A stretch of DNA of 64,000 bases from a virus (taxonomy: Duplodnaviria > Heunggongvirae > Uroviricota > Caudoviricetes), in the IMG/VR virus record IMGVR_UViG_3300028832_000098, positions 81,241 through 145,240 of that record; one strand, 5' to 3'. This document shows positions 1-64,000 of the stretch, one piece after another. The position numbers and the translations under genes are program-made. The notes beneath the pieces are model-generated. The model was not told the origin of the DNA, did not search any database, and saw only the letters and a list, made by a program, of their open reading frames with translations. Each line of letters starts with the position of its first letter. Position 1 is the stretch's first letter.

Positions 1-62
1 ATAATTTTTAGCAAGAAAATCCTAAGGTCTTTAGCCTTTGGAATGAATCGTACTAACCTTTG

Positions 63-200
63 TTATTATAAGTTTTTCTTATATATTTATTTTTTTTGAA
101 AATTCCTAAAAAATTATGCGTAATACCTCATTACCGTACCTTCATTAGTTTTCAGATTTTTTATGTCGACATCTACTTCCATACACACTTCTTTTTCCCA
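63..200. repeat. Copy 1 of a ~138-bp near-identical direct repeat (copy 2 at 20230..20368). It holds a remnant encoding the last 22 aa of a 20282..20662 paralogue plus the intergenic sequence that precedes the protease-scaffold start in copy 2.
   Basis: Direct comparison shows 4 mismatches in 138 bp. All 4 fall at third-codon positions of the minus-strand reading frame (identical peptide MEVDVDIKNLKTNEGTVMRYYA*). Homology stops abruptly at position 200. Confidence 0.85.
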
Positions 201-238
201 GATTCTTTATATATTTTCTAATAGTATCTTGATTTGCT

Positions 239-520
239 TTACCTATAGAACAAAGTATCCATCACTCCAAAATGTATGTTCTTTCCAAAATTCTTTTTAA
301 GAAAGTTGTAATAATTCAAACACAGATAATGGACACTATCTTGTTTGAGTTTTCTTACAATCGAAGTGACTGAAATATTTGGTGGATATGATATAAGAAG
401 ATGTATATTGCCTTTGTCTATCTCCATAACATCAATATCGAAATCAGAAGTTTGTAAAATTTTTGAAACAATTGTTTTACGACTATATCCAGTCTGTATT
501 GTAATAATTGTTTTCTGTAT
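239..520 (-). pseudogene. tnpA: Decayed IS200/IS605 TnpA (Y1 HuH transposase) remnant, divergent from tnpB
   Basis: Minus-frame translation ...TGYSRKTIVSKILQTSDFDIDVMEIDKGNIHLLISYPPNISVTSIVRKLKQDS... aligns to the TnpA core (YRRKVLV...DHIHIL..PP..SV). The first His of the HuH motif is replaced (NIH), there is an internal deletion, no in-frame ATG at the N-terminus, and the frame ends before the catalytic Tyr helix. Confidence 0.55.
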
Positions 521-649
521 TTACAAACAAATATTAAATGACATCTCAAGTAATATTTGTGCCTGTTTTTTGAAGTATAATTATTTAGAATAATTTTACA
601 AAAATAAAAGTTTTTTGTAAATTTATAAATATAGAAAGTTATAGTTACT

Positions 650-1846
650 GTGAAAACGATTTATAAGACATATAAGTTTAGAATGTATCCAAATACGGAA
701 CAAGTAGAGTTGTTAGGTAAGTATTTTGGATGCACTCGCTTCGTCTATAATTATTTTCTCAACGAACGTATGGAGCAATATAAAGCTACACAAAAGTCTG
801 ATAATTACTATGACCAAGCTAAGAAACTAACTCTATTAAAGAAGCATGAAGAATTTGTCTGGTTAAATGAGATTAACAGTCAAACCTTACAACATAGTTT
901 GAGACATCTTGAATCTGCATATCTTAACTTCTTTAGAGGAAATGCGAAGTTTCCAAGATTCAAATCAAGGAAAGACAGAAACTCTTTTGTAGTGCCACAA
1001 TTTTGTTCTGTTGTTGGCAATTCTATATCATTACCAAAATTCAAGTCTAATATAAAAATAAAGAAACATCAAGAAATATCAGGGAATGTACGTTCTATGA
1101 CAGTATCTAAAGATTGCGATGGAAAATATTATGTTGCTATTCTTACAGAACAGTTATATGAACCAATACAAAAATCTAATAAATCTGTCGGAATTGATTT
1201 AGGATTAAAAGACTTTGTTATTACGTCAGATGGAAAAGTTTACAAAAATCATAGATATACAAAGAAATATGAAAGAAAATTAAGTAAAGCACAGAGGCAT
1301 CTTTCTCGTAAGCAAAAAGACAGCCGTTCTTTTGAAAACCAAAGAAGAAAAGTTGTCAAGATTCATAAGAAAATTTCAAATTCAAGAAATGATGTATTAC
1401 ACAAGGTATCAACAGAACTTGTCAGAAACTATGACATAATCTGTTGTGAGAACCTTAACGTAAAAGGAATGATTAAGAACCATAAACTTGCAAAGCATAT
1501 TGCTGATGTCAGTTGGGGAACATTCGTAAACTATCTTGAATACAAGTGTGAAAGGGAAGACAAGACTTTAGTGAAGATTAACAGATATTTTCCAAGCTCA
1601 CAGACTTGTAGTGACTGTGGATATATCAATCAATCTATCAAAGACTTGGGTGTACGAGAATGGACTTGTCCTAAATGTGGTAAACACCACAATAGGGACT
1701 TAAATGCTGCTATCAATATCCTTAGAGAAGGATTAACAACTCTATCGGCAGGGACTGTCGATTACACAGGTGGAGACGATGTAAGACTTGCTTGCAAGCA
1801 ATTGTCTGCGAAGCCTGAAGCCCACAAATCTTTAGTTTGTGAGTAG
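650..1846 (+). CDS. tnpB: TnpB / IS200-IS605 OrfB family RNA-guided nuclease (RuvC-like domain plus zinc finger)
   Basis: 398 aa. RuvC-I GIDLGLKDF, RuvC-II IICCENLN, zinc finger CSDCG...CPKCG, RuvC-III HHNRDLNAAINI. The 3' end overlaps convergently by 15 nt with 1832..2551, and its ωRNA would be expected across 1700-2000. Confidence 0.9.
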   Translation: MKTIYKTYKFRMYPNTEQVELLGKYFGCTRFVYNYFLNERMEQYKATQKSDNYYDQAKKLTLLKKHEEFVWLNEINSQTLQHSLRHLESAYLNFFRGNAKFPRFKSRKDRNSFVVPQFCSVVGNSISLPKFKSNIKIKKHQEISGNVRSMTVSKDCDGKYYVAILTEQLYEPIQKSNKSVGIDLGLKDFVITSDGKVYKNHRYTKKYERKLSKAQRHLSRKQKDSRSFENQRRKVVKIHKKISNSRNDVLHKVSTELVRNYDIICCENLNVKGMIKNHKLAKHIADVSWGTFVNYLEYKCEREDKTLVKINRYFPSSQTCSDCGYINQSIKDLGVREWTCPKCGKHHNRDLNAAINILREGLTTLSAGTVDYTGGDDVRLACKQLSAKPEAHKSLVCE

Positions 1847-2551
1847 TTCATAAATCCAATGATAGCCAGATTTATCAAGTATGAATGCTATGTTCAAAAC
1901 GGTATTCAAAGCACAGTATTCTATCTCTGACTCTTCAGGCTTGTTGCCGAATAAATGTGGAAGCATCTCATCGGTATTGACGATTTTAACTGTAGAACCG
2001 AAATAATCATCCTGTATGCTGTAGTCATTATTCGCAAATTCGTCATAATGAGTTATTTCCATAAGCTCGTCGGCATTCTCCTCTTCATCGCATCTATACG
2101 CGAATTCATAGTTACCAAGCTCTACACCATTCTTAGAACTCTCATTGATAAACTGGCTGTAAGTAAGTAGCTTTGAGCTACCCTCGGTAAAAAGCCTGTC
2201 ATATACGACTTTCACCTTTTCAAGTTCGTCGACAGTAAACTTGAAGATGATATTGACGTACATCTCATCTTTCGTAACATCAACTTGCTCTTTATAATCT
2301 TGCAGAGCAAATACTCCGAATATACTCTGAGCGGCATTATACGCGTCAGACTTGATTTGCTTCAAATCATAATATTCCCGTTGAGGGTCTTCGTGATAAG
2401 ACAAAGTAATCGTCAGGACATCTGACTTGAAGCTGTATGTTTTCTTCGTATAGTAACCAACGATATTCTCAAGGCCTATCGCATCAGATACGACCTTACT
2501 AAGCTCGTCGAGAATATCTTTCATATTTCTGTCATTTATTTTCATAATCAT
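1832..2551 (-). CDS. hypothetical protein
   Basis: 239-aa ORF with no recognisable motifs; its 3' end overlaps the tnpB stop. Confidence 0.4.
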   Translation of the reverse strand: MIMKINDRNMKDILDELSKVVSDAIGLENIVGYYTKKTYSFKSDVLTITLSYHEDPQREYYDLKQIKSDAYNAAQSIFGVFALQDYKEQVDVTKDEMYVNIIFKFTVDELEKVKVVYDRLFTEGSSKLLTYSQFINESSKNGVELGNYEFAYRCDEEENADELMEITHYDEFANNDYSIQDDYFGSTVKIVNTDEMLPHLFGNKPEESEIEYCALNTVLNIAFILDKSGYHWIYELLTN

Positions 2552-3243
2552 AGTTGTTGTTTTAAAATGTAATTAACGGCATCTTTAATAACTTTGCTGG
2601 ATTCATCATACAAATAATCAGTATCATAAAATCCGCCAGTAACAGCATGTACTTCGATATTATAGGCATACTCAGTTTTGGAGAATATGAGAACCCCATT
2701 ATATCTTCCGTTATATGTAATAAGAATCGAGTCTGTCTTATATATCTTAGCTTCATACTTGGCTCTGCCTATATTAAACATTTCAACAAATCTACTGACG
2801 ATATTCAGATATTCAGGCAGCAAATCCTTGATTTCAGGCATTGACTTCATACTTGATTTTTTCTTCTTGTCTTCATCTATGACATTCTGAAGCCATTCAA
2901 GCAATATCTTATACATCTCGTCAGACATCAGTCTTAGTTTGCTTTTATCGGCTACATTTATAATTGTCGTTACGTACTGCAAGCCGTTTTCAAGACGTAT
3001 CATCGCATATATCGGATGCCAATCTTGTTCAGGGTATAACATTACAGACACAACTTTATCGACAGGCTCCAAAAGATTTTTGTCCTTCAGCATTGTCTGC
3101 AGTTCCTCGACCTCTTTTGTTATGACAGAACCATAGGAATCACTTCCGTATTCATCCATCATATTTTCAAGGCTGCTGTCATATTCTTTACGTATGTCTT
3201 TTCCTTCTTTAAGGAACTGATTATATGTCTTTAATTTTTTCAT
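2548..3243 (-). CDS. hypothetical protein with CTS-like N-terminus (MKKLKTYNQFLKEG)
   Basis: 231-aa ORF. The N-terminal peptide matches the family motif M-x-K-L-K-T-[FY]-x-x-F-[IL]-x-E. A conserved leader ACATAAAATTTTTAATGAT lies directly upstream of the ATG. Confidence 0.5.
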   Translation of the reverse strand: MKKLKTYNQFLKEGKDIRKEYDSSLENMMDEYGSDSYGSVITKEVEELQTMLKDKNLLEPVDKVVSVMLYPEQDWHPIYAMIRLENGLQYVTTIINVADKSKLRLMSDEMYKILLEWLQNVIDEDKKKKSSMKSMPEIKDLLPEYLNIVSRFVEMFNIGRAKYEAKIYKTDSILITYNGRYNGVLIFSKTEYAYNIEVHAVTGGFYDTDYLYDESSKVIKDAVNYILKQQL

Positions 3244-3261
3244 ATCATTAAAAATTTTATG

Positions 3262-5169
3262 TTATGCTTCTCCGTATGTTTTCACCTCAACACCAAGAGC
3301 GGCTGCTTTCTTCATTTTTCCGGATGTCGAAGACATATCGTCTGTAAACAGGATTTTACATTGCTTCCAGTCTGATGTCTCTATATATTCAGGATGCGCC
3401 GCAAGGAAAGCTGCCTTGGTAACATATCCGAATTCTTTCGGACTTCCTGTCATAATCACAGGTATCGCCGTCGACGCAGCGGCTGCTTCCGGAGCCATAT
3501 TAACTTTGAACAAATTCGCATACCCAATAATAGTCTGGTATTCCTGAGAATTCTCATCAAGAAGCCATCTCTTGACTTCACCAGGCACGCCTATGAGATG
3601 ATTTGACTTGTCGCCCTTGATAAACTTGGCACAGACATCGGCAGCTACCTTGCCGCACAGACGGAACTGCAGGGCAAGTATGATTTCATTAAGCGTCAGA
3701 GTCTTACGCCTTTCAGTAAGGGCATTTACGATATTCATTATCGATGTCCCTGTTCCGAAACGTTCCTTCATAAAAGCGATTGATTCATCTTTCATAAAGT
3801 CAAGGACATTCTCGATTTTTACATCCTCGCTTGTAAAGAACTCAGGCATAATCTTACGTATCGTCGCCTCTTTGAAATTTCTGATGTTTATCGCCTCAGC
3901 GCCTGCTATTACCTTTATGACAACTTTTTCTTCAGCAGACAAGTCAATCATAAGATGAGGTCCTTTAACGGTCACATTCTCGGTAGGAGCCATATTGTCG
4001 CCTCCGTCTCTTACGATTTCATACACAAAAGGAATTATATCGCCGGCAAGCGAAATCTTAATGATAGAACCAACTCCGACGTTATTGTCCTTAACATATC
4101 CGTAGTTATGCAATGACGCCTTGTTGATGTTCTTTCCGTCCATCTTTATCGTCTTGAACACAGCCTTCGGGAAAAGTTCTCCTGTCTTTCCAACATTCCA
4201 TTCTATCTCCGTGATTTCTGTCTCGAGGATACTTGGTTTGTATTTGATTGCGACGCAGTCGCTCGGACGCTGAACATCTTCCGTCTTGCGGTATTTCACT
4301 TCTGGTTTCAACACGAAGCCGTCAAGAGGGAATTTGTAATCCTTACGAACTTTCTCCATTTCTTCGTAAATCCTCGCGAATTCCATAGGACTGAGTTCTG
4401 ATTTCTTAAAGGTAAGCACATTGTATGCGCATATGTCATAGCCAGGAACCGTATTATAGTCAACCCATTGATATGAGCCTGACGGAGATACAAGCCTGAA
4501 GTCATACACAACTATTGACAAATCTTTCCTTATATCAAGCTGTTCCTGTTTTCCGTCCCATTTCTGACCGAACATGCCAGCAACGAATGCCCTTGTATTC
4601 GCGAATTTATCCTGATAGCCTGCGTTAAAGTCATTAAAGCTTATAAGAGCTTCTCCCCTTACTACGAGCTTCTTGCCTTTCTGCAGGAATTCCTTGTAAG
4701 GTATTTCGTCTACATAAGGACTCAGCCAGTGGCTTACATCCGTACCGTATTCACCATCGCCTCTTGTCGATATTCCTTCAACATTTCCTTCGTCATCGAA
4801 CACCACCTCAAAAGAACATCCGTCGAATTTCGGAGTTACCTCAATGATTCCATCGTCCGGAACATTTTGGAAATACTTGTTAAGGGTATCGATATATGAG
4901 TCAAAATGGGTTTGGCCGTCTGAACCTTCTTTTATCTGTATTTTCGAAAGGCTTCCCATTTTTATCGGATGCTTTACGGTATAATTATCAGAATGATGTG
5001 TACCTATATAGCCCTGATTTTCAAGACCAAGCTTTCTTTCGAGCTCATCAAATTCAGCGTCGCCCATAATGGGGTTGCCATTATAGTATGCGTCTTTCGC
5101 CTTATTGTACAGTTCAAGGTCCTCTTCCCTTGATTCATAAAATTGTTTGAATGTCTTTAAGTGTTCCAT
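3262..5169 (-). CDS. ligA: NAD-dependent DNA ligase (LigA-like) with CTS-like N-terminus (MEHLKTFKQFYES)
   Basis: Adenylation motif KFDGCS (KxDG), TRGDGEYGTDVS (compare LigA TRGDGTTGEDIT), and an N-terminal LigA-like AYYNGNPIMGDAEFDELERKL. The ORF track begins at an upstream TTG; the ATG at 5169 is the likelier start. Confidence 0.8.
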   Translation of the reverse strand: MEHLKTFKQFYESREEDLELYNKAKDAYYNGNPIMGDAEFDELERKLGLENQGYIGTHHSDNYTVKHPIKMGSLSKIQIKEGSDGQTHFDSYIDTLNKYFQNVPDDGIIEVTPKFDGCSFEVVFDDEGNVEGISTRGDGEYGTDVSHWLSPYVDEIPYKEFLQKGKKLVVRGEALISFNDFNAGYQDKFANTRAFVAGMFGQKWDGKQEQLDIRKDLSIVVYDFRLVSPSGSYQWVDYNTVPGYDICAYNVLTFKKSELSPMEFARIYEEMEKVRKDYKFPLDGFVLKPEVKYRKTEDVQRPSDCVAIKYKPSILETEITEIEWNVGKTGELFPKAVFKTIKMDGKNINKASLHNYGYVKDNNVGVGSIIKISLAGDIIPFVYEIVRDGGDNMAPTENVTVKGPHLMIDLSAEEKVVIKVIAGAEAINIRNFKEATIRKIMPEFFTSEDVKIENVLDFMKDESIAFMKERFGTGTSIMNIVNALTERRKTLTLNEIILALQFRLCGKVAADVCAKFIKGDKSNHLIGVPGEVKRWLLDENSQEYQTIIGYANLFKVNMAPEAAAASTAIPVIMTGSPKEFGYVTKAAFLAAHPEYIETSDWKQCKILFTDDMSSTSGKMKKAAALGVEVKTYGEA

Positions 5170-5214
5170 AATCTTTCTCAAGTTTTTAGATAAAAATGTT
5201 TTAATTCTGTTCTT

Positions 5215-5688
5215 TTATTTTTTACAATGATTCTTTACAAAGGTCGCAAATTTTTCTAAGTCATAGTAACGTTTCTGATATATTCCGACAGCACCTACCT
5301 CGTATGTTACATAGACATCTTTGTCTGGAGTAGCGATTCCTGTCAGTTTCTCAGATTGTCTTAACGATGTCTTACTTACGACAGCATAAGTGCTTCGATA
5401 TGAAGTCCATAGACCGAGATATTTATCTATAAGCTCAATCTGTTCGTCGCTGTAACCTTCTTTTCTCAGTCTGACTTTATCCCAAGAAGATACGTGGTAG
5501 TCTTCGAAACCCCAAGCTATTTGAGGTGCTCTAAATTCGCGCTTGTATAATTCTTCACCATTCGGTACGAATATATATCCTCGTTCGCGTTTTCTACTAT
5601 CTTTTTTGACAACATAATCATTGATTTCGTTATCCCAGCCAGAAATAGCTTCATTGATAAAACTTTTGAAAGTCTTTAATTTTTCCAT
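5215..5688 (-). CDS. hypothetical protein with CTS-like N-terminus (MEKLKTFKSFINEA)
   Basis: Start trimmed to the ATG at 5688. The first 14 codons are nearly identical at the DNA level to those of 6892..7740. Confidence 0.5.
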   Translation of the reverse strand: MEKLKTFKSFINEAISGWDNEINDYVVKKDSRKRERGYIFVPNGEELYKREFRAPQIAWGFEDYHVSSWDKVRLRKEGYSDEQIELIDKYLGLWTSYRSTYAVVSKTSLRQSEKLTGIATPDKDVYVTYEVGAVGIYQKRYYDLEKFATFVKNHCKK

Positions 5689-5689
5689 A

Positions 5690-6160
5690 TTATATTTCAG
5701 TTTCGGCACCAAGCCAGTTTGACATCGTTATACGGTTCTTAACGGCAAGAGCTGCTATCCTCGTATGATACTTTTTGTTAATAAATTCGGTTATCGCTGT
5801 AAGTAAGGTATTGTCATTCATCATTTTTTTCATGACCTCTCTTTCGGCATTCGTCCTCGAACCAGACAGTTCAGAACTATAAAAGCTTTCATCTTTAAGC
5901 CTTGCCCTTGCGTCTATGACTATAACGCCATCAGATTTTCTTGAACCTATCCAAATAATTAAACGAGCCTTATCTGTGTCTACTGTATATTTTGAAAGGT
6001 CAAACAAGTATTCAGTATTATTCAGCTTACGCATCTTCTCATCATATTCCTCAACAGATACCTTCCATTTAGGTTCCCATTCAATGATGAGGTTCGTCAA
6101 GTCGTCAAGACTTACGGACTCTTTTAAGAACTTGCTATATGTCAGCAATCCCTTACTCAT
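5690..6160 (-). CDS. hypothetical protein with CTS-like N-terminus (MSKGLLTYSKFLKES)
   Basis: 156-aa ORF tightly packed in the same operon. Confidence 0.45.
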   Translation of the reverse strand: MSKGLLTYSKFLKESVSLDDLTNLIIEWEPKWKVSVEEYDEKMRKLNNTEYLFDLSKYTVDTDKARLIIWIGSRKSDGVIVIDARARLKDESFYSSELSGSRTNAEREVMKKMMNDNTLLTAITEFINKKYHTRIAALAVKNRITMSNWLGAETEI

Positions 6161-6165
6161 GTCGC

Positions 6166-6741
6166 CTACAGTTTTACATAGATATGATACTTGCCTACAG
6201 TATGGTTGTCATACTGCTGGTATATCGCAAGCATATCATCATTATACTCTATCTTCATGAAGCCTTCGATTGCTTCTCCTTCTATGGTCTCGGAGTAATC
6301 GTAAATGACATGTTTCGCGATACCATTCATAAGGTCGACTGTCGCCATGCCGCCCCAATGCGTATTTTTAGATGAATATAGTTTCGTGTTTATCATCGAA
6401 CCTTGCCCAATTCTCTTCAGGAAAGTATAATCACGAACGTTTTTCTTCTCAACCCATTTATCTATAGCCTGAATTATTTGTATATCAGTTTCAATCTTGG
6501 ATATTTCTTTTAATCTAAGACCTTTATACTTGTCGGATGTCTTAGATACAGCATATAAATCTTCAAGTGTTCTTTCTTCCCCTTGAAATGGCTTTTCAAA
6601 GAAAGACTCATAAATGGAATCGCTTATTACACTTGTATCAGCTTTCAAGAATCTTCCAGCATCATCTGATTCAGCAATTACCTGATTATAAGTCTTTAAG
6701 ACAAATCCTTTATTTTCAGAAATTTCTTTAATTTTTTCCAT
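6166..6741 (-). CDS. hypothetical protein with CTS-like motif at residues 14-25 (LKTYNQVIAES)
   Basis: 191-aa ORF, preceded by the TTGTTTTTTATATAAAAGCTTAAAAGATT leader. Confidence 0.45.
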   Translation of the reverse strand: MEKIKEISENKGFVLKTYNQVIAESDDAGRFLKADTSVISDSIYESFFEKPFQGEERTLEDLYAVSKTSDKYKGLRLKEISKIETDIQIIQAIDKWVEKKNVRDYTFLKRIGQGSMINTKLYSSKNTHWGGMATVDLMNGIAKHVIYDYSETIEGEAIEGFMKIEYNDDMLAIYQQYDNHTVGKYHIYVKL

Positions 6742-6891
6742 AATCTTTTAAGCTTTTATATAAAAAACAATATCTACAATCTATTTATGGTTTTCCCGGT
6801 TATTTATATTCAGATTCTATGCGAAGCTACTCGATAAAAAGAAAGTGTCAAAGAATTTCACTCTGACGTTCTCTTTTCATATTGTCTTACT

Positions 6892-7740
6892 TTATTGTTT
6901 TATATCAGGTTTATATTCCTGCTTGATTGGACAATTAACGAACATATCCCTGCATATTACTTCTTTCGAAACATTCCAATTTGAAATATCTTGGTTGAAA
7001 GATTCAGTATAATGAAACATAGCTTCCATATCTTCTACATTTGAAACATCCCAGTTTCCAATTGGCTGATTAAAACATTTTGCAAAACTAAACATGCTTC
7101 TCATATTTTTTACATTTGAGACATCCCAGTTTTCAATTGGTTGATTGAACTTCTCTGCTCTATGGAACATAAAAGGCATATAATAGGCATTTGAAATATT
7201 CCAGTTTCCAATTGGCTGATTGAAGCTTTTTGCAGCACTAAACATACTTCTCATAATTTTGACATTTGAGACATCCCAGTTTTCAATAGATTGGTTGAAC
7301 TTTTCTGCAGCACTAAACATACTTCCCATATCCTCTACATTTGATACATTCCAGTTTCCAATAGGTTGATTGAAACTTTTTGCAGACATAAACATCATTC
7401 CCATATCTTTTACATTTGAAACCTCCCAGTTTTCAATAGATTGATTGAACTTTTCTGCACTACTGAACATTCTTCGCATGTTCGTCACATTACTTGTATC
7501 CCATTGTGATATATCACCATTAAAACTTCTGGCAAATGCAAATAAATGGCTCATATCAGTAATCCTTGATGTGTCAATATCATTAAAGTCACCTTCAAAA
7601 CCTCTCTCCTCTATAAGAGCTTCCATAAGCAATTTCAATTCATCTCTATCTTCAGGATAGTACTTTCCATTATTTTTTCTGAAAGCATTCAAATCAATAC
7701 TTTCTTTGATGAAGCTTTTGAATGTCTTTAATTTTTCCAT
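6892..7740 (-). CDS. DUF285-type (Mycoplasma/Bacteroidota surface 26-residue repeat) protein with CTS-like N-terminus (MEKLKTFKSFIKES)
   Basis: About 8 tandem repeats of FNQPIxNW[DN]VSNVxxMxxMFxxAxxFNQ; preceded by the TTGTTTTTTATATAAAAGC motif. Confidence 0.6.
   Translation of the reverse strand: MEKLKTFKSFIKESIDLNAFRKNNGKYYPEDRDELKLLMEALIEERGFEGDFNDIDTSRITDMSHLFAFARSFNGDISQWDTSNVTNMRRMFSSAEKFNQSIENWEVSNVKDMGMMFMSAKSFNQPIGNWNVSNVEDMGSMFSAAEKFNQSIENWDVSNVKIMRSMFSAAKSFNQPIGNWNISNAYYMPFMFHRAEKFNQPIENWDVSNVKNMRSMFSFAKCFNQPIGNWDVSNVEDMEAMFHYTESFNQDISNWNVSKEVICRDMFVNCPIKQEYKPDIKQ
6930..7578. repeat. Coding tandem repeats (~78 bp units) encoding DUF285 repeats
   Basis: Visible periodic repetition of ...cccagttttcaat[ag]g[ac]ttg[ag]ttgaa... 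units. Confidence 0.7.
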
Positions 7741-7794
7741 ATCTTTTAAGCTTTTATATAAAAAACAATATCTACAATTTATAGTTTTATCAGT

Positions 7795-8820
7795 TTACGC
7801 CTGTTTATAATATTCCTTGTACCATTCAACAAATTTATGCAGGCCTTCCCGTAAATCAGTTTTAGGGAAATATTGATAGTCATGGCCAAGCTTTGAGGTA
7901 TCAGAATACGTGACAGGCACGTCACCAGGCTGCATCTCTACAAATTCAAGATGTTCATCCAGCTTGTAGTTTTCCAGCAGCATTCCGAAATCCCTAAGTT
8001 CCTGATATAATATTGATATGAAATCAATAAGGTTTTCTGGGCGTCCTCTTCCGATATTGTATATGTTGTAAGGTATTCCATTCGATTTATCAGCAGATAT
8101 ATGTCCGCGATAGACAATACTCATAATGCCGTCCGTTATGTCATCGATATAGGTGAAATCCCTCACACAGTTTCCGTTATTAAACACTTTTATGCTCTTG
8201 CCTTTGAGAAGATTGTCGGTAAAACTGAAGTAAGCCATATCAGGCCTGCCTGCAGGTCCGTAGACGGTAAAGAACCTTAACCCTGTCGTAGGTATTCCGT
8301 ATAGCTTGCTGTATGTATGAGCGAACAACTCGTTACTCTTTTTGGTAGCAGCATATAGGCTGACAGGTCCGTCAACCTTGTCAGACTCAGAAAACGGAGT
8401 CTTTGTATTTCCGCCGTAAACCGAACTTGAAGAAGCATATATCAGATGCGTTACAGGATATTTACGACAGGCTTCGAGTATGTTATAGAATCCGATGACA
8501 TTGCTGTTCATATAGGCGTCTGGATTCGTTATACTGTACCTTACCCCAGCTTGAGCGGCAAGATTGATTACGATGTCCGGCTTGTATTCCTCGAATAGTG
8601 AAAAGACATAATCCCTGTTAGATATATCAGACTTTATAAACCGAAAGTTTTCGCTATGTAATGATTTTATCTGGTTCAGCCTGTATTCTTTAAGGCTTAC
8701 GTCATAATAATCATTCATGTTGTCTATACCGATAACATAGACATTTCCTATGTCAAGCAGTCTTTTGACAACATTAGAGCCTATAAATCCGGCAGCGCCT
8801 GTTACAAATACAACGTCCAT
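7795..8820 (-). CDS. NAD-dependent nucleotide-sugar epimerase/dehydratase (SDR family, UDP-sugar 4-epimerase-like)
   Basis: N-terminal Rossmann TGAAGFIGS, catalytic YAATKK (YxxxK), length 341 aa. Confidence 0.8.
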   Translation of the reverse strand: MDVVFVTGAAGFIGSNVVKRLLDIGNVYVIGIDNMNDYYDVSLKEYRLNQIKSLHSENFRFIKSDISNRDYVFSLFEEYKPDIVINLAAQAGVRYSITNPDAYMNSNVIGFYNILEACRKYPVTHLIYASSSSVYGGNTKTPFSESDKVDGPVSLYAATKKSNELFAHTYSKLYGIPTTGLRFFTVYGPAGRPDMAYFSFTDNLLKGKSIKVFNNGNCVRDFTYIDDITDGIMSIVYRGHISADKSNGIPYNIYNIGRGRPENLIDFISILYQELRDFGMLLENYKLDEHLEFVEMQPGDVPVTYSDTSKLGHDYQYFPKTDLREGLHKFVEWYKEYYKQA

Positions 8821-10568
8821 TATTTCTTATGCTGGTTATACGTAAAATACTTCGATTGTCGGACTATCGTCGCTGGAAGGTTGTTTATCTCGAAATCAAG
8901 CTTCCATAAGCAATATCTCAGCGACAGCTGGTCCCTGTAAGAACCTTTAAGAATCTCGTTCGCCCACATTTCATTTACTTTATTGACAGCTTTGTCATTC
9001 TTACGAACTAAAAGATTATTCTCATTCAAGCCGTAATTTTGAGGAAATCCTTCATCGCGGTATCTCTTCATTTGAGCGCTTACGACGTCTTTACTATCAA
9101 TACTGAAACTTGTTACAACATCGCCTTCATCATATAGACAAGTCCTCTTGAAATGAAGCGGTATACTGAATATGTTGTTATCACACACATCCGATATGAA
9201 CTTGACTGGGTCGGTATTGATGGTTATGTTGCCGTCGATATACATAGACCACTCGTGTTCAGGCAAATACTTCTGAGGCATTACCTTTATTATCCTTGAC
9301 TGTTTCTTAGCATCAACCGTCTTAAGCTCGTCAGGTATTTTATGTATTTCCCAGACATAGCTTTTCAGATTGTCATCAGAAAAACAGATATACCTGCATG
9401 CCGGTGAAATAACCTGCGGATTCTTCAGGTCGTCATACCCGTTTATTATGACGGTGTAACAGATATTTTTGCTCCTGTTATTATCCTTATAAAGATTCCT
9501 GAACTTTTCTATGTATTTGCCGTACTTGTTGTAGGTATACATTTTATACATATTGGTAATACCGGCGTCAGACCTGTCACCGAAGTAAGTCCTCGCATTC
9601 CCCGTCAAATTAGAAGAAAGTGTCTCGCTTAAGAAATTCATTCTTATTCCTTTTATACCAAGCAATTTATTTTTAGTCAGCTTGATATTATTCTTTGCAA
9701 AATATTTCTTGCACATCTCACCATTCCAAAAATAGAACGTGCCTGTATAATGTATTCCGTCATTTTTGATGCCGTCAGCCTTCAAGCTGTTCCTTATCAT
9801 ATCGACATCTTTCTTAAACGGTCCGCTCTTTGCGCATGAACTTATCGCTCCATAGGAATAATTATCTTCAAGGGTCTTAAGAGCAGAATCCCATCCGTCC
9901 ATCAGACAGCCTTGGTACATCAAGTAACACCAGTATTTTATGTCGAGTATCTTAGAGGCGTCATTATACTTAGCTCCTTTGAAATGAGAATAGAAAATTA
10001 TGCTGTCAGCCTTGCTAACGAAGTCCAGCATTTTTACCCAGGTTTCAAATTCACCTGTATTCTTGCTATTCTTTCTGAATTCTATTTTAACATCGGCTTT
10101 CCCGTTCTTGGTAAGCTCTTTGATTGATTTTGTTATAAAGTCTCTTGCCTCCTTGGTATCGGTATCAAGCGCGACATTGAAATGTATCTCGTCAAACTTA
10201 TTATCGAAGTCCGCAAGCCACAACATTGAAAAATGGAATTTCTCTAAATCGCTTAATACAAGGTTTGACCTGTCTTTAAACCACCAATGAATGAGATGGA
10301 TTTTCTTCTTGGCGTAAGGATATTTCTTCTTAGGCTTTTTATATTTCCAGATTTCAAGATTTTCAAAAGCCTCTATAATTTTTGGTGTAATCTCATCATT
10401 ATTCCAATCAAGTTTTGGATTACGTATGTTTATCGGCAGTAATGATTTTCTGATAGGCATCGCCTTACCAGAATTACCTTTTTGTGATACAACCGCAAAC
10501 TTTTTATTTACTGGCATCACCGGTTTCTGCGGACTTTTCTTAATAAGTATCTTTGCCCTGTATTTCAT
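8820..10568 (-). CDS. Putative glycosyltransferase (DUF616/TOD1-like C-terminal domain) with a basic N-terminal module shared with 11277..12245
   Basis: C-terminal region TVIINGYDDL...CFSDD...KVMPQKYLPEHEW...SMYIDGN resembles the DUF616 glycosyltransferase-like family. The N-terminal 48 aa MKYRAKILIKKSPQKPVMPVNKKFAVVSQKGNSGKAMPIRKSLLPINI is paralogous to the ATP-grasp protein N-terminus. Confidence 0.5.
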   Translation of the reverse strand: MKYRAKILIKKSPQKPVMPVNKKFAVVSQKGNSGKAMPIRKSLLPINIRNPKLDWNNDEITPKIIEAFENLEIWKYKKPKKKYPYAKKKIHLIHWWFKDRSNLVLSDLEKFHFSMLWLADFDNKFDEIHFNVALDTDTKEARDFITKSIKELTKNGKADVKIEFRKNSKNTGEFETWVKMLDFVSKADSIIFYSHFKGAKYNDASKILDIKYWCYLMYQGCLMDGWDSALKTLEDNYSYGAISSCAKSGPFKKDVDMIRNSLKADGIKNDGIHYTGTFYFWNGEMCKKYFAKNNIKLTKNKLLGIKGIRMNFLSETLSSNLTGNARTYFGDRSDAGITNMYKMYTYNKYGKYIEKFRNLYKDNNRSKNICYTVIINGYDDLKNPQVISPACRYICFSDDNLKSYVWEIHKIPDELKTVDAKKQSRIIKVMPQKYLPEHEWSMYIDGNITINTDPVKFISDVCDNNIFSIPLHFKRTCLYDEGDVVTSFSIDSKDVVSAQMKRYRDEGFPQNYGLNENNLLVRKNDKAVNKVNEMWANEILKGSYRDQLSLRYCLWKLDFEINNLPATIVRQSKYFTYNQHKK

Positions 10569-10619
10569 TTAAAATCTTGGTATTTAATGAATTAACAATT
10601 ACTGTGTATATCTTTATAT

Positions 10620-11261
10620 TTATATTTGCCAAAGTCTCCTTGAAAGATTTACAGCAATATCAACCCTATTATCTTTCCTATAAAAATTACATAAAGGATT
10701 TACAGAATTATATATTTTTATCTGGTCTCTTATACTTTGATTAAACTTAAATTTAAGTTTTGCTTTTTTATAATTGAGATAAAACCTTATATAGGTGTCA
10801 TCTACGCCGGTAGCAATTATATCATTTGGCAATTTTTCCCAAAATGAAGAATCAAATATACTTGACCTATAAATCGCTCTATTGCCTACCAAGCCTGAAT
10901 TGGGACAAAATACATCACAACCTTTAACTTCAGAGACCATCATTTTTATATAGTCGCTGCCGTATAGCAAATCATCGTCTATTGTAAGCAAAAGGTATTC
11001 TTGCCCATAATATTTTTTAAGAACAGGTATAAACTTTTTGAAAGATTTCGTGTTTTCCTTCACCCAGTTTATTTTAAGTAGTCCGTCAGATACTAATTTT
11101 ATCACATCACCTGGTAATTCATTTTCTTTATTTGGAAACTCATCCGTTGATAAGTTCAATTCTACACTGTCAGCTTTTAATGATTGATTCAAAATCGAAT
11201 TGCAGACAGCTGGTACATTTTCTATTCTGTCTTTCCAAGATGTAAATGATACTATAATCAT
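10620..11261 (-). CDS. Putative glycosyltransferase (GT-A-like, DxD)
   Basis: IIVSFTSWKDRIENV...LLTIDDDLLY motif; 213 aa. Weak evidence. Confidence 0.35.
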   Translation of the reverse strand: MIIVSFTSWKDRIENVPAVCNSILNQSLKADSVELNLSTDEFPNKENELPGDVIKLVSDGLLKINWVKENTKSFKKFIPVLKKYYGQEYLLLTIDDDLLYGSDYIKMMVSEVKGCDVFCPNSGLVGNRAIYRSSIFDSSFWEKLPNDIIATGVDDTYIRFYLNYKKAKLKFKFNQSIRDQIKIYNSVNPLCNFYRKDNRVDIAVNLSRRLWQI

Positions 11262-11276
11262 AGCTTATATGACTTA

Positions 11277-12245
11277 TTAAAGTTTCAACATATCTCCTAC
11301 CATTATTTCGTCTTCCTTATTCTTATATCTAAACATTCCAGAACCTGGAGCGAAAGTAAGCTCGCCTAAATAAATTTTACCCTTAATCTCATAAAGGTCG
11401 ACACGTACAAATTTGAAGTCACTTGAAAGAATCTTTGCTATCTCTTTCATCTTCTCGAAACTTTTCGGCTTTGCAAAATCCTTCAAGTCATACTGTATCC
11501 CGTAAAAATTACATACGTTGTCATCCATATCGAAATACAATATGTCTCCATGCCCGTGTCCTGCATTTATCGTGTACAGTTTAGGCTCGCCGTTAAAGCA
11601 CCAAAATTTGTAATCATATAACGATTCCTTCTGCTTCGAGTCAAACATATACTTTTCGGCGTAAGCTTTCCTGACTATATCGTGATAATGCCATTCATAA
11701 TGGTTCTTGACTGCAAAATCTGAATCAAGCCATGACGATAATTTATTTACGGCTTCTGTATAGTCAAGTTTGGATTCATCCTTTACTATAATGTTCATTC
11801 CGCTGCCATGGTTGCATTTCAGAACGAAGCTCTTCGGAAGGCCTTCTAAATCAATGTTCTTACCGTCAAATACCTTCAGAATCGGTATACATATATCCTT
11901 TCCCAATTTTTCTTTACAGTATTCGTGCAAAAGAATCTTATCGGCACATCTCGTTTTCAGTTCCGACAAATCGTTAAGCTTAAGCCATTGTAGCTTATCT
12001 TGTATCGTCTTGGGATTCTTTAGGTCATATTTGCCTTTACACCATTGGATAAATTCCTGTCTTTCATCAAGTACAGGAACTGCTTCAGGTTTAGGGTCAA
12101 CTATGTTTGTCGGCAATGCTGACTTCCTAATAGGCATTGTCTTGTCAGTATTACCTTTCCGTGCCACAACTGCAAACTTATTGTTTGCTGGTATTACCTG
12201 TTTCCTCTGTTTATCCTTAATGAGAATCTTTGACCTGTATTTCAT
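11277..12245 (-). CDS. TupA-like ATP-grasp family protein (amide-bond ligase fold) with shared basic N-terminal module
   Basis: KCNHGSGMNII, YDYKFWCFNGEPKLY, FVRVDLYEIKGKIYLGELTFAPGSG, typical of ATPgrasp_TupA. N-terminus MKYRSKILIKDKQRKQVIPANNKFAVVARKGNTDKTMPIRKSALPTNI. Confidence 0.6.
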   Translation of the reverse strand: MKYRSKILIKDKQRKQVIPANNKFAVVARKGNTDKTMPIRKSALPTNIVDPKPEAVPVLDERQEFIQWCKGKYDLKNPKTIQDKLQWLKLNDLSELKTRCADKILLHEYCKEKLGKDICIPILKVFDGKNIDLEGLPKSFVLKCNHGSGMNIIVKDESKLDYTEAVNKLSSWLDSDFAVKNHYEWHYHDIVRKAYAEKYMFDSKQKESLYDYKFWCFNGEPKLYTINAGHGHGDILYFDMDDNVCNFYGIQYDLKDFAKPKSFEKMKEIAKILSSDFKFVRVDLYEIKGKIYLGELTFAPGSGMFRYKNKEDEIMVGDMLKL

Positions 12246-12259
12246 TTTATCTAATCAAT

Positions 12260-12865
12260 TTAGAAAACGTAATCTTTTTCGTATTCCGAAGGTATTTCAT
12301 ATTCTTCGTTCTCAAGAACGAATTTTATTTTCTTTACTGCAAATGTGCAGTCTATTTTCTGCATATCTATTGCTTTACTTGAATAGTCAAGCTGCGGCGG
12401 CTGGCCTACCTGTGTAAACAGAACTTCAGAAAATTTCAGCCTGTACAATTCAAGGTTCCTGTTATCAAGGAACGTAAGATAAAAAGCCTCAGGCAGATAT
12501 TTCTCGCCGAAATGTGAATAGTAATAGTAACAGATGTCAGCCATTATGAAAAATACGAGGTATCCTTCATCAAGTTTCATAGATACTGTCATCGTTCCTT
12601 CGGAAAGTCCGTGGATACTTACATTGCCTCTGTATTGCCTTTGTACCCTCGAGCCTTGGTCTCCCTGCGTTACCGGTGTCTGCTGTATGCCGAGCGGAAT
12701 CTGCACGCCTTGAATTGCCAGATTAAGAAAATCCCTGACATTATCTACGGGATAGTCAGGGAGTCTCTTAATCAGTGGAGCATATCTCTTAGCTATACTT
12801 TCCGGCACAAACGACGCTGGGAACAAAAATTTGAACCTGTTATTTGAACCTGTTAAGAATGGCAT
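12260..12865 (-). CDS. hypothetical protein
   Basis: 201-aa ORF in the operon; no recognisable motif. Confidence 0.4.
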   Translation of the reverse strand: MPFLTGSNNRFKFLFPASFVPESIAKRYAPLIKRLPDYPVDNVRDFLNLAIQGVQIPLGIQQTPVTQGDQGSRVQRQYRGNVSIHGLSEGTMTVSMKLDEGYLVFFIMADICYYYYSHFGEKYLPEAFYLTFLDNRNLELYRLKFSEVLFTQVGQPPQLDYSSKAIDMQKIDCTFAVKKIKFVLENEEYEIPSEYEKDYVF

Positions 12866-12867
12866 AA

Positions 12868-14370
12868 TTAGATATTTTCTTTCTTTTCACGAATTTTATT
12901 TGTATAGTCTGCAATCAATGCACGAACTTCGTCAAGCTTCTGCTTCTGACCTTTATCCTTAGGATTGAGACCGTCTGTAACATTCATAAGGTTTTCAAGT
13001 ATTTCAAGGTCATGGTCATAAATCATTTTCTTCATTTCGTTCGTTACAGACTTGCTGTTGTAGTCTATAAGTCTTTCACGCATCATAGTCTTCACGTCAA
13101 GCGACGTCCATTTAGACATATCGCTTACCGCCTCGTTGAGGTCTTTGTAGTCTTTCAACATCGACTTGCCCTCACTGACATAGAACACGCAATACTTGTT
13201 CCTGTTGTATTTGCCTTCAAGGAATATAGCTACATTCGAATTGACGTCGTTTGCGAACATCTCAGTCTTGCATACGTCAGATATGTCTTTTATGAACATC
13301 CTGTTTTCTATGAACTCAGACATACGCCTTACGTCAAACTTGACATCAGAAAGAAGGGATGCACGCCTTACAGCCTCTGAAAGAACATATCCGGACAAAT
13401 CTGAATATTCAGCCTCATTGATTGAAAACATGCCGTTGACACCGACTGTTATGACATTGTTATAATATGAAAGCTTTGTACCTTCATTCTTAAACATGCC
13501 TATGCCTTCAAGCACGGTACCGAACCTTATCGTTCTGTTGCTTGATGGCTCGTGGTATTTCAACTGTGTCTCGTGTATGAATTCGTTCGCTTTCTCGAGT
13601 ACATACAACTTATCCTTGATACCAAAAAGAATATCCCCGTTTTCCTTCACCATAACAGGGAGAACATATCTGTCCATTGGTTTCCTGTTACATTCAACAG
13701 GCGCCGGATTGATTTTTTCAAGATATTTCTTTACTATCGGCAACTGTCCGTACCCTTCAAGAATCTTGTCAAGAGGTTTCCTTTCATCGTCATTACGTCC
13801 GATATTGTCTTCTATCTCAGAGCAAAGTCGTTCAACAAATTCGGAATAAAGAGGACTGTTTGCGTATTTACGGCAACCTGCCATAACCCTCATAGCTTCA
13901 ACGGCATAAATGTCGGAAGTTATCAGCTTACGTACCTCCTGAATATAGTCGTTAACGACCTCAACAGACTGACTGTACTCCATAAGCTTCGCTGCGAATT
14001 GTGGAGCAGCTTCGTAAAGTAAGAGACTGTTGTTCTCGATTTTTGACATCGGATACAAACCTTCCAAGAAGCCTAATGTTTCAAGAGCTTTCGCAGCAAA
14101 TAGATTGGAATCCTTTTGCAACGTGTCTCTCAGTTTCTCGTTAAAGCTTCCGAACTGCTGAATCCTTTGGTTGTAATACTTGCGAAAATGGTCGCTCTTG
14201 CCCCATACTTTTTCAAGGACATCATTGATGACTGCCTTGTCATACTGCATGTTTTTCAAAGCGATTTCCGCTACATTCTTTTCAATGCCGCCTGCGAACA
14301 TCTGCATAGCCAAATCGACTATGTTGCCTTGCTCTTTTACCTGCGTTTGTTTTCCAGAATTATTTTCCAT
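12868..14370 (-). CDS. hypothetical protein (500 aa)
   Basis: Long ORF with good coding density; not recognised. Confidence 0.45.
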   Translation of the reverse strand: MENNSGKQTQVKEQGNIVDLAMQMFAGGIEKNVAEIALKNMQYDKAVINDVLEKVWGKSDHFRKYYNQRIQQFGSFNEKLRDTLQKDSNLFAAKALETLGFLEGLYPMSKIENNSLLLYEAAPQFAAKLMEYSQSVEVVNDYIQEVRKLITSDIYAVEAMRVMAGCRKYANSPLYSEFVERLCSEIEDNIGRNDDERKPLDKILEGYGQLPIVKKYLEKINPAPVECNRKPMDRYVLPVMVKENGDILFGIKDKLYVLEKANEFIHETQLKYHEPSSNRTIRFGTVLEGIGMFKNEGTKLSYYNNVITVGVNGMFSINEAEYSDLSGYVLSEAVRRASLLSDVKFDVRRMSEFIENRMFIKDISDVCKTEMFANDVNSNVAIFLEGKYNRNKYCVFYVSEGKSMLKDYKDLNEAVSDMSKWTSLDVKTMMRERLIDYNSKSVTNEMKKMIYDHDLEILENLMNVTDGLNPKDKGQKQKLDEVRALIADYTNKIREKKENI

Positions 14371-14434
14371 CTTTATAAAGTTTTAAATTACCTTTATATT
14401 TATGGAATTCCTGAAAACCATTCATAGTAAGGAC

Positions 14435-14665
14435 TTAAGAAAAAATTGCTTTCCTCGGACGCATCACAGTATAGTCGATATACTCCTTCAGCATATTAAG
14501 CATGTATTCCGGGATATATCTGACTTTCCTGTTTTGAACGAAGTAATAAGTATCCGGTTTATACTCATACTTGTCGACATCTTCGGCTCCGTATCTTGAG
14601 AGCCAGCTCTTCACGTTTTCAGGGTGTTTGTCGTCACCCTTGTACAATACTAATTTTCTCGCCAT
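14435..14665 (-). CDS. small hypothetical protein
   Basis: 76-aa ORF in the gene string. Confidence 0.3.
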   Translation of the reverse strand: MARKLVLYKGDDKHPENVKSWLSRYGAEDVDKYEYKPDTYYFVQNRKVRYIPEYMLNMLKEYIDYTVMRPRKAIFS

Positions 14666-14740
14666 TATTTGATTATTTTAACAAATGTAATTAAATTACT
14701 TGCTATTGAGTAAAAATGTCCCAGATTTAACGAAATCGCG

Positions 14741-14953
14741 TCATTTCTTTTTAATTACTTCAAGAAGATGCCTTGCGAATATCCTGAATCCCTCACGAGC
14801 GCTCTCATTATACGCGTCGCAATCAAGATATTTCAAAACATTTTGAATTTTCGCTTGAAAGTCTTCATCCTTAATCTGACAGACAATATCGGATAAATGC
14901 TCTTCGTATTTTACATTTTTCACTATGAATTGCTTGATTTCTTCGTTATCCAT
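14741..14953 (-). CDS. small hypothetical protein
   Basis: 70-aa ORF. Confidence 0.3.
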   Translation of the reverse strand: MDNEEIKQFIVKNVKYEEHLSDIVCQIKDEDFQAKIQNVLKYLDCDAYNESAREGFRIFARHLLEVIKKK

Positions 14954-14964
14954 AATTATAAAAT

Positions 14965-15159
14965 TTATTTTTCGTCTTCATGTTGGCTGCGTACTTTCTC
15001 TATCATATCGATTATTGCGCATGTTTCTATAAATCCAGCGACTGGCTCGCCGCTACTGAGCTTGTCATATATTTGTCCGAATTCATCACCGTAAACCTCC
15101 ACACAGGCTTTGCGCAAGTCAAATTTTTTCTTTCTCCTGAATAAATCAAAAAATCCCAT
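14965..15159 (-). CDS. small hypothetical protein
   Basis: 64-aa ORF. Confidence 0.3.
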   Translation of the reverse strand: MGFFDLFRRKKKFDLRKACVEVYGDEFGQIYDKLSSGEPVAGFIETCAIIDMIEKVRSQHEDEK

Positions 15160-15176
15160 ATTGTATTGATAGTATT

Positions 15177-15479
15177 TTAGTATTTTCTCATCAAATTGGA
15201 AAAATAAATGTCTTTCAGTTTCTGAAGTTCTGCTCTCTTTATGCTTTTGTTTGCGACATCATAGAGCATTTTGACCGCAGTGTCATACTCTTCATCGCTA
15301 TAAGCATACCTCTTCAAGTCTGAAAATGTAGCTTCGAGAGCTTTGATGTCATCTTCAGTAGTTACTGATTTAGCGGTTTCAATTGATAAATTGATAGCCA
15401 CATTTCTTTTAAAGACTCTGTCAGTCAGCAAAAGTACGATTGTGACTAAAATGATAGCAAATGTTAATGCTGCTGCCAT
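15177..15479 (-). CDS. small membrane protein (N-terminal TM helix)
   Basis: MAAALTFAIILVTIVLLLT hydrophobic segment; preceded by the GTTGTTTTTTATATAAAAA motif. Confidence 0.4.
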   Translation of the reverse strand: MAAALTFAIILVTIVLLLTDRVFKRNVAINLSIETAKSVTTEDDIKALEATFSDLKRYAYSDEEYDTAVKMLYDVANKSIKRAELQKLKDIYFSNLMRKY

Positions 15480-15524
15480 AACTGCAATTTTGTTTTTATA
15501 TAAAAAACAACGTTTTACCAGAAA

Positions 15525-15557
15525 TCCATAAAAGGTCTTCTTTTTACGGAAGACCTT
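15525..15557 (-). terminator. Intrinsic terminator hairpin (AAGGTCTTC-N8-GAAGACCTT) plus T-run
   Basis: Perfect 9-bp stem; on the minus strand followed by TTTTATGG; 28 nt after the 15585 stop. Confidence 0.55.
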
Positions 15558-15584
15558 CTTTGGTTATTTCTAACTGTGTAGACT

Positions 15585-15803
15585 CTATTGATTACAGTTT
15601 ACCATCTCAGCATGCTTGCATTGTATATTCTTACATTGATTACTACAATTTTGCGCATTTCCAATAGTTATAAAAGCTATAACTGCAAATGTAATAAAAA
15701 TACTTAATACACAGATTATAAATCCAACTCCACCCACAAAAATACTTTTTTTGTTAGACTTAGAAATACATGCTCTATCCGTCTTAAAAATTCTTGTTAC
15801 CAT
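15585..15803 (-). CDS. small Cys-rich membrane protein
   Basis: TM segment IFVGGVGFIICVLSIFITFAVIAFITI and a C-terminal CSNQCKNIQCK. Shares leader and first ~10 codons (MVTRIFKTDR) with 15854..16339. Confidence 0.35.
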   Translation of the reverse strand: MVTRIFKTDRACISKSNKKSIFVGGVGFIICVLSIFITFAVIAFITIGNAQNCSNQCKNIQCKHAEMVNCNQ

Positions 15804-15853
15804 TTTTGTTTTGTTTTTATTTGTTTGTACTTGTTTGTAATAAAAGCAACATT

Positions 15854-16339
15854 CTATATTGCATTGATAGTCATTCCAGTATTATATAAATTTGTAAGCT
15901 TCTCTTGTCTTTCATCAACTTGCTTTATCCATTGAAGCATTTTCTCAGCACCTTCTTTTTTGGTATATGCGACAACATTCATAAATCCTCCATATCCAAA
16001 GTCATCGCCTGAATGTCCGTATGCAATCGTATCGCAACAGCCTTCTATAACAGGATGGTTACATATATCCCATCTTATAAATGGTGGACATTTTAAAGCA
16101 TCCCAGACATCTATTCCGAATATTGTCTTTTTCTGTTGTTCCTTACCGAAGACATTCACCCATTTTTCTGTCTGCAGAATAGCATAAATAGGTCCTTCCA
16201 ATAATGCCTCTATTAAAGGAAGGGAACCAGTCTCACCAATACGTATACCCAATACGTTTTCTATTTCCTTTGGATTTCCATTCAATTCAACAATTGAATA
16301 CTCAAATGTTCTGCCTGTCTTAAAAATACTTGTTTCCAT
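15854..16339 (-). CDS. hypothetical protein (possible SMI1/KNR4-SUKH-like fold)
   Basis: Start trimmed to METSIFKTGR at 16339, because the track ORF overlapped the MCP. C-terminal ...AYGHSGDDFGYGGF pattern resembles SUKH-1 (weak). Confidence 0.4.
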   Translation of the reverse strand: METSIFKTGRTFEYSIVELNGNPKEIENVLGIRIGETGSLPLIEALLEGPIYAILQTEKWVNVFGKEQQKKTIFGIDVWDALKCPPFIRWDICNHPVIEGCCDTIAYGHSGDDFGYGGFMNVVAYTKKEGAEKMLQWIKQVDERQEKLTNLYNTGMTINAI

Positions 16340-16403
16340 TTTTGTTTTGTTTTTAGTTGTTTGTACTTGTTTGTATATAAAAAACAACATTTTACAAGAA
16401 ACC

Positions 16404-16441
16404 ACAATAAAAAAGAAGGTCTTCTTTTTACGGAAGACCTT
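16404..16441 (-). terminator. Intrinsic terminator after the major capsid gene (same hairpin as 15532..15557)
   Basis: AAGGTCTTCCGTAAAAAGAAGACCTT followed by CTTTTTTATTG on the minus strand, 26 nt after the MCP stop. Confidence 0.65.
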
Positions 16442-16466
16442 CTTGGTTGTTTCTAACTGTGTTAGA

Positions 16467-18164
16467 TTACACAAGTTCGATTGATGGGCTAAATGCCATA
16501 TCGAAACGCAAGTATTGCAAATCTGGATAGTGACCAGCAGCAAGAAGTGCGAAACGAGATTTCATTGCACCAGCGTATGCGAATGTCGCAGTTGCTGTCG
16601 TAGTTACTTTCTTAGCCATAATGTATGGTAAGAAAATCAAACCTGGGTCATTAGGTTTAGTGATACGACCAACCAAAACGCCTGTATAGTTTACAGGAAG
16701 GTTCGGGTCTTGGTACAATGTAATGTTGCTTACCTGTCCAATTGGATTAGGAGCATCAGCTACAGATTGAACGTTGTTAGGCAAAGTGATTTGAGTAAGA
16801 CCTGCTACAGATTGTACTGCAGTTACGAACTGAGTAGAACCGATAGCGAAGAATTTACCACCTGACAAACGAGAATCGTGAGAGATGATGTTAGCAGCAT
16901 ACAACAATTTACGCATTACACGTGCTTGAAGTGTCAACGAAGTTTCACCACCGTTGTCAACAACTACTTGTTTGTAATCTTTGTAAGCAGCAGGAATGTC
17001 TTCGTCAGCATCTGCAACTGATTTGAAGTAAGTGTTCAATACTTCGCCTCTGTCTTCAAGACGGTCAGCATGTTTGCCAGCCAATTCCCACATCTTAGTT
17101 AAGATGTACTTGTTAGTAGATTGAGACAATTCGTTAAGAGCATCACCTTCGATTTGAGCGATGATGTCTTGACCGTCAGCCTGTGCATCTTCGATTTGTT
17201 CCCAAGTAGCTGAGAAACCAACTTGGTAAGTTCTTACTTTGTAATCGAAAGAAGTACGTTTAGCACCCAAGAAGTTAACTGTAGTAGCTTCTCCTTCTTC
17301 ACGTTCGAATGGTTCTACACCGAAATTGTTGTCGTAAGGATTCTTTGAACCAGTTTTTTCTACTGAGTTTTCATAGAAGTCACGACCTGTGAATGCAGTG
17401 ATGTGATTTTCTTTCGTATTTACTTGACCGAATACGAAGATACCTTCGAATGCTTCTGCAAGAGTTTGAGCGCCATTGAAACGACGTGCATTGAATTCAC
17501 CCGGTTTAGCGTCTTTTCTTTCAACTAAGAAGATTGGTTTACCAGAGATGAAGCCAAGTTCAACGAATGTCAATTTGAAATCACCTTGTTCAATAACAGG
17601 AGCTTCAGAACCTTCAGCTTCGATAACTTTCTTCAATAATTCTGCACCTTCTTCAGAAGCTTCAACAACTTCAACAAGCAATGGGTCAGCAACTGCATTT
17701 GTAAATTTGTAGCTTACATTACCATCTTTGTCGTAAGTACGCAAGTCACCATTGATACGGCCACCTTCGTAAACAGTATCGTAGAAACGATATTGACCTT
17801 GAGGAGCTGATACCGGTACAACTGCCAACAAGTCAAGAGCGATTGTTTGAGCAGCTGCTTGCATTGCGATAGCTACACTTGAAGCGATTGCATCTGCTGA
17901 ACCGTTACGTACACCAGAGAAACCATTTTCACCACCATTAGGGAATTGAATTGCGCCAGCGCCTTGCATAGTCATTGACGGATTCAATGTTGGTCCCCAG
18001 AAAGCAGATTCCAAAATTGGTTTCATTTTATCGTCGTTATCTTGGATAGCGCAAACTTTAGACATCCAAGCAACTTTTACAGGGTCTTTTATTCCGGTTG
18101 ATTCTTCAATCACCTTGCCCCAATCCTGAAGGGCTTTTACACTATTGATTTCCATTTCTATCAA
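16467..18164 (-). CDS. Major capsid protein, T4 gp23-like (HK97 fold)
   Basis: ...AIASSVAIAMQAAAQTIALDLLAVVPVSAPQGQYRFYDTVY... aligns with T4 gp23 ...NLIAFDICGVQPMNSPTGQVFALRAVY.... Length 565 aa; followed by a terminator; next to the protease-scaffold gene. Confidence 0.8.
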   Translation of the reverse strand: MIEMEINSVKALQDWGKVIEESTGIKDPVKVAWMSKVCAIQDNDDKMKPILESAFWGPTLNPSMTMQGAGAIQFPNGGENGFSGVRNGSADAIASSVAIAMQAAAQTIALDLLAVVPVSAPQGQYRFYDTVYEGGRINGDLRTYDKDGNVSYKFTNAVADPLLVEVVEASEEGAELLKKVIEAEGSEAPVIEQGDFKLTFVELGFISGKPIFLVERKDAKPGEFNARRFNGAQTLAEAFEGIFVFGQVNTKENHITAFTGRDFYENSVEKTGSKNPYDNNFGVEPFEREEGEATTVNFLGAKRTSFDYKVRTYQVGFSATWEQIEDAQADGQDIIAQIEGDALNELSQSTNKYILTKMWELAGKHADRLEDRGEVLNTYFKSVADADEDIPAAYKDYKQVVVDNGGETSLTLQARVMRKLLYAANIISHDSRLSGGKFFAIGSTQFVTAVQSVAGLTQITLPNNVQSVADAPNPIGQVSNITLYQDPNLPVNYTGVLVGRITKPNDPGLIFLPYIMAKKVTTTATATFAYAGAMKSRFALLAAGHYPDLQYLRFDMAFSPSIELV

Positions 18165-18272
18165 ATTTTTAAGTTACACTTTTGAAACAATTCACAACAC
18201 CGGAATAAGTTCCTTTCTTTCTTGCTCCGAAGCGTTAGCTTTTATATTTATATTTTTCTAAATTTCCTCATT

Positions 18273-20228
18273 TTAGAATCCGTATTTCAAACGTCTTTTT
18301 ATCTCTTCAGCGACAGAAGCCTGTACTTTTCCTTCATTACGGACGTTCCTGTTCTGATTCCTCAAAGATTCCGAAAGATATTTTTTCGTATCTTGACTGC
18401 TTACGCTTTCCGTAAGATTCCTTGTCTTCCAGAAACGAACAGCTGCGTCTACACTGCCGATAATATACAATTTGCTTTCGTTAAGGATTTCTTTCTTACG
18501 GTTGTCAGAAAGAGCGCTCCAAGATTCTTTCAAGTAGTCAGGCATAAATTGAATAAGTTTTTCTGCCTCTGTAACAGATTTCTGTTCATTTATGGCTTGA
18601 CTCTGTTGTTCCATCTTATTGTTTGTATCCTTAATAGACGAAGCAATAGAATTTACAGATTCTACAAGGTTTTGAAGTTGAGTGTCTTCAGTACTGCGCT
18701 GTTTACCTTCAACCATCATCTTGATGTCTTCTATAGATTTGTCAGCAGCTTCAACTATGCTCTGCATTTTACCGCTAAGCTTTTTGTTGATTTTAGTCTG
18801 AGACTCAGAGATATATTCTGTATACTTCTGAAGCATCTCAATTTTTTCATTAAGCTGCTTGTTCTTCTGAAGAACCTTATCGAAACTTTCAGAAAGATAT
18901 TTTGTATATCCTTCAAGCATTTCAGCCGTTACCGTGTTCTTTTCAAGATGTTCAGACAAATATGCTGTATAACGTTCCATATCCTTTGATGTGACAACGT
19001 CTTTATTCATCTTTTTAAGATGTTCTGACAGATAGCCTGTATATTTTTCCATAGCATCGCTTGTAACTACGTTTTTATTCATAGCTGCAAGATGTTCAGA
19101 AAGATATGCAGTATACTTTTCTACGTCTTCGCTTGTAACGACACCTTTTTTCAATTTATTCAAGTATTCAGACAAATACTTAGTGTATTTATCCATGTCG
19201 CGTCTTGTTACGACATCTTGAGGGTTGCCTAACTTCTGTTCCATATAATAATTATTAAAGTTGATTCCACTTACAAAGAAATATGTCTTTCCGTCTTGTA
19301 CGGTTGGACCGTCAGTAATGTTCGCACCAATATTGTTCAGACATTGTTCAACAGCGTTATTGATTATGCCTGTGAATTCACCTGTTACATTCTTTCCGAA
19401 TTCAACCTCAACATGGTCGTTTACGAAATTAACTATTGCTGTATCAGAATTTGATTCAACAGAACAGATACCCATATCGCTGTCGACTGTTATGTCCATT
19501 TTGCCAGGATTCATACCGAGCGCCTTACGGAATTCACCTATAATAGACTTGCCGTCTATTTTCGGTTTTTCATTTCCGCTTTCAGGTTCTTTCTGACCTT
19601 CATCCTGCAATTCGTACAAATCGGCGCCATCGAAAGACTCGAGTATTACACGGCTCTTCATTTTGGCATTCTTCTGTGAACTCAAAGCATTAACGGCATT
19701 TATAAGAGCGTCAGAACCCGCGCCCTTGCTTTCGTTAACTGCATGGAGAACTGCATTCTCAAAACCTGGTTCAGCAACAAGGTCATAAGTTATAAGTTCT
19801 TCGACAACGACATGATTGTCAGGTGTCAAAGTACCGATAGCCCTTGAAGATATATGAAGAGGCACTTTATTTTCTATAAGAGTCTTCGCGATTCTTCCTG
19901 AAGGAGTATTTAATAATTTGATACGACCCTTTATAGAATCTGTCTTTTGGTCATAGCTTAGACTTTCAACTATATGAGAAACGTTCTGATAAGACACATA
20001 CCTCATATTAGCGGGATGTTCAAGCTCACCGAGAAGGTCATGATTCTTAATCTTTTCCGTAAGAGCACCAAGCTTCTCAAGGAAATTCTTAGAGTCATAT
20101 ATCCTGTTATTACGATTCTTCACGTTAAACGTCGTGAAGCATCCTTCAAGAACAATATCGCCGCCGTCCGCAGAACTTGAGCAGACACCGTCACTTAAAC
20201 TCTCAACGATATATTTCTTATTTTCCAT
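18273..20228 (-). CDS. Prohead core protease (T4 gp21-like) fused to a scaffold-like coiled-coil domain with tandem repeats
   Basis: N-terminal LGELEHPANM...TPSGRIAKTLIENKVPLHISSRAIG matches gp21 LGEHD...TPAGQLVESLLKEGVLLEASSRAWA. The C-terminal ~350 aa are coiled-coil with 6 repeats of VVTS[ED]D[VM]EKYT[AG]YLSEHL...MNK. Confidence 0.75.
   Translation of the reverse strand: MENKKYIVESLSDGVCSSSADGGDIVLEGCFTTFNVKNRNNRIYDSKNFLEKLGALTEKIKNHDLLGELEHPANMRYVSYQNVSHIVESLSYDQKTDSIKGRIKLLNTPSGRIAKTLIENKVPLHISSRAIGTLTPDNHVVVEELITYDLVAEPGFENAVLHAVNESKGAGSDALINAVNALSSQKNAKMKSRVILESFDGADLYELQDEGQKEPESGNEKPKIDGKSIIGEFRKALGMNPGKMDITVDSDMGICSVESNSDTAIVNFVNDHVEVEFGKNVTGEFTGIINNAVEQCLNNIGANITDGPTVQDGKTYFFVSGINFNNYYMEQKLGNPQDVVTRRDMDKYTKYLSEYLNKLKKGVVTSEDVEKYTAYLSEHLAAMNKNVVTSDAMEKYTGYLSEHLKKMNKDVVTSKDMERYTAYLSEHLEKNTVTAEMLEGYTKYLSESFDKVLQKNKQLNEKIEMLQKYTEYISESQTKINKKLSGKMQSIVEAADKSIEDIKMMVEGKQRSTEDTQLQNLVESVNSIASSIKDTNNKMEQQSQAINEQKSVTEAEKLIQFMPDYLKESWSALSDNRKKEILNESKLYIIGSVDAAVRFWKTRNLTESVSSQDTKKYLSESLRNQNRNVRNEGKVQASVAEEIKRRLKYGF
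18820..19195. repeat. Coding tandem repeats (~72 bp) encoding the YTxYLSEHL scaffold repeats
   Basis: Repeated ...gtaacgacatc...ttttccat...cttgt... units visible in the DNA. Confidence 0.7.
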
Positions 20229-20229
20229 T

Positions 20230-20368
20230 GTTATTATAAGTTTTTCTTATATATTTATTTTTTTTGAAAATTCCTAAAAAATTATGCGTAATACCTCATC
20301 ACCGTACCTTCATTAGTTTTCAGGTTTTTGATGTCGACATCCACTTCCATACACACTTCTTTTTCCCA
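20230..20368. repeat. Copy 2 of the 138-bp direct repeat (see 63..200); spans the 3' end of 20282..20662 and the protease-gene upstream region
   Basis: Near-identical to 63..200. Confidence 0.85.
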
Positions 20369-20662
20369 TGTCAGAAATTTTACCGACAATTCGTATGTGA
20401 CATTTTCAGTCGTATTTACAAAACGTTTCATCTGGTCGTTGATGTCAGCCTCGACCATATCTTCATTATAATTTGTCTTAAACAGGTAGTCGCTCAGATT
20501 GCATCCGTAATCAGGCATATTCAGCAATTCACCTCTATTTGTAAAAAACAAGACATTCATCTGTTGGATTAACTCCGCGATTTCGGAGTTAACCTCAACA
20601 GCTGAATTATCTTCAGTCACCAAATAATTAGGAGGCAATATGTTGAAATCCCTTAATCCCAT
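20282..20662 (-). CDS. hypothetical protein (126 aa) between the sheath and protease genes
   Basis: ORF; its last 29 codons are duplicated at 116..200. Confidence 0.45.
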   Translation of the reverse strand: MGLRDFNILPPNYLVTEDNSAVEVNSEIAELIQQMNVLFFTNRGELLNMPDYGCNLSDYLFKTNYNEDMVEADINDQMKRFVNTTENVTYELSVKFLTWEKEVCMEVDVDIKNLKTNEGTVMRYYA

Positions 20663-23226
20663 TATTCGCCAAATGACAATGTAGATATTACACCAGTCTT
20701 GTAGATAGTTGCTCTTTGAGTAATTTTCTCAAGACCTTTAGCAAGTTCCAATCCGACATCGATAACGCCAGAGTTTGCATCAATGACTTCATTGGTGTTA
20801 TTCGATTTGTTCATTACTGTACTGAAGTCATAGATACCACCTGCTCTCTTTATGTCTTCAAGGAAAGAATCGACGATACTCTTGATTTCGCGACGGGTAT
20901 TGTCATCGTTATGATATACACCGAATATGTATTTCTGCAAAATGCTTTCTATACTGAGAACGATATATATCAAAGTATCAGTACAGTGCAAAGAACTCAA
21001 TGAAGACTTTGGAGACTGTTTAGCAGTAACGTTACCGTAAATAACTGCCTCATAGTTGTCTATCTTCACGATACTGTTGAATCCGAATGGTTCAAGCCAA
21101 TCGCGGTTGTCATCAGTTATCGTAGACTCAACACCTTTAACGCCGTCACCGAGAACACCAAGTTCAGTACCTGCTACCAAGTACCAAGGGAAATCACCTT
21201 TCTTATAGAAAAGATTCGAAACAGCTGCTGAAGGCGGAACGAATTTTTCTATAGAGTTATCGAGTATCTTTACATAAGGATAGAAGTAACCGCCGAATGA
21301 AGCACCCTGCTCTTCTTTAGGTAAAGAATACTTGAACTGAGAAGGGATGTTAGGATTACCTCCCTTAGAAATATATTCTGCAGAAACGATTCCGTTCTTG
21401 CCCCGGAATACAGGTCCTGGTTTTTCAGCAGACTTAAACTCTTTTACAGAAGGTCCGTTTATAATCGCAAGAGAAAGTCTCTTTTGACAAATCTCTGTAA
21501 ACACTTTCTTAGATTCAGGACTAATACCGTTACCGAATGTATCGACAAGATACCTGAACTGTAAGATGCGTTTATCTACAAGCGATTTAAACAAACTGTA
21601 TTCAGGTTTGTTAACATCATCCCTATCATAGTTTTCTTCAAGAATAGAAAGAATGTTCTCTTGTTGTTTCTCGACAGCAAAAGGTTCTTGCTGTTCACCG
21701 GTACCAGGCATGTGACGAGCTTCAAGCTTGAATCCGTTAAGGCATATCCATTGATAGCTCTTTACTGCCTCATCAACTTGTTTGGCTACACATACATTAT
21801 TCTCTTCATCAATGAAAGGTAATGAATCATAGCAAATAACTTTTTTGAATACTTGCTCAGAACTTTCTTCAACAGAGGTCTCTACCATTTCAACATTATA
21901 TACTCTTGTCAACCTGCCGACAGCAACGTCAGATACAAAATAATCGCCTGTCTTAATGTTTTCATCTTTATCAACATAGATTTCATTAGGATTAAGACTT
22001 TCATTCGTATATGCCTTTACTTTCCTATACAAACCATTGCTTTCGCCGTATGCAGATACTTTACCAGAGTATGACAACATGTTAACCTCTATTCCTTCAG
22101 AATCTTCTATTTCAGATTCAGGGTCAATGAGCTTCTGTACAAGTTTATGACCGATAATATCTATCTTTTCATCAATAATATCTTGATTGTCATATCCTGA
22201 CTTAATTTCAGCATTCTCTACCAATTCTGTGTTTTCATAGCAGATAACACCTGTATAGTTCGTATCGTCATTGATAAGCTTTTGTATCCAGACATTGATA
22301 CCAAGCTTATTCACGAAATTAGGAATAAGACAACCGGTATAAGTTGCAAGAACTTTTACAGACTGAATCTTCAAGAAATCCTGAAGTTTGTCAGCTTTGA
22401 AACCGTTTTCATCGAAATAGTTTTGGTATGTGATGTCTGAGGTAAATCTGTAATATTGCTTATCTTTTTCCACAGGAATACTTATTTCAGTAAGGCACGG
22501 TGTTCCGTCATCAAACTGAGTTCCTGTATGTTCAGGCTTAATATCGCATTTCGGACCGAAATCACCTTGAACGATATAAACGTCTACGAAGTAATCAGAG
22601 ACAATAGAAGTTGGGTTAAGGTATGAAGGAATTTCTTCATCACCATACCAGTCCTTAACTGTCATGTTATAACCCATACGGTTGTATTCCGAAGACCTCT
22701 TTACAAGAATGCTTACAGGTTTCTTGTTGATATTTACGAAGTTCAATATCTGAGGTTTTACCTCTTGAGGGTCGAAATACTTAGATACAGTATAACCGTA
22801 AGTTTCAGCATCAGGAATCCAGAATACAGATGTGTCATAGCATCCAGATAATGGCAATGACATTATATTATTGTTTGCCACATCAGAAGCAACAGATATG
22901 CCTGCGTTAGGAACCCTGTCTTTACTTTCTTCTGTCTTCAAAAGATTAAGAACAAGTATTGAACTTGTATTCAATGCCATTTTAGCCATTCTGTGAAAAT
23001 AGCTACCTGACTTCTCAAGACTTCTGTCAATGTCACCGAACATCTTTACGAAGTCCGTATAATTATTGACTTGTACAGGCCTGTTAACAGGACCTTGCTT
23101 AGAAAAGCCTATTAGCAACCTTTGTCTCGTAGGACTAACTGGCATGTCGTTAGACTGCTGGCTCTTATCTATAATAAGAGTGTAAACTCCGGCAGAATTA
23201 TGCTTTAAAGATGAATCTATTGCCAT
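20662..23226 (-). CDS. Tail sheath protein (T4 gp18-like)
   Basis: N-terminal ...YTDFVKMFGD (compare gp18 VDLVNTFGQ). Mid-region PPSAAVSNLF...WYLVAGTELG, and C-terminal ...DDNTRREIKSIVDSFLEDIKRAGGIYDF matching gp18 ...NNAFTRSSFRTETAQYLQGNKALGGIYEY. TATAAATA lies 33 nt upstream. Confidence 0.75.
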   Translation of the reverse strand: MAIDSSLKHNSAGVYTLIIDKSQQSNDMPVSPTRQRLLIGFSKQGPVNRPVQVNNYTDFVKMFGDIDRSLEKSGSYFHRMAKMALNTSSILVLNLLKTEESKDRVPNAGISVASDVANNNIMSLPLSGCYDTSVFWIPDAETYGYTVSKYFDPQEVKPQILNFVNINKKPVSILVKRSSEYNRMGYNMTVKDWYGDEEIPSYLNPTSIVSDYFVDVYIVQGDFGPKCDIKPEHTGTQFDDGTPCLTEISIPVEKDKQYYRFTSDITYQNYFDENGFKADKLQDFLKIQSVKVLATYTGCLIPNFVNKLGINVWIQKLINDDTNYTGVICYENTELVENAEIKSGYDNQDIIDEKIDIIGHKLVQKLIDPESEIEDSEGIEVNMLSYSGKVSAYGESNGLYRKVKAYTNESLNPNEIYVDKDENIKTGDYFVSDVAVGRLTRVYNVEMVETSVEESSEQVFKKVICYDSLPFIDEENNVCVAKQVDEAVKSYQWICLNGFKLEARHMPGTGEQQEPFAVEKQQENILSILEENYDRDDVNKPEYSLFKSLVDKRILQFRYLVDTFGNGISPESKKVFTEICQKRLSLAIINGPSVKEFKSAEKPGPVFRGKNGIVSAEYISKGGNPNIPSQFKYSLPKEEQGASFGGYFYPYVKILDNSIEKFVPPSAAVSNLFYKKGDFPWYLVAGTELGVLGDGVKGVESTITDDNRDWLEPFGFNSIVKIDNYEAVIYGNVTAKQSPKSSLSSLHCTDTLIYIVLSIESILQKYIFGVYHNDDNTRREIKSIVDSFLEDIKRAGGIYDFSTVMNKSNNTNEVIDANSGVIDVGLELAKGLEKITQRATIYKTGVISTLSFGE

Positions 23227-23255
23227 GTTATTAAAATTTTATGTTATTCTAATTC

Positions 23256-23263
23256 TATTTATA
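23256..23263 (-). promoter_or_regulatory. T4-type late promoter -10 element TATAAATA (minus strand) upstream of the sheath gene
   Basis: The exact octamer sits in the conserved context AAAATTATAAATAGAAT, shared with 24768..24775. Confidence 0.45.
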
Positions 23264-24161
23264 ATTTTAGAGAAAAGTCCTTAAAAGAACCTAATGATAA
23301 TCCTTCGCAGCAGCTGAATAAAACTTTATTGTCAAGCATTTTTCTCGCTATGAATTCACGTAATGAAAGAAGTGAGTCATTATTATAATCTACGATACCA
23401 GGACCGTCTTTCTTATATTCAGTCGTATCTGTTATAATACATTTATCATATTTAGACATTGATTCTAAATCTGATTCTCCTACATGAAAACTTTTATAAT
23501 ACTGATTCTTATTATACTTGTCAGCATGTTTATAGCCGTTATTCCAGAATTCTATAACTTTATTCCAGAAATGTCTACTACAAAAGTATGCACTTATTTT
23601 ATTTCCACTGATACCTATAACAAATCTCCATTTAATAAACTGCCCTTTATTCATTGCATGACGTACAACTAAATCAAAAGGACTATCTTCGGATTCTTCC
23701 GTATTTTGTGTAGAATATCTTAAAGGAAATTCTGCTTCTCCATTATCAAAAGTTTCTTTAACTTCTATATTAGCCTGCAAAGAGTCAGGAGCTGTTCTAA
23801 GATGTATAATATCTATATCAGAATAATTCGTACGAAATACATCGTCAACAGATATAATCTCAATAGGCGTAATTGCTTCACCGGCTTTGGACCTGCCAGC
23901 AAGACGGTTTATCCTGTAAAACAGCTCGTCTCTTGTCAAGTTTTTACTATTAGCAAAAGCTTCACGTTTGATAAGAAATGACATAATATCACCTTCTTCT
24001 TTACCTTTCTTAGCAGCGTCCGAAGAAGAATGGTCTGACTGCGACAATGGCAGACAGACCATAACATATTCAATACCATCAATTTCACAGAAACCAGTAA
24101 GTTTTTTACATAAAACTTTGCTGTCTCTTTCCGACCGTGAAAACCTATTTTTTTGCTCCAT
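23259..24161 (-). CDS. hypothetical protein (possible PD-(D/E)xK-like motif, weak)
   Basis: 300-aa ORF; the only weak motif is IDIIHL...EVK. Confidence 0.35.
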   Translation of the reverse strand: MEQKNRFSRSERDSKVLCKKLTGFCEIDGIEYVMVCLPLSQSDHSSSDAAKKGKEEGDIMSFLIKREAFANSKNLTRDELFYRINRLAGRSKAGEAITPIEIISVDDVFRTNYSDIDIIHLRTAPDSLQANIEVKETFDNGEAEFPLRYSTQNTEESEDSPFDLVVRHAMNKGQFIKWRFVIGISGNKISAYFCSRHFWNKVIEFWNNGYKHADKYNKNQYYKSFHVGESDLESMSKYDKCIITDTTEYKKDGPGIVDYNNDSLLSLREFIARKMLDNKVLFSCCEGLSLGSFKDFSLKL

Positions 24162-24172
24162 TCCTAATTATA

Positions 24173-24739
24173 TTAGAAATCGATACCTCTCGTACGTATT
24201 TCGGCAACGTCAACCATCAAATGGAATTGAAGAGTAGCGGCATTATTATCAGGAACAGTATTGATACCGCCAAGACCTGTAGGCTGACCGGTAACGTAAC
24301 ACATAGACAATATCAATTCACGCCAAATTGAATCATCACGGTCATACTGAGTGATAAGACCACTACCGCAATAATCAACCTTCAAACTCTTTTGAGCTGT
24401 TTTTTCATCATAGATAAGACGGTACCATTCCATAACCGTATTATATATGTAGTTGACGTGAGTATTGTCCAAGTTCTGAGTCATCGTAACGGTAAGGTCT
24501 ACGTTTGTCGTAGTAGGCATACCTGCATACGTTCTCGTCGATTGGTAGTATTGCTGGTTAATCGTCGGAATAGTCGGATACAAGTTATCAAGACCGTCTA
24601 TCTGTTGAACGTGCTCTATAAAAAGCTCGTTCTTCGTCAATGCAGGCGGAAGAATCAAGTTTATATCTGAATACGACGTTACAACCGGTTCGTATTTTTT
24701 GACAGCTGCTGTGCTGTTCCTAAAATGATGTAATCCCAT
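24173..24739 (-). CDS. hypothetical structural protein (possible tail tube by position and size)
   Basis: 188 aa, immediately upstream of the sheath region; TATAAATA promoter; no clear sequence motif. Confidence 0.35.
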   Translation of the reverse strand: MGLHHFRNSTAAVKKYEPVVTSYSDINLILPPALTKNELFIEHVQQIDGLDNLYPTIPTINQQYYQSTRTYAGMPTTTNVDLTVTMTQNLDNTHVNYIYNTVMEWYRLIYDEKTAQKSLKVDYCGSGLITQYDRDDSIWRELILSMCYVTGQPTGLGGINTVPDNNAATLQFHLMVDVAEIRTRGIDF

Positions 24740-24767
24740 AGCTTTATATTATTAAGTATTACTATTC

Positions 24768-24775
24768 TATTTATA
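24768..24775 (-). promoter_or_regulatory. T4-type late promoter TATAAATA
   Basis: AAAATTATAAATAGAATAGTAATAC context, 36 nt upstream of the ATG at 24739. Confidence 0.45.
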
Positions 24776-24778
24776 ATT

Positions 24779-25843
24779 TTATTTCTTGCCACCTATATAA
24801 GCTCCAAGAATTGTTGTAAACGCCCTTGATGTCAAGAATTCGTAGAAAGGACCTTTCGTACATCCGAACGCGCTCGCAACAGCCTTTCCTATTGAAGGAC
24901 CGATAGTTATACCGAGCACGCCGCCGGCTATCGCGCCGAGCACGCCTTCTGTTACATCTTGATATTTCACAAGGTAGTCGTTATATCTGCTGATTATGTC
25001 AAGATACTCATCTTGTGTTATAGGCGTATCGCCGAAATATGTCTTCACTACGTTAGGATAGTCAAGCATATTATATTTGCCGTCTTTCTGAGCAAACCTG
25101 TATTTCATGAACTGTTCCTTGGTGGCAAGCAGAGGCTCGTTGCTTTCACCGAATGTTACAATAACAGTTTCGCTCGATTCACTTTCTTCTTCAGGTACGA
25201 CAGGTTTCTTCTGTCCTACTATTGCGTCGCCGGAACCATTACGCACGCCTGAAAATCCGTTATCGCCGCCAGAAGGCATTTGAATAGGTCCAGCGTTTTC
25301 TATGGCGTCTTGCTTAATCCTGTACGTAAAGTTTCCATGTATATCTGTATCCCTTTCTATGACAGTTTCAGGATAGCGCGAATAGATATAGTTCTGTAGC
25401 CATACGTCTATATCGCTTACTATCTCCTGTTGGTCCTGCATCGTAGGTATCGAATTAAGCTTTACCTCTATGCTTGTGCCGGTAACCTTGATTGTCGCGA
25501 ATTCCTCATTGCTCCCGTTAACAACAGAAATCATAGGGTTTGTCGCTGTATTCTCATCACCGTCAACAACAGTCATCTGAGGTACTTCAAATGTTATTTC
25601 ATCTATTGGATGTTCTTCAAGGGCTGCAGCGCATTCACTTAGGTAGAAGAATTTCTTATTTTCGATTCTGTTCATAAGCTTTGCATATTCCATAAAGGAA
25701 ATCTTGCCTTTGAAAAAAGTATTGTTAACATTGGAAAAATCTTCCATATTGCAACCTGACTTTTTAGCCGTCATATAGGCCTCAAAAAATTTTTTTCCCA
25801 TTTGCCTATCTAATTTAAGTTTTATATATTTATTGTTTTGCAA
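24779..25843 (-). CDS. Structural protein sharing a 25-aa motif with the MCP N-terminal region; Gly-rich hydrophobic C-terminus
   Basis: AGPIQMPSGGDNGFSGVRNGSGDAIVG versus MCP GAIQFPNGGENGFSGVRNGSADAIAS. C-terminus GVLGAIAGGVLGITIGPSIGKAVASAFG. Confidence 0.45.
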   Translation of the reverse strand: MQNNKYIKLKLDRQMGKKFFEAYMTAKKSGCNMEDFSNVNNTFFKGKISFMEYAKLMNRIENKKFFYLSECAAALEEHPIDEITFEVPQMTVVDGDENTATNPMISVVNGSNEEFATIKVTGTSIEVKLNSIPTMQDQQEIVSDIDVWLQNYIYSRYPETVIERDTDIHGNFTYRIKQDAIENAGPIQMPSGGDNGFSGVRNGSGDAIVGQKKPVVPEEESESSETVIVTFGESNEPLLATKEQFMKYRFAQKDGKYNMLDYPNVVKTYFGDTPITQDEYLDIISRYNDYLVKYQDVTEGVLGAIAGGVLGITIGPSIGKAVASAFGCTKGPFYEFLTSRAFTTILGAYIGGKK

Positions 25844-25845
25844 AA

Positions 25846-27078
25846 TTACTCTGAAATATAAACTTTACCGGATGACGTCACTTTCACCTTCAAATTCGTC
25901 TTCGTAGTTGATTTCTGCTTACCTGATTCAGTCTCCTTCTTTATCTTCTCAGTTTCGTCAGCACCCATGGCAAGTATCTCCATCATATCCATAGCAGGAT
26001 AGTCTATATGGTATAGGAAAATATAATCCTTATCACTGTTGCCTTCGCCGGTCTTCCTATAAATATCGGCCGCATACACGCTTGCTCCGTCCTCTTCTAT
26101 ATTATAATAGTACCTTGCATACATTTTCCTCTTATCGTCTATGCAACTGTAATTCTTCTGCATATTGTCGGCTATCGACTTTCGCGCAGACGCAAATTTA
26201 TCCCTCGACTGCGACAGTTGGTCGTCATATTTGCTTACGGCATTACCGAGCGAATTGTCAGGCACGAAAGAAATAATCGAGCTTGCATCCAAAGCAGTTA
26301 TCCTGTCAGGTATGGTACTGAATTCAGGAATTCTCAGTTCCTCCATAATATCGCGTAGAGACTTGATATATCCAGAAATTTCTTTTATATATTTCGCTAT
26401 TTTTATGATATGGTCAACAATAAGGCATATCTTATAAATGACGTTGTCGACGGCGGAACCAAGCACAGCCGGCGCGGCGCTCTCAGTAATACCGTTCACG
26501 ATTTCAGTCGCAAGGTCATTAAGGGCAGGCTCCATATACTCTTGCATGATGTCTTCCATTTCAGCACACCTCTTATATACGAACTTATGGCCGTAGCCGC
26601 CTTCCGTCAAATATCCGACTGTTACTTCTTTGATATATGTCTCAAAGCTTTCAAGATTTAGCCTGTAATTTTCTTTAAGGTCGTTAATCTGTTCCTCGAA
26701 TTCATCTTTTCTCTCATTGAATTCCTTCTGTATCCTGTTCTTTTCACGTGTAAGGGAACCTTTCAAAGCTTCTTTCGCGCTAAGCTGTTTTCTTTCTTCC
26801 ACGGTTTTCGCCTCTTGGACACTTGTATAAAAAGTCTTCGCCGCCGACAAAGTCTGTGCTGCCGCCTTCTCAGCAGCAAGTTTCGCCTGTTGTTCAGCTA
26901 TCGCAGCGAGTTCTTCTTTCATGGCACCGAGTTCAGCTGTCATCTCATCTGTCAGCTTCGTTACGATTACGACTGGATTCTCAGGTATCTTTATGCGCTG
27001 CTTTTCCAATGCTTCTATAATCATAAGGCATTGGTTGCCCATACATATCATATCCTTTAAGGTGTCAGGAATCTTCAT
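25846..27078 (-). CDS. coiled-coil hypothetical structural protein
   Basis: 410-aa ORF with Ala/Glu/Lys-rich heptad-like stretches. Confidence 0.45.
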   Translation of the reverse strand: MKIPDTLKDMICMGNQCLMIIEALEKQRIKIPENPVVIVTKLTDEMTAELGAMKEELAAIAEQQAKLAAEKAAAQTLSAAKTFYTSVQEAKTVEERKQLSAKEALKGSLTREKNRIQKEFNERKDEFEEQINDLKENYRLNLESFETYIKEVTVGYLTEGGYGHKFVYKRCAEMEDIMQEYMEPALNDLATEIVNGITESAAPAVLGSAVDNVIYKICLIVDHIIKIAKYIKEISGYIKSLRDIMEELRIPEFSTIPDRITALDASSIISFVPDNSLGNAVSKYDDQLSQSRDKFASARKSIADNMQKNYSCIDDKRKMYARYYYNIEEDGASVYAADIYRKTGEGNSDKDYIFLYHIDYPAMDMMEILAMGADETEKIKKETESGKQKSTTKTNLKVKVTSSGKVYISE

Positions 27079-27080
27079 GA

Positions 27081-28502
27081 TTAGTCATTTAAAGTTATGT
27101 CAGAAACATTCACGTCAGAAACGGATACTTGAATATCAGCAGTTTCTATGAAAGACGCTATTTCCACAGTAGTCGCTTTCCTGTTTATAGACGTGACAGA
27201 ACTGTTTTGAAGAACAGGCTTCATCTCATCTGACTTATCACGCTTATTATAGACATTGACTGAAAGTAGGTTTGCCGAGCTGCTTATATATGCCTTTATC
27301 CTCTTACCGTAATTCGACACGTTTTCGCCTTCGCCTGTACCGTATGAGCAAGAGGCATTGTATGTATAAATGCTGCCGTCTGAAACAGACGTAATCTTCA
27401 GGGCGACGTTTATGTCAAAACTTACGGTATTATGCGTCTTCAGCACCGGTCTGTAAGTAATTTGTTCATCACACTCCTCTGTCTCGTCACTAACGTCCCC
27501 GATGTCGAAATGCTTTATGACATTTACTCTGCTTGTTTCCAAAGAATCGACGTCGTATGTCCTTTCAGCGATATAATGCTCTTTAAGAGTTATCTCATAA
27601 TCAAGAACGAAACTGTCATATTTGCTTCTGAACAAATCGCTTAACTGAGACCTGCCGTCATTTACGAGTGTGTTTATCTCAAAATATTCACCGAAGCCAG
27701 AAGGCTTTACGTCAAGCCCTATGTCCGATATTGTTTTTGTTACGACATTTGCAGCAGTTATGACTTCAGTGTCATAGGTCATAAATATTCCGTCAGAAAC
27801 AATCTTATTCGTAATGCCTATAAGTGAAATCTTATTATAAGAATTATTCAAGTCATTTACCGTGCAGGCATTCCTGAACGACTCTATGTCAGGGTCCTCT
27901 GCTATGTAGGCAACGCTTGGTATTCGTAAGACTATCTTCTTAACGTATAATTTACCGTCAATGACTTCAGGCTTCGGACACAAAATATACCTCGTGTCTG
28001 CATCAAGTCTTATGGATGCGAGTATGACATCATTTTCTTCTGACGTAGTTACATTACGTATCTCAAGAACATATCCTTTATATGCAGAGAGATTCAGTCC
28101 GCTCCTTGTAAAATACAATGTCACTGTATCATAGTACATCCTCTCGCTCGAATGATATACCATGTCAGCTGTCGGCGTAAACTTGTTGTCAATATCAAGA
28201 TAACAAGGCTCTCCGTTAAAATTAGGGTCTATGAATTTACCTCCGTTAATCTTCGTTGACATAATGGTATTAGACATAGACACGTTCGTCGTCATGTCAT
28301 TAAACGTATCCTGAAAATTATCAGAAAATATATACCTCCTGTTATAATAGCGTCCGTCCTTTACGACACAGACACCTTCGCTTAAAGACAAGTAATTACC
28401 AGAAACTTCAGGGTATTTAACAGCGAGAGGCTCATCTTTCACCTCATTATATTTTACATATTCGACGAGTATCGAATCAGTCAACTTATAGAAATCTGAC
28501 AT
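27081..28502 (-). CDS. hypothetical structural protein (473 aa)
   Basis: ORF with TATAAATA 26 nt upstream. Confidence 0.45.
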   Translation of the reverse strand: MSDFYKLTDSILVEYVKYNEVKDEPLAVKYPEVSGNYLSLSEGVCVVKDGRYYNRRYIFSDNFQDTFNDMTTNVSMSNTIMSTKINGGKFIDPNFNGEPCYLDIDNKFTPTADMVYHSSERMYYDTVTLYFTRSGLNLSAYKGYVLEIRNVTTSEENDVILASIRLDADTRYILCPKPEVIDGKLYVKKIVLRIPSVAYIAEDPDIESFRNACTVNDLNNSYNKISLIGITNKIVSDGIFMTYDTEVITAANVVTKTISDIGLDVKPSGFGEYFEINTLVNDGRSQLSDLFRSKYDSFVLDYEITLKEHYIAERTYDVDSLETSRVNVIKHFDIGDVSDETEECDEQITYRPVLKTHNTVSFDINVALKITSVSDGSIYTYNASCSYGTGEGENVSNYGKRIKAYISSSANLLSVNVYNKRDKSDEMKPVLQNSSVTSINRKATTVEIASFIETADIQVSVSDVNVSDITLND

Positions 28503-28527
28503 CTTTGAAAATTTTTGTTATTCATTA

Positions 28528-28535
28528 TATTTATA
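28528..28535 (-). promoter_or_regulatory. T4-type late promoter TATAAATA
   Basis: TCTATAAATATAATG... upstream of the ATG at 28502, just downstream of the terminator hairpin. Confidence 0.45.
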
Positions 28536-28543
28536 GACGACGG

Positions 28544-28581
28544 CAAAAATAAAAACAGCCACGGAATCCTCACGCGGCTGT
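28544..28581 (-). terminator. Intrinsic terminator (imperfect ACAGCC(G)CG hairpin plus TTTTATTTTT)
   Basis: Stem with one mismatch; T-run on the minus strand; follows the 28629 stop. Flanked by a (CAAAA)n-like A/C-rich tract at 28578..28628. Confidence 0.5.
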
Positions 28582-28628
28582 CCCAAAACAAAATAACAAA
28601 ACAAAACTCAAAACAAAAACAAAAAAAG

Positions 28629-28916
28629 TCATATATTTAGAGATGTATCATCTTCTTTCATTGAAAAGTTATTATAGAACTGTATCCTTTTTATGCTGTT
28701 AATAAAATGCACCATCATTTTATCGACATACATCAGAAACATCGAGAATCTCGACTCCCTGTACAGATACTTGCTGACACATTTGTTAAGTATACCCTTT
28801 CCAGATACGTCATACCCACGGTTTTTCGTCAAGCCTGTCTGACGACTCTTGTCTATCACAGACTTGAAATCGCGGTAATTCCATACCCTCATGTCATAAA
28901 CTTTTCTTGTGTCCAT
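28629..28916 (-). CDS. hypothetical protein
   Basis: 95-aa ORF. Confidence 0.3.
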   Translation of the reverse strand: MDTRKVYDMRVWNYRDFKSVIDKSRQTGLTKNRGYDVSGKGILNKCVSKYLYRESRFSMFLMYVDKMMVHFINSIKRIQFYNNFSMKEDDTSLNI

Positions 28917-29091
28917 CGTCTATAATCCTTTTTCTATTTATGACTTCTGTCTTTTTCTTGGTTTCTTGACAGGCTTCTTTCCATTTTTGGAAAACCATAT
29001 TACCTATCTTTTTACCTAAATCCGTTATTCTTCTACAGTTGCATCCCATAGGCCTATATACTGAAATTATCCTTGATATTACCATCCTCAT
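28894..29091 (-). CDS. small basic hypothetical protein
   Basis: 65-aa ORF overlapping its neighbours by a few codons. Confidence 0.25.
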   Translation of the reverse strand: MRMVISRIISVYRPMGCNCRRITDLGKKIGNMVFQKWKEACQETKKKTEVINRKRIIDDGHKKSL

Positions 29092-29410
29092 CTATATAAG
29101 ATGTCGATATGAATTCAACGCCTTTCTTATGGTATTGGTTATAAGCGGCATTAAGGGAAAACACAATCTGGTTCGTAAAGAATGAAAAAGCATTCCCTTT
29201 CTCTGCGTCAAACTTCTTGTACATCTTAAGAAGTTCAAGCATAGCATATTGCTCATAGTCCTTCGCCTCTTCTGGGTTATTATTCCTGTTTCTCATATTC
29301 AGATGCTTGATATGTATCTGAAAGTACTTTACGAGTTCATCGGTAACCTTGCCGGCTTTCTGGCTTTCTATGATAGCTTCAGTATATTTTTTATTGTCTA
29401 TGTATGCCAT
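29054..29410 (-). CDS. Candidate late sigma factor (sigma-70 region 2-only, T4 gp55-like)
   Basis: 118 aa. ...EEAKDYEQYAMLELLKMYKKFD..KGNAFSFFTNQIVFSLNAAYNQYHKK resembles sigma region 2.1-2.3 and gp55 ...[21 protein letters not shown]. Consistent with the TATAAATA promoters in the genome. Confidence 0.4.
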   Translation of the reverse strand: MAYIDNKKYTEAIIESQKAGKVTDELVKYFQIHIKHLNMRNRNNNPEEAKDYEQYAMLELLKMYKKFDAEKGNAFSFFTNQIVFSLNAAYNQYHKKGVEFISTSYIDEDGNIKDNFSI

Positions 29411-29411
29411 C

Positions 29412-29867
29412 TTACAAAAGTTTTATGACTATCGTATCTTCTGAAGGCTCCTTAGGGCATTCCGAAATAATTTCTCCAGTAATTTTGCTTACATACGGAA
29501 ATTCTTCAGTTGCAATCTTCAACTTATCTTCAATCACCTTTCTTGCGAGGTCAGCCTCTTCACAGACATGTTTCGCCTCACGCCATTCGGTTGAAACGTC
29601 ATATTTATACTTTGTGACCGCCTTTCGTACAGTCACGACTGTATCATTATATGGAAAATCTTTCTTCCCTTTGAGATTTACAGAAGCCTCTTTAATGGCT
29701 GCATCTTTTAATCTGAGCATTGCCTCCTGTGCATACTTTTCCATTTTCTTGAAATAGACATACTGCTTTAGGGCATTGTCTACTGACAAATTTAACAAGC
29801 TTTCGTTAATCTGCTGAAGATTTCCTATCTTCAAGTTGTTCACTGTTTCTTCAAATATTCCTTCCAT
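29412..29867 (-). CDS. hypothetical protein
   Basis: 151-aa ORF. Confidence 0.4.
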   Translation of the reverse strand: MEGIFEETVNNLKIGNLQQINESLLNLSVDNALKQYVYFKKMEKYAQEAMLRLKDAAIKEASVNLKGKKDFPYNDTVVTVRKAVTKYKYDVSTEWREAKHVCEEADLARKVIEDKLKIATEEFPYVSKITGEIISECPKEPSEDTIVIKLL

Positions 29868-29885
29868 AATTATATTGCTTAAAAA

Positions 29886-30536
29886 TTATTCTTGTTTTAA
29901 TTTATACTCTTTCATATCAGGGTCTGGGTCGAGTACAATTTTCTTCGCCCATATAATATAAAATTCGCCTAAATCGAATCTAAGAGTCGTATCAGATGTC
30001 ATGTAGATATTGACTGTATCCTTACTGAAGACCTTCATAAGGTTGTATAGTCTCGTGAACCATTGCATATCGACATAAATGTCTTTAAAGATTTCACAGA
30101 GATAATTCCTGAATGTCTCCCTTGTACCTTTGCATACTGGACATTCAAGCTCTTTCTCGTCATACCAGTCACTATGCTTGCCCTTGTACCAATAGGTAAC
30201 GGTTCCTGCTCCACCACATTCCGGACATGAGTGTTCGCCTTCAATAAACTGCTTTGAGATATTGTGTACCTCTTCTATTGTCGCAGTCACATACTCTGTG
30301 TCCTTTGCCGCCGTACTTGGAACTGCTTTGAATTTAGGCGTGCTGTCATCTGGTTTCGTATCAAACCCTTTCGTAATGTCAAATCCCTTTGATTTCAGGT
30401 ATTCGACAGGCATTACAAGCATACAATAGCTGTCAGACACATAAACTGTGTCATCTATGACTATAAACCTTGAAAGCTGAAGTCGCTTGTCAGAGCAATA
30501 GCTGCGCAATACCTCGTAAATTTCCTTACTGTCCAT
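29886..30536 (-). CDS. zinc-ribbon containing hypothetical protein
   Basis: CPECGGAG...CPVCKG pair. Confidence 0.4.
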   Translation of the reverse strand: MDSKEIYEVLRSYCSDKRLQLSRFIVIDDTVYVSDSYCMLVMPVEYLKSKGFDITKGFDTKPDDSTPKFKAVPSTAAKDTEYVTATIEEVHNISKQFIEGEHSCPECGGAGTVTYWYKGKHSDWYDEKELECPVCKGTRETFRNYLCEIFKDIYVDMQWFTRLYNLMKVFSKDTVNIYMTSDTTLRFDLGEFYIIWAKKIVLDPDPDMKEYKLKQE

Positions 30537-30547
30537 AACTCTAAGTT

Positions 30548-30847
30548 CTATCTATTCTTGGTTAAGTAAATAAGAATTTTGCCACTTATAGTTTCAGGGT
30601 CGAAGTTTTTGTATATACCAAGAACTATGCCTGAATCATCGTAATTACTGTCCTTCTCCTTTGTCGCTGTCGCAATCGATTGGAAAATGATGTAAAGGAT
30701 TATCGTAAAGATATTCACGATAGGGATTATCGAGCACAGGATAAGCCCTAATAATTTTGTTATAGACATTGCATGTGTCGCGTTTAAGTGCAGAAACCAA
30801 ATAATGAAATTCAGCACCATCGGAATAAGAATAACTAATTCATTCAT
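30548..30847 (-). CDS. small membrane protein (holin-like, 2-3 TM helices)
   Basis: Hydrophobic segments ILIPMVLNFIIWFL and LLGLILCSIIPIVNIFTIILYIIF. Confidence 0.35.
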   Translation of the reverse strand: MNELVILIPMVLNFIIWFLHLNATHAMSITKLLGLILCSIIPIVNIFTIILYIIFQSIATATKEKDSNYDDSGIVLGIYKNFDPETISGKILIYLTKNR

Positions 30848-30865
30848 ATTACATCATGTTTAAAT

Positions 30866-31471
30866 TTACCACCAAAGAAAATTAAAATATTTTATAAAAG
30901 CTTGTTTTCCCTCTTCATATTTCTCTTTATTTTTTGGGCTTTTCTCATAAATGACTCTTTCATCATTTGTCTTGTTTTCTATCCAATATATCATTTTATC
31001 TATCTCAGCCCTCCATTCATCAAGAGTCTTAAATTCGGAACCTCCAGGCATGGAATCAGTTTGTTCCTTGAATGCCTTCAGCCTTGGCTTTATGAATTCG
31101 AGAATAGTCATATCAAGATTCCAAAGCTCGGTGTCGTCAAATCCCCTTGTAAGGCGTTGCTCTTCCCACATCTTCCACCTTTCGTCATCAGGCTTTCCTA
31201 CCGTGAAATTCACGTTCTTTATACCTAATGGGTCGAGTCTGTTCAGTTCACGCTTCAGGTATGCCCACATAACAGGCATGCCTTTATACTGTTCCATAAG
31301 CTCATCGCAGTCGACATCGTCATACGTATAATAATTAACGTACGGATTCTTTTCATTCCTTTCAGCGACTATGATATTGCTTTTGTCTTCAGGCTTGAAT
31401 TCTTCTGACAATATCTGCCATTTATTAACGAGGCATCCTGCCTCATATTCCGTTATTTCCTTTCTATCCAT
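30866..31471 (-). CDS. hypothetical protein
   Basis: 201-aa ORF. Confidence 0.4.
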   Translation of the reverse strand: MDRKEITEYEAGCLVNKWQILSEEFKPEDKSNIIVAERNEKNPYVNYYTYDDVDCDELMEQYKGMPVMWAYLKRELNRLDPLGIKNVNFTVGKPDDERWKMWEEQRLTRGFDDTELWNLDMTILEFIKPRLKAFKEQTDSMPGGSEFKTLDEWRAEIDKMIYWIENKTNDERVIYEKSPKNKEKYEEGKQAFIKYFNFLWW

Positions 31472-31537
31472 CTTTTTAAATTTTTAAGAACTACTCTGAA
31501 TCGAATTGATTTAACAGATTCACTGTTACAAAAATTC

Positions 31538-31568
31538 AAAGCCTACACTGTTCTTGCATAGGCTTTGA
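31538..31568 (-). terminator. Hairpin CAAAGCCTA-N13-TAGGCTTTG after the SPFH gene
   Basis: Perfect 9-bp stem 20 nt past the 31589 stop, followed by AATTTTTG on the minus strand. Confidence 0.45.
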
Positions 31569-31588
31569 AGGTAAAATGTAATTAGTTT

Positions 31589-32398
31589 TTATTTTATATT
31601 CAGGAACGGGATAGTATTGCCTGCATTCGTAACCGGAAGTTTTCCATCCCATTTCTCCAGGGCATACTGCTGTACAAGAGTAGGCGTCAGGGAATTAGCT
31701 ACTGTACGGTTATAATAAGCTTCTCCATCAGCCATTGCCTTCAGTGAATCCGCATATCCTCGTGCTTTCGCAACAGCAATCTTTGCATTAGCCTCTGCTT
31801 CTTTCACTTGGTTCTCTGCCTTAAGTGCAGATTGTACAGCGGCATTCTTTGCATCAATCATTGCAGACAAACTTTTTGGCGGAATTATCTGTGATGTAAA
31901 CTCTTTTATATCAAATCCTTCACTTGCAAGGGATGAATCAAGCATAATTCTGACGTCATTCTCAAAAGTCGCTCGATTGCTCATAAGTTCGTCTGACGTG
32001 TATCTATTCGCACATATTCTGTAAGCATCATAAATGCAAGTCTTGATATAGCCATCTTCAATAACCCTCAGTTTGGCGCGATACGTTTTGAATACATCTA
32101 TAGCCTTTGCTCGATTCAATTTATATGACAGATACGGGTCCATCGTAAAGATGGCAGCGTCTTTTGTCATAATTTTTAATGAATCGTAATCCTTTTGTTG
32201 TACCACAACCGGATAAGTATACACGGATGTGGTAAACGGGTTATACCACGTCCAGCCTGTACACGTTGTCGCACTTAACTCACCTTGCTCGGTAAGGCTG
32301 AATTTTTTAAACTTGATTCCAACCTCTGAGGAATCCACTCTGGCGCAGCTTGCGAACATTGTCGCAATGACTGCAAAAAGCAATAATACTTTCTTCAT
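31589..32398 (-). CDS. SPFH/band-7 (prohibitin/HflC-like) domain lipoprotein
   Basis: Signal peptide plus lipobox MKKVLLLFAVIATMFASC; SPFH-like core and a C-terminal Ala/Lys/Glu-rich coiled coil. Confidence 0.55.
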   Translation of the reverse strand: MKKVLLLFAVIATMFASCARVDSSEVGIKFKKFSLTEQGELSATTCTGWTWYNPFTTSVYTYPVVVQQKDYDSLKIMTKDAAIFTMDPYLSYKLNRAKAIDVFKTYRAKLRVIEDGYIKTCIYDAYRICANRYTSDELMSNRATFENDVRIMLDSSLASEGFDIKEFTSQIIPPKSLSAMIDAKNAAVQSALKAENQVKEAEANAKIAVAKARGYADSLKAMADGEAYYNRTVANSLTPTLVQQYALEKWDGKLPVTNAGNTIPFLNIK

Positions 32399-32432
32399 TT
32401 TAAAACTGTTTTATTTGTGTTATTTTAATAGT

Positions 32433-33059
32433 TTACAAATCAACTGAAATTTTAATTCCTGAATCGAGACTCTTAAATAAGTCATCAGAATACATCGTTC
32501 CTAAGTCCATAAAATTTGTCCTGTCAAAAATTCTGATTTCTCGAGAACCTTCATCATCCCAATCCTTTTGTATAAGGATTTTAAGCTCATAGTCATCGAC
32601 AACTTTCTGCAAAGCCTGCTTGAAAGAATCCTTTATCTTAGCAGATACGATTTCAAACAATTCAAGCCTTACTTGTTTCTCGATAGCTTCGATAAAATTT
32701 TTTACACTTGAATTTATAGTAGTGCTCAAATCTTCTTTGGGAAATCCGTATAATTTTGAAAGACTTGCTTTCATTTTAGCAAACTCTTTAGAACCTTTCT
32801 TACATTGATAGCTATCAATCAATTCAGGCTCATTCTGAATACGGCGTTTCCCATTATTTGTACTGTTGTCACTCATAAACTTTCTGACGTCGCACTTAAC
32901 GAAATCATAAGTTTGTCTGTCTTCATTCATCTTGATACTGAAAGAAATCAAATATCCAGATATAGCAACAGAAGACACATATTGGAAGTCAGAATCTTTG
33001 ACAATTTGTTTCCAGTATTTCTTAAAAAGAGTACGCCTCAGATTTTTACTTGCTCTCAT
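32433..33059 (-). CDS. hypothetical protein
   Basis: 208-aa ORF preceded by GTTGTTTATTATATAAAAACAAAAC. Confidence 0.4.
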   Translation of the reverse strand: MRASKNLRRTLFKKYWKQIVKDSDFQYVSSVAISGYLISFSIKMNEDRQTYDFVKCDVRKFMSDNSTNNGKRRIQNEPELIDSYQCKKGSKEFAKMKASLSKLYGFPKEDLSTTINSSVKNFIEAIEKQVRLELFEIVSAKIKDSFKQALQKVVDDYELKILIQKDWDDEGSREIRIFDRTNFMDLGTMYSDDLFKSLDSGIKISVDL

Positions 33060-33083
33060 CTTGTTTTGTTTACCGTTTTGTTT

Positions 33084-35711
33084 TTATATAATAAACAACA
33101 TTTTGCCGGTAATTTCAAGTTTTTTAAGCATTAAATTATTTTTCACTGTTTCCTGGTCTTCGTCATTCCTGACTTTTATGAGAGACTCGATACTATTATA
33201 AGTGTTGTCGTTCCTATCAGTTATCGTAATTCCCACGGTATAGTTTCCAGCATCTTTATATAAGAAATACAAATAATCCCTGCCTGACGTATAAACAAGT
33301 TCTCCGTCTTTCGTGACAGACCATTTTATATCCTTTATACCTGCTATCCTTGTTATATTGCAAGACATCACTATCCACGTATATGGCCTGACGGTAACAC
33401 CGTTCCAGACATACCTCAGCCTGTCGAATATGTCATATACCGTTTCAGATGACTCAGAATCCTCGCAATGGGTCGATACGTCATAACTTATATTATCAGT
33501 GGTCGAAAACAACAGCGTACCAAGATTGTCATAGAAATACGGGTAATACATGTCCATATCTGATTCCTCGACATCATGACTCATAATATATTCTTTAAGC
33601 TTACTGATAAATTCGACGACTGTCTTCTTTTGCTCGTCAGAATACATTCCGGCGTTAGGATTTTCTCTCGCATCGTAATAGAATCCGTTAAGCTCTATCT
33701 GCAAGGGGCGTACATATATGATAACAGGTTTAGTCATACCCATATTGTTGCATGCGTCATAATAACAGCAGGTGACAGTATAATTTCCGGTATACTTGAA
33801 TCTGAACAATACCTTGCAGACCTCATCATAAGTTCCTTCGATGGTTATCTCTTCATAATTTTGTTCTTCATGAACTGCCTTCCATACTATCCTTCTATAT
33901 TTTTCGCCGGTATCGAGGTCTCCTATCGTCAAATCGTCCGAATATGCTGATATTGGCACATTCTTGTCACCTATCGCAATGCTGCCTGACGGTATGAATT
34001 CACATATACACTTACCAGACATCTCAATAACTTCTGAACTTTCAGAATCTTCGAAGCTTTCGTTATCTATATAGTCATGATTTTTGTCAAATGATATGAA
34101 AGCATCAACCATTTCGGCAGGAGTCATAGGTATTTGCTCCTTATATCCAAGGACGATATAATGAGGCCATTCCGTATCATAGTCGTCATTAAAATTCCAG
34201 TTATCGCAATTATGGTATTCGATGGTTACATACGGATTTCCAGTATACTCGTTTATGCCTTTATCCGTTATTTCATAATCACCTGTGAATTCTCCTCCGT
34301 CGCCTCTTTTGACTTCTATCGAGCTGAAGTCAATATCGTCGACATCAGTATCCCACCTTATACCTATTATGTTATAATCGTCATCCCGTATTTTTTCATA
34401 AGGATGCGTCGCTCCCGGACTGTTGAGCACATTCCCGTTCTTATATTCTTTCTCAACCGTTTTCTCTTTCTTAGGCAAAGATTCAAGATATTTGTTAAAC
34501 AGAAGGTCTGACGTTATGAACACGTCATTTGTCAAGACATTGGTATACGCGAAGCCGTCTCCAGCAAGAATGTCATCGAATCTGCTTTTCTGTATAACAT
34601 TATTAAGAGTCGCTGTCGTGAAATAAATTGTCTCGCCTGTTATGTCATAAATCCTGCTGCTCACAGGCATAAACTCATTATTGAGCTTGTCTTTAAGCAG
34701 ACCAAGCTTTATATTGGCGTCCTCTATGGAGTATTTGAACACTTCCTTGATTTCAGGATTTCCGTCAGGGCCTATGTCGTTAAGAGCCTTTGTAATGTCA
34801 TAGGCGAGCGATATGTAACTTGATTTCTTGTAATCAAGAGAAGGCAGTTGTATCGAGCCTGGATATTTTACCTGCAATTTCTTCCCGGTATGCAAGTCAT
34901 ACCAATACTCATAAATCCTCATATCGTAGCCGTAGAATTTTATGGCTTTGATAAGGCTTGAATACGAACCAGTTCTACGGTATATGTCAGGACCTTCAAG
35001 AAGCATTTCCTTTCGCTTACGGTTAATAAGAATCCTATCATAAATCGGTTCGTGTATGTTTGATTCCGCGAATATCTGCGAATCAGACGTTTTTACGTCA
35101 TACCCGAAATTCTTACAAAGCACGGCAAGGCGTTCGTCCTCATAGACTGCCTCAGCATACATCGTTATTTCTGCAAGATGTTTTCTCTTACCCTTAATAT
35201 CTATAATGTCGATATAAAGGGTTCTCATAAAAGTCTTGGACAAATATCTTTCGTCGGCTGAAAAGCAGATGTCGATGTCGAGAGTCCTTATATCGGCATC
35301 CGTCAGTTCGTCATCAGACTCTTCAGATGTCTCAGCAAGCTTTATATACTTTTCTATTTTCGGCGACCTTATAATATCGGTGACATCCGGTCCGTCTTGA
35401 GGCGTAAATTTTAATGCAGATGTCTCTGTTATAAATTCATCCCTCGGATATTCAAGTATGCCGAATTCGTCGACGTACTTATTCACGGGGTCCCAGTAAA
35501 GCGCAAGGAATTCTTGATTCCCGGATTCCGACATCGGATACACGGGTATTCCGTCAATAAGTTCAGTAATCCTTATAGTCTCAGTACCATACAGCTCAAC
35601 AGAAACCTTCTTGAAAACGATAATACCTTTATAGATACCTTCGTTCTCATCATACCTGAAATTATATGGCTTTCCGATTTTATCGAAAAATAAGAGCTTA
35701 TCTATCTGCAT
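33084..35711 (-). CDS. Large structural protein with two C-terminal PKD/Ig-like domains
   Basis: 875 aa. PKD signatures GNYTVTCCYYDACNNMG and GNYTVGITITDRNDN; TATAAATA 16 nt upstream. Confidence 0.5.
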   Translation of the reverse strand: MQIDKLLFFDKIGKPYNFRYDENEGIYKGIIVFKKVSVELYGTETIRITELIDGIPVYPMSESGNQEFLALYWDPVNKYVDEFGILEYPRDEFITETSALKFTPQDGPDVTDIIRSPKIEKYIKLAETSEESDDELTDADIRTLDIDICFSADERYLSKTFMRTLYIDIIDIKGKRKHLAEITMYAEAVYEDERLAVLCKNFGYDVKTSDSQIFAESNIHEPIYDRILINRKRKEMLLEGPDIYRRTGSYSSLIKAIKFYGYDMRIYEYWYDLHTGKKLQVKYPGSIQLPSLDYKKSSYISLAYDITKALNDIGPDGNPEIKEVFKYSIEDANIKLGLLKDKLNNEFMPVSSRIYDITGETIYFTTATLNNVIQKSRFDDILAGDGFAYTNVLTNDVFITSDLLFNKYLESLPKKEKTVEKEYKNGNVLNSPGATHPYEKIRDDDYNIIGIRWDTDVDDIDFSSIEVKRGDGGEFTGDYEITDKGINEYTGNPYVTIEYHNCDNWNFNDDYDTEWPHYIVLGYKEQIPMTPAEMVDAFISFDKNHDYIDNESFEDSESSEVIEMSGKCICEFIPSGSIAIGDKNVPISAYSDDLTIGDLDTGEKYRRIVWKAVHEEQNYEEITIEGTYDEVCKVLFRFKYTGNYTVTCCYYDACNNMGMTKPVIIYVRPLQIELNGFYYDARENPNAGMYSDEQKKTVVEFISKLKEYIMSHDVEESDMDMYYPYFYDNLGTLLFSTTDNISYDVSTHCEDSESSETVYDIFDRLRYVWNGVTVRPYTWIVMSCNITRIAGIKDIKWSVTKDGELVYTSGRDYLYFLYKDAGNYTVGITITDRNDNTYNSIESLIKVRNDEDQETVKNNLMLKKLEITGKMLFII

Positions 35712-35727
35712 TTGAACTGTCTTTTTC

Positions 35728-35735
35728 TATTTATA
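35728..35735 (-). promoter_or_regulatory. T4-type late promoter TATAAATA
   Basis: TTTTTTTATAAATAGAAAAAGACAGTTCAAATG on the minus strand. Confidence 0.45.
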
Positions 35736-35767
35736 AAAAAACCAGCCGGCAAATTTCTGTCGACTGG
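35734..35767 (-). terminator. Terminator-like hairpin (CCAGTCG/CGGCTGG, 1 mismatch) plus T7 run
   Basis: Follows the 35795 stop; the T-run merges into the promoter. Confidence 0.4.
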
Positions 35768-35794
35768 ATATGTCATCGTTTACAGGTGTTCCTC

Positions 35795-36214
35795 TTAACT
35801 GAATTTGACGACAATTCCTTTATTGTTAAAAATCCTGAAATAATATCTGCCGGATTCCACAGACGTACAGTTTATGTAAGCCCAGAAAATCTGGGAGCCG
35901 TTAGATATGCTTGTCACATCTGTCGTGGATGAAGGCATAGAAATATAACCGGCTGACGTGAATTCACCTTCTATAACTTTAAGACTGTCGCCGTCAGATG
36001 TCATAGTATTCGGCAGTTGTGGAAACTCGCTGATTTCGCCTAAATCATAATAATAGCCGACTTCAAGTCCGATAGTCGCATTATAATACTTTTTCTGAAT
36101 GCTCTTCGTATTTAATGCTCCGACTCCTTCTTTGACTATCTTGAAATTCCTGTTAATTTTTTCACGTGATACTTTCAGGCTGTCTTTCGGTTCTATCTTT
36201 ATAAAATCTTCCAT
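35795..36214 (-). CDS. hypothetical protein
   Basis: 139-aa ORF. Confidence 0.4.
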   Translation of the reverse strand: MEDFIKIEPKDSLKVSREKINRNFKIVKEGVGALNTKSIQKKYYNATIGLEVGYYYDLGEISEFPQLPNTMTSDGDSLKVIEGEFTSAGYISMPSSTTDVTSISNGSQIFWAYINCTSVESGRYYFRIFNNKGIVVKFS

Positions 36215-36233
36215 CGCTTTATCTTTTTAAACA

Positions 36234-37937
36234 TTAAACTGCAGGTTCACCGCCTTCTGGAGCGCCGCCTGCTTCAGGAGCTCCGCCGCTTATGTCCATG
36301 CTGCCTCCCATATCGCCTCCGCCGCCCATGTCCATGCCGCCTCCCATATCCATTCCTCCGCCACCCATATCGCCACCTCCCATATCCATTCCACCACCGC
36401 CCATATCACCTCCCATAGAAGGTTGTTGCTCAGTAGCAGCCTTTTCTGCTTCTTCTTTACGTTTCTTAGCTTTCTCCTTCTTAATCCTCTCATTTTCTTC
36501 AAGCTCTGCAGGCGTGAACAACGAGAATTTCTTCATTAAGAAGTCAGGGTCGAAATATGGTGTTTGGTTTCCTTGTTCGTCAGTTACCTGTATCGAATTA
36601 AGAATACCTGAAATAGCATTGATATTCTGCTGTATGATTGTAAGCTTCTTAATTTGAAGATAGACTGAGTCTGACTGGTATACGAGGTGCAAAGATGCAA
36701 GGAAAGAAATGTCATCCTTTATTTCGTTGTCAAGACAAATCTGAATATAGATAGGCTTGATAAAAAGCATCTGGTAAATATTCCGAAGCCTTGCTATAAA
36801 CCTGCTGAACCTGATTTCTTCCCTATGTATTCCTTCGACGTTCATCGTATATTGGGCGCCAGCCTGTCTGTCAAACCTTGCAAGAGGTACTTTCGTTATA
36901 TCGTGGAACTTATCGGCGAAATACGTCAACGGCTGTATATTCGACAAGTCTGGTCCACCGTTATTGCTCAAGACCGAAACTTCAGGCTTGCTGCCTTCAG
37001 TCATGGCGAAGAACATCTGCTTATAGAACGGCAACATCGGATGTCCGTTGGTCTTTATCTCGCCTGTCGACCAGTTGAAGTCAACTTGCTCAGCCTGGTC
37101 TGCTGCAACTTGCGCGAGTCGTTGCTTTCCCTTTTGTGGCGACACCGCTCCGACAGGTACGACATAATTCATTTTCAAAGAGGAGTTGACGACAGAGAAT
37201 ATAATTCTCGTCGATTCCATAATCCTCAATGTATTGAATGAACGTATAAGCCTTGAAACATAGCTGAGGTCGTTATCTTCATCTGAATAAGATATGATAA
37301 CAATCTCTTGCTCAGTCAACGTAAGGTTTATGACATTCCCCGTCGTTAAGTCATTAGTGCTGACCTTATACAGTATCTTGCCGTCTTTGTCACATATCTT
37401 TTCGACATTCGCTGGGTCAAGCTCTACAAAGTCAATTATGTTTTTCTGTTTTTCGTCATATATTATACGGTATGCAAGCTTACCATCGACAATCCATCTC
37501 CTGAAAAGCCTCCAGACATCATCTGTATTCATAAGACCGTAGAGATACCTGAACTTCATAAAGTATTCAGGCAGTTTCTCCTTCACTTTTTCAGAAATCT
37601 TGTCAGCCGTTGATTCTATATATGCGAAATCACGGTCTTGCTCTGTCGAACAAATACTCTCGTCACAAACAATATCAAGTATTTTGTCTATGTCGTCTTC
37701 TGCGGCGTATTTCCTACAAGTCTCCCTCTGTACTGAATAACTTGCAGGCTGCGAGCCTCCAATGCCTTCAGCGCGGTGCCAGCTGTTCTGCGGAACAGAT
37801 ATTACCTGCGAAAGCGATGTCATATTGTCAGGCGAATAGGCCCTACCGGTAAACCTGACATTCGCGAGCTTCTTACGCAATGTCACTTGGCCTCCGTACA
37901 TTCCGGTACCTATACCTCTGTTAATAAATCCTGCCAT
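36234..37937 (-). CDS. Portal protein (T4 gp20-like) with a C-terminal Gly/Met/Asp low-complexity tail
   Basis: [23 protein letters not shown] matches gp20 [44 protein letters not shown] matches gp20 [24 protein letters not shown]. C-terminus ([11 protein letters not shown])n. Confidence 0.7.
   Translation of the reverse strand: [567 protein letters not shown]
36300..36425. repeat. Coding tandem repeats (ccatatcca[ct]tcc[tg]ccgcc[ac]cc units) encoding the GGGMDMGGG tail of the portal
   Basis: Visible 12-15 bp periodicity. Confidence 0.7.
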
Positions 37938-37952
37938 CCTCTAAAATGATAA

Positions 37953-38450
37953 TTACAATATATTTATGAGCAGCAGAATTACCGCCAAAATACTTACGCC
38001 TGCTATCGAGCATCTGATTATTCTCTTCATAAGTGCATAAGTCAGGTATGATTCCCAGTCAGGTTCATAATCGGAATTAGGAACGAAGACCATATCATAT
38101 CTTGCTATAATGGTATTGTCGTCATAATCCTTGTCATTCTCGTCGAGCATGAGAAAATACAGGTTGTCATAAGTGACATCCACATACTCGTCAAGCTTTA
38201 CGACTTTCAGCACGGCTGCGAGAGTGTTGATATTCTCCTCATACGACCTTGTGACTACCTCCTTCATATAAGGAACACGGTTTTTGGCGGTCGCTATGTT
38301 TATAGCCACAGTACACTCCCTCATTATTCTTCCGTCAGGAAGCATCTCAAAACCATATTTTGCAAGGCTCCCTTCTGCGCGTTTCCAAATTCTGCGTACG
38401 GTATTATACGTACGATATACCCTGAATGCTTTCTTTATAGATTCAACCAT
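37953..38450 (-). CDS. hypothetical protein with C-terminal TM helix
   Basis: ...CSIAGVSILAVILLLINIL. Confidence 0.4.
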   Translation of the reverse strand: MVESIKKAFRVYRTYNTVRRIWKRAEGSLAKYGFEMLPDGRIMRECTVAINIATAKNRVPYMKEVVTRSYEENINTLAAVLKVVKLDEYVDVTYDNLYFLMLDENDKDYDDNTIIARYDMVFVPNSDYEPDWESYLTYALMKRIIRCSIAGVSILAVILLLINIL

Positions 38451-38463
38451 TTTCTATCTGTTT

Positions 38464-39057
38464 TTATTTTTCGAGTTCGATTACCTTCATGTTATTCGTA
38501 TTGATGTACGGATTTCTCTCATCGGCATTTACATGTATGACAGTATGCTTTCTCTGGAACAGGCATAACGGCCAAATCCGTTTTGGATAGATTGTTTCCT
38601 TCTTGCCGTACCATACTATATACAGTTCGCTTTTCGCCGAAACCTCAGTCTGAAAATATCCAGCATCTCCGTTTATACAGAGCTTATACCACTCGTCGCC
38701 TATGCACGTATCTATGACACAGCTTTCCAAGCCGCTTATGTATATGGTGTCTCGCTTGACGAAACCGGCATCCCTGTAAACTATTTTCTCTATCGTCTTA
38801 ATCTTTATGCCGTTATTTTTCGCCATCGCCTTGATGCTGTCATACAATGACTGCTCGCTGTTCTTCAGTTCGCTTATGGTATAATTCAGGGCTATTGTCT
38901 CGTCCTTTAACGAATCATACTGCGACAATATTCCCTTGATATTCACTGCAAGCCTTTCGGATTCATTCCTATAATTAAAGTATCCGAAAAAACTTATTGC
39001 GAATGCCACGAAAAGCGCGGCTACCATTACCCTTAAAATAAAAAGTCGAGTCTGCAT
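38464..39057 (-). CDS. hypothetical membrane-anchored protein
   Basis: N-terminal TM LFILRVMVAALFVAFAISFFGYF. Confidence 0.4.
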   Translation of the reverse strand: MQTRLFILRVMVAALFVAFAISFFGYFNYRNESERLAVNIKGILSQYDSLKDETIALNYTISELKNSEQSLYDSIKAMAKNNGIKIKTIEKIVYRDAGFVKRDTIYISGLESCVIDTCIGDEWYKLCINGDAGYFQTEVSAKSELYIVWYGKKETIYPKRIWPLCLFQRKHTVIHVNADERNPYINTNNMKVIELEK

Positions 39058-39157
39058 AATATCAGTTTCTTTTATTTATGTCATTTCTGTGAACTACCTA
39101 CAAACTAAAGAATTCTATGTTCTAAATCCTATTAAAATTATTATCAATTATACGAAT

Positions 39158-40417
39158 TTATTTATAAAGTTTAGGAAGTCCGTATAGATTCTTAAACTTT
39201 ACAGGCTGGAACAACCAGCCTCTATTGACTATCTCACCTATGTAAGACTCGTCAACTACTTTTCTCATGATGTTCAGTGCTCCGTTGACATCTGCATTCA
39301 GCACTTTTCCTACGGACGACTTGAACAGTCCACGTTTGATGCGCTTCCCTAAATATGCTGCGTGTTTGCATATTTCCTCAAAAGAAAGAGCATCACACTT
39401 GCTCGTGTAACTTTCCTCATTTGTCTTGAAGACTATGCCAACTTTTTCACATTTGTACCGAAGATAATTCAGAAACCTTCTATAAGGAATGTAAACAAAA
39501 GTCTGGTTATTCTTGTGTCCAAGCTCAATGGAGTCCTTCCATTGTTCGTTGTAACCTACAACTAAGTTTCCGATTCCTTGTTTTACTAAATTATCTACAA
39601 TATGTTTACTTACCTTGTGAAATAAATCCTGTAATTTCTTATCCCTCCTTTCGTATAGTTTCGTTATCTTTCTGCTTGTATTTTTGTCTTGACTTTTCTT
39701 TACTGCCGATTTAAGTCTGGACAACTCCTTGTTGAATCCTTGGTTTATTGATTTAATCTGACATCCCGAATAAATAATCGGTTTAGTAAAGTCATTCACT
39801 AAAGTTACGAAATTAGCTACTCCTAAGTCAATTGAAGCATATCTTTCAGAATCTAATTTCAAATGAGTGTCTTGTACAGTATAAACTATCTCGCATTCAA
39901 GAACCTCCGCACGTCTCTTTGGATTTATACGTACTTGATTAAAGCTTTTCAAAAGCTCTCCATATTTTTCATATTGTGGTATATTTATGTAAGTGTTTTT
40001 GTCAAAGTACACTCTTCCGTTTTTAATAGAACAACTTTGATTTGGAAAAGTTATTTGACGGTACAACCCACGATTCCATTCAGGTGGTTGTGGAACTCCT
40101 TTGAATTTGTTAGGTTGTAATTTATACTCCTTCAACGCACTAAAATATCCCTTGTAATTCTTCTCCACTTGCATCAAGTTCTGCTGGGCAACCTGTGCTT
40201 TCAGTAACCTGTAGTTTATATCACCGTTAAGATTGACTTTTGTCTTTAGGATTTCATTGAGTCTCTTATAAGACAAAAATCCTTCACCTTTTATAAAAGA
40301 TTGTCTTTCTTCATAGATTGCCTGATTGTATAAACATTTGGAAACGGAGCACAACTGTACAAGTTTACGTCTTGTCTCAGCATTAGTATGTACTATGAAT
40401 TTATAAACGTATCGCAT
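39158..40417 (-). CDS. tnpB: TnpB / IS200-IS605 OrfB family RNA-guided nuclease (second, divergent copy; tnpB-only element)
   Basis: 419 aa. RuvC-I SIDLGVANF, RuvC-III LNADVNGALNIMRK. The canonical CxxC...CxxC zinc finger is not evident (SKCDALSFEEICKH). No tnpA remnant seen nearby. Confidence 0.85.
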   Translation of the reverse strand: MRYVYKFIVHTNAETRRKLVQLCSVSKCLYNQAIYEERQSFIKGEGFLSYKRLNEILKTKVNLNGDINYRLLKAQVAQQNLMQVEKNYKGYFSALKEYKLQPNKFKGVPQPPEWNRGLYRQITFPNQSCSIKNGRVYFDKNTYINIPQYEKYGELLKSFNQVRINPKRRAEVLECEIVYTVQDTHLKLDSERYASIDLGVANFVTLVNDFTKPIIYSGCQIKSINQGFNKELSRLKSAVKKSQDKNTSRKITKLYERRDKKLQDLFHKVSKHIVDNLVKQGIGNLVVGYNEQWKDSIELGHKNNQTFVYIPYRRFLNYLRYKCEKVGIVFKTNEESYTSKCDALSFEEICKHAAYLGKRIKRGLFKSSVGKVLNADVNGALNIMRKVVDESYIGEIVNRGWLFQPVKFKNLYGLPKLYK

Positions 40418-40586
40418 ATACTAACTTATCTCGTTTTCCAAAATCTTCTTTTAATATCTTTAATACATCTTTACTTTTCATATCTGCAAATACATAGTTT
40501 GTATTTAGAAAAGTCAAATGTTTTTACAAAAATTTATTATTTTCTATATCATATAGAAAACAACAATTTACGGTATACTTCCGATT

Positions 40587-41444
40587 TTAGCAGCATGCTA
40601 TCCAGTTTCTATAAGCTGTCGTCAAATGATTTCTGCTGGGTGCGTCGTCTCCGGCGTGAGGTATGCAGTATGTATTCGCAAACATCCTGATAAGTACTGT
40701 CACGCCTTTGTTAACGTATCCAAAAGTATAGCCGCCGAGTAACTGGCAATCTATCTTGTCACTCTCGACGGCTGCCTTATTTCCTTGTGTATATGTGCTG
40801 ATTACGTTTCGTCTTACTTCGAGCCGATTTTTTTTTTGGCCGTACTTGATGTACCTTACTACGGTGCTTTTTGCCATGCCTGATTCCGACGCAAGCTTGT
40901 TAAGCGTTATGCCGGTATCCTTATATTCTTTGCTGTCAACGCCGTATGCCTTCAGTCTCGAATCAATTTTTTTGAGGGTCTTTATATCTTTTACTTGTTC
41001 TCGCTGTTGTAGTAAGTCTTTGATGTGTTGCTTCTTGCGTATGGGATTCGTGATGATGAAATATGATAGTTCCTTTTCTACGAGTGTCAGTGTCAGTTCA
41101 TTGTCTTTCAAGTCTTCGCAAATCTTAAAGCATCTGTCGTCGTGTTTGCTGCTTACGCTGTGTATCAATAGTTTGTCGCCTGTGTCTTCGATGTATCCTT
41201 TCGTTATGCAGTTGTCAGTCCATTTCCTTGCGGCGTTGTAAGATGATTGAATGATTGTCGATATTTTCTTGTAGTTCCTTCCCGAGACGTTGTATTTGTT
41301 CGAATTCTTTTTTCCTTGTTTTCCTTTGTACGATGTATATGGTATCGAGGTATATCCTTTCTTGACAAGTATAGATACGAGAGCTATGCACATTCTCTCA
41401 GTTCTGTCTTTCAGTAAGTTAATATTGCTGTTTCTAATTTTCAT
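40587..41444 (-). CDS. hypothetical DNA-binding protein (C-terminal HTH)
   Basis: HTH-like TLNKLASESGMAKSTVVRYIKYGQ; 285 aa; adjacent to the origin-like region and tnpB. Confidence 0.4.
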   Translation of the reverse strand: MKIRNSNINLLKDRTERMCIALVSILVKKGYTSIPYTSYKGKQGKKNSNKYNVSGRNYKKISTIIQSSYNAARKWTDNCITKGYIEDTGDKLLIHSVSSKHDDRCFKICEDLKDNELTLTLVEKELSYFIITNPIRKKQHIKDLLQQREQVKDIKTLKKIDSRLKAYGVDSKEYKDTGITLNKLASESGMAKSTVVRYIKYGQKKNRLEVRRNVISTYTQGNKAAVESDKIDCQLLGGYTFGYVNKGVTVLIRMFANTYCIPHAGDDAPSRNHLTTAYRNWIACC

Positions 41445-42198
41445 TCGTTAGAATTAAATTCTCTAAGTGCAAATAAAAGCCAAAAAAATTTAAGTTGTAT
41501 GCTTTCTATCAAAAAAAAATCCCTGTTTTTCAACAGGGACCCAGAGAATTCGTTACCCAAGAGCTTGGGTTCCAATGAAAATTACAGTTACAAATATAGT
41601 ATTATTTTTTTAAGTTGTACACGTTTTCCTAAAAAATTTTATATTTTTCTGAAATTTTTTCCAATTTTATTTTTTCATATCTGATTTTTATCTATTTTTG
41701 TCCTTTTCCCCAATTCTGAAAACCGTAGTGATTTCACGAATGAAACTCTATTATATACCAGGAAATAATACTAAGAAATACTTAAAGAATTCTTAATTTT
41801 CTTTGGCTTGGGCACGTGTATGACGTGCCCGAACGCATTATGCACGTAAGTGCGTTGTGCGTTCGCCTGTGTTTATGCACGTATATCCGTGTAACGTCCG
41901 TGTCCGCGTGTGACGTACGTCATGTATGCCATATATGCACGTGTGTCATATACGTGGGTGATGTACGTCCGCGGTCGCGTCTGTGTCGTCGTGTGATGTA
42001 TATACAGATGCGAATTCAATAATTAGTCATTGGAGGATGTCTTCTGACTGACTGTTTGCCTGAAGGCTTAACACTTTTTATTTCAATTTCTTACAAAAGC
42101 CTTAGTAGGTAAACATCAGATGTTGTTAATAATTCTGTTGGAAACGTTGTTTTTTATATGTTGGTTTAAACATAAATAGAAAAAGAAAATTTGTTGGG
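41445..42198. promoter_or_regulatory. Strand-switch intergenic region: candidate replication origin and divergent promoter region
   Basis: AT-rich tract with T-runs (41580-41800). Perfect hairpins at 41520..41537, 41554..41569 and 41810..41830. Locally GC-rich 200-bp block (41810-42010) with three TTATGCACG / ATATGCACG 9-mers, which are 7/9 to the DnaA box TTATCCACA (41838, 41873, 41933). Palindrome TGACGTACGTCA at 41911. Genes diverge on both sides. Confidence 0.5.
41510..41537 (-). terminator. Perfect intrinsic terminator on the minus strand (CCCTGTT-GAAA-AACAGGG plus T9)
   Basis: 7-bp GC-containing stem, tetraloop and 9 T on the minus strand; no annotated minus-strand gene upstream of it. 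Confidence 0.5.
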
Positions 42199-42708
42199 AT
42201 GAAGTTAGAAAAGATGACGAAAGAAGAGCTCATCGATGAAGTGATTTCATTGAGGAGCAACCTGGAAAAGAAAAAGACTCTTATTAAAAGGATGAAGCGC
42301 TCTATGAAAGAGCAGTCAGCGAAGACGATAGTGCGGCAGATGTACGGCGGGGATTATGCCGACGTAGTTTTCACGGCGACAGAAAGGATACTCGGAATAT
42401 CAAGGGACAAATTTCTATGCGGCCTCAGGTCGGCGCAGTTCGTCCGCTGCAAGACCATTGCCGGATATATTCTCAGGGAAACCTCGAGTATGACGCTGTA
42501 CGAGTGCAGCGACGCCCTCAGGGTAGACCATTCAAGTGTCTGCTATTATTCAAGGGTAGTACGCCAGGCATACGACATGTACGACAAGGACAAGGTCAGC
42601 CGCACCCTCATCGATGAGATTGAGATGGTGAAGAAGGAGGTTGCGAAGATTCTTCGGGACAGAGGAAATCCGGAAACCATAAATAAGGTAGGAATAAAAA
42701 TATCTTAG
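42199..42708 (+). CDS. DnaA domain IV-like (Bac_DnaA_C) helix-turn-helix protein
   Basis: RSAQFVRCKTIAGYILRETSSMTLYECSDALRVDHSSVCYYSRVV versus DnaA-C R..VRARQIAMYLIRELT..SLPEIG..FGGRDHTTVIHA.RKI. Confidence 0.6.
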   Translation: MKLEKMTKEELIDEVISLRSNLEKKKTLIKRMKRSMKEQSAKTIVRQMYGGDYADVVFTATERILGISRDKFLCGLRSAQFVRCKTIAGYILRETSSMTLYECSDALRVDHSSVCYYSRVVRQAYDMYDKDKVSRTLIDEIEMVKKEVAKILRDRGNPETINKVGIKIS

Positions 42709-42710
42709 AA

Positions 42711-44630
42711 ATGGGAAAAAGAAATTTTAGAATGCTCCGCGAAGGCGTCGAGGAAATTGAGGCCGAAGTGCAGGAGACAGAACAGGCAGAAAATCCTCCT
42801 TATTACATAGATGCCGACGGGCAGAAAAAGGAGGTAAAGAATGTCAACGACCTTTTAAGGATGCTTAAGAATCCGAATGTGAAAGTTCGTTTCGGCGTAC
42901 AAGGCTGTTACATATCATACGCAATCATTGACGGGTCTGGCGAAGGCACGAACAAGGGAATAAACGTCAATTCGGTTGTCGGCTTCGACATAGTTGATTC
43001 CGAAAAGAAAGAAGACGGAAAAGATTTCCTTGTCTATGAACTTGAAACTGGCAAAGAGATAGAGCGTTTCGATGTCGAAGAGCTTGAAGCTGTCGACGAA
43101 GGCGACAATGCCGCATTGAGGAAAATCATAGAGAGAGGCGTGAACGCCGTGACAAAGACAGGCGTAATGACGCACAAGGCGAAGAGCAACGGCATAAAGC
43201 TTGTCCATATAACGAACTTCATGTTCCAGCACTGTGACTTCAACAAGAGGTACCGCGAGCTTAAGGACAAAGGACGTGTGACGGTGCAGGACTTCCTGAA
43301 GAATCCTGAAATGAAGAACCAGTATATGATGGACCCTTATTCAGACTGGAATTCTAACTGGAACGCCTACTGCCGTAAGAAAATGCTTACGCAGCAACAG
43401 GCTGACGACTTGCTTAAGAACATGCCTGACGACGTCTTTATTGATGTCGTTACAAGGGAATACGGCTCGAGAAAGAAACCTCTGACGAAATCGGAGATAG
43501 ACGACATATCGCAAGACCCTACAAGAATCAGAGTATATCTCGATAGCCTTGATAAAGATGAATGGGCTAAGAAAGCGAAGAACTACTGCAAATATAACGA
43601 CATATCTTCTGAGGCAGTCGAAAGGCTTTGCGACCCTGAGCAGCTTTCTCCGCAGGAATTCAAGGACATTGTCGACACGCCGAAGACAAGCGAGATGCTT
43701 CGCCTTGTATTCTATAACAAAGAAGGAGAGCGTATAATCTGGTCCGACTACGACAAAGATTTGTATTACATCTTTATCGAAGACGACGACTTCTATATGC
43801 AAATCACCCATGACACGTATAAGAAGATAAAGAGCTACTTTAAGAAAGAAGAGACTCCGAAACAGAAGGCGAACGACCTTGACAAGGCATTGTTCCAGAT
43901 GTCAGTCGACCAGAATTTCAGGAACTACACGATGGACAACATCATAATGCTGAGATTCTACTACACGCTTCCAGGCGATAACCAAAACAGGCCGCGTAAA
44001 TTCGTATACATCAATTATGACGACTTGCGCGGATTTGGTTCCGACGCGGCGAAGCTTGTCGCTCATGACGCTCTTGAAGCTCTTAGGACACAGTTCAAGA
44101 ACAAAAAGATTGAAATGACGATAGGCAAGGAGAAACCGTTCAAGATTGTCGAAGAAGGACATCTGATGACATTCAACGAATACAGAATGTTTGTAGAAGG
44201 TTCTGAATTGACGTCAGGTGGATTCGAGACATTCGACTGCAGCCCTAAATATGGTTTTGTGTTGGAGAAAGCGATGACAGACATCGAACCAAGTACAACA
44301 GTCAAGTTCTCTGAAATAAAAGACGCGTTTAAGGCTGACGACCCTAACGGCATTTACAAGATTATCGGTGCCATAGACTATTCGTCTGAATGGAAGGAAA
44401 ATTCAGCGAGCGAAGGCGATGTCACGCTTGGTGAAGACGGTGGAAACACCACGCTTCAATATACCGATAAGTCAGGCTCTACCAAATTCTTCAAGTTGTC
44501 GCCTGAGGCAGACGTCCAGTTTGACAACAAAGATTTTGCGGCAATCATAAGACTTGAAACATCTGATTCTTTCCTTGAAGTTTTCTTCGATGAGAGAAGC
44601 TATAAAAATATGTTGACCCTAATAAAATAA
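42711..44630 (+). CDS. hypothetical protein (639 aa) with an internal CTS-like motif (HLMTFNEYRMF)
   Basis: ORF; its internal motif is shared with the N-terminus of 60721..61980. Confidence 0.45.
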   Translation: MGKRNFRMLREGVEEIEAEVQETEQAENPPYYIDADGQKKEVKNVNDLLRMLKNPNVKVRFGVQGCYISYAIIDGSGEGTNKGINVNSVVGFDIVDSEKKEDGKDFLVYELETGKEIERFDVEELEAVDEGDNAALRKIIERGVNAVTKTGVMTHKAKSNGIKLVHITNFMFQHCDFNKRYRELKDKGRVTVQDFLKNPEMKNQYMMDPYSDWNSNWNAYCRKKMLTQQQADDLLKNMPDDVFIDVVTREYGSRKKPLTKSEIDDISQDPTRIRVYLDSLDKDEWAKKAKNYCKYNDISSEAVERLCDPEQLSPQEFKDIVDTPKTSEMLRLVFYNKEGERIIWSDYDKDLYYIFIEDDDFYMQITHDTYKKIKSYFKKEETPKQKANDLDKALFQMSVDQNFRNYTMDNIIMLRFYYTLPGDNQNRPRKFVYINYDDLRGFGSDAAKLVAHDALEALRTQFKNKKIEMTIGKEKPFKIVEEGHLMTFNEYRMFVEGSELTSGGFETFDCSPKYGFVLEKAMTDIEPSTTVKFSEIKDAFKADDPNGIYKIIGAIDYSSEWKENSASEGDVTLGEDGGNTTLQYTDKSGSTKFFKLSPEADVQFDNKDFAAIIRLETSDSFLEVFFDERSYKNMLTLIK

Positions 44631-44634
44631 AATC

Positions 44635-45396
44635 ATGGAAAAGTTAAAGACTTACAAGCAGTTTATCAAAGAGTCAAGTGACTTCGATTCGCAAGAAACG
44701 TATACCGGTCATTTTGTTGTTTATGACAATAAGGGAGATATTATAAGCGACTTTAAGGATACCTGCATTGCTTCAAGTGAAGAAGAGGCAGAAACAATTC
44801 TTCTTGGAAGGAACGGTACATTTTCTAAGGGACAGAACAGAGTCGTAAAGCTTTCCCGTATTGTAAAGGAAAGTCCGTTTTTGGATGAAGGCAACAGCAT
44901 TGATGAACTTGAATTTGCGAAGACCATAGGCAATAAGAATGTATATGAAAACCTTGATTCATTGTTTAACAAGTTGAGCGACCCTAAAACTCCTTCTATA
45001 ATCAGGAAAACAATCGTACCGGATATAAGTGAGTTCAGGACAGAGATACTTGATTTCGCAAGGGAAAACAATATATCTGCTGACAATATGGATTGGCTTA
45101 TCGCTGAAATAAAAGTACGCAGCCGGAAGACAGGTGTTCCTACTGAGCTGTATGTCGCTTGCTTCAAGTCTTTGCTTTCTGAGCTTGAAGACTTCAATAT
45201 AGCTGCACTTGAAAGCCTTGTCCCTGAAGATTCAATCTTCTTGACGGTAAATCCTGACAAGGAAACAGTAGATAAAATGTATGACATTATGAAGGCATTC
45301 GTAAGCGGTACATTCTCAAAAATAAACCTCATAGGCTTGCTACAAGGCAATATGGCAGTTGCTATGAAGCAATCTGGTGACCTAAAAGGTATATAA
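44635..45396 (+). CDS. hypothetical protein with CTS-like N-terminus (MEKLKTYKQFIKES)
   Basis: 253-aa ORF followed by a strong terminator. Confidence 0.5.
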   Translation: MEKLKTYKQFIKESSDFDSQETYTGHFVVYDNKGDIISDFKDTCIASSEEEAETILLGRNGTFSKGQNRVVKLSRIVKESPFLDEGNSIDELEFAKTIGNKNVYENLDSLFNKLSDPKTPSIIRKTIVPDISEFRTEILDFARENNISADNMDWLIAEIKVRSRKTGVPTELYVACFKSLLSELEDFNIAALESLVPEDSIFLTVNPDKETVDKMYDIMKAFVSGTFSKINLIGLLQGNMAVAMKQSGDLKGI

Positions 45397-45418
45397 TTTA
45401 CTGATTATCAGATAGTTC

Positions 45419-45462
45419 TAAAAATATCCCGAAGACTTGCTTAGTTTTCGGGATATTTTTTC
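45419..45462 (+). terminator. Intrinsic terminator (13-bp perfect stem AAAATATCCCGAA...TTCGGGATATTTT plus T-run)
   Basis: Seen directly; 23 nt after the 45396 stop. Confidence 0.7.
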
Positions 45463-45497
45463 AATAACCATAAATAATAACGTAATGACATAAGGAG

Positions 45498-45953
45498 ATG
45501 AAGGCATTGTTGACATTTAAAGAATTTCTTGAAAGCTTGCTCTATGTTAAGGGCAGGTTTGAATTTCCGAGTAATTACGCCAATTCTGAAAGGACTTATG
45601 TTTTTGTTATAACAGATAAAGAGGACGGCAGGCGGTATTTGGACATACCTTATATCCAATATTCGCACAAGAACCAAAATGTGAAATACCTTATAGAGAA
45701 CATATTCGAACCTGTTACTGACTATAATATCGAATATTTCCTTGATGAAGTTAATGCGGAGTTCGCTGAAGAGAAATCTGATTCAAAATACTTAGTGACA
45801 TCGTATAAGGTAAGGCACAGTGAACTCGAGACGATAACAGGAGAGCTTCCGGATATGGACAGACTTTCTGAAAGGTTCGTTTTGAAATCACATACCGGTT
45901 TCGACTGTACTCCTTTTTATGAATTATTGTCAAAGTATGATTTAATACCTTAA
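45498..45953 (+). CDS. hypothetical protein with CTS-like N-terminus (MKALLTFKEFLESL)
   Basis: 151-aa ORF. Confidence 0.45.
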   Translation: MKALLTFKEFLESLLYVKGRFEFPSNYANSERTYVFVITDKEDGRRYLDIPYIQYSHKNQNVKYLIENIFEPVTDYNIEYFLDEVNAEFAEEKSDSKYLVTSYKVRHSELETITGELPDMDRLSERFVLKSHTGFDCTPFYELLSKYDLIP

Positions 45954-45956
45954 AGT

Positions 45957-46739
45957 ATGAGTGAACTGAAGATATACAGCAAATGGCTTGAAGGCATTGA
46001 TGAAAGCAAGAGGTCTGAAAGAGTAGAGCAGCTCAAGAGGCTTGCTCCGAATATAAACATCATGTTGCAGACGATGTCGAGGCTTGGTGTATGCAAGCAG
46101 CTTATGAGGGATGTAAGGATTTCGCAGTTGTATAACGGGAAGATAGCCAACCTCAACCAAGATATAGCTGATAAGATAGATATAGAAAAGACAGCTGTCA
46201 TAAAAGATACGTTTAAGGATACAAGCAAAGCTCCTAAAGCCAAAAAACAGAAAGAGGAGGTTGTTAAGGATGAACATACTGCTGTAAAGAAGCATGAAGA
46301 TACTCAGCAGACAGCAGTAATCGAGACGCCTGTTGAAGAAGAACAGCCTACAGAAATCATAGAGCGTATAGAGCATCTTCTGATGAGGTGCATATCGAAA
46401 ATCGGATTTACGAGGCACAATGACAAGAAGAAAATCTTTATTGTCTTTTCGTCAGATGACGCTGATATTGAAAAAATGAAATCTGGAGCATTTTGCGACA
46501 TCTATATAGAAGAAGCTTGGATAATAGCAGATATTGCCTATAAGGACAGTATAACGCGTTATATCGAGGATTTTATCGGTGTTAACAAGCTTGACGACGA
46601 GAAAGAATTTTTCTTATACGACGACGGAGAGACAAAAGACCCTGACGGACATATAGCTGATTATAAGTTTTATGTCACCGAGCAGATGTATGAAAAGTCA
46701 AAGGAATATTACGATAATTTAGAACAGAATAAAAAATAA
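45957..46739 (+). CDS. hypothetical protein; N-terminal domain paralogous to residues ~150-215 of the 63112.. product
   Basis: VEQLKRLAPNINIMLQTMSRLGVCKQLMRDVRISQLYNGKIANLNQDIADKI versus VAQLTQLVPDIALRLQSVSRLGLCKQLMQDPRIYNLYGGKIANLNQDIMDRI. Confidence 0.45.
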   Translation: MSELKIYSKWLEGIDESKRSERVEQLKRLAPNINIMLQTMSRLGVCKQLMRDVRISQLYNGKIANLNQDIADKIDIEKTAVIKDTFKDTSKAPKAKKQKEEVVKDEHTAVKKHEDTQQTAVIETPVEEEQPTEIIERIEHLLMRCISKIGFTRHNDKKKIFIVFSSDDADIEKMKSGAFCDIYIEEAWIIADIAYKDSITRYIEDFIGVNKLDDEKEFFLYDDGETKDPDGHIADYKFYVTEQMYEKSKEYYDNLEQNKK

Positions 46740-46745
46740 GGTACT

Positions 46746-47117
46746 ATGGGAAACTTAAAGACTTTTAGTGAATATAGAAGAGACTATGTTACTGGAATGG
46801 AAGACCTTATGCAGCAACTGCAAGAGGCTTTGAACTCATCGTATATCAAGTTTGATATGGATTTAGATACTGAGTTTGGAATGGCGACAGTAAAAGAAGG
46901 TTCAAGCACCGCTATCATATCTTTTGCCGGCCAGGAGGCAAGTATCAATTTCCAAGATACATCTGGTACTATCAACGACGACTTTAAGGATGAGGTCAGT
47001 TCTGCCGTTGAGAAATGTCTTAATAACCTTAATATCGATTATGACGGTCCGAAGGATATTGAAGACAACACGAAATTCTTTGTGCGTGGCGTGAACTTCG
47101 ATGAGTATTATAAATAA
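46746..47117 (+). CDS. Small protein homologous to the middle domain of the protease-scaffold protein; weak CTS-like N-terminus (MGNLKTFSEY)
   Basis: SSAVEKCLNNLNIDYDGP...NTKFFVRGVNFDEYYK versus protease-scaffold NNAVEQCLNNIGANITDGP...KTYFFVSGINFNNYYM. Confidence 0.45.
   Translation: MGNLKTFSEYRRDYVTGMEDLMQQLQEALNSSYIKFDMDLDTEFGMATVKEGSSTAIISFAGQEASINFQDTSGTINDDFKDEVSSAVEKCLNNLNIDYDGPKDIEDNTKFFVRGVNFDEYYK
47109..47116 (+). promoter_or_regulatory. T4-type late promoter TATAAATA
   Basis: 19 nt upstream of the ATG at 47135. Related CATAAATA motifs precede the starts at 47912, 52087, 59216 and 60721. Confidence 0.4.
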
Positions 47118-47134
47118 TTAAAAACTTTACGACT

Positions 47135-47842
47135 ATGCCAGAAGTAACTGATTTCAGCAAGATGGAGGAGCTTGACATATCTGACAGCATAAGGACGATG
47201 CGTCGGAAGATTAACAATGATTTCAAGTGTACCACCGATAATGTACAAAAGCTCGACAAGGCTCTTGCAGGCTTGTCTGACAATACTTATGTCGCAAGTC
47301 TTGTAAAAGGTAAGGTAGAAGGGAAGGCATGTAATATCGACGGACGTATGTTTGTACGGTTCGGGAAAAATAATATGGACAGGCTTGTTCTTGATAACAA
47401 CGGCGTGCAGATAATTTCGGAGCACAGCACTGATGACATAGAAGGAGAGCGTGGATTCATATATACTGTTGCATCGAAGAATGCAAGCATAGACCTTACG
47501 ACGGAAGGCATATACAATAACTTGAAGGATGGTGAAATTATCTGTATAAGGATAAAAGATACCGACGCGATTACCGCCATGATAAAGGTAAGGCTTCTTG
47601 GATACCAGCATGAAAGGTATATAGACCTTTCTCCCGAACATCCATCCGTTACCCTTATGAAAGTTCATGACAGCGGAATGGCGAGATTCGTAATGCTTGC
47701 ATACCCTGATGTTACTGATGAGAGCGAGAGCTCCGAGTCATATACCATTATTACGGAATTGATAGAAAGAGTTGTCGTTATAGAAAAGACTATCAAAGAA
47801 ATAATAATGGCAGTCAATATGATTGAATGGGAGAAAGTCTAA
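47135..47842 (+). CDS. hypothetical protein
   Basis: 235-aa ORF. Confidence 0.45.
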   Translation: MPEVTDFSKMEELDISDSIRTMRRKINNDFKCTTDNVQKLDKALAGLSDNTYVASLVKGKVEGKACNIDGRMFVRFGKNNMDRLVLDNNGVQIISEHSTDDIEGERGFIYTVASKNASIDLTTEGIYNNLKDGEIICIRIKDTDAITAMIKVRLLGYQHERYIDLSPEHPSVTLMKVHDSGMARFVMLAYPDVTDESESSESYTIITELIERVVVIEKTIKEIIMAVNMIEWEKV

Positions 47843-47911
47843 GCCTTTATCTAACGTTTATGGTTTCTCTTGAAATCATAAATAGTAAAGGATTAAATAA
47901 GTTTAGACGAC

Positions 47912-50900
47912 ATGTTGCCACAATTTTTATATAGCGATGATATTTATACAGAAGTCCCTGTAAGGCAAGGGGCTTTTTTAGTTGCGTACTTTAACGAAAA
48001 AGACCAAGAAAACGGCGACAAGACTCTCTTTGTCTGTGATGCCGAAGATGACAAATGGAACAGCTGCGGCCGTGCTGATGGCAGCGGACTCAAACATTTG
48101 AAGGACGGATTGAAAGACGGTGCCTTGCGAGGCGTCAATACCGTAGAGGAATCTGAAGATTCTGAAGGATACCAGGTCGGTGAGAATTCAATGGTCATCG
48201 GCGAAAATTCGATGTGTTCAGGCGATTTTTCATTAGTTGCCGGTAAAGACAATATCAATCAGGCGAAAGGTTCTTTGGTCGTAGGCGAGCTCAACAGGTC
48301 GAACGCCCAGTTCGGAAATATGTTCGGCAGCAACAATACAAGCTATGATGAATATAATTTTGTGGCAGGTGTTGATAATGTTACACACAGCAGGTTTGAC
48401 GCAATATTTGGGGCAGGCAATGTCTTATATCAGGCATATCCTTATGCAGATACTTGGGAAGTTGTGAATCCTAACGGCTATAATAATGTTTTTGGTATAA
48501 GGAATTCGATAGATGGCACGCGATTTACGCAGATATTCGGTGTATCGAATTCAACTGCAATAACAGGCAGAGCGCAATACATAAGGATATTTGGTGCCGA
48601 TAATAATATAACTGGTTCGAGCGGCGATATTGTAGATGTTACTGGTCATGATAATGATTTTGGGAAAGGTGGCGTTGGTGGCTATTTATATGTAAGAGGA
48701 ACTAAAAATGTCGCAGAAAACAGTGTAGGACAATTTGTATATTTTGAAGGTGCTGGTAATACTATGGCAAGAGGTGTGGGTGGATATGGATTTATCCGAG
48801 GCGCCTCTAATAGCATTACAGATGGCTGTAGTCAATTTATATATCTTGACGGCGCTGATAATGTGGTTAAAGAAGGTGCCAGTGGATATGAATATCTTAG
48901 AGGTACAAAAAATACAATAGAAAGCGGCTGCGGTCAATTTATATATTTCGATGGGGTATTGCTTGGAGCACGCAATAGTAGTTATTCACAGATAAGGGGT
49001 ACAGACGGAAAATTATATAATACAAATCAGGTTTATGCTGTCGGATGTTGCCTTGGTATGAATGCAATTTATAATCCTTCTAAATATCAAGTTGAGTATA
49101 TAACCGACTATACGCCTTCCAGCTTATCGTATTCATTTTTTGAGGGCGACAAGATTATAGTTGATAATGGTGGGCATAATATTTACGCGAGAGGTGTTGA
49201 TATAATGTTTACAAGGACTCTTATGGATGGAACTGTAACATCAAGCTCTCCAACATATACATTTGTTCAAGGTGATTATATAAGAATACATGGCTCTACG
49301 CATAATATATATGCGCAAGGTCTTAATTTAAGAATAGAAAATTCTGCTTATGCTCATATATTCGGTTCCAGCCATACTGTACAAAATGTTGGCAGTTCAA
49401 TTACCGTATTTGGCTTAAGTAATATCGTTAAAAAATTAGGTTCTTCTGGTTCTTTTACACCTGACGGTACTATTTTTTATGGATTATGTAATAATTTTGA
49501 AAGTATAATTCCTACCGCGTCTTTGCTTGGCGGCTATGGAAATACTTATATGACATCTTCACCTTCTGTTAATTCTTATATAACAGAAATTATTGCGAAT
49601 ACAAGTCAGTCTACTTTTAAGGACTGTAGCATAAAGACAAGCATAATAAGCGGTGCAAGCCTTACATTTGATGGTAGTTCTGTAACCAATAGCTATGTAA
49701 ACGGTGACCAAGCTGAATATAAGGGAAGTATAGATAATTCTATAATAAGCCTTAAGCCAGGCGGCTATAATATAAAGGGTAGGAAAACGGGTGGCAGTAT
49801 GGTAAGTTCAGCAGTTATCGGAGATGGATTTGACATATCTGCTGATGTACAATTTTCTTATATATCTGGCTCTCAAGGTAAATATGGGAAAAATATAAAT
49901 TATAGCGCTTTATTAGGTCATGGAATAGTTGTAAATACGTATGATATATATAATAGCTTTGTATCTGCAATAACAGCAAATATAAAGTCGTCAAGCTATT
50001 CATTGATAATGGGTAGCGGACTTGAAACGGGTTCAGTTGCGGGTAGTATTGTTATTGGTTATCAATATAGCAATTCGGCATATTCTATATATAATAGTAT
50101 ATCTATTGGTTATGGCAATACAGGCAGCTGTAATTATAGTTTTATTTTAGGTACTAATAATTATTATTCTTCCCAGTATAATTATATACTTGGTGACCAG
50201 AATAATAATACCGGCTTGAAATCATTTGTACATGGTGACCAAAATACAAATAATGCCACACACGGTGTTATATTCGGCTATCATAATAGCATATCGGCTG
50301 ATACATCTGATTTTATGGATAAAAGCTATTTTATAAATGGTGTATGGAATTCTATAACGAAAAGTCCTAATAGTGCAATATTCGGTACTAATAACAACAT
50401 TAACGGATATAGCAGTACTTATATTTTTGGTCATTATAATACTGCTACTAACAGTAATATGAATCTGATTATAGGTAATGGATTTCATGTTAAAAATTCA
50501 AATAATTCTATAATACACGGCGCTATATCTTATGGATATGTTTCTGACTATATATTATCAAGTAGCATTTTATCAGGAGCTTGCAATAATGTAGGAAATA
50601 TTTATATAAATAATTCTTTTATAACAGGTTCTAATAATAGTACGACTAAAACTAATTTTAATATAGATAATTCTATAATTTTTGGTAGTTCTAATCAATT
50701 AGGAAGTGATATAAGGAGCTCTATTATAGGTGGCTATAGAAATGACTACAAAGGACAGGATGAATCTACTGAGATAATTGTTGGTTCTTATATAAAAATA
50801 AATTGTAGGTCATCTTATAATTCTTTATTTGGCAATAGCAATAGCTTTGAGTCAGGTACTGGACAAAGTTCATATCCGACATATCTTACTGGTAATATAA

Positions 50901-52051
50901 TAGCAGGTAACGGGAATAGTAATTCCGATTATAAGGAATATAACCTGGGCGGTAATTTAAATATCACATATAATGCGATATTCGGTAACAATAACAGGAT
51001 AGGCTATACTATGTATAACCTCATCGCAGGTAATTACAATAGAGTCGAGAGGGCATTCGCTTCCGGCATAATAGGTAACAGCAACTATTATAAAACAATG
51101 TCATCAGGTAGTAGTGATGGTTCGTTTGTAGAAGGTAATGTCAATCATGTTGAAGACTCATATTGTAACCACGTTGAAGGTGAAGGGAATTATGTCAATA
51201 ATTCACAGCTTACACATAATGAAGGTATTGGTTCTATGAAGGTAACAGTATCTGAGTATGTTTCAAGTGAGCCTGAAATTGAAAGTTCTGAAGAGCCTGT
51301 ATACAAATACTTTATAGAAGGTACTATTGACGGTTATACTTATTTGGATTTCCATAAGTTATTCGGAGTCGGCTCTCATATAGTGGATACCGAGCATACT
51401 CCTTCATATTCTTTAACAGACCAAATCATAGGTATCGAACAAAGAATGATTGGTTCGACCTTAAAATATATCTATACTTTGTCTGGACCGATAACGACAG
51501 GAGTCAAGTATGTTTCAGGAATGACACGCGCGATAGCGTCACATATAGAAGGCGGTGGAAATAACATTTATTTGTCAAGGCATGTACATATTGAAGGTAT
51601 AGGCAATATAAGTTATCAAGCTGAATTCTCGCATATTGAAGGTTCAGGAAACACTGATTACGGTAAGTACTCGCATATTGGCGGCTACTTGAACTATATA
51701 GGCGCGACTGGAGGCGAAGTCAACTTTATACACGGTAAGGATGTAAACTATAATAGTACATACGGTTCTTACGGAACATTCATAGGTTGTAATGGAGTTT
51801 ATACCGAGGGATTGTATCCTACAGTTATAGGCAGCGAGAAAATTTCAATAGAAGGCAATAGTGATAAAGTTGCTGTCATAGCATCTGATAATATCAACAT
51901 AGATGAAACAAATAAGAAAAATATTGTCATACTCGGTATGTCTGATGTTGACGATACGGAAACTCTGAGAAGCAATACCGTCTATGTTGAAAATATAGAA
52001 GTCAGGAGTCTTACGAATGCGGCGATAGATGCTTTGTTTGCATCTCTGTAA
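47912..52051 (+). CDS. Tail fibre protein (1379 aa) with Hep_Hag/YadA-head-like beta-roll repeats
   Basis: Dozens of degenerate xGxxNxxxGxxSxxxG repeats (GENSMVIGENSMCSGDFSLVAGKDNINQAKGSLVVGELN...), rich in Asn/Gly/Ser/Tyr. Confidence 0.65.
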   Translation: MLPQFLYSDDIYTEVPVRQGAFLVAYFNEKDQENGDKTLFVCDAEDDKWNSCGRADGSGLKHLKDGLKDGALRGVNTVEESEDSEGYQVGENSMVIGENSMCSGDFSLVAGKDNINQAKGSLVVGELNRSNAQFGNMFGSNNTSYDEYNFVAGVDNVTHSRFDAIFGAGNVLYQAYPYADTWEVVNPNGYNNVFGIRNSIDGTRFTQIFGVSNSTAITGRAQYIRIFGADNNITGSSGDIVDVTGHDNDFGKGGVGGYLYVRGTKNVAENSVGQFVYFEGAGNTMARGVGGYGFIRGASNSITDGCSQFIYLDGADNVVKEGASGYEYLRGTKNTIESGCGQFIYFDGVLLGARNSSYSQIRGTDGKLYNTNQVYAVGCCLGMNAIYNPSKYQVEYITDYTPSSLSYSFFEGDKIIVDNGGHNIYARGVDIMFTRTLMDGTVTSSSPTYTFVQGDYIRIHGSTHNIYAQGLNLRIENSAYAHIFGSSHTVQNVGSSITVFGLSNIVKKLGSSGSFTPDGTIFYGLCNNFESIIPTASLLGGYGNTYMTSSPSVNSYITEIIANTSQSTFKDCSIKTSIISGASLTFDGSSVTNSYVNGDQAEYKGSIDNSIISLKPGGYNIKGRKTGGSMVSSAVIGDGFDISADVQFSYISGSQGKYGKNINYSALLGHGIVVNTYDIYNSFVSAITANIKSSSYSLIMGSGLETGSVAGSIVIGYQYSNSAYSIYNSISIGYGNTGSCNYSFILGTNNYYSSQYNYILGDQNNNTGLKSFVHGDQNTNNATHGVIFGYHNSISADTSDFMDKSYFINGVWNSITKSPNSAIFGTNNNINGYSSTYIFGHYNTATNSNMNLIIGNGFHVKNSNNSIIHGAISYGYVSDYILSSSILSGACNNVGNIYINNSFITGSNNSTTKTNFNIDNSIIFGSSNQLGSDIRSSIIGGYRNDYKGQDESTEIIVGSYIKINCRSSYNSLFGNSNSFESGTGQSSYPTYLTGNIIAGNGNSNSDYKEYNLGGNLNITYNAIFGNNNRIGYTMYNLIAGNYNRVERAFASGIIGNSNYYKTMSSGSSDGSFVEGNVNHVEDSYCNHVEGEGNYVNNSQLTHNEGIGSMKVTVSEYVSSEPEIESSEEPVYKYFIEGTIDGYTYLDFHKLFGVGSHIVDTEHTPSYSLTDQIIGIEQRMIGSTLKYIYTLSGPITTGVKYVSGMTRAIASHIEGGGNNIYLSRHVHIEGIGNISYQAEFSHIEGSGNTDYGKYSHIGGYLNYIGATGGEVNFIHGKDVNYNSTYGSYGTFIGCNGVYTEGLYPTVIGSEKISIEGNSDKVAVIASDNINIDETNKKNIVILGMSDVDDTETLRSNTVYVENIEVRSLTNAAIDALFASL

Positions 52052-52086
52052 GCATTCTTTTACATAAATAATTAAAATGTGTTGAA

Positions 52087-54267
52087 ATGGATATTATAAG
52101 TGCTTTTGATAGATTTTTATATAATTTGAGGCAGAAGTTTGCCACAAAATCAGAAGTGTCTGATATTACAGACCTTATACCTGATGACGCTTCTCCTTCA
52201 AACCAGCTTGCAGACAAAGCTTATGTGACTAATGGCCTTAGTACTAAGCAGGATACATTGACTACAGACCAGCTTAACGCAATAAGCCAGGTACCTATAA
52301 ATACGCAGGCAATATCTGATATAAATGATAAAATTCCGAATACGACAACTGACTCGAACCAACTTGTAAATGCTGAGCAGCTCGCGAATGCCATGGAGAT
52401 GAATGCCGCTGCAGTTATCGGTTCGAATGAAGAGATGTCTCAGGGGTTCGAACGTCAGTCATTCGCATATTCGAAGCTTTACCAAGGATTTACGTTTCTT
52501 GATACAAGGGATTGGGATTTACAAACACCTTGGTATAAGAATGCAGACGGTACATACAGATGGTATAAGAATCATAACGGAGCGATAGTCGGCTGCGGAC
52601 CTGAAGTCACTGAAGGCAGCGTTGTCGTCAAACCTGAAGTCTATGTCGACATAAACGACCAGGCTACTGTTCTTAAAGATGAGACGCTGTTCTATTTCAT
52701 GTCAGCTGATAATTTCAAATATCAAAGGATAAAAGATGGAAATCCAATAAGTGTTTCTGGATGGGGTAAGATAAATCTTCCAGGTCCTTCTGCGAGCACG
52801 ACGCTTATGACCGCAGAACTTCATGTAGAAATAAACGGAGGTATGATATGGTTTCTTGATGACTCACATGTGAGATACAATGAAAACATTATCTATACCT
52901 GTAGCATTTCTGACCTTGAACTCGGCGTAGATAGCGTTAGCGAGTATCTTGTAGGTGCAGGCACTGATATAACGGATATAAGCGGTGACCCTAATACGAC
53001 TTACGACCTTTTGTTTCCTACGACGAGATATATCTGTACAGTCGCACAGACAGAGACGACTATGCCTACGTGGACATTCTTGCAGGTAGTGCACGGGATG
53101 TCATTTACCCCTGGACAAATGGAAACAATAAATTCAGGAGCTACTAAGGCACTTGTGAAACAGATAACGACAAATGCAAATGCAATAGACGCAATTCTTG
53201 ATGACCCCGATATTAACAGTTTCGGAGATGTGAAGTCTGAACTTGCCAACAAGCAAGATACTCTTACATTTGATAACGTACCTCAAGAGGATTCTATGAA
53301 TCCTGTAACTTCTGACGGAATCTGGAGAGGACTTGGAACAAAGCAGAATACATTGACATTCGATGATGCTCCAACAGCTAACTCAAATAACCCAGTAAAA
53401 TCATCAGGCATAAAGGAGGCTCTCGATAATATAGAGATAGATATAACGCAGACTTCTCCTATACCCGCTAATGGTAATATAGAAACAGTTTTTACGAAGG
53501 GCGATGGTACAAGCGTTACAATATCGACACCGCAGGTTGATTCTGCTTTAAGTCCTTCTTCGGATAATACAGTAAGGAACAGTGCCATAACTGCTGCCCT
53601 TTCAACAAAGGTTAACCAAGCTGAATTTAATGAACTTGACAGGATAGCTGTAACGACAAAGGGTATAAGAGATACTTCATCAATAATAACAGGTGATTAT
53701 TTCTCGACATCGAATAATGTCTATGTAAGAAATAATGGTACGAATTGGGATGTATATACAGATAATGCAAGCAAGAATACCTATTATAAGCTATATAATA
53801 TCAGCGGACTGTCAAAAGTTTATATAACGGCGAGCGGGTATACCGTGGTGAGAATACTGTTTACCGGTCCTAATCATACTTTTGACGGAAATCCGATGTC
53901 TATAGCTGCTGTCAAACAAGCGATTGAGACAAAGACGTCTACCAACAAATTGCCGATACCAGGTGACAGGACAATAGAATTTGTAACGCAGAAATCGAAA
54001 CCGACAGATATTGTAAAGCCATTTTTGGACCTTGAAGAAATAACGAATACGACTAATTCCGATTTTATGTTTATATATTTCGGTAACGAATTCGCTGGAT
54101 GTGACGTATCTGTCGGCGACTATAAGGACGCCTATGACGACCATCTTGACAGGCAATCGAAAAATGCAGTTCAGAATGGAGTTATAACTGAGCAGTTGAC
54201 TGATTACATGGATGTCGATAATGAAGACCTTAGATATATTTTTGAAGAATCGGAAGAATCGGAATAA
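52087..54267 (+). CDS. Tail fibre protein (phage tail-fibre repeat type)
   Basis: Repeats KQDTLTFDNVPQEDSMNPVTSDGIWRGLGTKQNTLTFDDAPTANSNNPVKSSGIKEAL, typical of phage fibre repeats. Confidence 0.6.
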   Translation: MDIISAFDRFLYNLRQKFATKSEVSDITDLIPDDASPSNQLADKAYVTNGLSTKQDTLTTDQLNAISQVPINTQAISDINDKIPNTTTDSNQLVNAEQLANAMEMNAAAVIGSNEEMSQGFERQSFAYSKLYQGFTFLDTRDWDLQTPWYKNADGTYRWYKNHNGAIVGCGPEVTEGSVVVKPEVYVDINDQATVLKDETLFYFMSADNFKYQRIKDGNPISVSGWGKINLPGPSASTTLMTAELHVEINGGMIWFLDDSHVRYNENIIYTCSISDLELGVDSVSEYLVGAGTDITDISGDPNTTYDLLFPTTRYICTVAQTETTMPTWTFLQVVHGMSFTPGQMETINSGATKALVKQITTNANAIDAILDDPDINSFGDVKSELANKQDTLTFDNVPQEDSMNPVTSDGIWRGLGTKQNTLTFDDAPTANSNNPVKSSGIKEALDNIEIDITQTSPIPANGNIETVFTKGDGTSVTISTPQVDSALSPSSDNTVRNSAITAALSTKVNQAEFNELDRIAVTTKGIRDTSSIITGDYFSTSNNVYVRNNGTNWDVYTDNASKNTYYKLYNISGLSKVYITASGYTVVRILFTGPNHTFDGNPMSIAAVKQAIETKTSTNKLPIPGDRTIEFVTQKSKPTDIVKPFLDLEEITNTTNSDFMFIYFGNEFAGCDVSVGDYKDAYDDHLDRQSKNAVQNGVITEQLTDYMDVDNEDLRYIFEESEESE

Positions 54268-54282
54268 TTAAAATTAAAGAAA

Positions 54283-56622
54283 ATGAAACTGAATCCAATA
54301 CTTAGAAATTCTTTACGGAAGATAGTAAGAAAGATAAAATCTTATATCGCTGATTACTATGTGCCTCTTGATGAAGACAAGAAAGTCTATTGGGGATGTA
54401 TGCCGCCAAGTATAGGTGACTGGGATGAAAGCGATATAAATTCACCATCACACATACTTCATCGTACACATTATAAAGGTCCTGTATTAGACCCAGGATT
54501 TACAACAACTGTACAGACGTCCAGCTATATGAATCCTACAGTTTATTCTGAAGGAGGGCAAGTGATAGGTATTGGTAGTTATAGGAAATTTGTCAAGGGA
54601 GCAAAATATAAAATAACGCTTATACCTTTAGAAGGGCAGACAGTACCTGATTGGGCAGGTGAATATATTGCAGAAGCAGAGGACCTTAGTGCTCCGACGG
54701 ATTCAGAACGTCTGGGTGTCAAGATATATGGTGGCAAGCTGCAGATATATAGCAAGTATAACACTTTCTTGCCTAATTCTACAAATTTCTTTATAAAAGG
54801 TAAGGATACTTGGGAAACTTCAAGCCTTGACTGTTCTATAAAGGTTGAAGTTGACGAATCTTATAATCTGGCTCTTGAAAATGTATCGATAGGAACTACC
54901 ACTGATAATTTTTTCCCAGAAGGAGAAAGTTATCCGGTATGTCCTGCAATCCAACTATTGACTAAGAAATTTTATGATGTCACATTAGATGGCACCACTT
55001 ATGAAAATATTATGCTGAATAAGGTTACACCTAAAAATAAGACATATAGCATAGGTGGTACTGATATTGCAGCGACTGGAGACTATGTTTTGTGTAGTAG
55101 CGGAGATATGGAAGGTGAGAATGATTTTGTAATAGAATACCAGTCATCAACAGGTATTTTTACAAAAGCGACAGCCGCTTCTGCTTTAAGTGATGTCGAG
55201 TTTAGCATAAAATGTTCTGGTATACAAACTATTAAATATCTTGATGAATACTGGCTGACAGGTAAACTTTTACCTGAAGGTTCTGGAGAAAATAGTACAG
55301 TATTTAACTCGGCAATAGATGCTGTTGGGAAAAATTCAAACGCAGAAGGTACTTCTATAGCATACGGAACAGGTTCTCACGCAGAAGGCTTAAATACGGT
55401 TGCATACGGTGATGGCTCACATTCTGAAGGAGGATATGAGTGGATTACACAAATTCAGATTACTCATGGCGATTACAATCAATATACTGCGGCAGGTGAT
55501 TATGAACGTTATAATGGATGCTGCGTTTATTTTGATAAATTATATCAGATAGGTTCTGCCATTTATGATTCTACTACAGGACTTACGACATTTAACATAT
55601 ATAATTTATCAAAAGATGGAACATTTAATGTAAATGTCTTTACATCTATTGCAAGCGGAATGTACTCACATTCTGAAGGTATGAACTGTATAGCTGCTGG
55701 TCAGGCTACACATGCTGAAGGATATGGTACAAGGTCTGAAGGATATTATTCACATGCAGAAGGTGATAGTTCTGTCGCAAACGGCTATTATGGAGCGCAT
55801 TCAGAGGGTTCGAAAACTCTCGCATCCGGTAATTATGGTCCTCATGCTGAAGGTAACGAGACTGTAGCTTCTGGAGGCAACGGCGCACATTCAGAAGGGA
55901 GCAAGACATTAGCTGAAGGTTTATCTTCACACGCTGAAGGAATAGGGACAATCGCAAGAAAGGCTGCTGAGCATGTTTCAGGCATGTATAACGAAGAGGA
56001 TTCAGAAGCTTATGAATTACCATATCCTAATTGGGTTTCCAACCAGCCATATTCAGTAGGAGACATAGTTGTCAGATACGGAACAGATGTATATGAATGT
56101 ATTCAAGATACAACTGGAACGACCTGGATGGATACAAGATATTGGAAGAAACTATATAGTGTTCCATCAGGGCTTGGTAAGTATGCAGAAGTTATAGGTA
56201 ACGGCTTTTCTGATAGTATGCGTTCTAATGCAAGAAGACTTGACTGGCATGGTAATGAAGAGCTTGCAGGAAACCTTACAGTTAATGGCGCAATGTTTGG
56301 TATGAAGAAGCCAATATCTACAACAGTATGTAATCCTGATACTTATTATTGTCCTACAACAGCTCTTTCAGTAGGAGACTTGGAACTTGATGAGACAGGT
56401 TTTAATGGCGACTACAACTATATGTTTTCAGGATACTTTACGAATGATGATATGCAAGGTATGCCGCAGGCGGTAAAGAATGATGACGTAGTCTCACCTG
56501 ATACGCCTGCAAGTATAACTTGGTATGGTGATTCTGGACTTGACGCCGGAGCTGAATATATGTTCTGTTGTACTAAAGTTGCTTCAAATAAATATGTTGG
56601 AGTCGTAACAAAATTGACTTAA
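54283..56622 (+). CDS. Tail fibre protein with xSHAEG repeats (Hep_Hag-like)
   Basis: AEGTSIAYGTGSHAEGLNTVAYGDGSHSEG...YSHAEGDSSVANGYYGAHSEGSKTLASGNYGPHAEGNETVASGGNGAHSEG. Confidence 0.6.
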   Translation: MKLNPILRNSLRKIVRKIKSYIADYYVPLDEDKKVYWGCMPPSIGDWDESDINSPSHILHRTHYKGPVLDPGFTTTVQTSSYMNPTVYSEGGQVIGIGSYRKFVKGAKYKITLIPLEGQTVPDWAGEYIAEAEDLSAPTDSERLGVKIYGGKLQIYSKYNTFLPNSTNFFIKGKDTWETSSLDCSIKVEVDESYNLALENVSIGTTTDNFFPEGESYPVCPAIQLLTKKFYDVTLDGTTYENIMLNKVTPKNKTYSIGGTDIAATGDYVLCSSGDMEGENDFVIEYQSSTGIFTKATAASALSDVEFSIKCSGIQTIKYLDEYWLTGKLLPEGSGENSTVFNSAIDAVGKNSNAEGTSIAYGTGSHAEGLNTVAYGDGSHSEGGYEWITQIQITHGDYNQYTAAGDYERYNGCCVYFDKLYQIGSAIYDSTTGLTTFNIYNLSKDGTFNVNVFTSIASGMYSHSEGMNCIAAGQATHAEGYGTRSEGYYSHAEGDSSVANGYYGAHSEGSKTLASGNYGPHAEGNETVASGGNGAHSEGSKTLAEGLSSHAEGIGTIARKAAEHVSGMYNEEDSEAYELPYPNWVSNQPYSVGDIVVRYGTDVYECIQDTTGTTWMDTRYWKKLYSVPSGLGKYAEVIGNGFSDSMRSNARRLDWHGNEELAGNLTVNGAMFGMKKPISTTVCNPDTYYCPTTALSVGDLELDETGFNGDYNYMFSGYFTNDDMQGMPQAVKNDDVVSPDTPASITWYGDSGLDAGAEYMFCCTKVASNKYVGVVTKLT

Positions 56623-56626
56623 TGCT

Positions 56627-58108
56627 ATGAATGAGATACTTCAGATGAATCTTTTGGCAAGGACTTCTCTTTCAGGCAAGAAGAGAATGATTTACGGCAC
56701 TTGTAACCAAAGTAATAAGACTATACGAGTTTGCTTTAATAACAGGTGGACATGGGATAACACTAACAGGACTTGGAATGTCGACTCTAATTATTCAGGC
56801 AGAGTTATCTGCGAAGGCACTTCTGATTCTCATGGTGATTTTGAAATTATTATACCTGAAGACCTTGTTATAGAGAATCTTACATTTGATTCGAGGTATG
56901 GTGGCAATGGAAATAATGTTAGTTATCTCACGACTATAAATTTATCATATCTTGGAGATGTTTCTGGATTGACAATGTTATTATTTGCGTTTTCTAACCT
57001 TGAACATGCCACTATGATTTCAGGGTTCGGTAAATTTACGAATTGCCCTTTGATTACTATGGAGGGCTGTTTCAATGATTGTCCGAGACTTACGACTGTT
57101 GATTTGGCGGGATTGCATACAGATGATATGGTAATGGTCGACGGAGCAACAGACGGTAGACAGAGATATGGTATGCCAAACTGCTTTTCGGGAGATACTG
57201 CTTTGACTAATCTCACCCTTCCGAAAATACCAAGCACTTGCTATATGGGTGAGAGCACGTTTAAGGATTGCACAAGTCTTACGAATATTACTTGTACATC
57301 TGATATAGAGAACAGTATTAAAATGCTTTCATCTCCGTTGACTCTTGACTCTTCAAGGACGATATTATCTCATCTTTCGTCTACACATGCCACGAATGCG
57401 GAATGTAACTTTAAGGCGAGCGTATGGATGACGGCACTTGCTGACAGTCAATGCCAGCAGAGCATAACAGCTGCGAGAGCCAGTGGGTGGATATTGCCGT
57501 TATACATAGACGATTGTATATCTGAATCCAGCTTTAATACATCTTCTGCAGGATATTACCTTGTCGGAACGGAGACATCAGGAGCAGTACATCCTAATGC
57601 CATAGAGCTTGGACAAGTTTATGTAATATGCAATGAACCAAGTTCGTTGGGACCAAATCAGCATGACCATATAGAATATAGATTTACAAATTCTGTCGAT
57701 TTAACGGATGCCCGTAAATTAGTTCTTGGTGTCAAAACCTTTAATGCGTTGTCTTCTTCAGAGCTTAGCGGTAATGGTATTACAAGGAATGCAAAGAATA
57801 CAAGGACGCAAGCTGCTAATGATTATGCTACAAAGAATAACTATTATAAAGTATTCGTTGCATTCGTAGACAATAACGGTAATGTGACTTCATATAACTA
57901 TGATGACAGTAATAAGACATTGAACCCTGAAAGCTATGATGAATCCCCACAAACGACTGATACTTTAACATATACTTTGAGTCTGCCTTCATCTGGTTTT
58001 AATAAATCAAATGTGGTCGGATTTAATGTTATGTATATGAAGCCTGATACAGGTTCTGGAACCGCAAGAACAAAAGGTTGCTGGTTTAACTCTATAACAA
58101 TTTCATAA
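56627..58108 (+). CDS. BspA-type leucine-rich-repeat protein (probable receptor-binding or fibre-associated protein)
   Basis: LTTVDLAGL..., ALTNLTLPKIPSTCYMGESTFKDCTSLTNITCTS LRR_5-like units. Confidence 0.5.
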   Translation: MNEILQMNLLARTSLSGKKRMIYGTCNQSNKTIRVCFNNRWTWDNTNRTWNVDSNYSGRVICEGTSDSHGDFEIIIPEDLVIENLTFDSRYGGNGNNVSYLTTINLSYLGDVSGLTMLLFAFSNLEHATMISGFGKFTNCPLITMEGCFNDCPRLTTVDLAGLHTDDMVMVDGATDGRQRYGMPNCFSGDTALTNLTLPKIPSTCYMGESTFKDCTSLTNITCTSDIENSIKMLSSPLTLDSSRTILSHLSSTHATNAECNFKASVWMTALADSQCQQSITAARASGWILPLYIDDCISESSFNTSSAGYYLVGTETSGAVHPNAIELGQVYVICNEPSSLGPNQHDHIEYRFTNSVDLTDARKLVLGVKTFNALSSSELSGNGITRNAKNTRTQAANDYATKNNYYKVFVAFVDNNGNVTSYNYDDSNKTLNPESYDESPQTTDTLTYTLSLPSSGFNKSNVVGFNVMYMKPDTGSGTARTKGCWFNSITIS

Positions 58109-58521
58109 TGGAACCATTAAAAACATATTCTGATTTTATAGCGGAAGGCTTACACGATATAGATATTCCTGAGATTCTTTATCATGCGACATTGAAGTCG
58201 AGGTTGAAATCTATCAAAGAGAAAGGACTCGGAGCCAGCAGTAGGAAGATGTGGAGCTTTTCATCGCCGGGCGTGGTATGCCTGACTGATGACGAGAACT
58301 GTGCTTTTGATTTTGTATATGAGAGTGAATATGCAGAAGAGCACGATGTTGATGAAGAAAATATAATTGTCTTGAAAATAAATACAAATAGCCTTGACAA
58401 GAATCTTTTCGTGAAGGATGAGAACTTTAACGCGGACGAAGGTTTTTCGATATGCTACAAAGGAATCATTCCTTTTTCATGTGTTGAGGCTGTTCTGACA
58501 TATAATGACATTGCCCAATAA
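58108..58521 (+). CDS. Small protein with CTS-like N-terminus MEPLKTYSDFIAEG (closest to T4 IPIII MKTYQEFIAE); possible minimal ART-like R/S-x-S/E-x-E arrangement
   Basis: N-terminus seen directly; the ART idea rests only on the spaced KSRL...SFSSPG...ESEYAEE. Confidence 0.45.
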   Translation: MEPLKTYSDFIAEGLHDIDIPEILYHATLKSRLKSIKEKGLGASSRKMWSFSSPGVVCLTDDENCAFDFVYESEYAEEHDVDEENIIVLKINTNSLDKNLFVKDENFNADEGFSICYKGIIPFSCVEAVLTYNDIAQ

Positions 58522-59185
58522 AATGAATATAGTTATTATCGGCCATAATGAAGGAGAGACGATAGAAAGAATGTCAAAAGAGCTTGACAAATTCTTTCTG
58601 AAAGATAAAAAGATATGGGTTCTTGACAGATGTGATGACAATAGCGAAGAGCTATGTCATAAGTTGAGCCTTAACTACATTAAGACTCCGAATACCTGGA
58701 AAGGTAGGATGGTTTCATCTGCAAGAAATCTTGGACTTTCAGTATGTGACAAAGACAGCGACGTTCTTTTCCTTGACGGCGACAGGTATCCGGTTTCCGG
58801 CCATAAAGATTTCCATTTATATAACAGCGACATACTGCTATTCCTTGTAGAGAATGATGAGCGGGATGACCCTAAATGGTTTACAGATTATAGCCAGATA
58901 TATGGACATCTTCATAACGGCTTTTATTCATGCGGTCTGTTTATGAAACGCAGCGCAATAAACAAGGTCCTTGAATTCCAGGGAGAACTGTTCAGTACGG
59001 ATATTGAGAGATTTTGGGGTGTTGAAGACGTACATCTCGGAGATGTTTGCTTTCATCTTGGACTGACTTGCAAGATTCATAAGAAAATGAGACTAAGAGG
59101 CAGTTTCGACAAGGATAAGAGGATACCTTTGGATGCCTGGCGGGCAAGGGTTGCGAAGAGACTGCCTCTAAACATTATCTGGTAA
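58505..59185 (+). CDS. Putative glycosyltransferase (GT-A fold, DxD)
   Basis: NIVIIGHNEGETI...VLFLDGDRYP. Confidence 0.45.
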   Translation: MTLPNKMNIVIIGHNEGETIERMSKELDKFFLKDKKIWVLDRCDDNSEELCHKLSLNYIKTPNTWKGRMVSSARNLGLSVCDKDSDVLFLDGDRYPVSGHKDFHLYNSDILLFLVENDERDDPKWFTDYSQIYGHLHNGFYSCGLFMKRSAINKVLEFQGELFSTDIERFWGVEDVHLGDVCFHLGLTCKIHKKMRLRGSFDKDKRIPLDAWRARVAKRLPLNIIW

Positions 59186-59215
59186 ACCATAAATATATAA
59201 AAACAATATAATACT

Positions 59216-59566
59216 ATGGAAGCTACTACTTTTCAAGATTTTAAGGATTCTGTAAAGGAATATTTCAATGACGCCTTCAGCGGTTTGATAGACGGTACTC
59301 CGGAATTCGAATACAGTGGTTATTATGTGGAAATCGAAGCTGACCTCACAGCAAACTGCAGCAGGGAGACATTTGACGAGCAGCTGTTCGAATTTATGTC
59401 AAGACTTAGGTCGACATGGAGGGAGTTGGGTTTTGTAGAAATGCCAAGTGTCGAATACGAACCTGATGAAGTCGAAATAAAAATACGTTCTTCTGTGCAG
59501 ATTGAAAACTTTTTTGATGAACAGGAGAACAGGTTATTGTCATTCAGCGAATTCAGTAAAAATTAA
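59216..59566 (+). CDS. acidic hypothetical protein
   Basis: 116-aa ORF. Confidence 0.4.
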   Translation: MEATTFQDFKDSVKEYFNDAFSGLIDGTPEFEYSGYYVEIEADLTANCSRETFDEQLFEFMSRLRSTWRELGFVEMPSVEYEPDEVEIKIRSSVQIENFFDEQENRLLSFSEFSKN

Positions 59567-59570
59567 AGCT

Positions 59571-59702
59571 ATGCCGATTCAGAAAGTTAAAGGTGGATAC
59601 AAGTTCGGGCAAACAGGGAAGGTGTTCCCGACAAAGCATCAGGCGGAAGCCCAGATGAAGGCGATGTATGCCAATGGATATAAGTCTGAAAAAAACAAAT
59701 AA
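59571..59702 (+). CDS. small hypothetical protein (MPIQKVKGGYKFGQTGKVFPTKHQAEAQMKAMYANGYKSEKNK)
   Basis: Start trimmed to the ATG following the upstream stop; the track ORF began inside the previous gene. Confidence 0.3.
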   Translation: MPIQKVKGGYKFGQTGKVFPTKHQAEAQMKAMYANGYKSEKNK

Positions 59703-59712
59703 AAATTAGGAC

Positions 59713-60684
59713 ATGAAACGATTACCTACAAAAGAAGAATTTGAAAGTCTGTTCAAATCGAGAGATATAACATTTAGGGAATACTCTTTAAATGGCGTGC
59801 AAGTATTCAGAATATCATCCGCTTCAACAGGGGCAAATATATTCATACCGGCGAACTCCTCTATGACTGATTCTGAAGGAAATGAGATGAAGGTTGCGAA
59901 TACCTGGACTTCAACTCCTGTATTCAAAGGCTTTTCATATACTTGTTCTATTCTTTCAAGTTATGGAGAAATATATCCTGTATGTCAACCAATGCTAAAA
60001 GGAACGCAATGCAATGTACGTCTTGTATCTGATAATCCTGATGAAGGCATTGAACTAATTAAAGGTTCAGGTATATATTGGTGTGAAGAGAATGAAGGCG
60101 CTGATAATCCGGAGCAAGCTGGTAATTCCTATGATTGGGATACTGCTGTCGCAAAATTTGGTAAGGCGAAAGAAATTACTGAAAATAAAGACATACCAGG
60201 ACAGATAAATCTTCCTGACAGAGAGCAAATGTCAGAGCTTGTCAATAACTGCGTTTGGACTTGGAAGCGGGACATAGAGACAGGACAGTGGGGATATAAT
60301 GTGAAAGGTCCTAACGGAAACAAGATATTCCTGCCGGTAAACCTTTATGAAAGCAATGCTGAGTATGGTTATTTCGTAGGCTACTATTGGATAGCCCCAG
60401 GACCTGATGGCAAACTGCAGGCTCTTAAATTCGATAAGGACACGATAGACATTATCAGCGGCGATATACTGTCTGACAAGATGGGAAGCATACGTGAATG
60501 CGGCGACTTGAAAACGGACTGTATCGACCTTGGTCTTGAAACGGCATGGAGCACTGAGAATAACGGTAACGGAGAAGCTTATTACTGGAATGAGATTAAA
60601 GAACACATACAAGGTTTTAATGATGATGATATACTTGAATCCTTTGACGAGTTCAGTAAGAAATTCTCGGTAAACCATAAATAA
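59713..60684 (+). CDS. hypothetical protein with FISUMP-like (Fibrobacter/Bacteroidota paralogous domain) features
   Basis: GSGIYWCEENEGADNPEQAGNSYDWDTAV...INLPDREQMSELVNNC...YGYFVGYYW pattern. Weak evidence. Confidence 0.4.
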   Translation: MKRLPTKEEFESLFKSRDITFREYSLNGVQVFRISSASTGANIFIPANSSMTDSEGNEMKVANTWTSTPVFKGFSYTCSILSSYGEIYPVCQPMLKGTQCNVRLVSDNPDEGIELIKGSGIYWCEENEGADNPEQAGNSYDWDTAVAKFGKAKEITENKDIPGQINLPDREQMSELVNNCVWTWKRDIETGQWGYNVKGPNGNKIFLPVNLYESNAEYGYFVGYYWIAPGPDGKLQALKFDKDTIDIISGDILSDKMGSIRECGDLKTDCIDLGLETAWSTENNGNGEAYYWNEIKEHIQGFNDDDILESFDEFSKKFSVNHK

Positions 60685-60720
60685 ATTTGGAAATTATTGT
60701 TTATTATATTATATAAGGCT

Positions 60721-61980
60721 ATGGATAGAGAACATTTAATGACTTTTAATGAATTCAGAGAATCAAAGAGATTTAATGAGAATTCTGAAATAGAAGGAGA
60801 AAAGACTCTCGACAGAGTAAGTGAATGGCTTAGCAAATTCGCTCAGAATTATATAGATTTAGGCGAAAGAGGTGACGGCTATGAAGCTTATGTCACATTT
60901 GATACTGACAGTATGCTTAATGACATGAGTGACTATTTTGAGAGAATAGGTGATTTTACTGTAAATAATATCATTAACTGGATTAGAACTCATACGCAAT
61001 ATCTTGAAATTGATGACAAGATAGAAGGTTTTGCTCGTGATATGATAAGCTTCGATGTTAATTCATTGATAGCAGATATGACAGCTGACCTTAATTTGCA
61101 ATATGATGAGTCAAAAGCCGTTAACGAAGGTGTTTTCGGGATGTTTGCAAATACTATGAAATGGTGGCCGCAGTTTTCAAAGAATCCAAGAATAGCAAAT
61201 GAACTTGCGAACAAAGACAAAGAAACACGCCGCGGTTATTTCTGGGCGAAGTCAAAGAATATCGGTGATTTGAAAAAAGCAGTCAAAGCTATAGCGGAAT
61301 ACGCTGACGTATATCTGCAGCAGCTGAAGATGCAATTGACTGACGAAGCAGGAAAAGATGTGTCGTCTCTATTGAATATCGGCTCTTATAAAGGTTCTGG
61401 TAAAAAGCTTCTTGACATGAATCAGAATGTCATCAACTTTAAGAACAAGCAGCTTGCTCTAAAGAATGGAATGTATAAGAAGGCTGCGACTACGGCAATA
61501 GAGCGAATTCCTGATGAGAAGGCAAAGGAATGGGCGAATTCAATGCTTGCCTATGCAGAGCTTTGTGTTATCGATATAATCCTTAACGACGATAAAATTA
61601 AGAGCACGACAAATGTTGATGCTATCGAAAATGAATGGGATAAGTTCAAGAATATGAGGAATCAAGTCATTGACAATCTTACTGATGAAGCTGAAAAACA
61701 GTATCAGAAAAATGTCAGTGAAATGAACAAGCCTGAAAACAAGCTTAAAGCAATCGGCAGCATCATATCATCGTTTAAGGATAATCTTAAGAAGATGTCT
61801 AAATCTGTTGCTCCAAGTGATTACAACGAGTTGAAAAATAGACTCGAAAAGATTACTAATGAAATCAACGACGCTCAAAAGATTACTGATGAAGAAGAAC
61901 TTGAAAAGAAAATCAGTGAGCTTGTTAAGAGCAAAGATGAGATAGAGCTGGACATCAAACAGGCGGCAAAATCAAAATAA
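60721..61980 (+). CDS. coiled-coil hypothetical protein with CTS-like N-terminus (MDREHLMTFNEFRES)
   Basis: Start trimmed from the track ORF to the ATG at 60721. Confidence 0.45.
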   Translation: MDREHLMTFNEFRESKRFNENSEIEGEKTLDRVSEWLSKFAQNYIDLGERGDGYEAYVTFDTDSMLNDMSDYFERIGDFTVNNIINWIRTHTQYLEIDDKIEGFARDMISFDVNSLIADMTADLNLQYDESKAVNEGVFGMFANTMKWWPQFSKNPRIANELANKDKETRRGYFWAKSKNIGDLKKAVKAIAEYADVYLQQLKMQLTDEAGKDVSSLLNIGSYKGSGKKLLDMNQNVINFKNKQLALKNGMYKKAATTAIERIPDEKAKEWANSMLAYAELCVIDIILNDDKIKSTTNVDAIENEWDKFKNMRNQVIDNLTDEAEKQYQKNVSEMNKPENKLKAIGSIISSFKDNLKKMSKSVAPSDYNELKNRLEKITNEINDAQKITDEEELEKKISELVKSKDEIELDIKQAAKSK

Positions 61981-61988
61981 TTTAATAT

Positions 61989-62204
61989 ATGTGTACAGAA
62001 CAAAGTAAAGACGAACGAATCAAAGAGCTTGAAGACGAACTGAAAGAGCACAAGCAAGAGCTTAAAAATTACAGGGACGCATGGCTTGAGTCTGAGGAAA
62101 GACACAAGATAAGCAGAAAGATAATTGATGAGCTTAACGGAAAAAATGCGAGGATGTGTCTCGAGCTCAAAGCTTTAAAAGAAAAATATAAGGAGAAAAC
62201 ATAA
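61989..62204 (+). CDS. small coiled-coil protein
   Basis: 71 aa, heptad-rich. Confidence 0.35.
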   Translation: MCTEQSKDERIKELEDELKEHKQELKNYRDAWLESEERHKISRKIIDELNGKNARMCLELKALKEKYKEKT

Positions 62205-63064
62205 TGGCTGCATACGAAGACTTCTTTAAGAACAAAGGCGCAGAAAGGCATAATCTCGTAGATTCCTGCGACAGGGATTCTGTAGATTGCCTTAACGCGT
62301 TTATCAGGGATTTACAGGAAGAAATGACTGTAAGCTGCATGATACCTTTCACAATACCGGAAAGAGCTATTACCTTGATTATAAAAGACGCGAAAGAATT
62401 GTTCTACAGAATATACGAGGATGCGGTCGAAGTCCAATATTTTGCGATAAAGCATGACGTCTTGCATAATACTTTGTTCAGAAAGGGAGTAGACGACAAT
62501 ACCGATAAGACTGCGACAAGAGGTCGTCTTATCCTGCCTGAAAATGTCGTTTCAGTTACTGCCGTGTATGAAGTCGGTAATTATAACGGCGAGGCCGGCG
62601 GTAATAGATGGAGGTCAAATGTCAATGACTGGTGGGCTATAAATGGAGATTTCTACAGTTACGGCCGTACAGCAATCGCTGCGACAGGCCTTGAATACTG
62701 GATAATAGAGTCGAGCTTCTTTGACCAAATGCAGCGAATATTCCAGCATCCGATAGGCTTTAATTATAACAGGCTTACGAAAAGGCTTACGTTCACGGGC
62801 GAGCTTCCGAGGACGGATGTCGTTCTTGATGTTTATACTGCTGTTGATGACTGCTCTCTGTTTACAGACCCTTATTTCAAAAATTATATTATGGCACAGT
62901 GCAAGATTCAGTTGCGCCGTGTCATTTCTTCATTTGGCAATAAGCTTATCGGTGACGTGACAATAAACTATGACGCAATCGCTAATGAGGGTCAGGCTGA
63001 AGTTTCCGCGATACTTGCAGATATAAAGGCGGACCATGCGAATTCATATTGGATTTCTGTTTAG
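62204..63064 (+). CDS. hypothetical (possibly structural) protein
   Basis: 286-aa ORF. Confidence 0.45.
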   Translation: MAAYEDFFKNKGAERHNLVDSCDRDSVDCLNAFIRDLQEEMTVSCMIPFTIPERAITLIIKDAKELFYRIYEDAVEVQYFAIKHDVLHNTLFRKGVDDNTDKTATRGRLILPENVVSVTAVYEVGNYNGEAGGNRWRSNVNDWWAINGDFYSYGRTAIAATGLEYWIIESSFFDQMQRIFQHPIGFNYNRLTKRLTFTGELPRTDVVLDVYTAVDDCSLFTDPYFKNYIMAQCKIQLRRVISSFGNKLIGDVTINYDAIANEGQAEVSAILADIKADHANSYWISV

Positions 63065-63079
63065 ACATTTCAAGATAAT

Positions 63080-63087
63080 TATAAATA
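63080..63087 (+). promoter_or_regulatory. T4-type late promoter TATAAATA
   Basis: 24 nt upstream of the ATG at 63112. Confidence 0.4.
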
Positions 63088-63111
63088 TATAGAACATAAA
63101 AAATTAAAGAT

Positions 63112-64000
63112 ATGGGGTTATTTAAAGACAATCTTAATAAATTGGGCTATATGACGGAAGCAGAAGACATGTCTGCTTCTGAAGGTTCTGCTGCTCAGGA
63201 AAAAGAAAAAGAAGTTGATTCAAAAATCAATAATGCAGATTTTGGAGCAAACTTATTGTCACACCGTCCTATTCTTGCGAAAGCAGCTGTAATGCTTGTA
63301 CGCAAAATTAAAGGTGCGATTGTTTCTCCTGTAATAATGCTTGTTAACGGTAAAGAATGTGCATATATCGAATCTGAAAAGAAAAGGATATTGCTACATT
63401 ACAATAATTCAAATATCATAGCTTACGTCTATGAGCCAAAAGAAGGTATGAGTGTCGAAAATATAAAGACTGACAAAATTCAGACTTCTGAACTTGGTTT
63501 GACGGCATTTATAGAGAAACTGCTTGAAATCATAGGCGAAACAAAAGAAGTTAACGAAAGTCTTAAAGATGACCGTGTTGCTCAGTTGACTCAACTTGTG
63601 CCTGACATCGCGTTAAGGCTTCAATCAGTTTCAAGGCTTGGATTATGCAAGCAGCTTATGCAGGACCCAAGAATCTATAATTTGTATGGTGGTAAGATTG
63701 CGAACCTCAACCAAGATATTATGGACCGTATTCAACCTACGGCACCTGGTGTTTCAGGTGGTTCTGCTCCAAGCATACCAAGCGCTCCCGCTCCATCTGC
63801 TGCAAGTACGCCTGCAGCGCCTGTCATTCCAGCCGGACTTAATATCGTGAATAATGTAAGTATTGCTCCTACTGAAGAAGAGCTTGACGAGAAAATCGAA
63901 GAAGCCATTGAAATATATGAGCGTGAATATGACGAAGACCTGGCTACAATCGCAGGTGTTACAAAAGATATGTGTGACGCTGTGAGAGGTAAGAAGATGC
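63112..64000 (+). CDS. hypothetical protein, 3'-partial (runs off the window); Pro/Ala/Ser-rich linker
   Basis: Open frame from the ATG at 63112 to the window end (not in the ORF track because it has no stop). Contains the domain paralogous to the 45957..46739 N-terminus. Confidence 0.45.
   Translation, partial: MGLFKDNLNKLGYMTEAEDMSASEGSAAQEKEKEVDSKINNADFGANLLSHRPILAKAAVMLVRKIKGAIVSPVIMLVNGKECAYIESEKKRILLHYNNSNIIAYVYEPKEGMSVENIKTDKIQTSELGLTAFIEKLLEIIGETKEVNESLKDDRVAQLTQLVPDIALRLQSVSRLGLCKQLMQDPRIYNLYGGKIANLNQDIMDRIQPTAPGVSGGSAPSIPSAPAPSAASTPAAPVIPAGLNIVNNVSIAPTEEELDEKIEEAIEIYEREYDEDLATIAGVTKDMCDAVRGKKM

What the first reader, a model, noticed from the sequence alone, without database searches (positions are those of the whole stretch)
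41445..42708. Candidate replication origin at the strand-switch: DnaA-box-like iterons, AT-rich tract, hairpins and an adjacent DnaA-domain-IV-like gene
All upstream genes point left and all downstream genes point right. The 750-bp gap contains a locally GC-rich 200-bp block, unlike the rest of the genome, built from ACGT-core repeats. Three copies of (T)TATGCACG are 7/9 matches to the DnaA box TTATCCACA. There is a perfect palindrome TGACGTACGTCA, an AT-rich T-tract region resembling a DNA unwinding element, and three perfect hairpins (41520, 41554, 41810). The first gene to the right encodes a 169-aa protein whose C-terminal half aligns to the DnaA DNA-binding domain IV (IAGYILRE...VDHSSV versus IAMYLxRE...RDHTTV). 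A perfect minus-strand intrinsic terminator at 41510..41537 has no protein gene to terminate, so a short leftward non-coding transcript, possibly a primer or regulatory RNA, may originate in the repeat block.
Basis: partly seen in the sequence, partly recalled or inferred. Interest (0 to 1): 0.65.

Follow-up and report, generated by a model that had tools for sequence, protein, structure and literature searches.

The report
Conserved hairpin-rich gap, jumbo phage
The longest non-coding gap in this piece of a ~236-kb uncultured phage genome is a real, conserved control region containing an unusual hairpin-forming DNA island next to a gene for a DnaA-type DNA-binding domain, but the evidence offered for calling it the replication origin (DnaA boxes, GC skew) does not hold up, so an origin remains only one plausible reading.

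Summary
The sequence features are real. A 754-bp gap (41445-42198) lies between divergent genes. It holds a terminated minus-strand hairpin unit, an AT tract of 15% GC, and a 200-bp island (41805-42005) that is unique in the window.

It is 80% purine-pyrimidine alternating (window mean 48%, about 7 SD), has 20 times the ACGT density, and folds as a hairpin array (z -5).

The 169-aa protein is a true DnaA domain IV homologue by profile and by predicted fold. It has no AAA+ module and sits 28 nt behind a T4-type late promoter (CATAAATA).

Most of the gap is 3-5% diverged between strains, against 21% at four-fold sites, so it is functional.

The origin arguments are weak:
- There is no canonical DnaA box.
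- Only two of the three TATGCACG copies are conserved, and the 12-nt palindrome is not conserved.
- The GC-skew switch comes entirely from codon position 1; four-fold sites show none.
- The genome (~236 kb) has another strand switch 29 kb away.

Best reading, at about 35%: a cis-acting, protein-bound, structure-prone DNA site that may serve as an origin. Close rivals are a purely transcriptional control region and a structured RNA.

The parts
40587..41444 (-). 285-aa DNA-binding protein gene. It is the first leftward gene and has no late-promoter motif. The N-terminal part has winged-helix topology, and a second helix-turn-helix lies near residues 176-203.
   Evidence: ORF. Weak HTH_IclR and phrog_4779 hits. 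AF2 model has low confidence (pLDDT 47) with H-E-H-H-E-E topology at residues 13-93. Foldseek returns only generic winged-helix regulators, none significant. Homologue P0011 is 45% identical.
41470..41516 (-). Promoter-like module, copy 1, upstream of the 285-aa gene. On the minus strand it reads TACAACTTAAA, then 11 nt, then TTTATTTG.
   Evidence: 28-nt direct repeat D4 at 41489-41516 and 41609-41636. The 11-mer TACAACTTAAA is exact only at these two places in the window. The promoter role is inferred.
41508..41584 (-). Candidate small RNA or 5' attenuator of about 75-80 nt. It has a hairpin at 41555-41570, an intrinsic terminator stem at 41517-41542, and a run of 9 T.
   Evidence: Terminator scan. 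RNA fold shows two hairpins, -24.2 kcal/mol, z -1.77. No Rfam match. Divergence is 3% against 21% neutral. The start point is inferred from the TATATTTG motif.
41591..41636 (-). Promoter-like module, copy 2. On the minus strand it reads TACAACTTAAA, then 10 nt, then TATATTTG (41598-41591).
   Evidence: The function is inferred.
41600..41804 (.). AT-rich tract full of T runs (T 68, A 29 in the first 121 nt), with two 30-nt repeats about 49 nt apart. It is conserved in sequence.
   Evidence: 15% GC at 41600-41700, second lowest in the window and among the five least stable duplex stretches. Repeat D3. Divergence is 3-5% against 21% at four-fold sites.
41810..41830 (.). Hairpin or cruciform 1: GGGCACGT-GTATG-ACGTGCCC. 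The stem is invariant. The loop is exactly inverted (CATAC) in haplotype L001.
41831..41865 (.). Imperfect 16-bp hairpin 2, carrying TTATGCACGT copy 1 (41838-41847). It is identical in all haplotypes.
   Evidence: Inverted repeat I15. Folds. Alignment.
41873..41882 (+). TTATGCACGT copy 2, in the same orientation as copy 1 and 35 nt away. It is identical in all haplotypes.
   Evidence: The core TTATNCAC occurs 9 times in the window, and these two copies are the only close pair.
41896..41950 (.). Hypervariable purine-pyrimidine segment. It contains the 12-nt palindrome 41911-41922 and the third TATGCACG copy at 41934, neither of which is conserved. The other haplotypes carry 10- and 11-nt indels here.
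   Evidence: 12.7% substitutions plus 21 indel columns.
41951..42005 (.). GT-rich purine-pyrimidine segment, moderately conserved. In the 42%-identical relative L003 the matching position holds a (TGTATGTC)n repeat.
42006..42120 (+). Variable spacer or leader with small hairpins. The hairpin at 42039-42048 shows one compensatory stem change (T-A against C-G) together with an inverted loop.
   Evidence: Divergence is 13-14%.
42143..42178 (+). Late-promoter region: AACGTTGTTTTTTATAT (42143-42159) followed by CATAAATA (42171-42178), which lies 28 nt before the ATG.
   Evidence: YATAAATA lies in sense orientation 21-56 nt upstream of about 20 genes, including portal and sheath. Divergence is 1-5%.
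42199..42708 (+). 169-aa protein: a long N-terminal helix, most likely a coiled-coil oligomerisation element, followed by a DnaA domain IV-type DNA-binding domain. There is no AAA+ domain.
   Evidence: Pfam Bac_DnaA_C at 5.2e-5, below the curated cut-off. A family profile against the PDB hits only DnaA, 3e-13 to 2e-9. AF2 pLDDT is 81, and Foldseek's best matches are the DnaA DNA-binding domains 3pvp and 1j1v with TM 0.8. R77, D110 and H111 are invariant.

Best explanation
The gap is a compound, selectively constrained control region of a ~236-kb T4/Lak-related jumbo myophage. Its centre is a cis-acting DNA element rather than a coding or merely spacer sequence.

Layout, left to right:
1. A non-late promoter for a winged-helix protein gene.
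2. A duplicated copy of that promoter, driving a short two-hairpin RNA that ends at an intrinsic terminator.
3. A conserved T-tract AT region.
4. A 200-bp structure-prone island. It has two invariant inverted repeats that present two TTATGCACGT motifs, followed by a fast-changing purine-pyrimidine repeat.
5. A late promoter for the DnaA-domain-IV protein gene.

Proposed mechanism (inferred):
- The island is bound by the site-specific DNA-binding proteins encoded on its two flanks.
- Its hairpins extrude, or its alternating tracts flip towards Z-form, under the negative supercoiling that divergent transcription builds up between the two units.
- This helps to open the neighbouring AT tract.

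The most likely use of such a site is initiation of phage DNA replication. In that case the domain-IV protein acts as an origin-binding accessory or regulator, not as a DnaA-type unwinding initiator.

Shown here: the anatomy, the sequence constraint, the protein fold and the promoter motif. Inferred: protein binding, DNA structural transitions and any replication role.
For: - This is the longest non-coding stretch in the window.
- Most of it diverges 3-5% between haplotypes, while four-fold sites on both flanks diverge 17-26%.
- The island is unique in 64 kb: purine-pyrimidine alternation 0.80 against 0.484 +/- 0.046, with the next best at 0.625.
- ACGT is enriched 20-fold in the island.
- The island folds as a hairpin array on both strands, with z from -3.1 to -5.6. 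This fits DNA-level palindromes.
- Exact inversion of the hairpin-1 loop, plus a second inverted loop with a compensatory stem change, show that the inverted repeats are maintained and interact in vivo.
- A relative with only 42-45% protein identity has an RY repeat at the matching position.
- An AT tract at the window's extreme of low stability lies next to the island.
- No flanking gene needs a promoter inside the island: the late promoter lies at 42171 and the leftward modules at 41470-41636.
- The adjacent protein is a true DnaA domain IV with the DNA-contact arginine and the D-H-(S/T) motif conserved.
- Two conserved TTATNCAC cores lie 35 nt apart (local P about 4e-4).
- The gene polarity is of the origin (divergent) type.
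Against: - There is no direct evidence of replication initiation.
- The GC skew carries no information on replication.
- Other strand switches exist in the genome.
- There is no AAA+ or other recognisable initiator, helicase loader or replication gene next to the gap.
- The domain-IV gene has a late-type promoter.
- There are only two conserved copies of the motif and no helically phased iteron array.
- The pair of motifs is only marginal after window-wide correction (about 0.12).
- Part of the island is hypervariable.
- Flanking HTH genes next to their own sites are equally typical of plain transcriptional autoregulation.
Confidence: 0.35

Rival explanations
1. This is a purely transcriptional control region. 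The island and AT tract hold operators and upstream elements for the divergent units. The 285-aa winged-helix protein and the domain-IV protein act as transcription factors, for example an early-to-late switch or autoregulation. DnaA itself represses its own promoter through DnaA boxes. Alternatively, the domain-IV protein may act in trans as a mimic that competes with host DnaA.
For: - Two DNA-binding protein genes flank the gap.
- The two flanks have different promoter types: a late motif on the right and a different duplicated module on the left.
- The sequence-level constraint across 450 nt is more typical of dense protein sites than of an unwinding element.
- There is no initiator or replication gene nearby.
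Against: - The recognisable promoter motifs lie outside the island, 170-330 nt away from it.
- A hypervariable, indel-prone repeat and extreme purine-pyrimidine alternation are not usual for operators.
- Only two conserved copies of any motif are present.
Confidence: 0.3
2. The island, with or without the following spacer, is transcribed as a structured plus-strand RNA. It would be either a long 5' leader of the late operon or an independent non-coding RNA. A GC-rich island in an AT-rich intergenic region is a classic signature of structured RNA.
For: - Plus-strand RNA folding gives z -5.0 for the island and -7.1 for 41800-42198.
- Many predicted pairs are G-U and exist only on the plus strand.
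- The stems of hairpins 1 and 2 are invariant.
- One compensatory pair lies at 42040/42047.
Against: - No Rfam family matches, even at E=10.
- The covariation term is not supportive: +0.9 and +0.34, with several broken pairs.
- The minus strand and the DNA parameters fold almost as significantly.
- No promoter motif was recognised upstream, and no terminator downstream.
- 10- and 11-nt indels and a loop inversion are tolerated.
- The late promoter lies downstream of the island, so the late mRNA need not include it.
Confidence: 0.15
3. The central island is a DNA-processing site of another kind. It could be a packaging-initiation (pac) or concatemer-processing site, or a recombination hot spot that feeds recombination-dependent replication as in T4-like phages. 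GT-rich, palindromic, locally hypervariable DNA suits both.
For: - The island is strand-asymmetric and GT-rich (G 61, T 62, A 33, C 45).
- It shows palindromes, loop inversions and indels.
- It lies between structural and late modules, 4 kb from the portal gene.
- Assembly of a relative breaks inside the repeat.
Against: - No terminase gene was recognised next to it.
- Contigs of the same phage run through the site without a break.
- There is no evidence on DNA ends.
Confidence: 0.08
4. The island is a largely neutral, mutation-driven palindrome and microsatellite patch in a spacer. Only the promoters and the terminator in the gap are functional.
For: - The middle of the island and the following spacer are the most variable parts (12.7-14%, with indels).
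- Substitutions are nearly all transitions, many at CpG.
- The relative carries a simple (TGTATGTC)n repeat.
Against: - Even the variable parts diverge less than four-fold sites (13% against 21%).
- The 90-nt core 41805-41895 has one or two substitutions plus a single inversion event.
- The feature is kept at the same place across 42-45% protein identity.
- Folding z-scores are far beyond composition-matched shuffles.
Confidence: 0.07

Closest known systems
DnaA domain IV (Pfam Bac_DnaA_C; structures 1J1V of E. coli and 3PVP of M. tuberculosis bound to DnaA-box DNA)
   Same: - The 169-aa protein matches by profile, with only DnaA chains found (3e-13 to 2e-9).
- It also matches by predicted fold (TM 0.78-0.80, rmsd 2.3-2.9 A).
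- By my own alignment to the E. coli numbering, the equivalents of R399, D433 and H434 are invariant in the small family and T435 is serine.
   Different: - It is a stand-alone domain with a long N-terminal helix.
- Domains I to III are missing, so there is no ATPase, no oligomer filament and no single-strand DNA binding.
- P423 and H439 equivalents are not conserved.
- The Pfam score (23.6) is below the curated cut-off (31.5).
- The gene is driven by a late-type promoter.
Bacterial oriC and the DnaA-assisted iteron origins of plasmids and phages such as P1, F, RK2 and lambda. This comparison rests on my own knowledge of those systems.
   Same: - Composite layout: an AT-rich tract next to a repeat cluster.
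- Genes for DNA-binding proteins lie adjacent.
- Transcription is divergent.
- Two motifs match the DnaA-box core TTATNCAC.
   Different: - There is no cluster of canonical boxes.
- There is no phased array of 17-22-bp iterons.
- No recognisable Rep or AAA+ initiator is present.
- Neutral-site skew gives no support.
T4 oriF/oriG-type origins: a promoter plus a downstream unwinding element, primed by a persistent R-loop RNA. This comparison rests on my own knowledge.
   Same: - The phage is T4-related: gp13-like, sheath, portal and protease genes, and a TATAAATA-type late promoter.
- A short non-coding transcription unit lies beside an AT tract.
   Different: - The candidate RNA runs away from the AT tract and ends at a strong terminator.
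- No MotA-type middle promoter was recognised.
- No RNA data are available.
Cruciform- and Z-DNA-prone sequences between divergent promoters, and small inversions of hairpin loops flanked by inverted repeats as described for chloroplast spacers. Both comparisons rest on my own knowledge.
   Same: - Extreme purine-pyrimidine alternation, including a 17-nt perfect run at 41930-41946.
- Perfect short inverted repeats.
- A location where divergent transcription concentrates negative supercoils.
- Exact loop flip between strains.
   Different: - The tracts are mixed CG/TG/TA and interrupted every 8-17 nt, so Z-forming potential is moderate.
- No structural probing exists.

Membership tests
DnaA-dependent (oriC-type) origin | A cluster of DnaA boxes (TTATCCACA or TTATNCACA) | tested here: not met
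   There are 0 exact TTATCCACA and none within 1 mismatch in the gap. TTATNCACA with up to 1 mismatch gives 73 in the window against 86 expected, with 3 in the gap. Two TTATGCACG copies lie 35 nt apart, which is only marginal window-wide.
DnaA-dependent (oriC-type) origin | An AT-rich unwinding element next to the boxes | tested here: inconclusive
   41600-41700 is 15% GC and second lowest in the window. Four other intergenic stretches are as unstable. No 13-mer-type repeats were recognised.
DnaA-dependent (oriC-type) origin | A mutational GC-skew switch at the site | tested here: not met
   Cumulative skew has its minimum at about 41 kb. The coding-strand skew is +0.42/+0.47 at codon position 1, about 0.015 at position 3 and -0.03 at four-fold sites on both sides. 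In the related huge phage LR756500, oppositely oriented genes flip the local skew.
DnaA initiator protein | AAA+ ATPase domain III (with domains I and II) | tested here: not met
   The protein is 169 aa. Residues 1-50 form one long helix, and no Bac_DnaA or AAA hit is found.
DnaA initiator protein | Domain IV helix-turn-helix with the basic-loop arginine and the DHTTV recognition helix | tested here: met
   Profile and fold matches. R77, D110 and H111 are invariant, and the motif reads VDHSSV.
Iteron (Rep-dependent) origin | Three or more direct repeats of 17-22 bp in helical phase | tested here: not met
   The best families have 2-4 copies at 64-83% identity with irregular spacing. TRF finds only a 13-nt unit repeated 2.6 times. 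Only two motif copies are conserved between haplotypes.
Iteron (Rep-dependent) origin | An adjacent gene for a two-winged-helix Rep initiator | tested here: inconclusive
   The 285-aa neighbour has winged-helix-like N-terminal topology and a second HTH. The model is poor (pLDDT 47), and no Rep family or structure matches.
Intrinsic terminator or small RNA unit | A GC-containing stem followed by a U run, with no upstream ORF | tested here: met
   Stem 41542-41517 plus a run of 9 T on the minus strand. There are no credible ORFs between it and the island: the ATG of the 61-aa plus-strand ORF is lost in L001 and L002, and L002 also has a frameshift.
Intrinsic terminator or small RNA unit | Its own promoter and a detectable transcript | not testable with these tools
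   Only a duplicated promoter-like module is seen. No expression data are available.
Known structured RNA families (Rfam 15) | A covariance-model match | tested here: not met
   No hit at gathering score in the window. Only chance-level hits (E>6) in 41300-42300.
T4-type late promoter | TATAAATA-like -10 element shortly upstream of late genes | tested here: met
   Of 33 YATAAATA occurrences, about 20 lie in sense orientation 21-56 nt before a start codon (portal, sheath and others). One lies at 42171, 28 nt before the 169-aa gene, and none precedes the 285-aa gene. Recognition by a gp55-like factor was not tested.
Z-DNA or cruciform-prone DNA | Long alternating purine-pyrimidine tracts and perfect inverted repeats | tested here: met
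   Alternation is 0.80 over 200 nt (about 7 SD), and the longest perfect run in the window is here. The single-strand DNA fold gives z -5.55. Formation in vivo is not testable here.

The most novel reading that the evidence does not exclude
A jumbo phage uses a stand-alone, oligomerising DnaA-domain-IV protein that binds DnaA-box-like TTATGCACGT motifs displayed on extruded hairpins of a Z-prone island. This would make a supercoil-triggered replication origin, or a host-DnaA-hijacking site, that works without any AAA+ initiator of its own.
Probability: 0.1. Interest if true: 0.7.

Novelty: new variant of a known kind. Interest (0 to 1): 0.4.

Why it matters
Origins and control regions of uncultured jumbo and megaphages are inferred almost only from GC skew. 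This case shows that the skew can be produced wholly by codon position 1, so it marks gene orientation rather than replication.

The locus also gives a concrete, testable candidate: a conserved hairpin and alternating-purine-pyrimidine island flanked by two DNA-binding protein genes. One of these is a truncated DnaA-type domain, whose role in phages has not been studied as far as I could find.

If the island is an origin, or a supercoil-sensing switch, it would be a handle for replicating or engineering this phage group.

Tried and rejected
1. Canonical DnaA boxes: background level.
2. GC skew as origin evidence: a coding artefact.
3. Comparative genomics:
   - The 169-aa, 639-aa and 285-aa proteins have only near-identical relatives plus one relative at 42-45% identity on 1-2-kb contigs.
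   - IMG/VR and JGI scans found no relatives.
   - The nearest annotated phage, LR756500 (portal 37% identical), is not syntenic.
4. Cross-phage recurrence of the motif:
   - TTATGCACGT pairs occur in 16 IMG/VR stretches, including real intergenic arrays of TATGCACGTARGTA.
   - A scrambled 10-mer of the same composition gives 9 stretches.
   - None of those loci encodes a domain-IV relative.
   - I treat this as chance, apart from a 14-nt identity with window copy 1.
5. The (TGTATGTC)n repeat of the relative, searched in IMG/VR: only unrelated microsatellites.
6. A protein-coding reading of the island or the AT tract: rejected by frame-breaking indels and a lost start codon.
7. A link to the nearby TnpB element: rejected. 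The element spans 39084-40551 and is absent from L001, which still has the island.
8. A 250-300-nt minus-strand RNA: no folding signal.
9. Structure of the 285-aa protein: too poor to classify.
11. Context of other stand-alone DnaA_C proteins: uninformative short contigs.
12. The 18-nt inverted repeat 41477-41494 / 41792-41809 as mobile-element ends: by my own rough estimate about 0.5 such pairs are expected by chance.
Full report
WHAT THE WINDOW IS

The window carries T4-like myovirus genes on the minus strand: portal at 36234-37937, sheath at 20662-23226, prohead protease at 18273-20228 and major capsid protein at 16467-18164. A gp13-like neck protein lies on the plus strand. The portal's nearest relatives are uncultured huge phages: LR756500 at 37% identity and the Prevotella Lak megaphages at 30%. 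Identical genes lie on metagenome contigs of 235,706 and 238,631 nt, and window coordinates are offset by about 180 nt from the start of the first. The source is therefore a ~236-kb jumbo phage. No tRNA and no Rfam family is present in the window.

CHECK OF THE OBSERVATION

The gap 41445-42198 (754 nt) separates a leftward 285-aa gene from a rightward 169-aa gene. It is the longest non-coding stretch in the window.

- Terminator: stem 41517-41542 plus a run of 9 T on the minus strand.
- Hairpins at 41555-41570 and 41810-41830.
- Three TATGCACG copies and the palindrome at 41911.
- An AT tract of 15% GC, second lowest in the window.

The block 41805-42005 has 52.7% GC. This is not the window's maximum, because part of the portal gene reaches 61%. 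The block does rank first for CpG, ACGT and CGTG. ACGT reaches 50 per kb inside it against 2.5 per kb outside.

- 80% of the dinucleotide steps in the block alternate purine and pyrimidine. The window mean is 48.4 +/- 4.6% and the next best place reaches 62.5%.
- The block folds into a hairpin array far better than dinucleotide-matched shuffles. The z-scores are -5.55 (DNA, plus strand), -3.13 (DNA, minus), -5.02 (RNA, plus) and -4.36 (RNA, minus).

THE PROTEIN

Pfam gives Bac_DnaA_C at E 5.2e-5, below the curated cut-off. NCBIfam DnaA models hit only their C-terminal ends.

An exhaustive HMMER search found one 42%-identical relative (P0002, itself annotated Bac_DnaA_C) and several stand-alone or tandem DnaA_C proteins. 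A profile of six such proteins finds only DnaA chains in the PDB, at 3e-13 to 2e-9.

The AlphaFold model (pLDDT 81) has a 58-residue N-terminal helix followed by a helical domain. That domain's best structural matches are the DnaA DNA-binding domains 3PVP and 1J1V, with target TM 0.78-0.80. R77, D110 and H111 are invariant. By my alignment to E. coli DnaA numbering they correspond to R399, D433 and H434, and T435 becomes serine.

The domain IV claim is therefore correct. The protein has no AAA+ module, so it cannot be a DnaA-type unwinding initiator.

THE TWO MAIN PROPS OF THE ORIGIN READING

DnaA boxes:
- There is no exact TTATCCACA in 64 kb and none within one mismatch in the gap.
- Against the relaxed consensus TTATNCACA with one mismatch, the window has 73 matches where shuffles give 86.
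- The core TTATNCAC occurs nine times. Two of these lie 35 nt apart in the block, which is locally unlikely (4e-4) but about 0.12 after allowing for all positions.

GC skew:
- The cumulative minimum does fall at about 41 kb.
- The skew is +0.42/+0.47 at codon position 1, negative at position 2, about 0.015 at position 3 and -0.03 at four-fold sites, identically on both sides.
- The reversal is therefore a consequence of gene orientation, not an independent replication signal.
- In LR756500, genes lying against the local direction flip the skew in the same way.
- The plus-strand block ends in a convergent switch only about 29 kb to the right (L005 position 19159). The switch under study is therefore one of several.

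TRANSCRIPTION SIGNALS

YATAAATA, the T4 late-promoter word (my own knowledge), occurs 33 times. About 20 copies lie in sense orientation 21-56 nt before a start codon, including those of the portal and sheath genes. One lies at 42171-42178, 28 nt before the 169-aa gene, preceded by AACGTTGTTTTTTATAT. That second word also recurs before other genes. The domain-IV gene therefore looks like a late gene.

The 285-aa gene has no such motif. Instead a 28-nt module is duplicated at 41489-41516 and 41609-41636. Its 11-mer is exact only at these two places. Each copy is followed at 10-11 nt by T(A/T)TATTTG on the minus strand. Copy 1 precedes the 285-aa gene. Copy 2 would start a 75-80-nt RNA with two hairpins that ends at the terminator. 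This could be a small RNA or an attenuator leader. These roles are inferred.

No recognisable promoter lies inside the island.

STRAIN COMPARISON

Three haplotypes are available. Four-fold sites of genes on both flanks differ by 17-26%.

Divergence along the gap:
- 41445-41804: 3-5%.
- Island core 41805-41895: one or two substitutions, plus one event in which the hairpin-1 loop GTATG is replaced by its exact reverse complement CATAC.
- 41896-41950: 12.7%, with 10- and 11-nt indels. This segment removes the 12-nt palindrome and the third motif copy in the other haplotypes.
- 41951-42005: 5-7%.
- 42006-42120: 13-14%.
- Late-promoter region: 1-5%.

Outside the flipped loop, all 16 two-allele substitutions in the island are transitions, so the alternation stays at 0.80 in every haplotype. 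Transitions also dominate in the flanks, so this is only marginal evidence of selection on alternation. A second small hairpin at 42039-42048 shows an inverted loop with a compensatory T-A against C-G stem change. RNAalifold finds no net covariation support.

The one distant relative (L003, domain-IV protein 42% identical) ends in (TGTATGTC)n, followed by GAATTCA and an AT-rich leader. This aligns with the right end of the window's island. The feature is therefore kept in place while its sequence drifts.

INTERPRETATION

The gap is functional over most of its length, and the island is a real, unusual element. Its strand-symmetric folding, loop flips, tolerance of indels and lack of an internal promoter favour a DNA-level element over an RNA. 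Its position between divergent units, beside a very unstable AT tract and between two DNA-binding protein genes, fits an origin-like or other DNA-opening site. I rank that first at about 0.35.

A purely transcriptional control region is nearly as likely (0.30). That reading is helped by the late promoter of the domain-IV gene and by the absence of any initiator. The other readings are a structured plus-strand RNA (0.15), a packaging or recombination site (0.08) and a mostly neutral repeat patch (0.07).

WHAT LED NOWHERE

- Searches for relatives in IMG/VR and JGI contigs found nothing.
- The motif-pair search found intergenic arrays of the same 10-mer in unrelated phage contigs. A scrambled control gave a similar count, and none of those loci has a domain-IV gene.
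- The 285-aa protein could not be classified beyond a winged-helix-like N-terminal part.

VERDICT

The locus is a moderately interesting new variant of a phage control or origin region. Its most useful by-product is the demonstration that GC skew here is a codon-position-1 effect.

Noticed in passing
window 39084-40551 (TnpB ORF 39158-40417, minus strand); also 650-1846 (plus strand): There are two TnpB (IS605 OrfB plus Cas12f-like TNB) genes without TnpA. The element at 39084-40551 is absent from haplotype L001. It sits directly against the late-promoter word of the 197-aa gene, so it is a recent insertion in a jumbo phage. No omega-RNA was looked for.
   Followed up: partly
whole window: GATC (0 observed, 187 expected) and CTAG (0 observed, 69 expected) are completely absent from 64 kb. 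GGCC (ratio 0.34) and CATG (ratio 0.52) are also depleted. This looks like strong restriction avoidance.
   Followed up: no
window, e.g. 23263, 24775, 28535, 28942, 35735, 37968, 39080 (minus strand); 42171, 42678, 45469, 47109, 47877, 52063, 59188, 60676 (plus strand): YATAAATA, the T4-type late-promoter word, lies 21-56 nt upstream of about 20 genes. A second recurrent upstream word, GTTGTTTTTTATATAAAA, precedes several genes.
   Followed up: partly
whole window, coding regions: The GC skew of both gene blocks resides only in codon position 1 (+0.42/+0.47). Position 3 and four-fold sites have none. Residual non-coding DNA does show -0.15 and +0.14. This is a caution for skew-based origin calls in huge phages.
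   Followed up: yes
window 41574-41597 against 41422-41445: The 5' part of the candidate small RNA is complementary (18 of 24 positions, with an 11-nt perfect run over the AUG) to the translation start region of the neighbouring 285-aa gene's mRNA (inverted repeat I2). The sequence is AT-rich, so this may be chance.
   Followed up: no
L018 3367-3560, L022 7269-7430, L020 384-535, L030 5452-5630, L023 1078-1200; L015 6081-6150: Unrelated AT-rich IMG/VR phage contigs carry intergenic arrays of 4-6 copies of TATGCACGTARGTA. L030 has a perfect DnaA box beside its array. Another phage group has four tandem 21-nt repeats of TTATGCACGTCTCCCAAAATT. Window copy 1 shares the 14-mer TTATGCACGTAAGT. The overall hit count is near that of a scrambled control.
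   Followed up: partly
L003 1-45: The contig of the only distant relative ends inside a (TGTATGTC)n repeat at the position matching the island. In that relative an extra 129-aa gene sits between the repeat and the domain-IV gene.
   Followed up: partly
window 3262-5181, 7795-8820, 8820-10568, 11277-12245 (minus strand): An NAD-dependent DNA ligase gene and a cluster of sugar-modifying genes (epimerase/dehydratase, glycosyltransferase, TupA-like ATP-grasp) lie inside the leftward block.
   Followed up: no
L005 19159-20861 (about 9 kb beyond the window's right end): There is a convergent strand switch. The rightward block that starts at 42199 is only about 29 kb long and is followed by a 1187-aa minus-strand gene.
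   Followed up: partly
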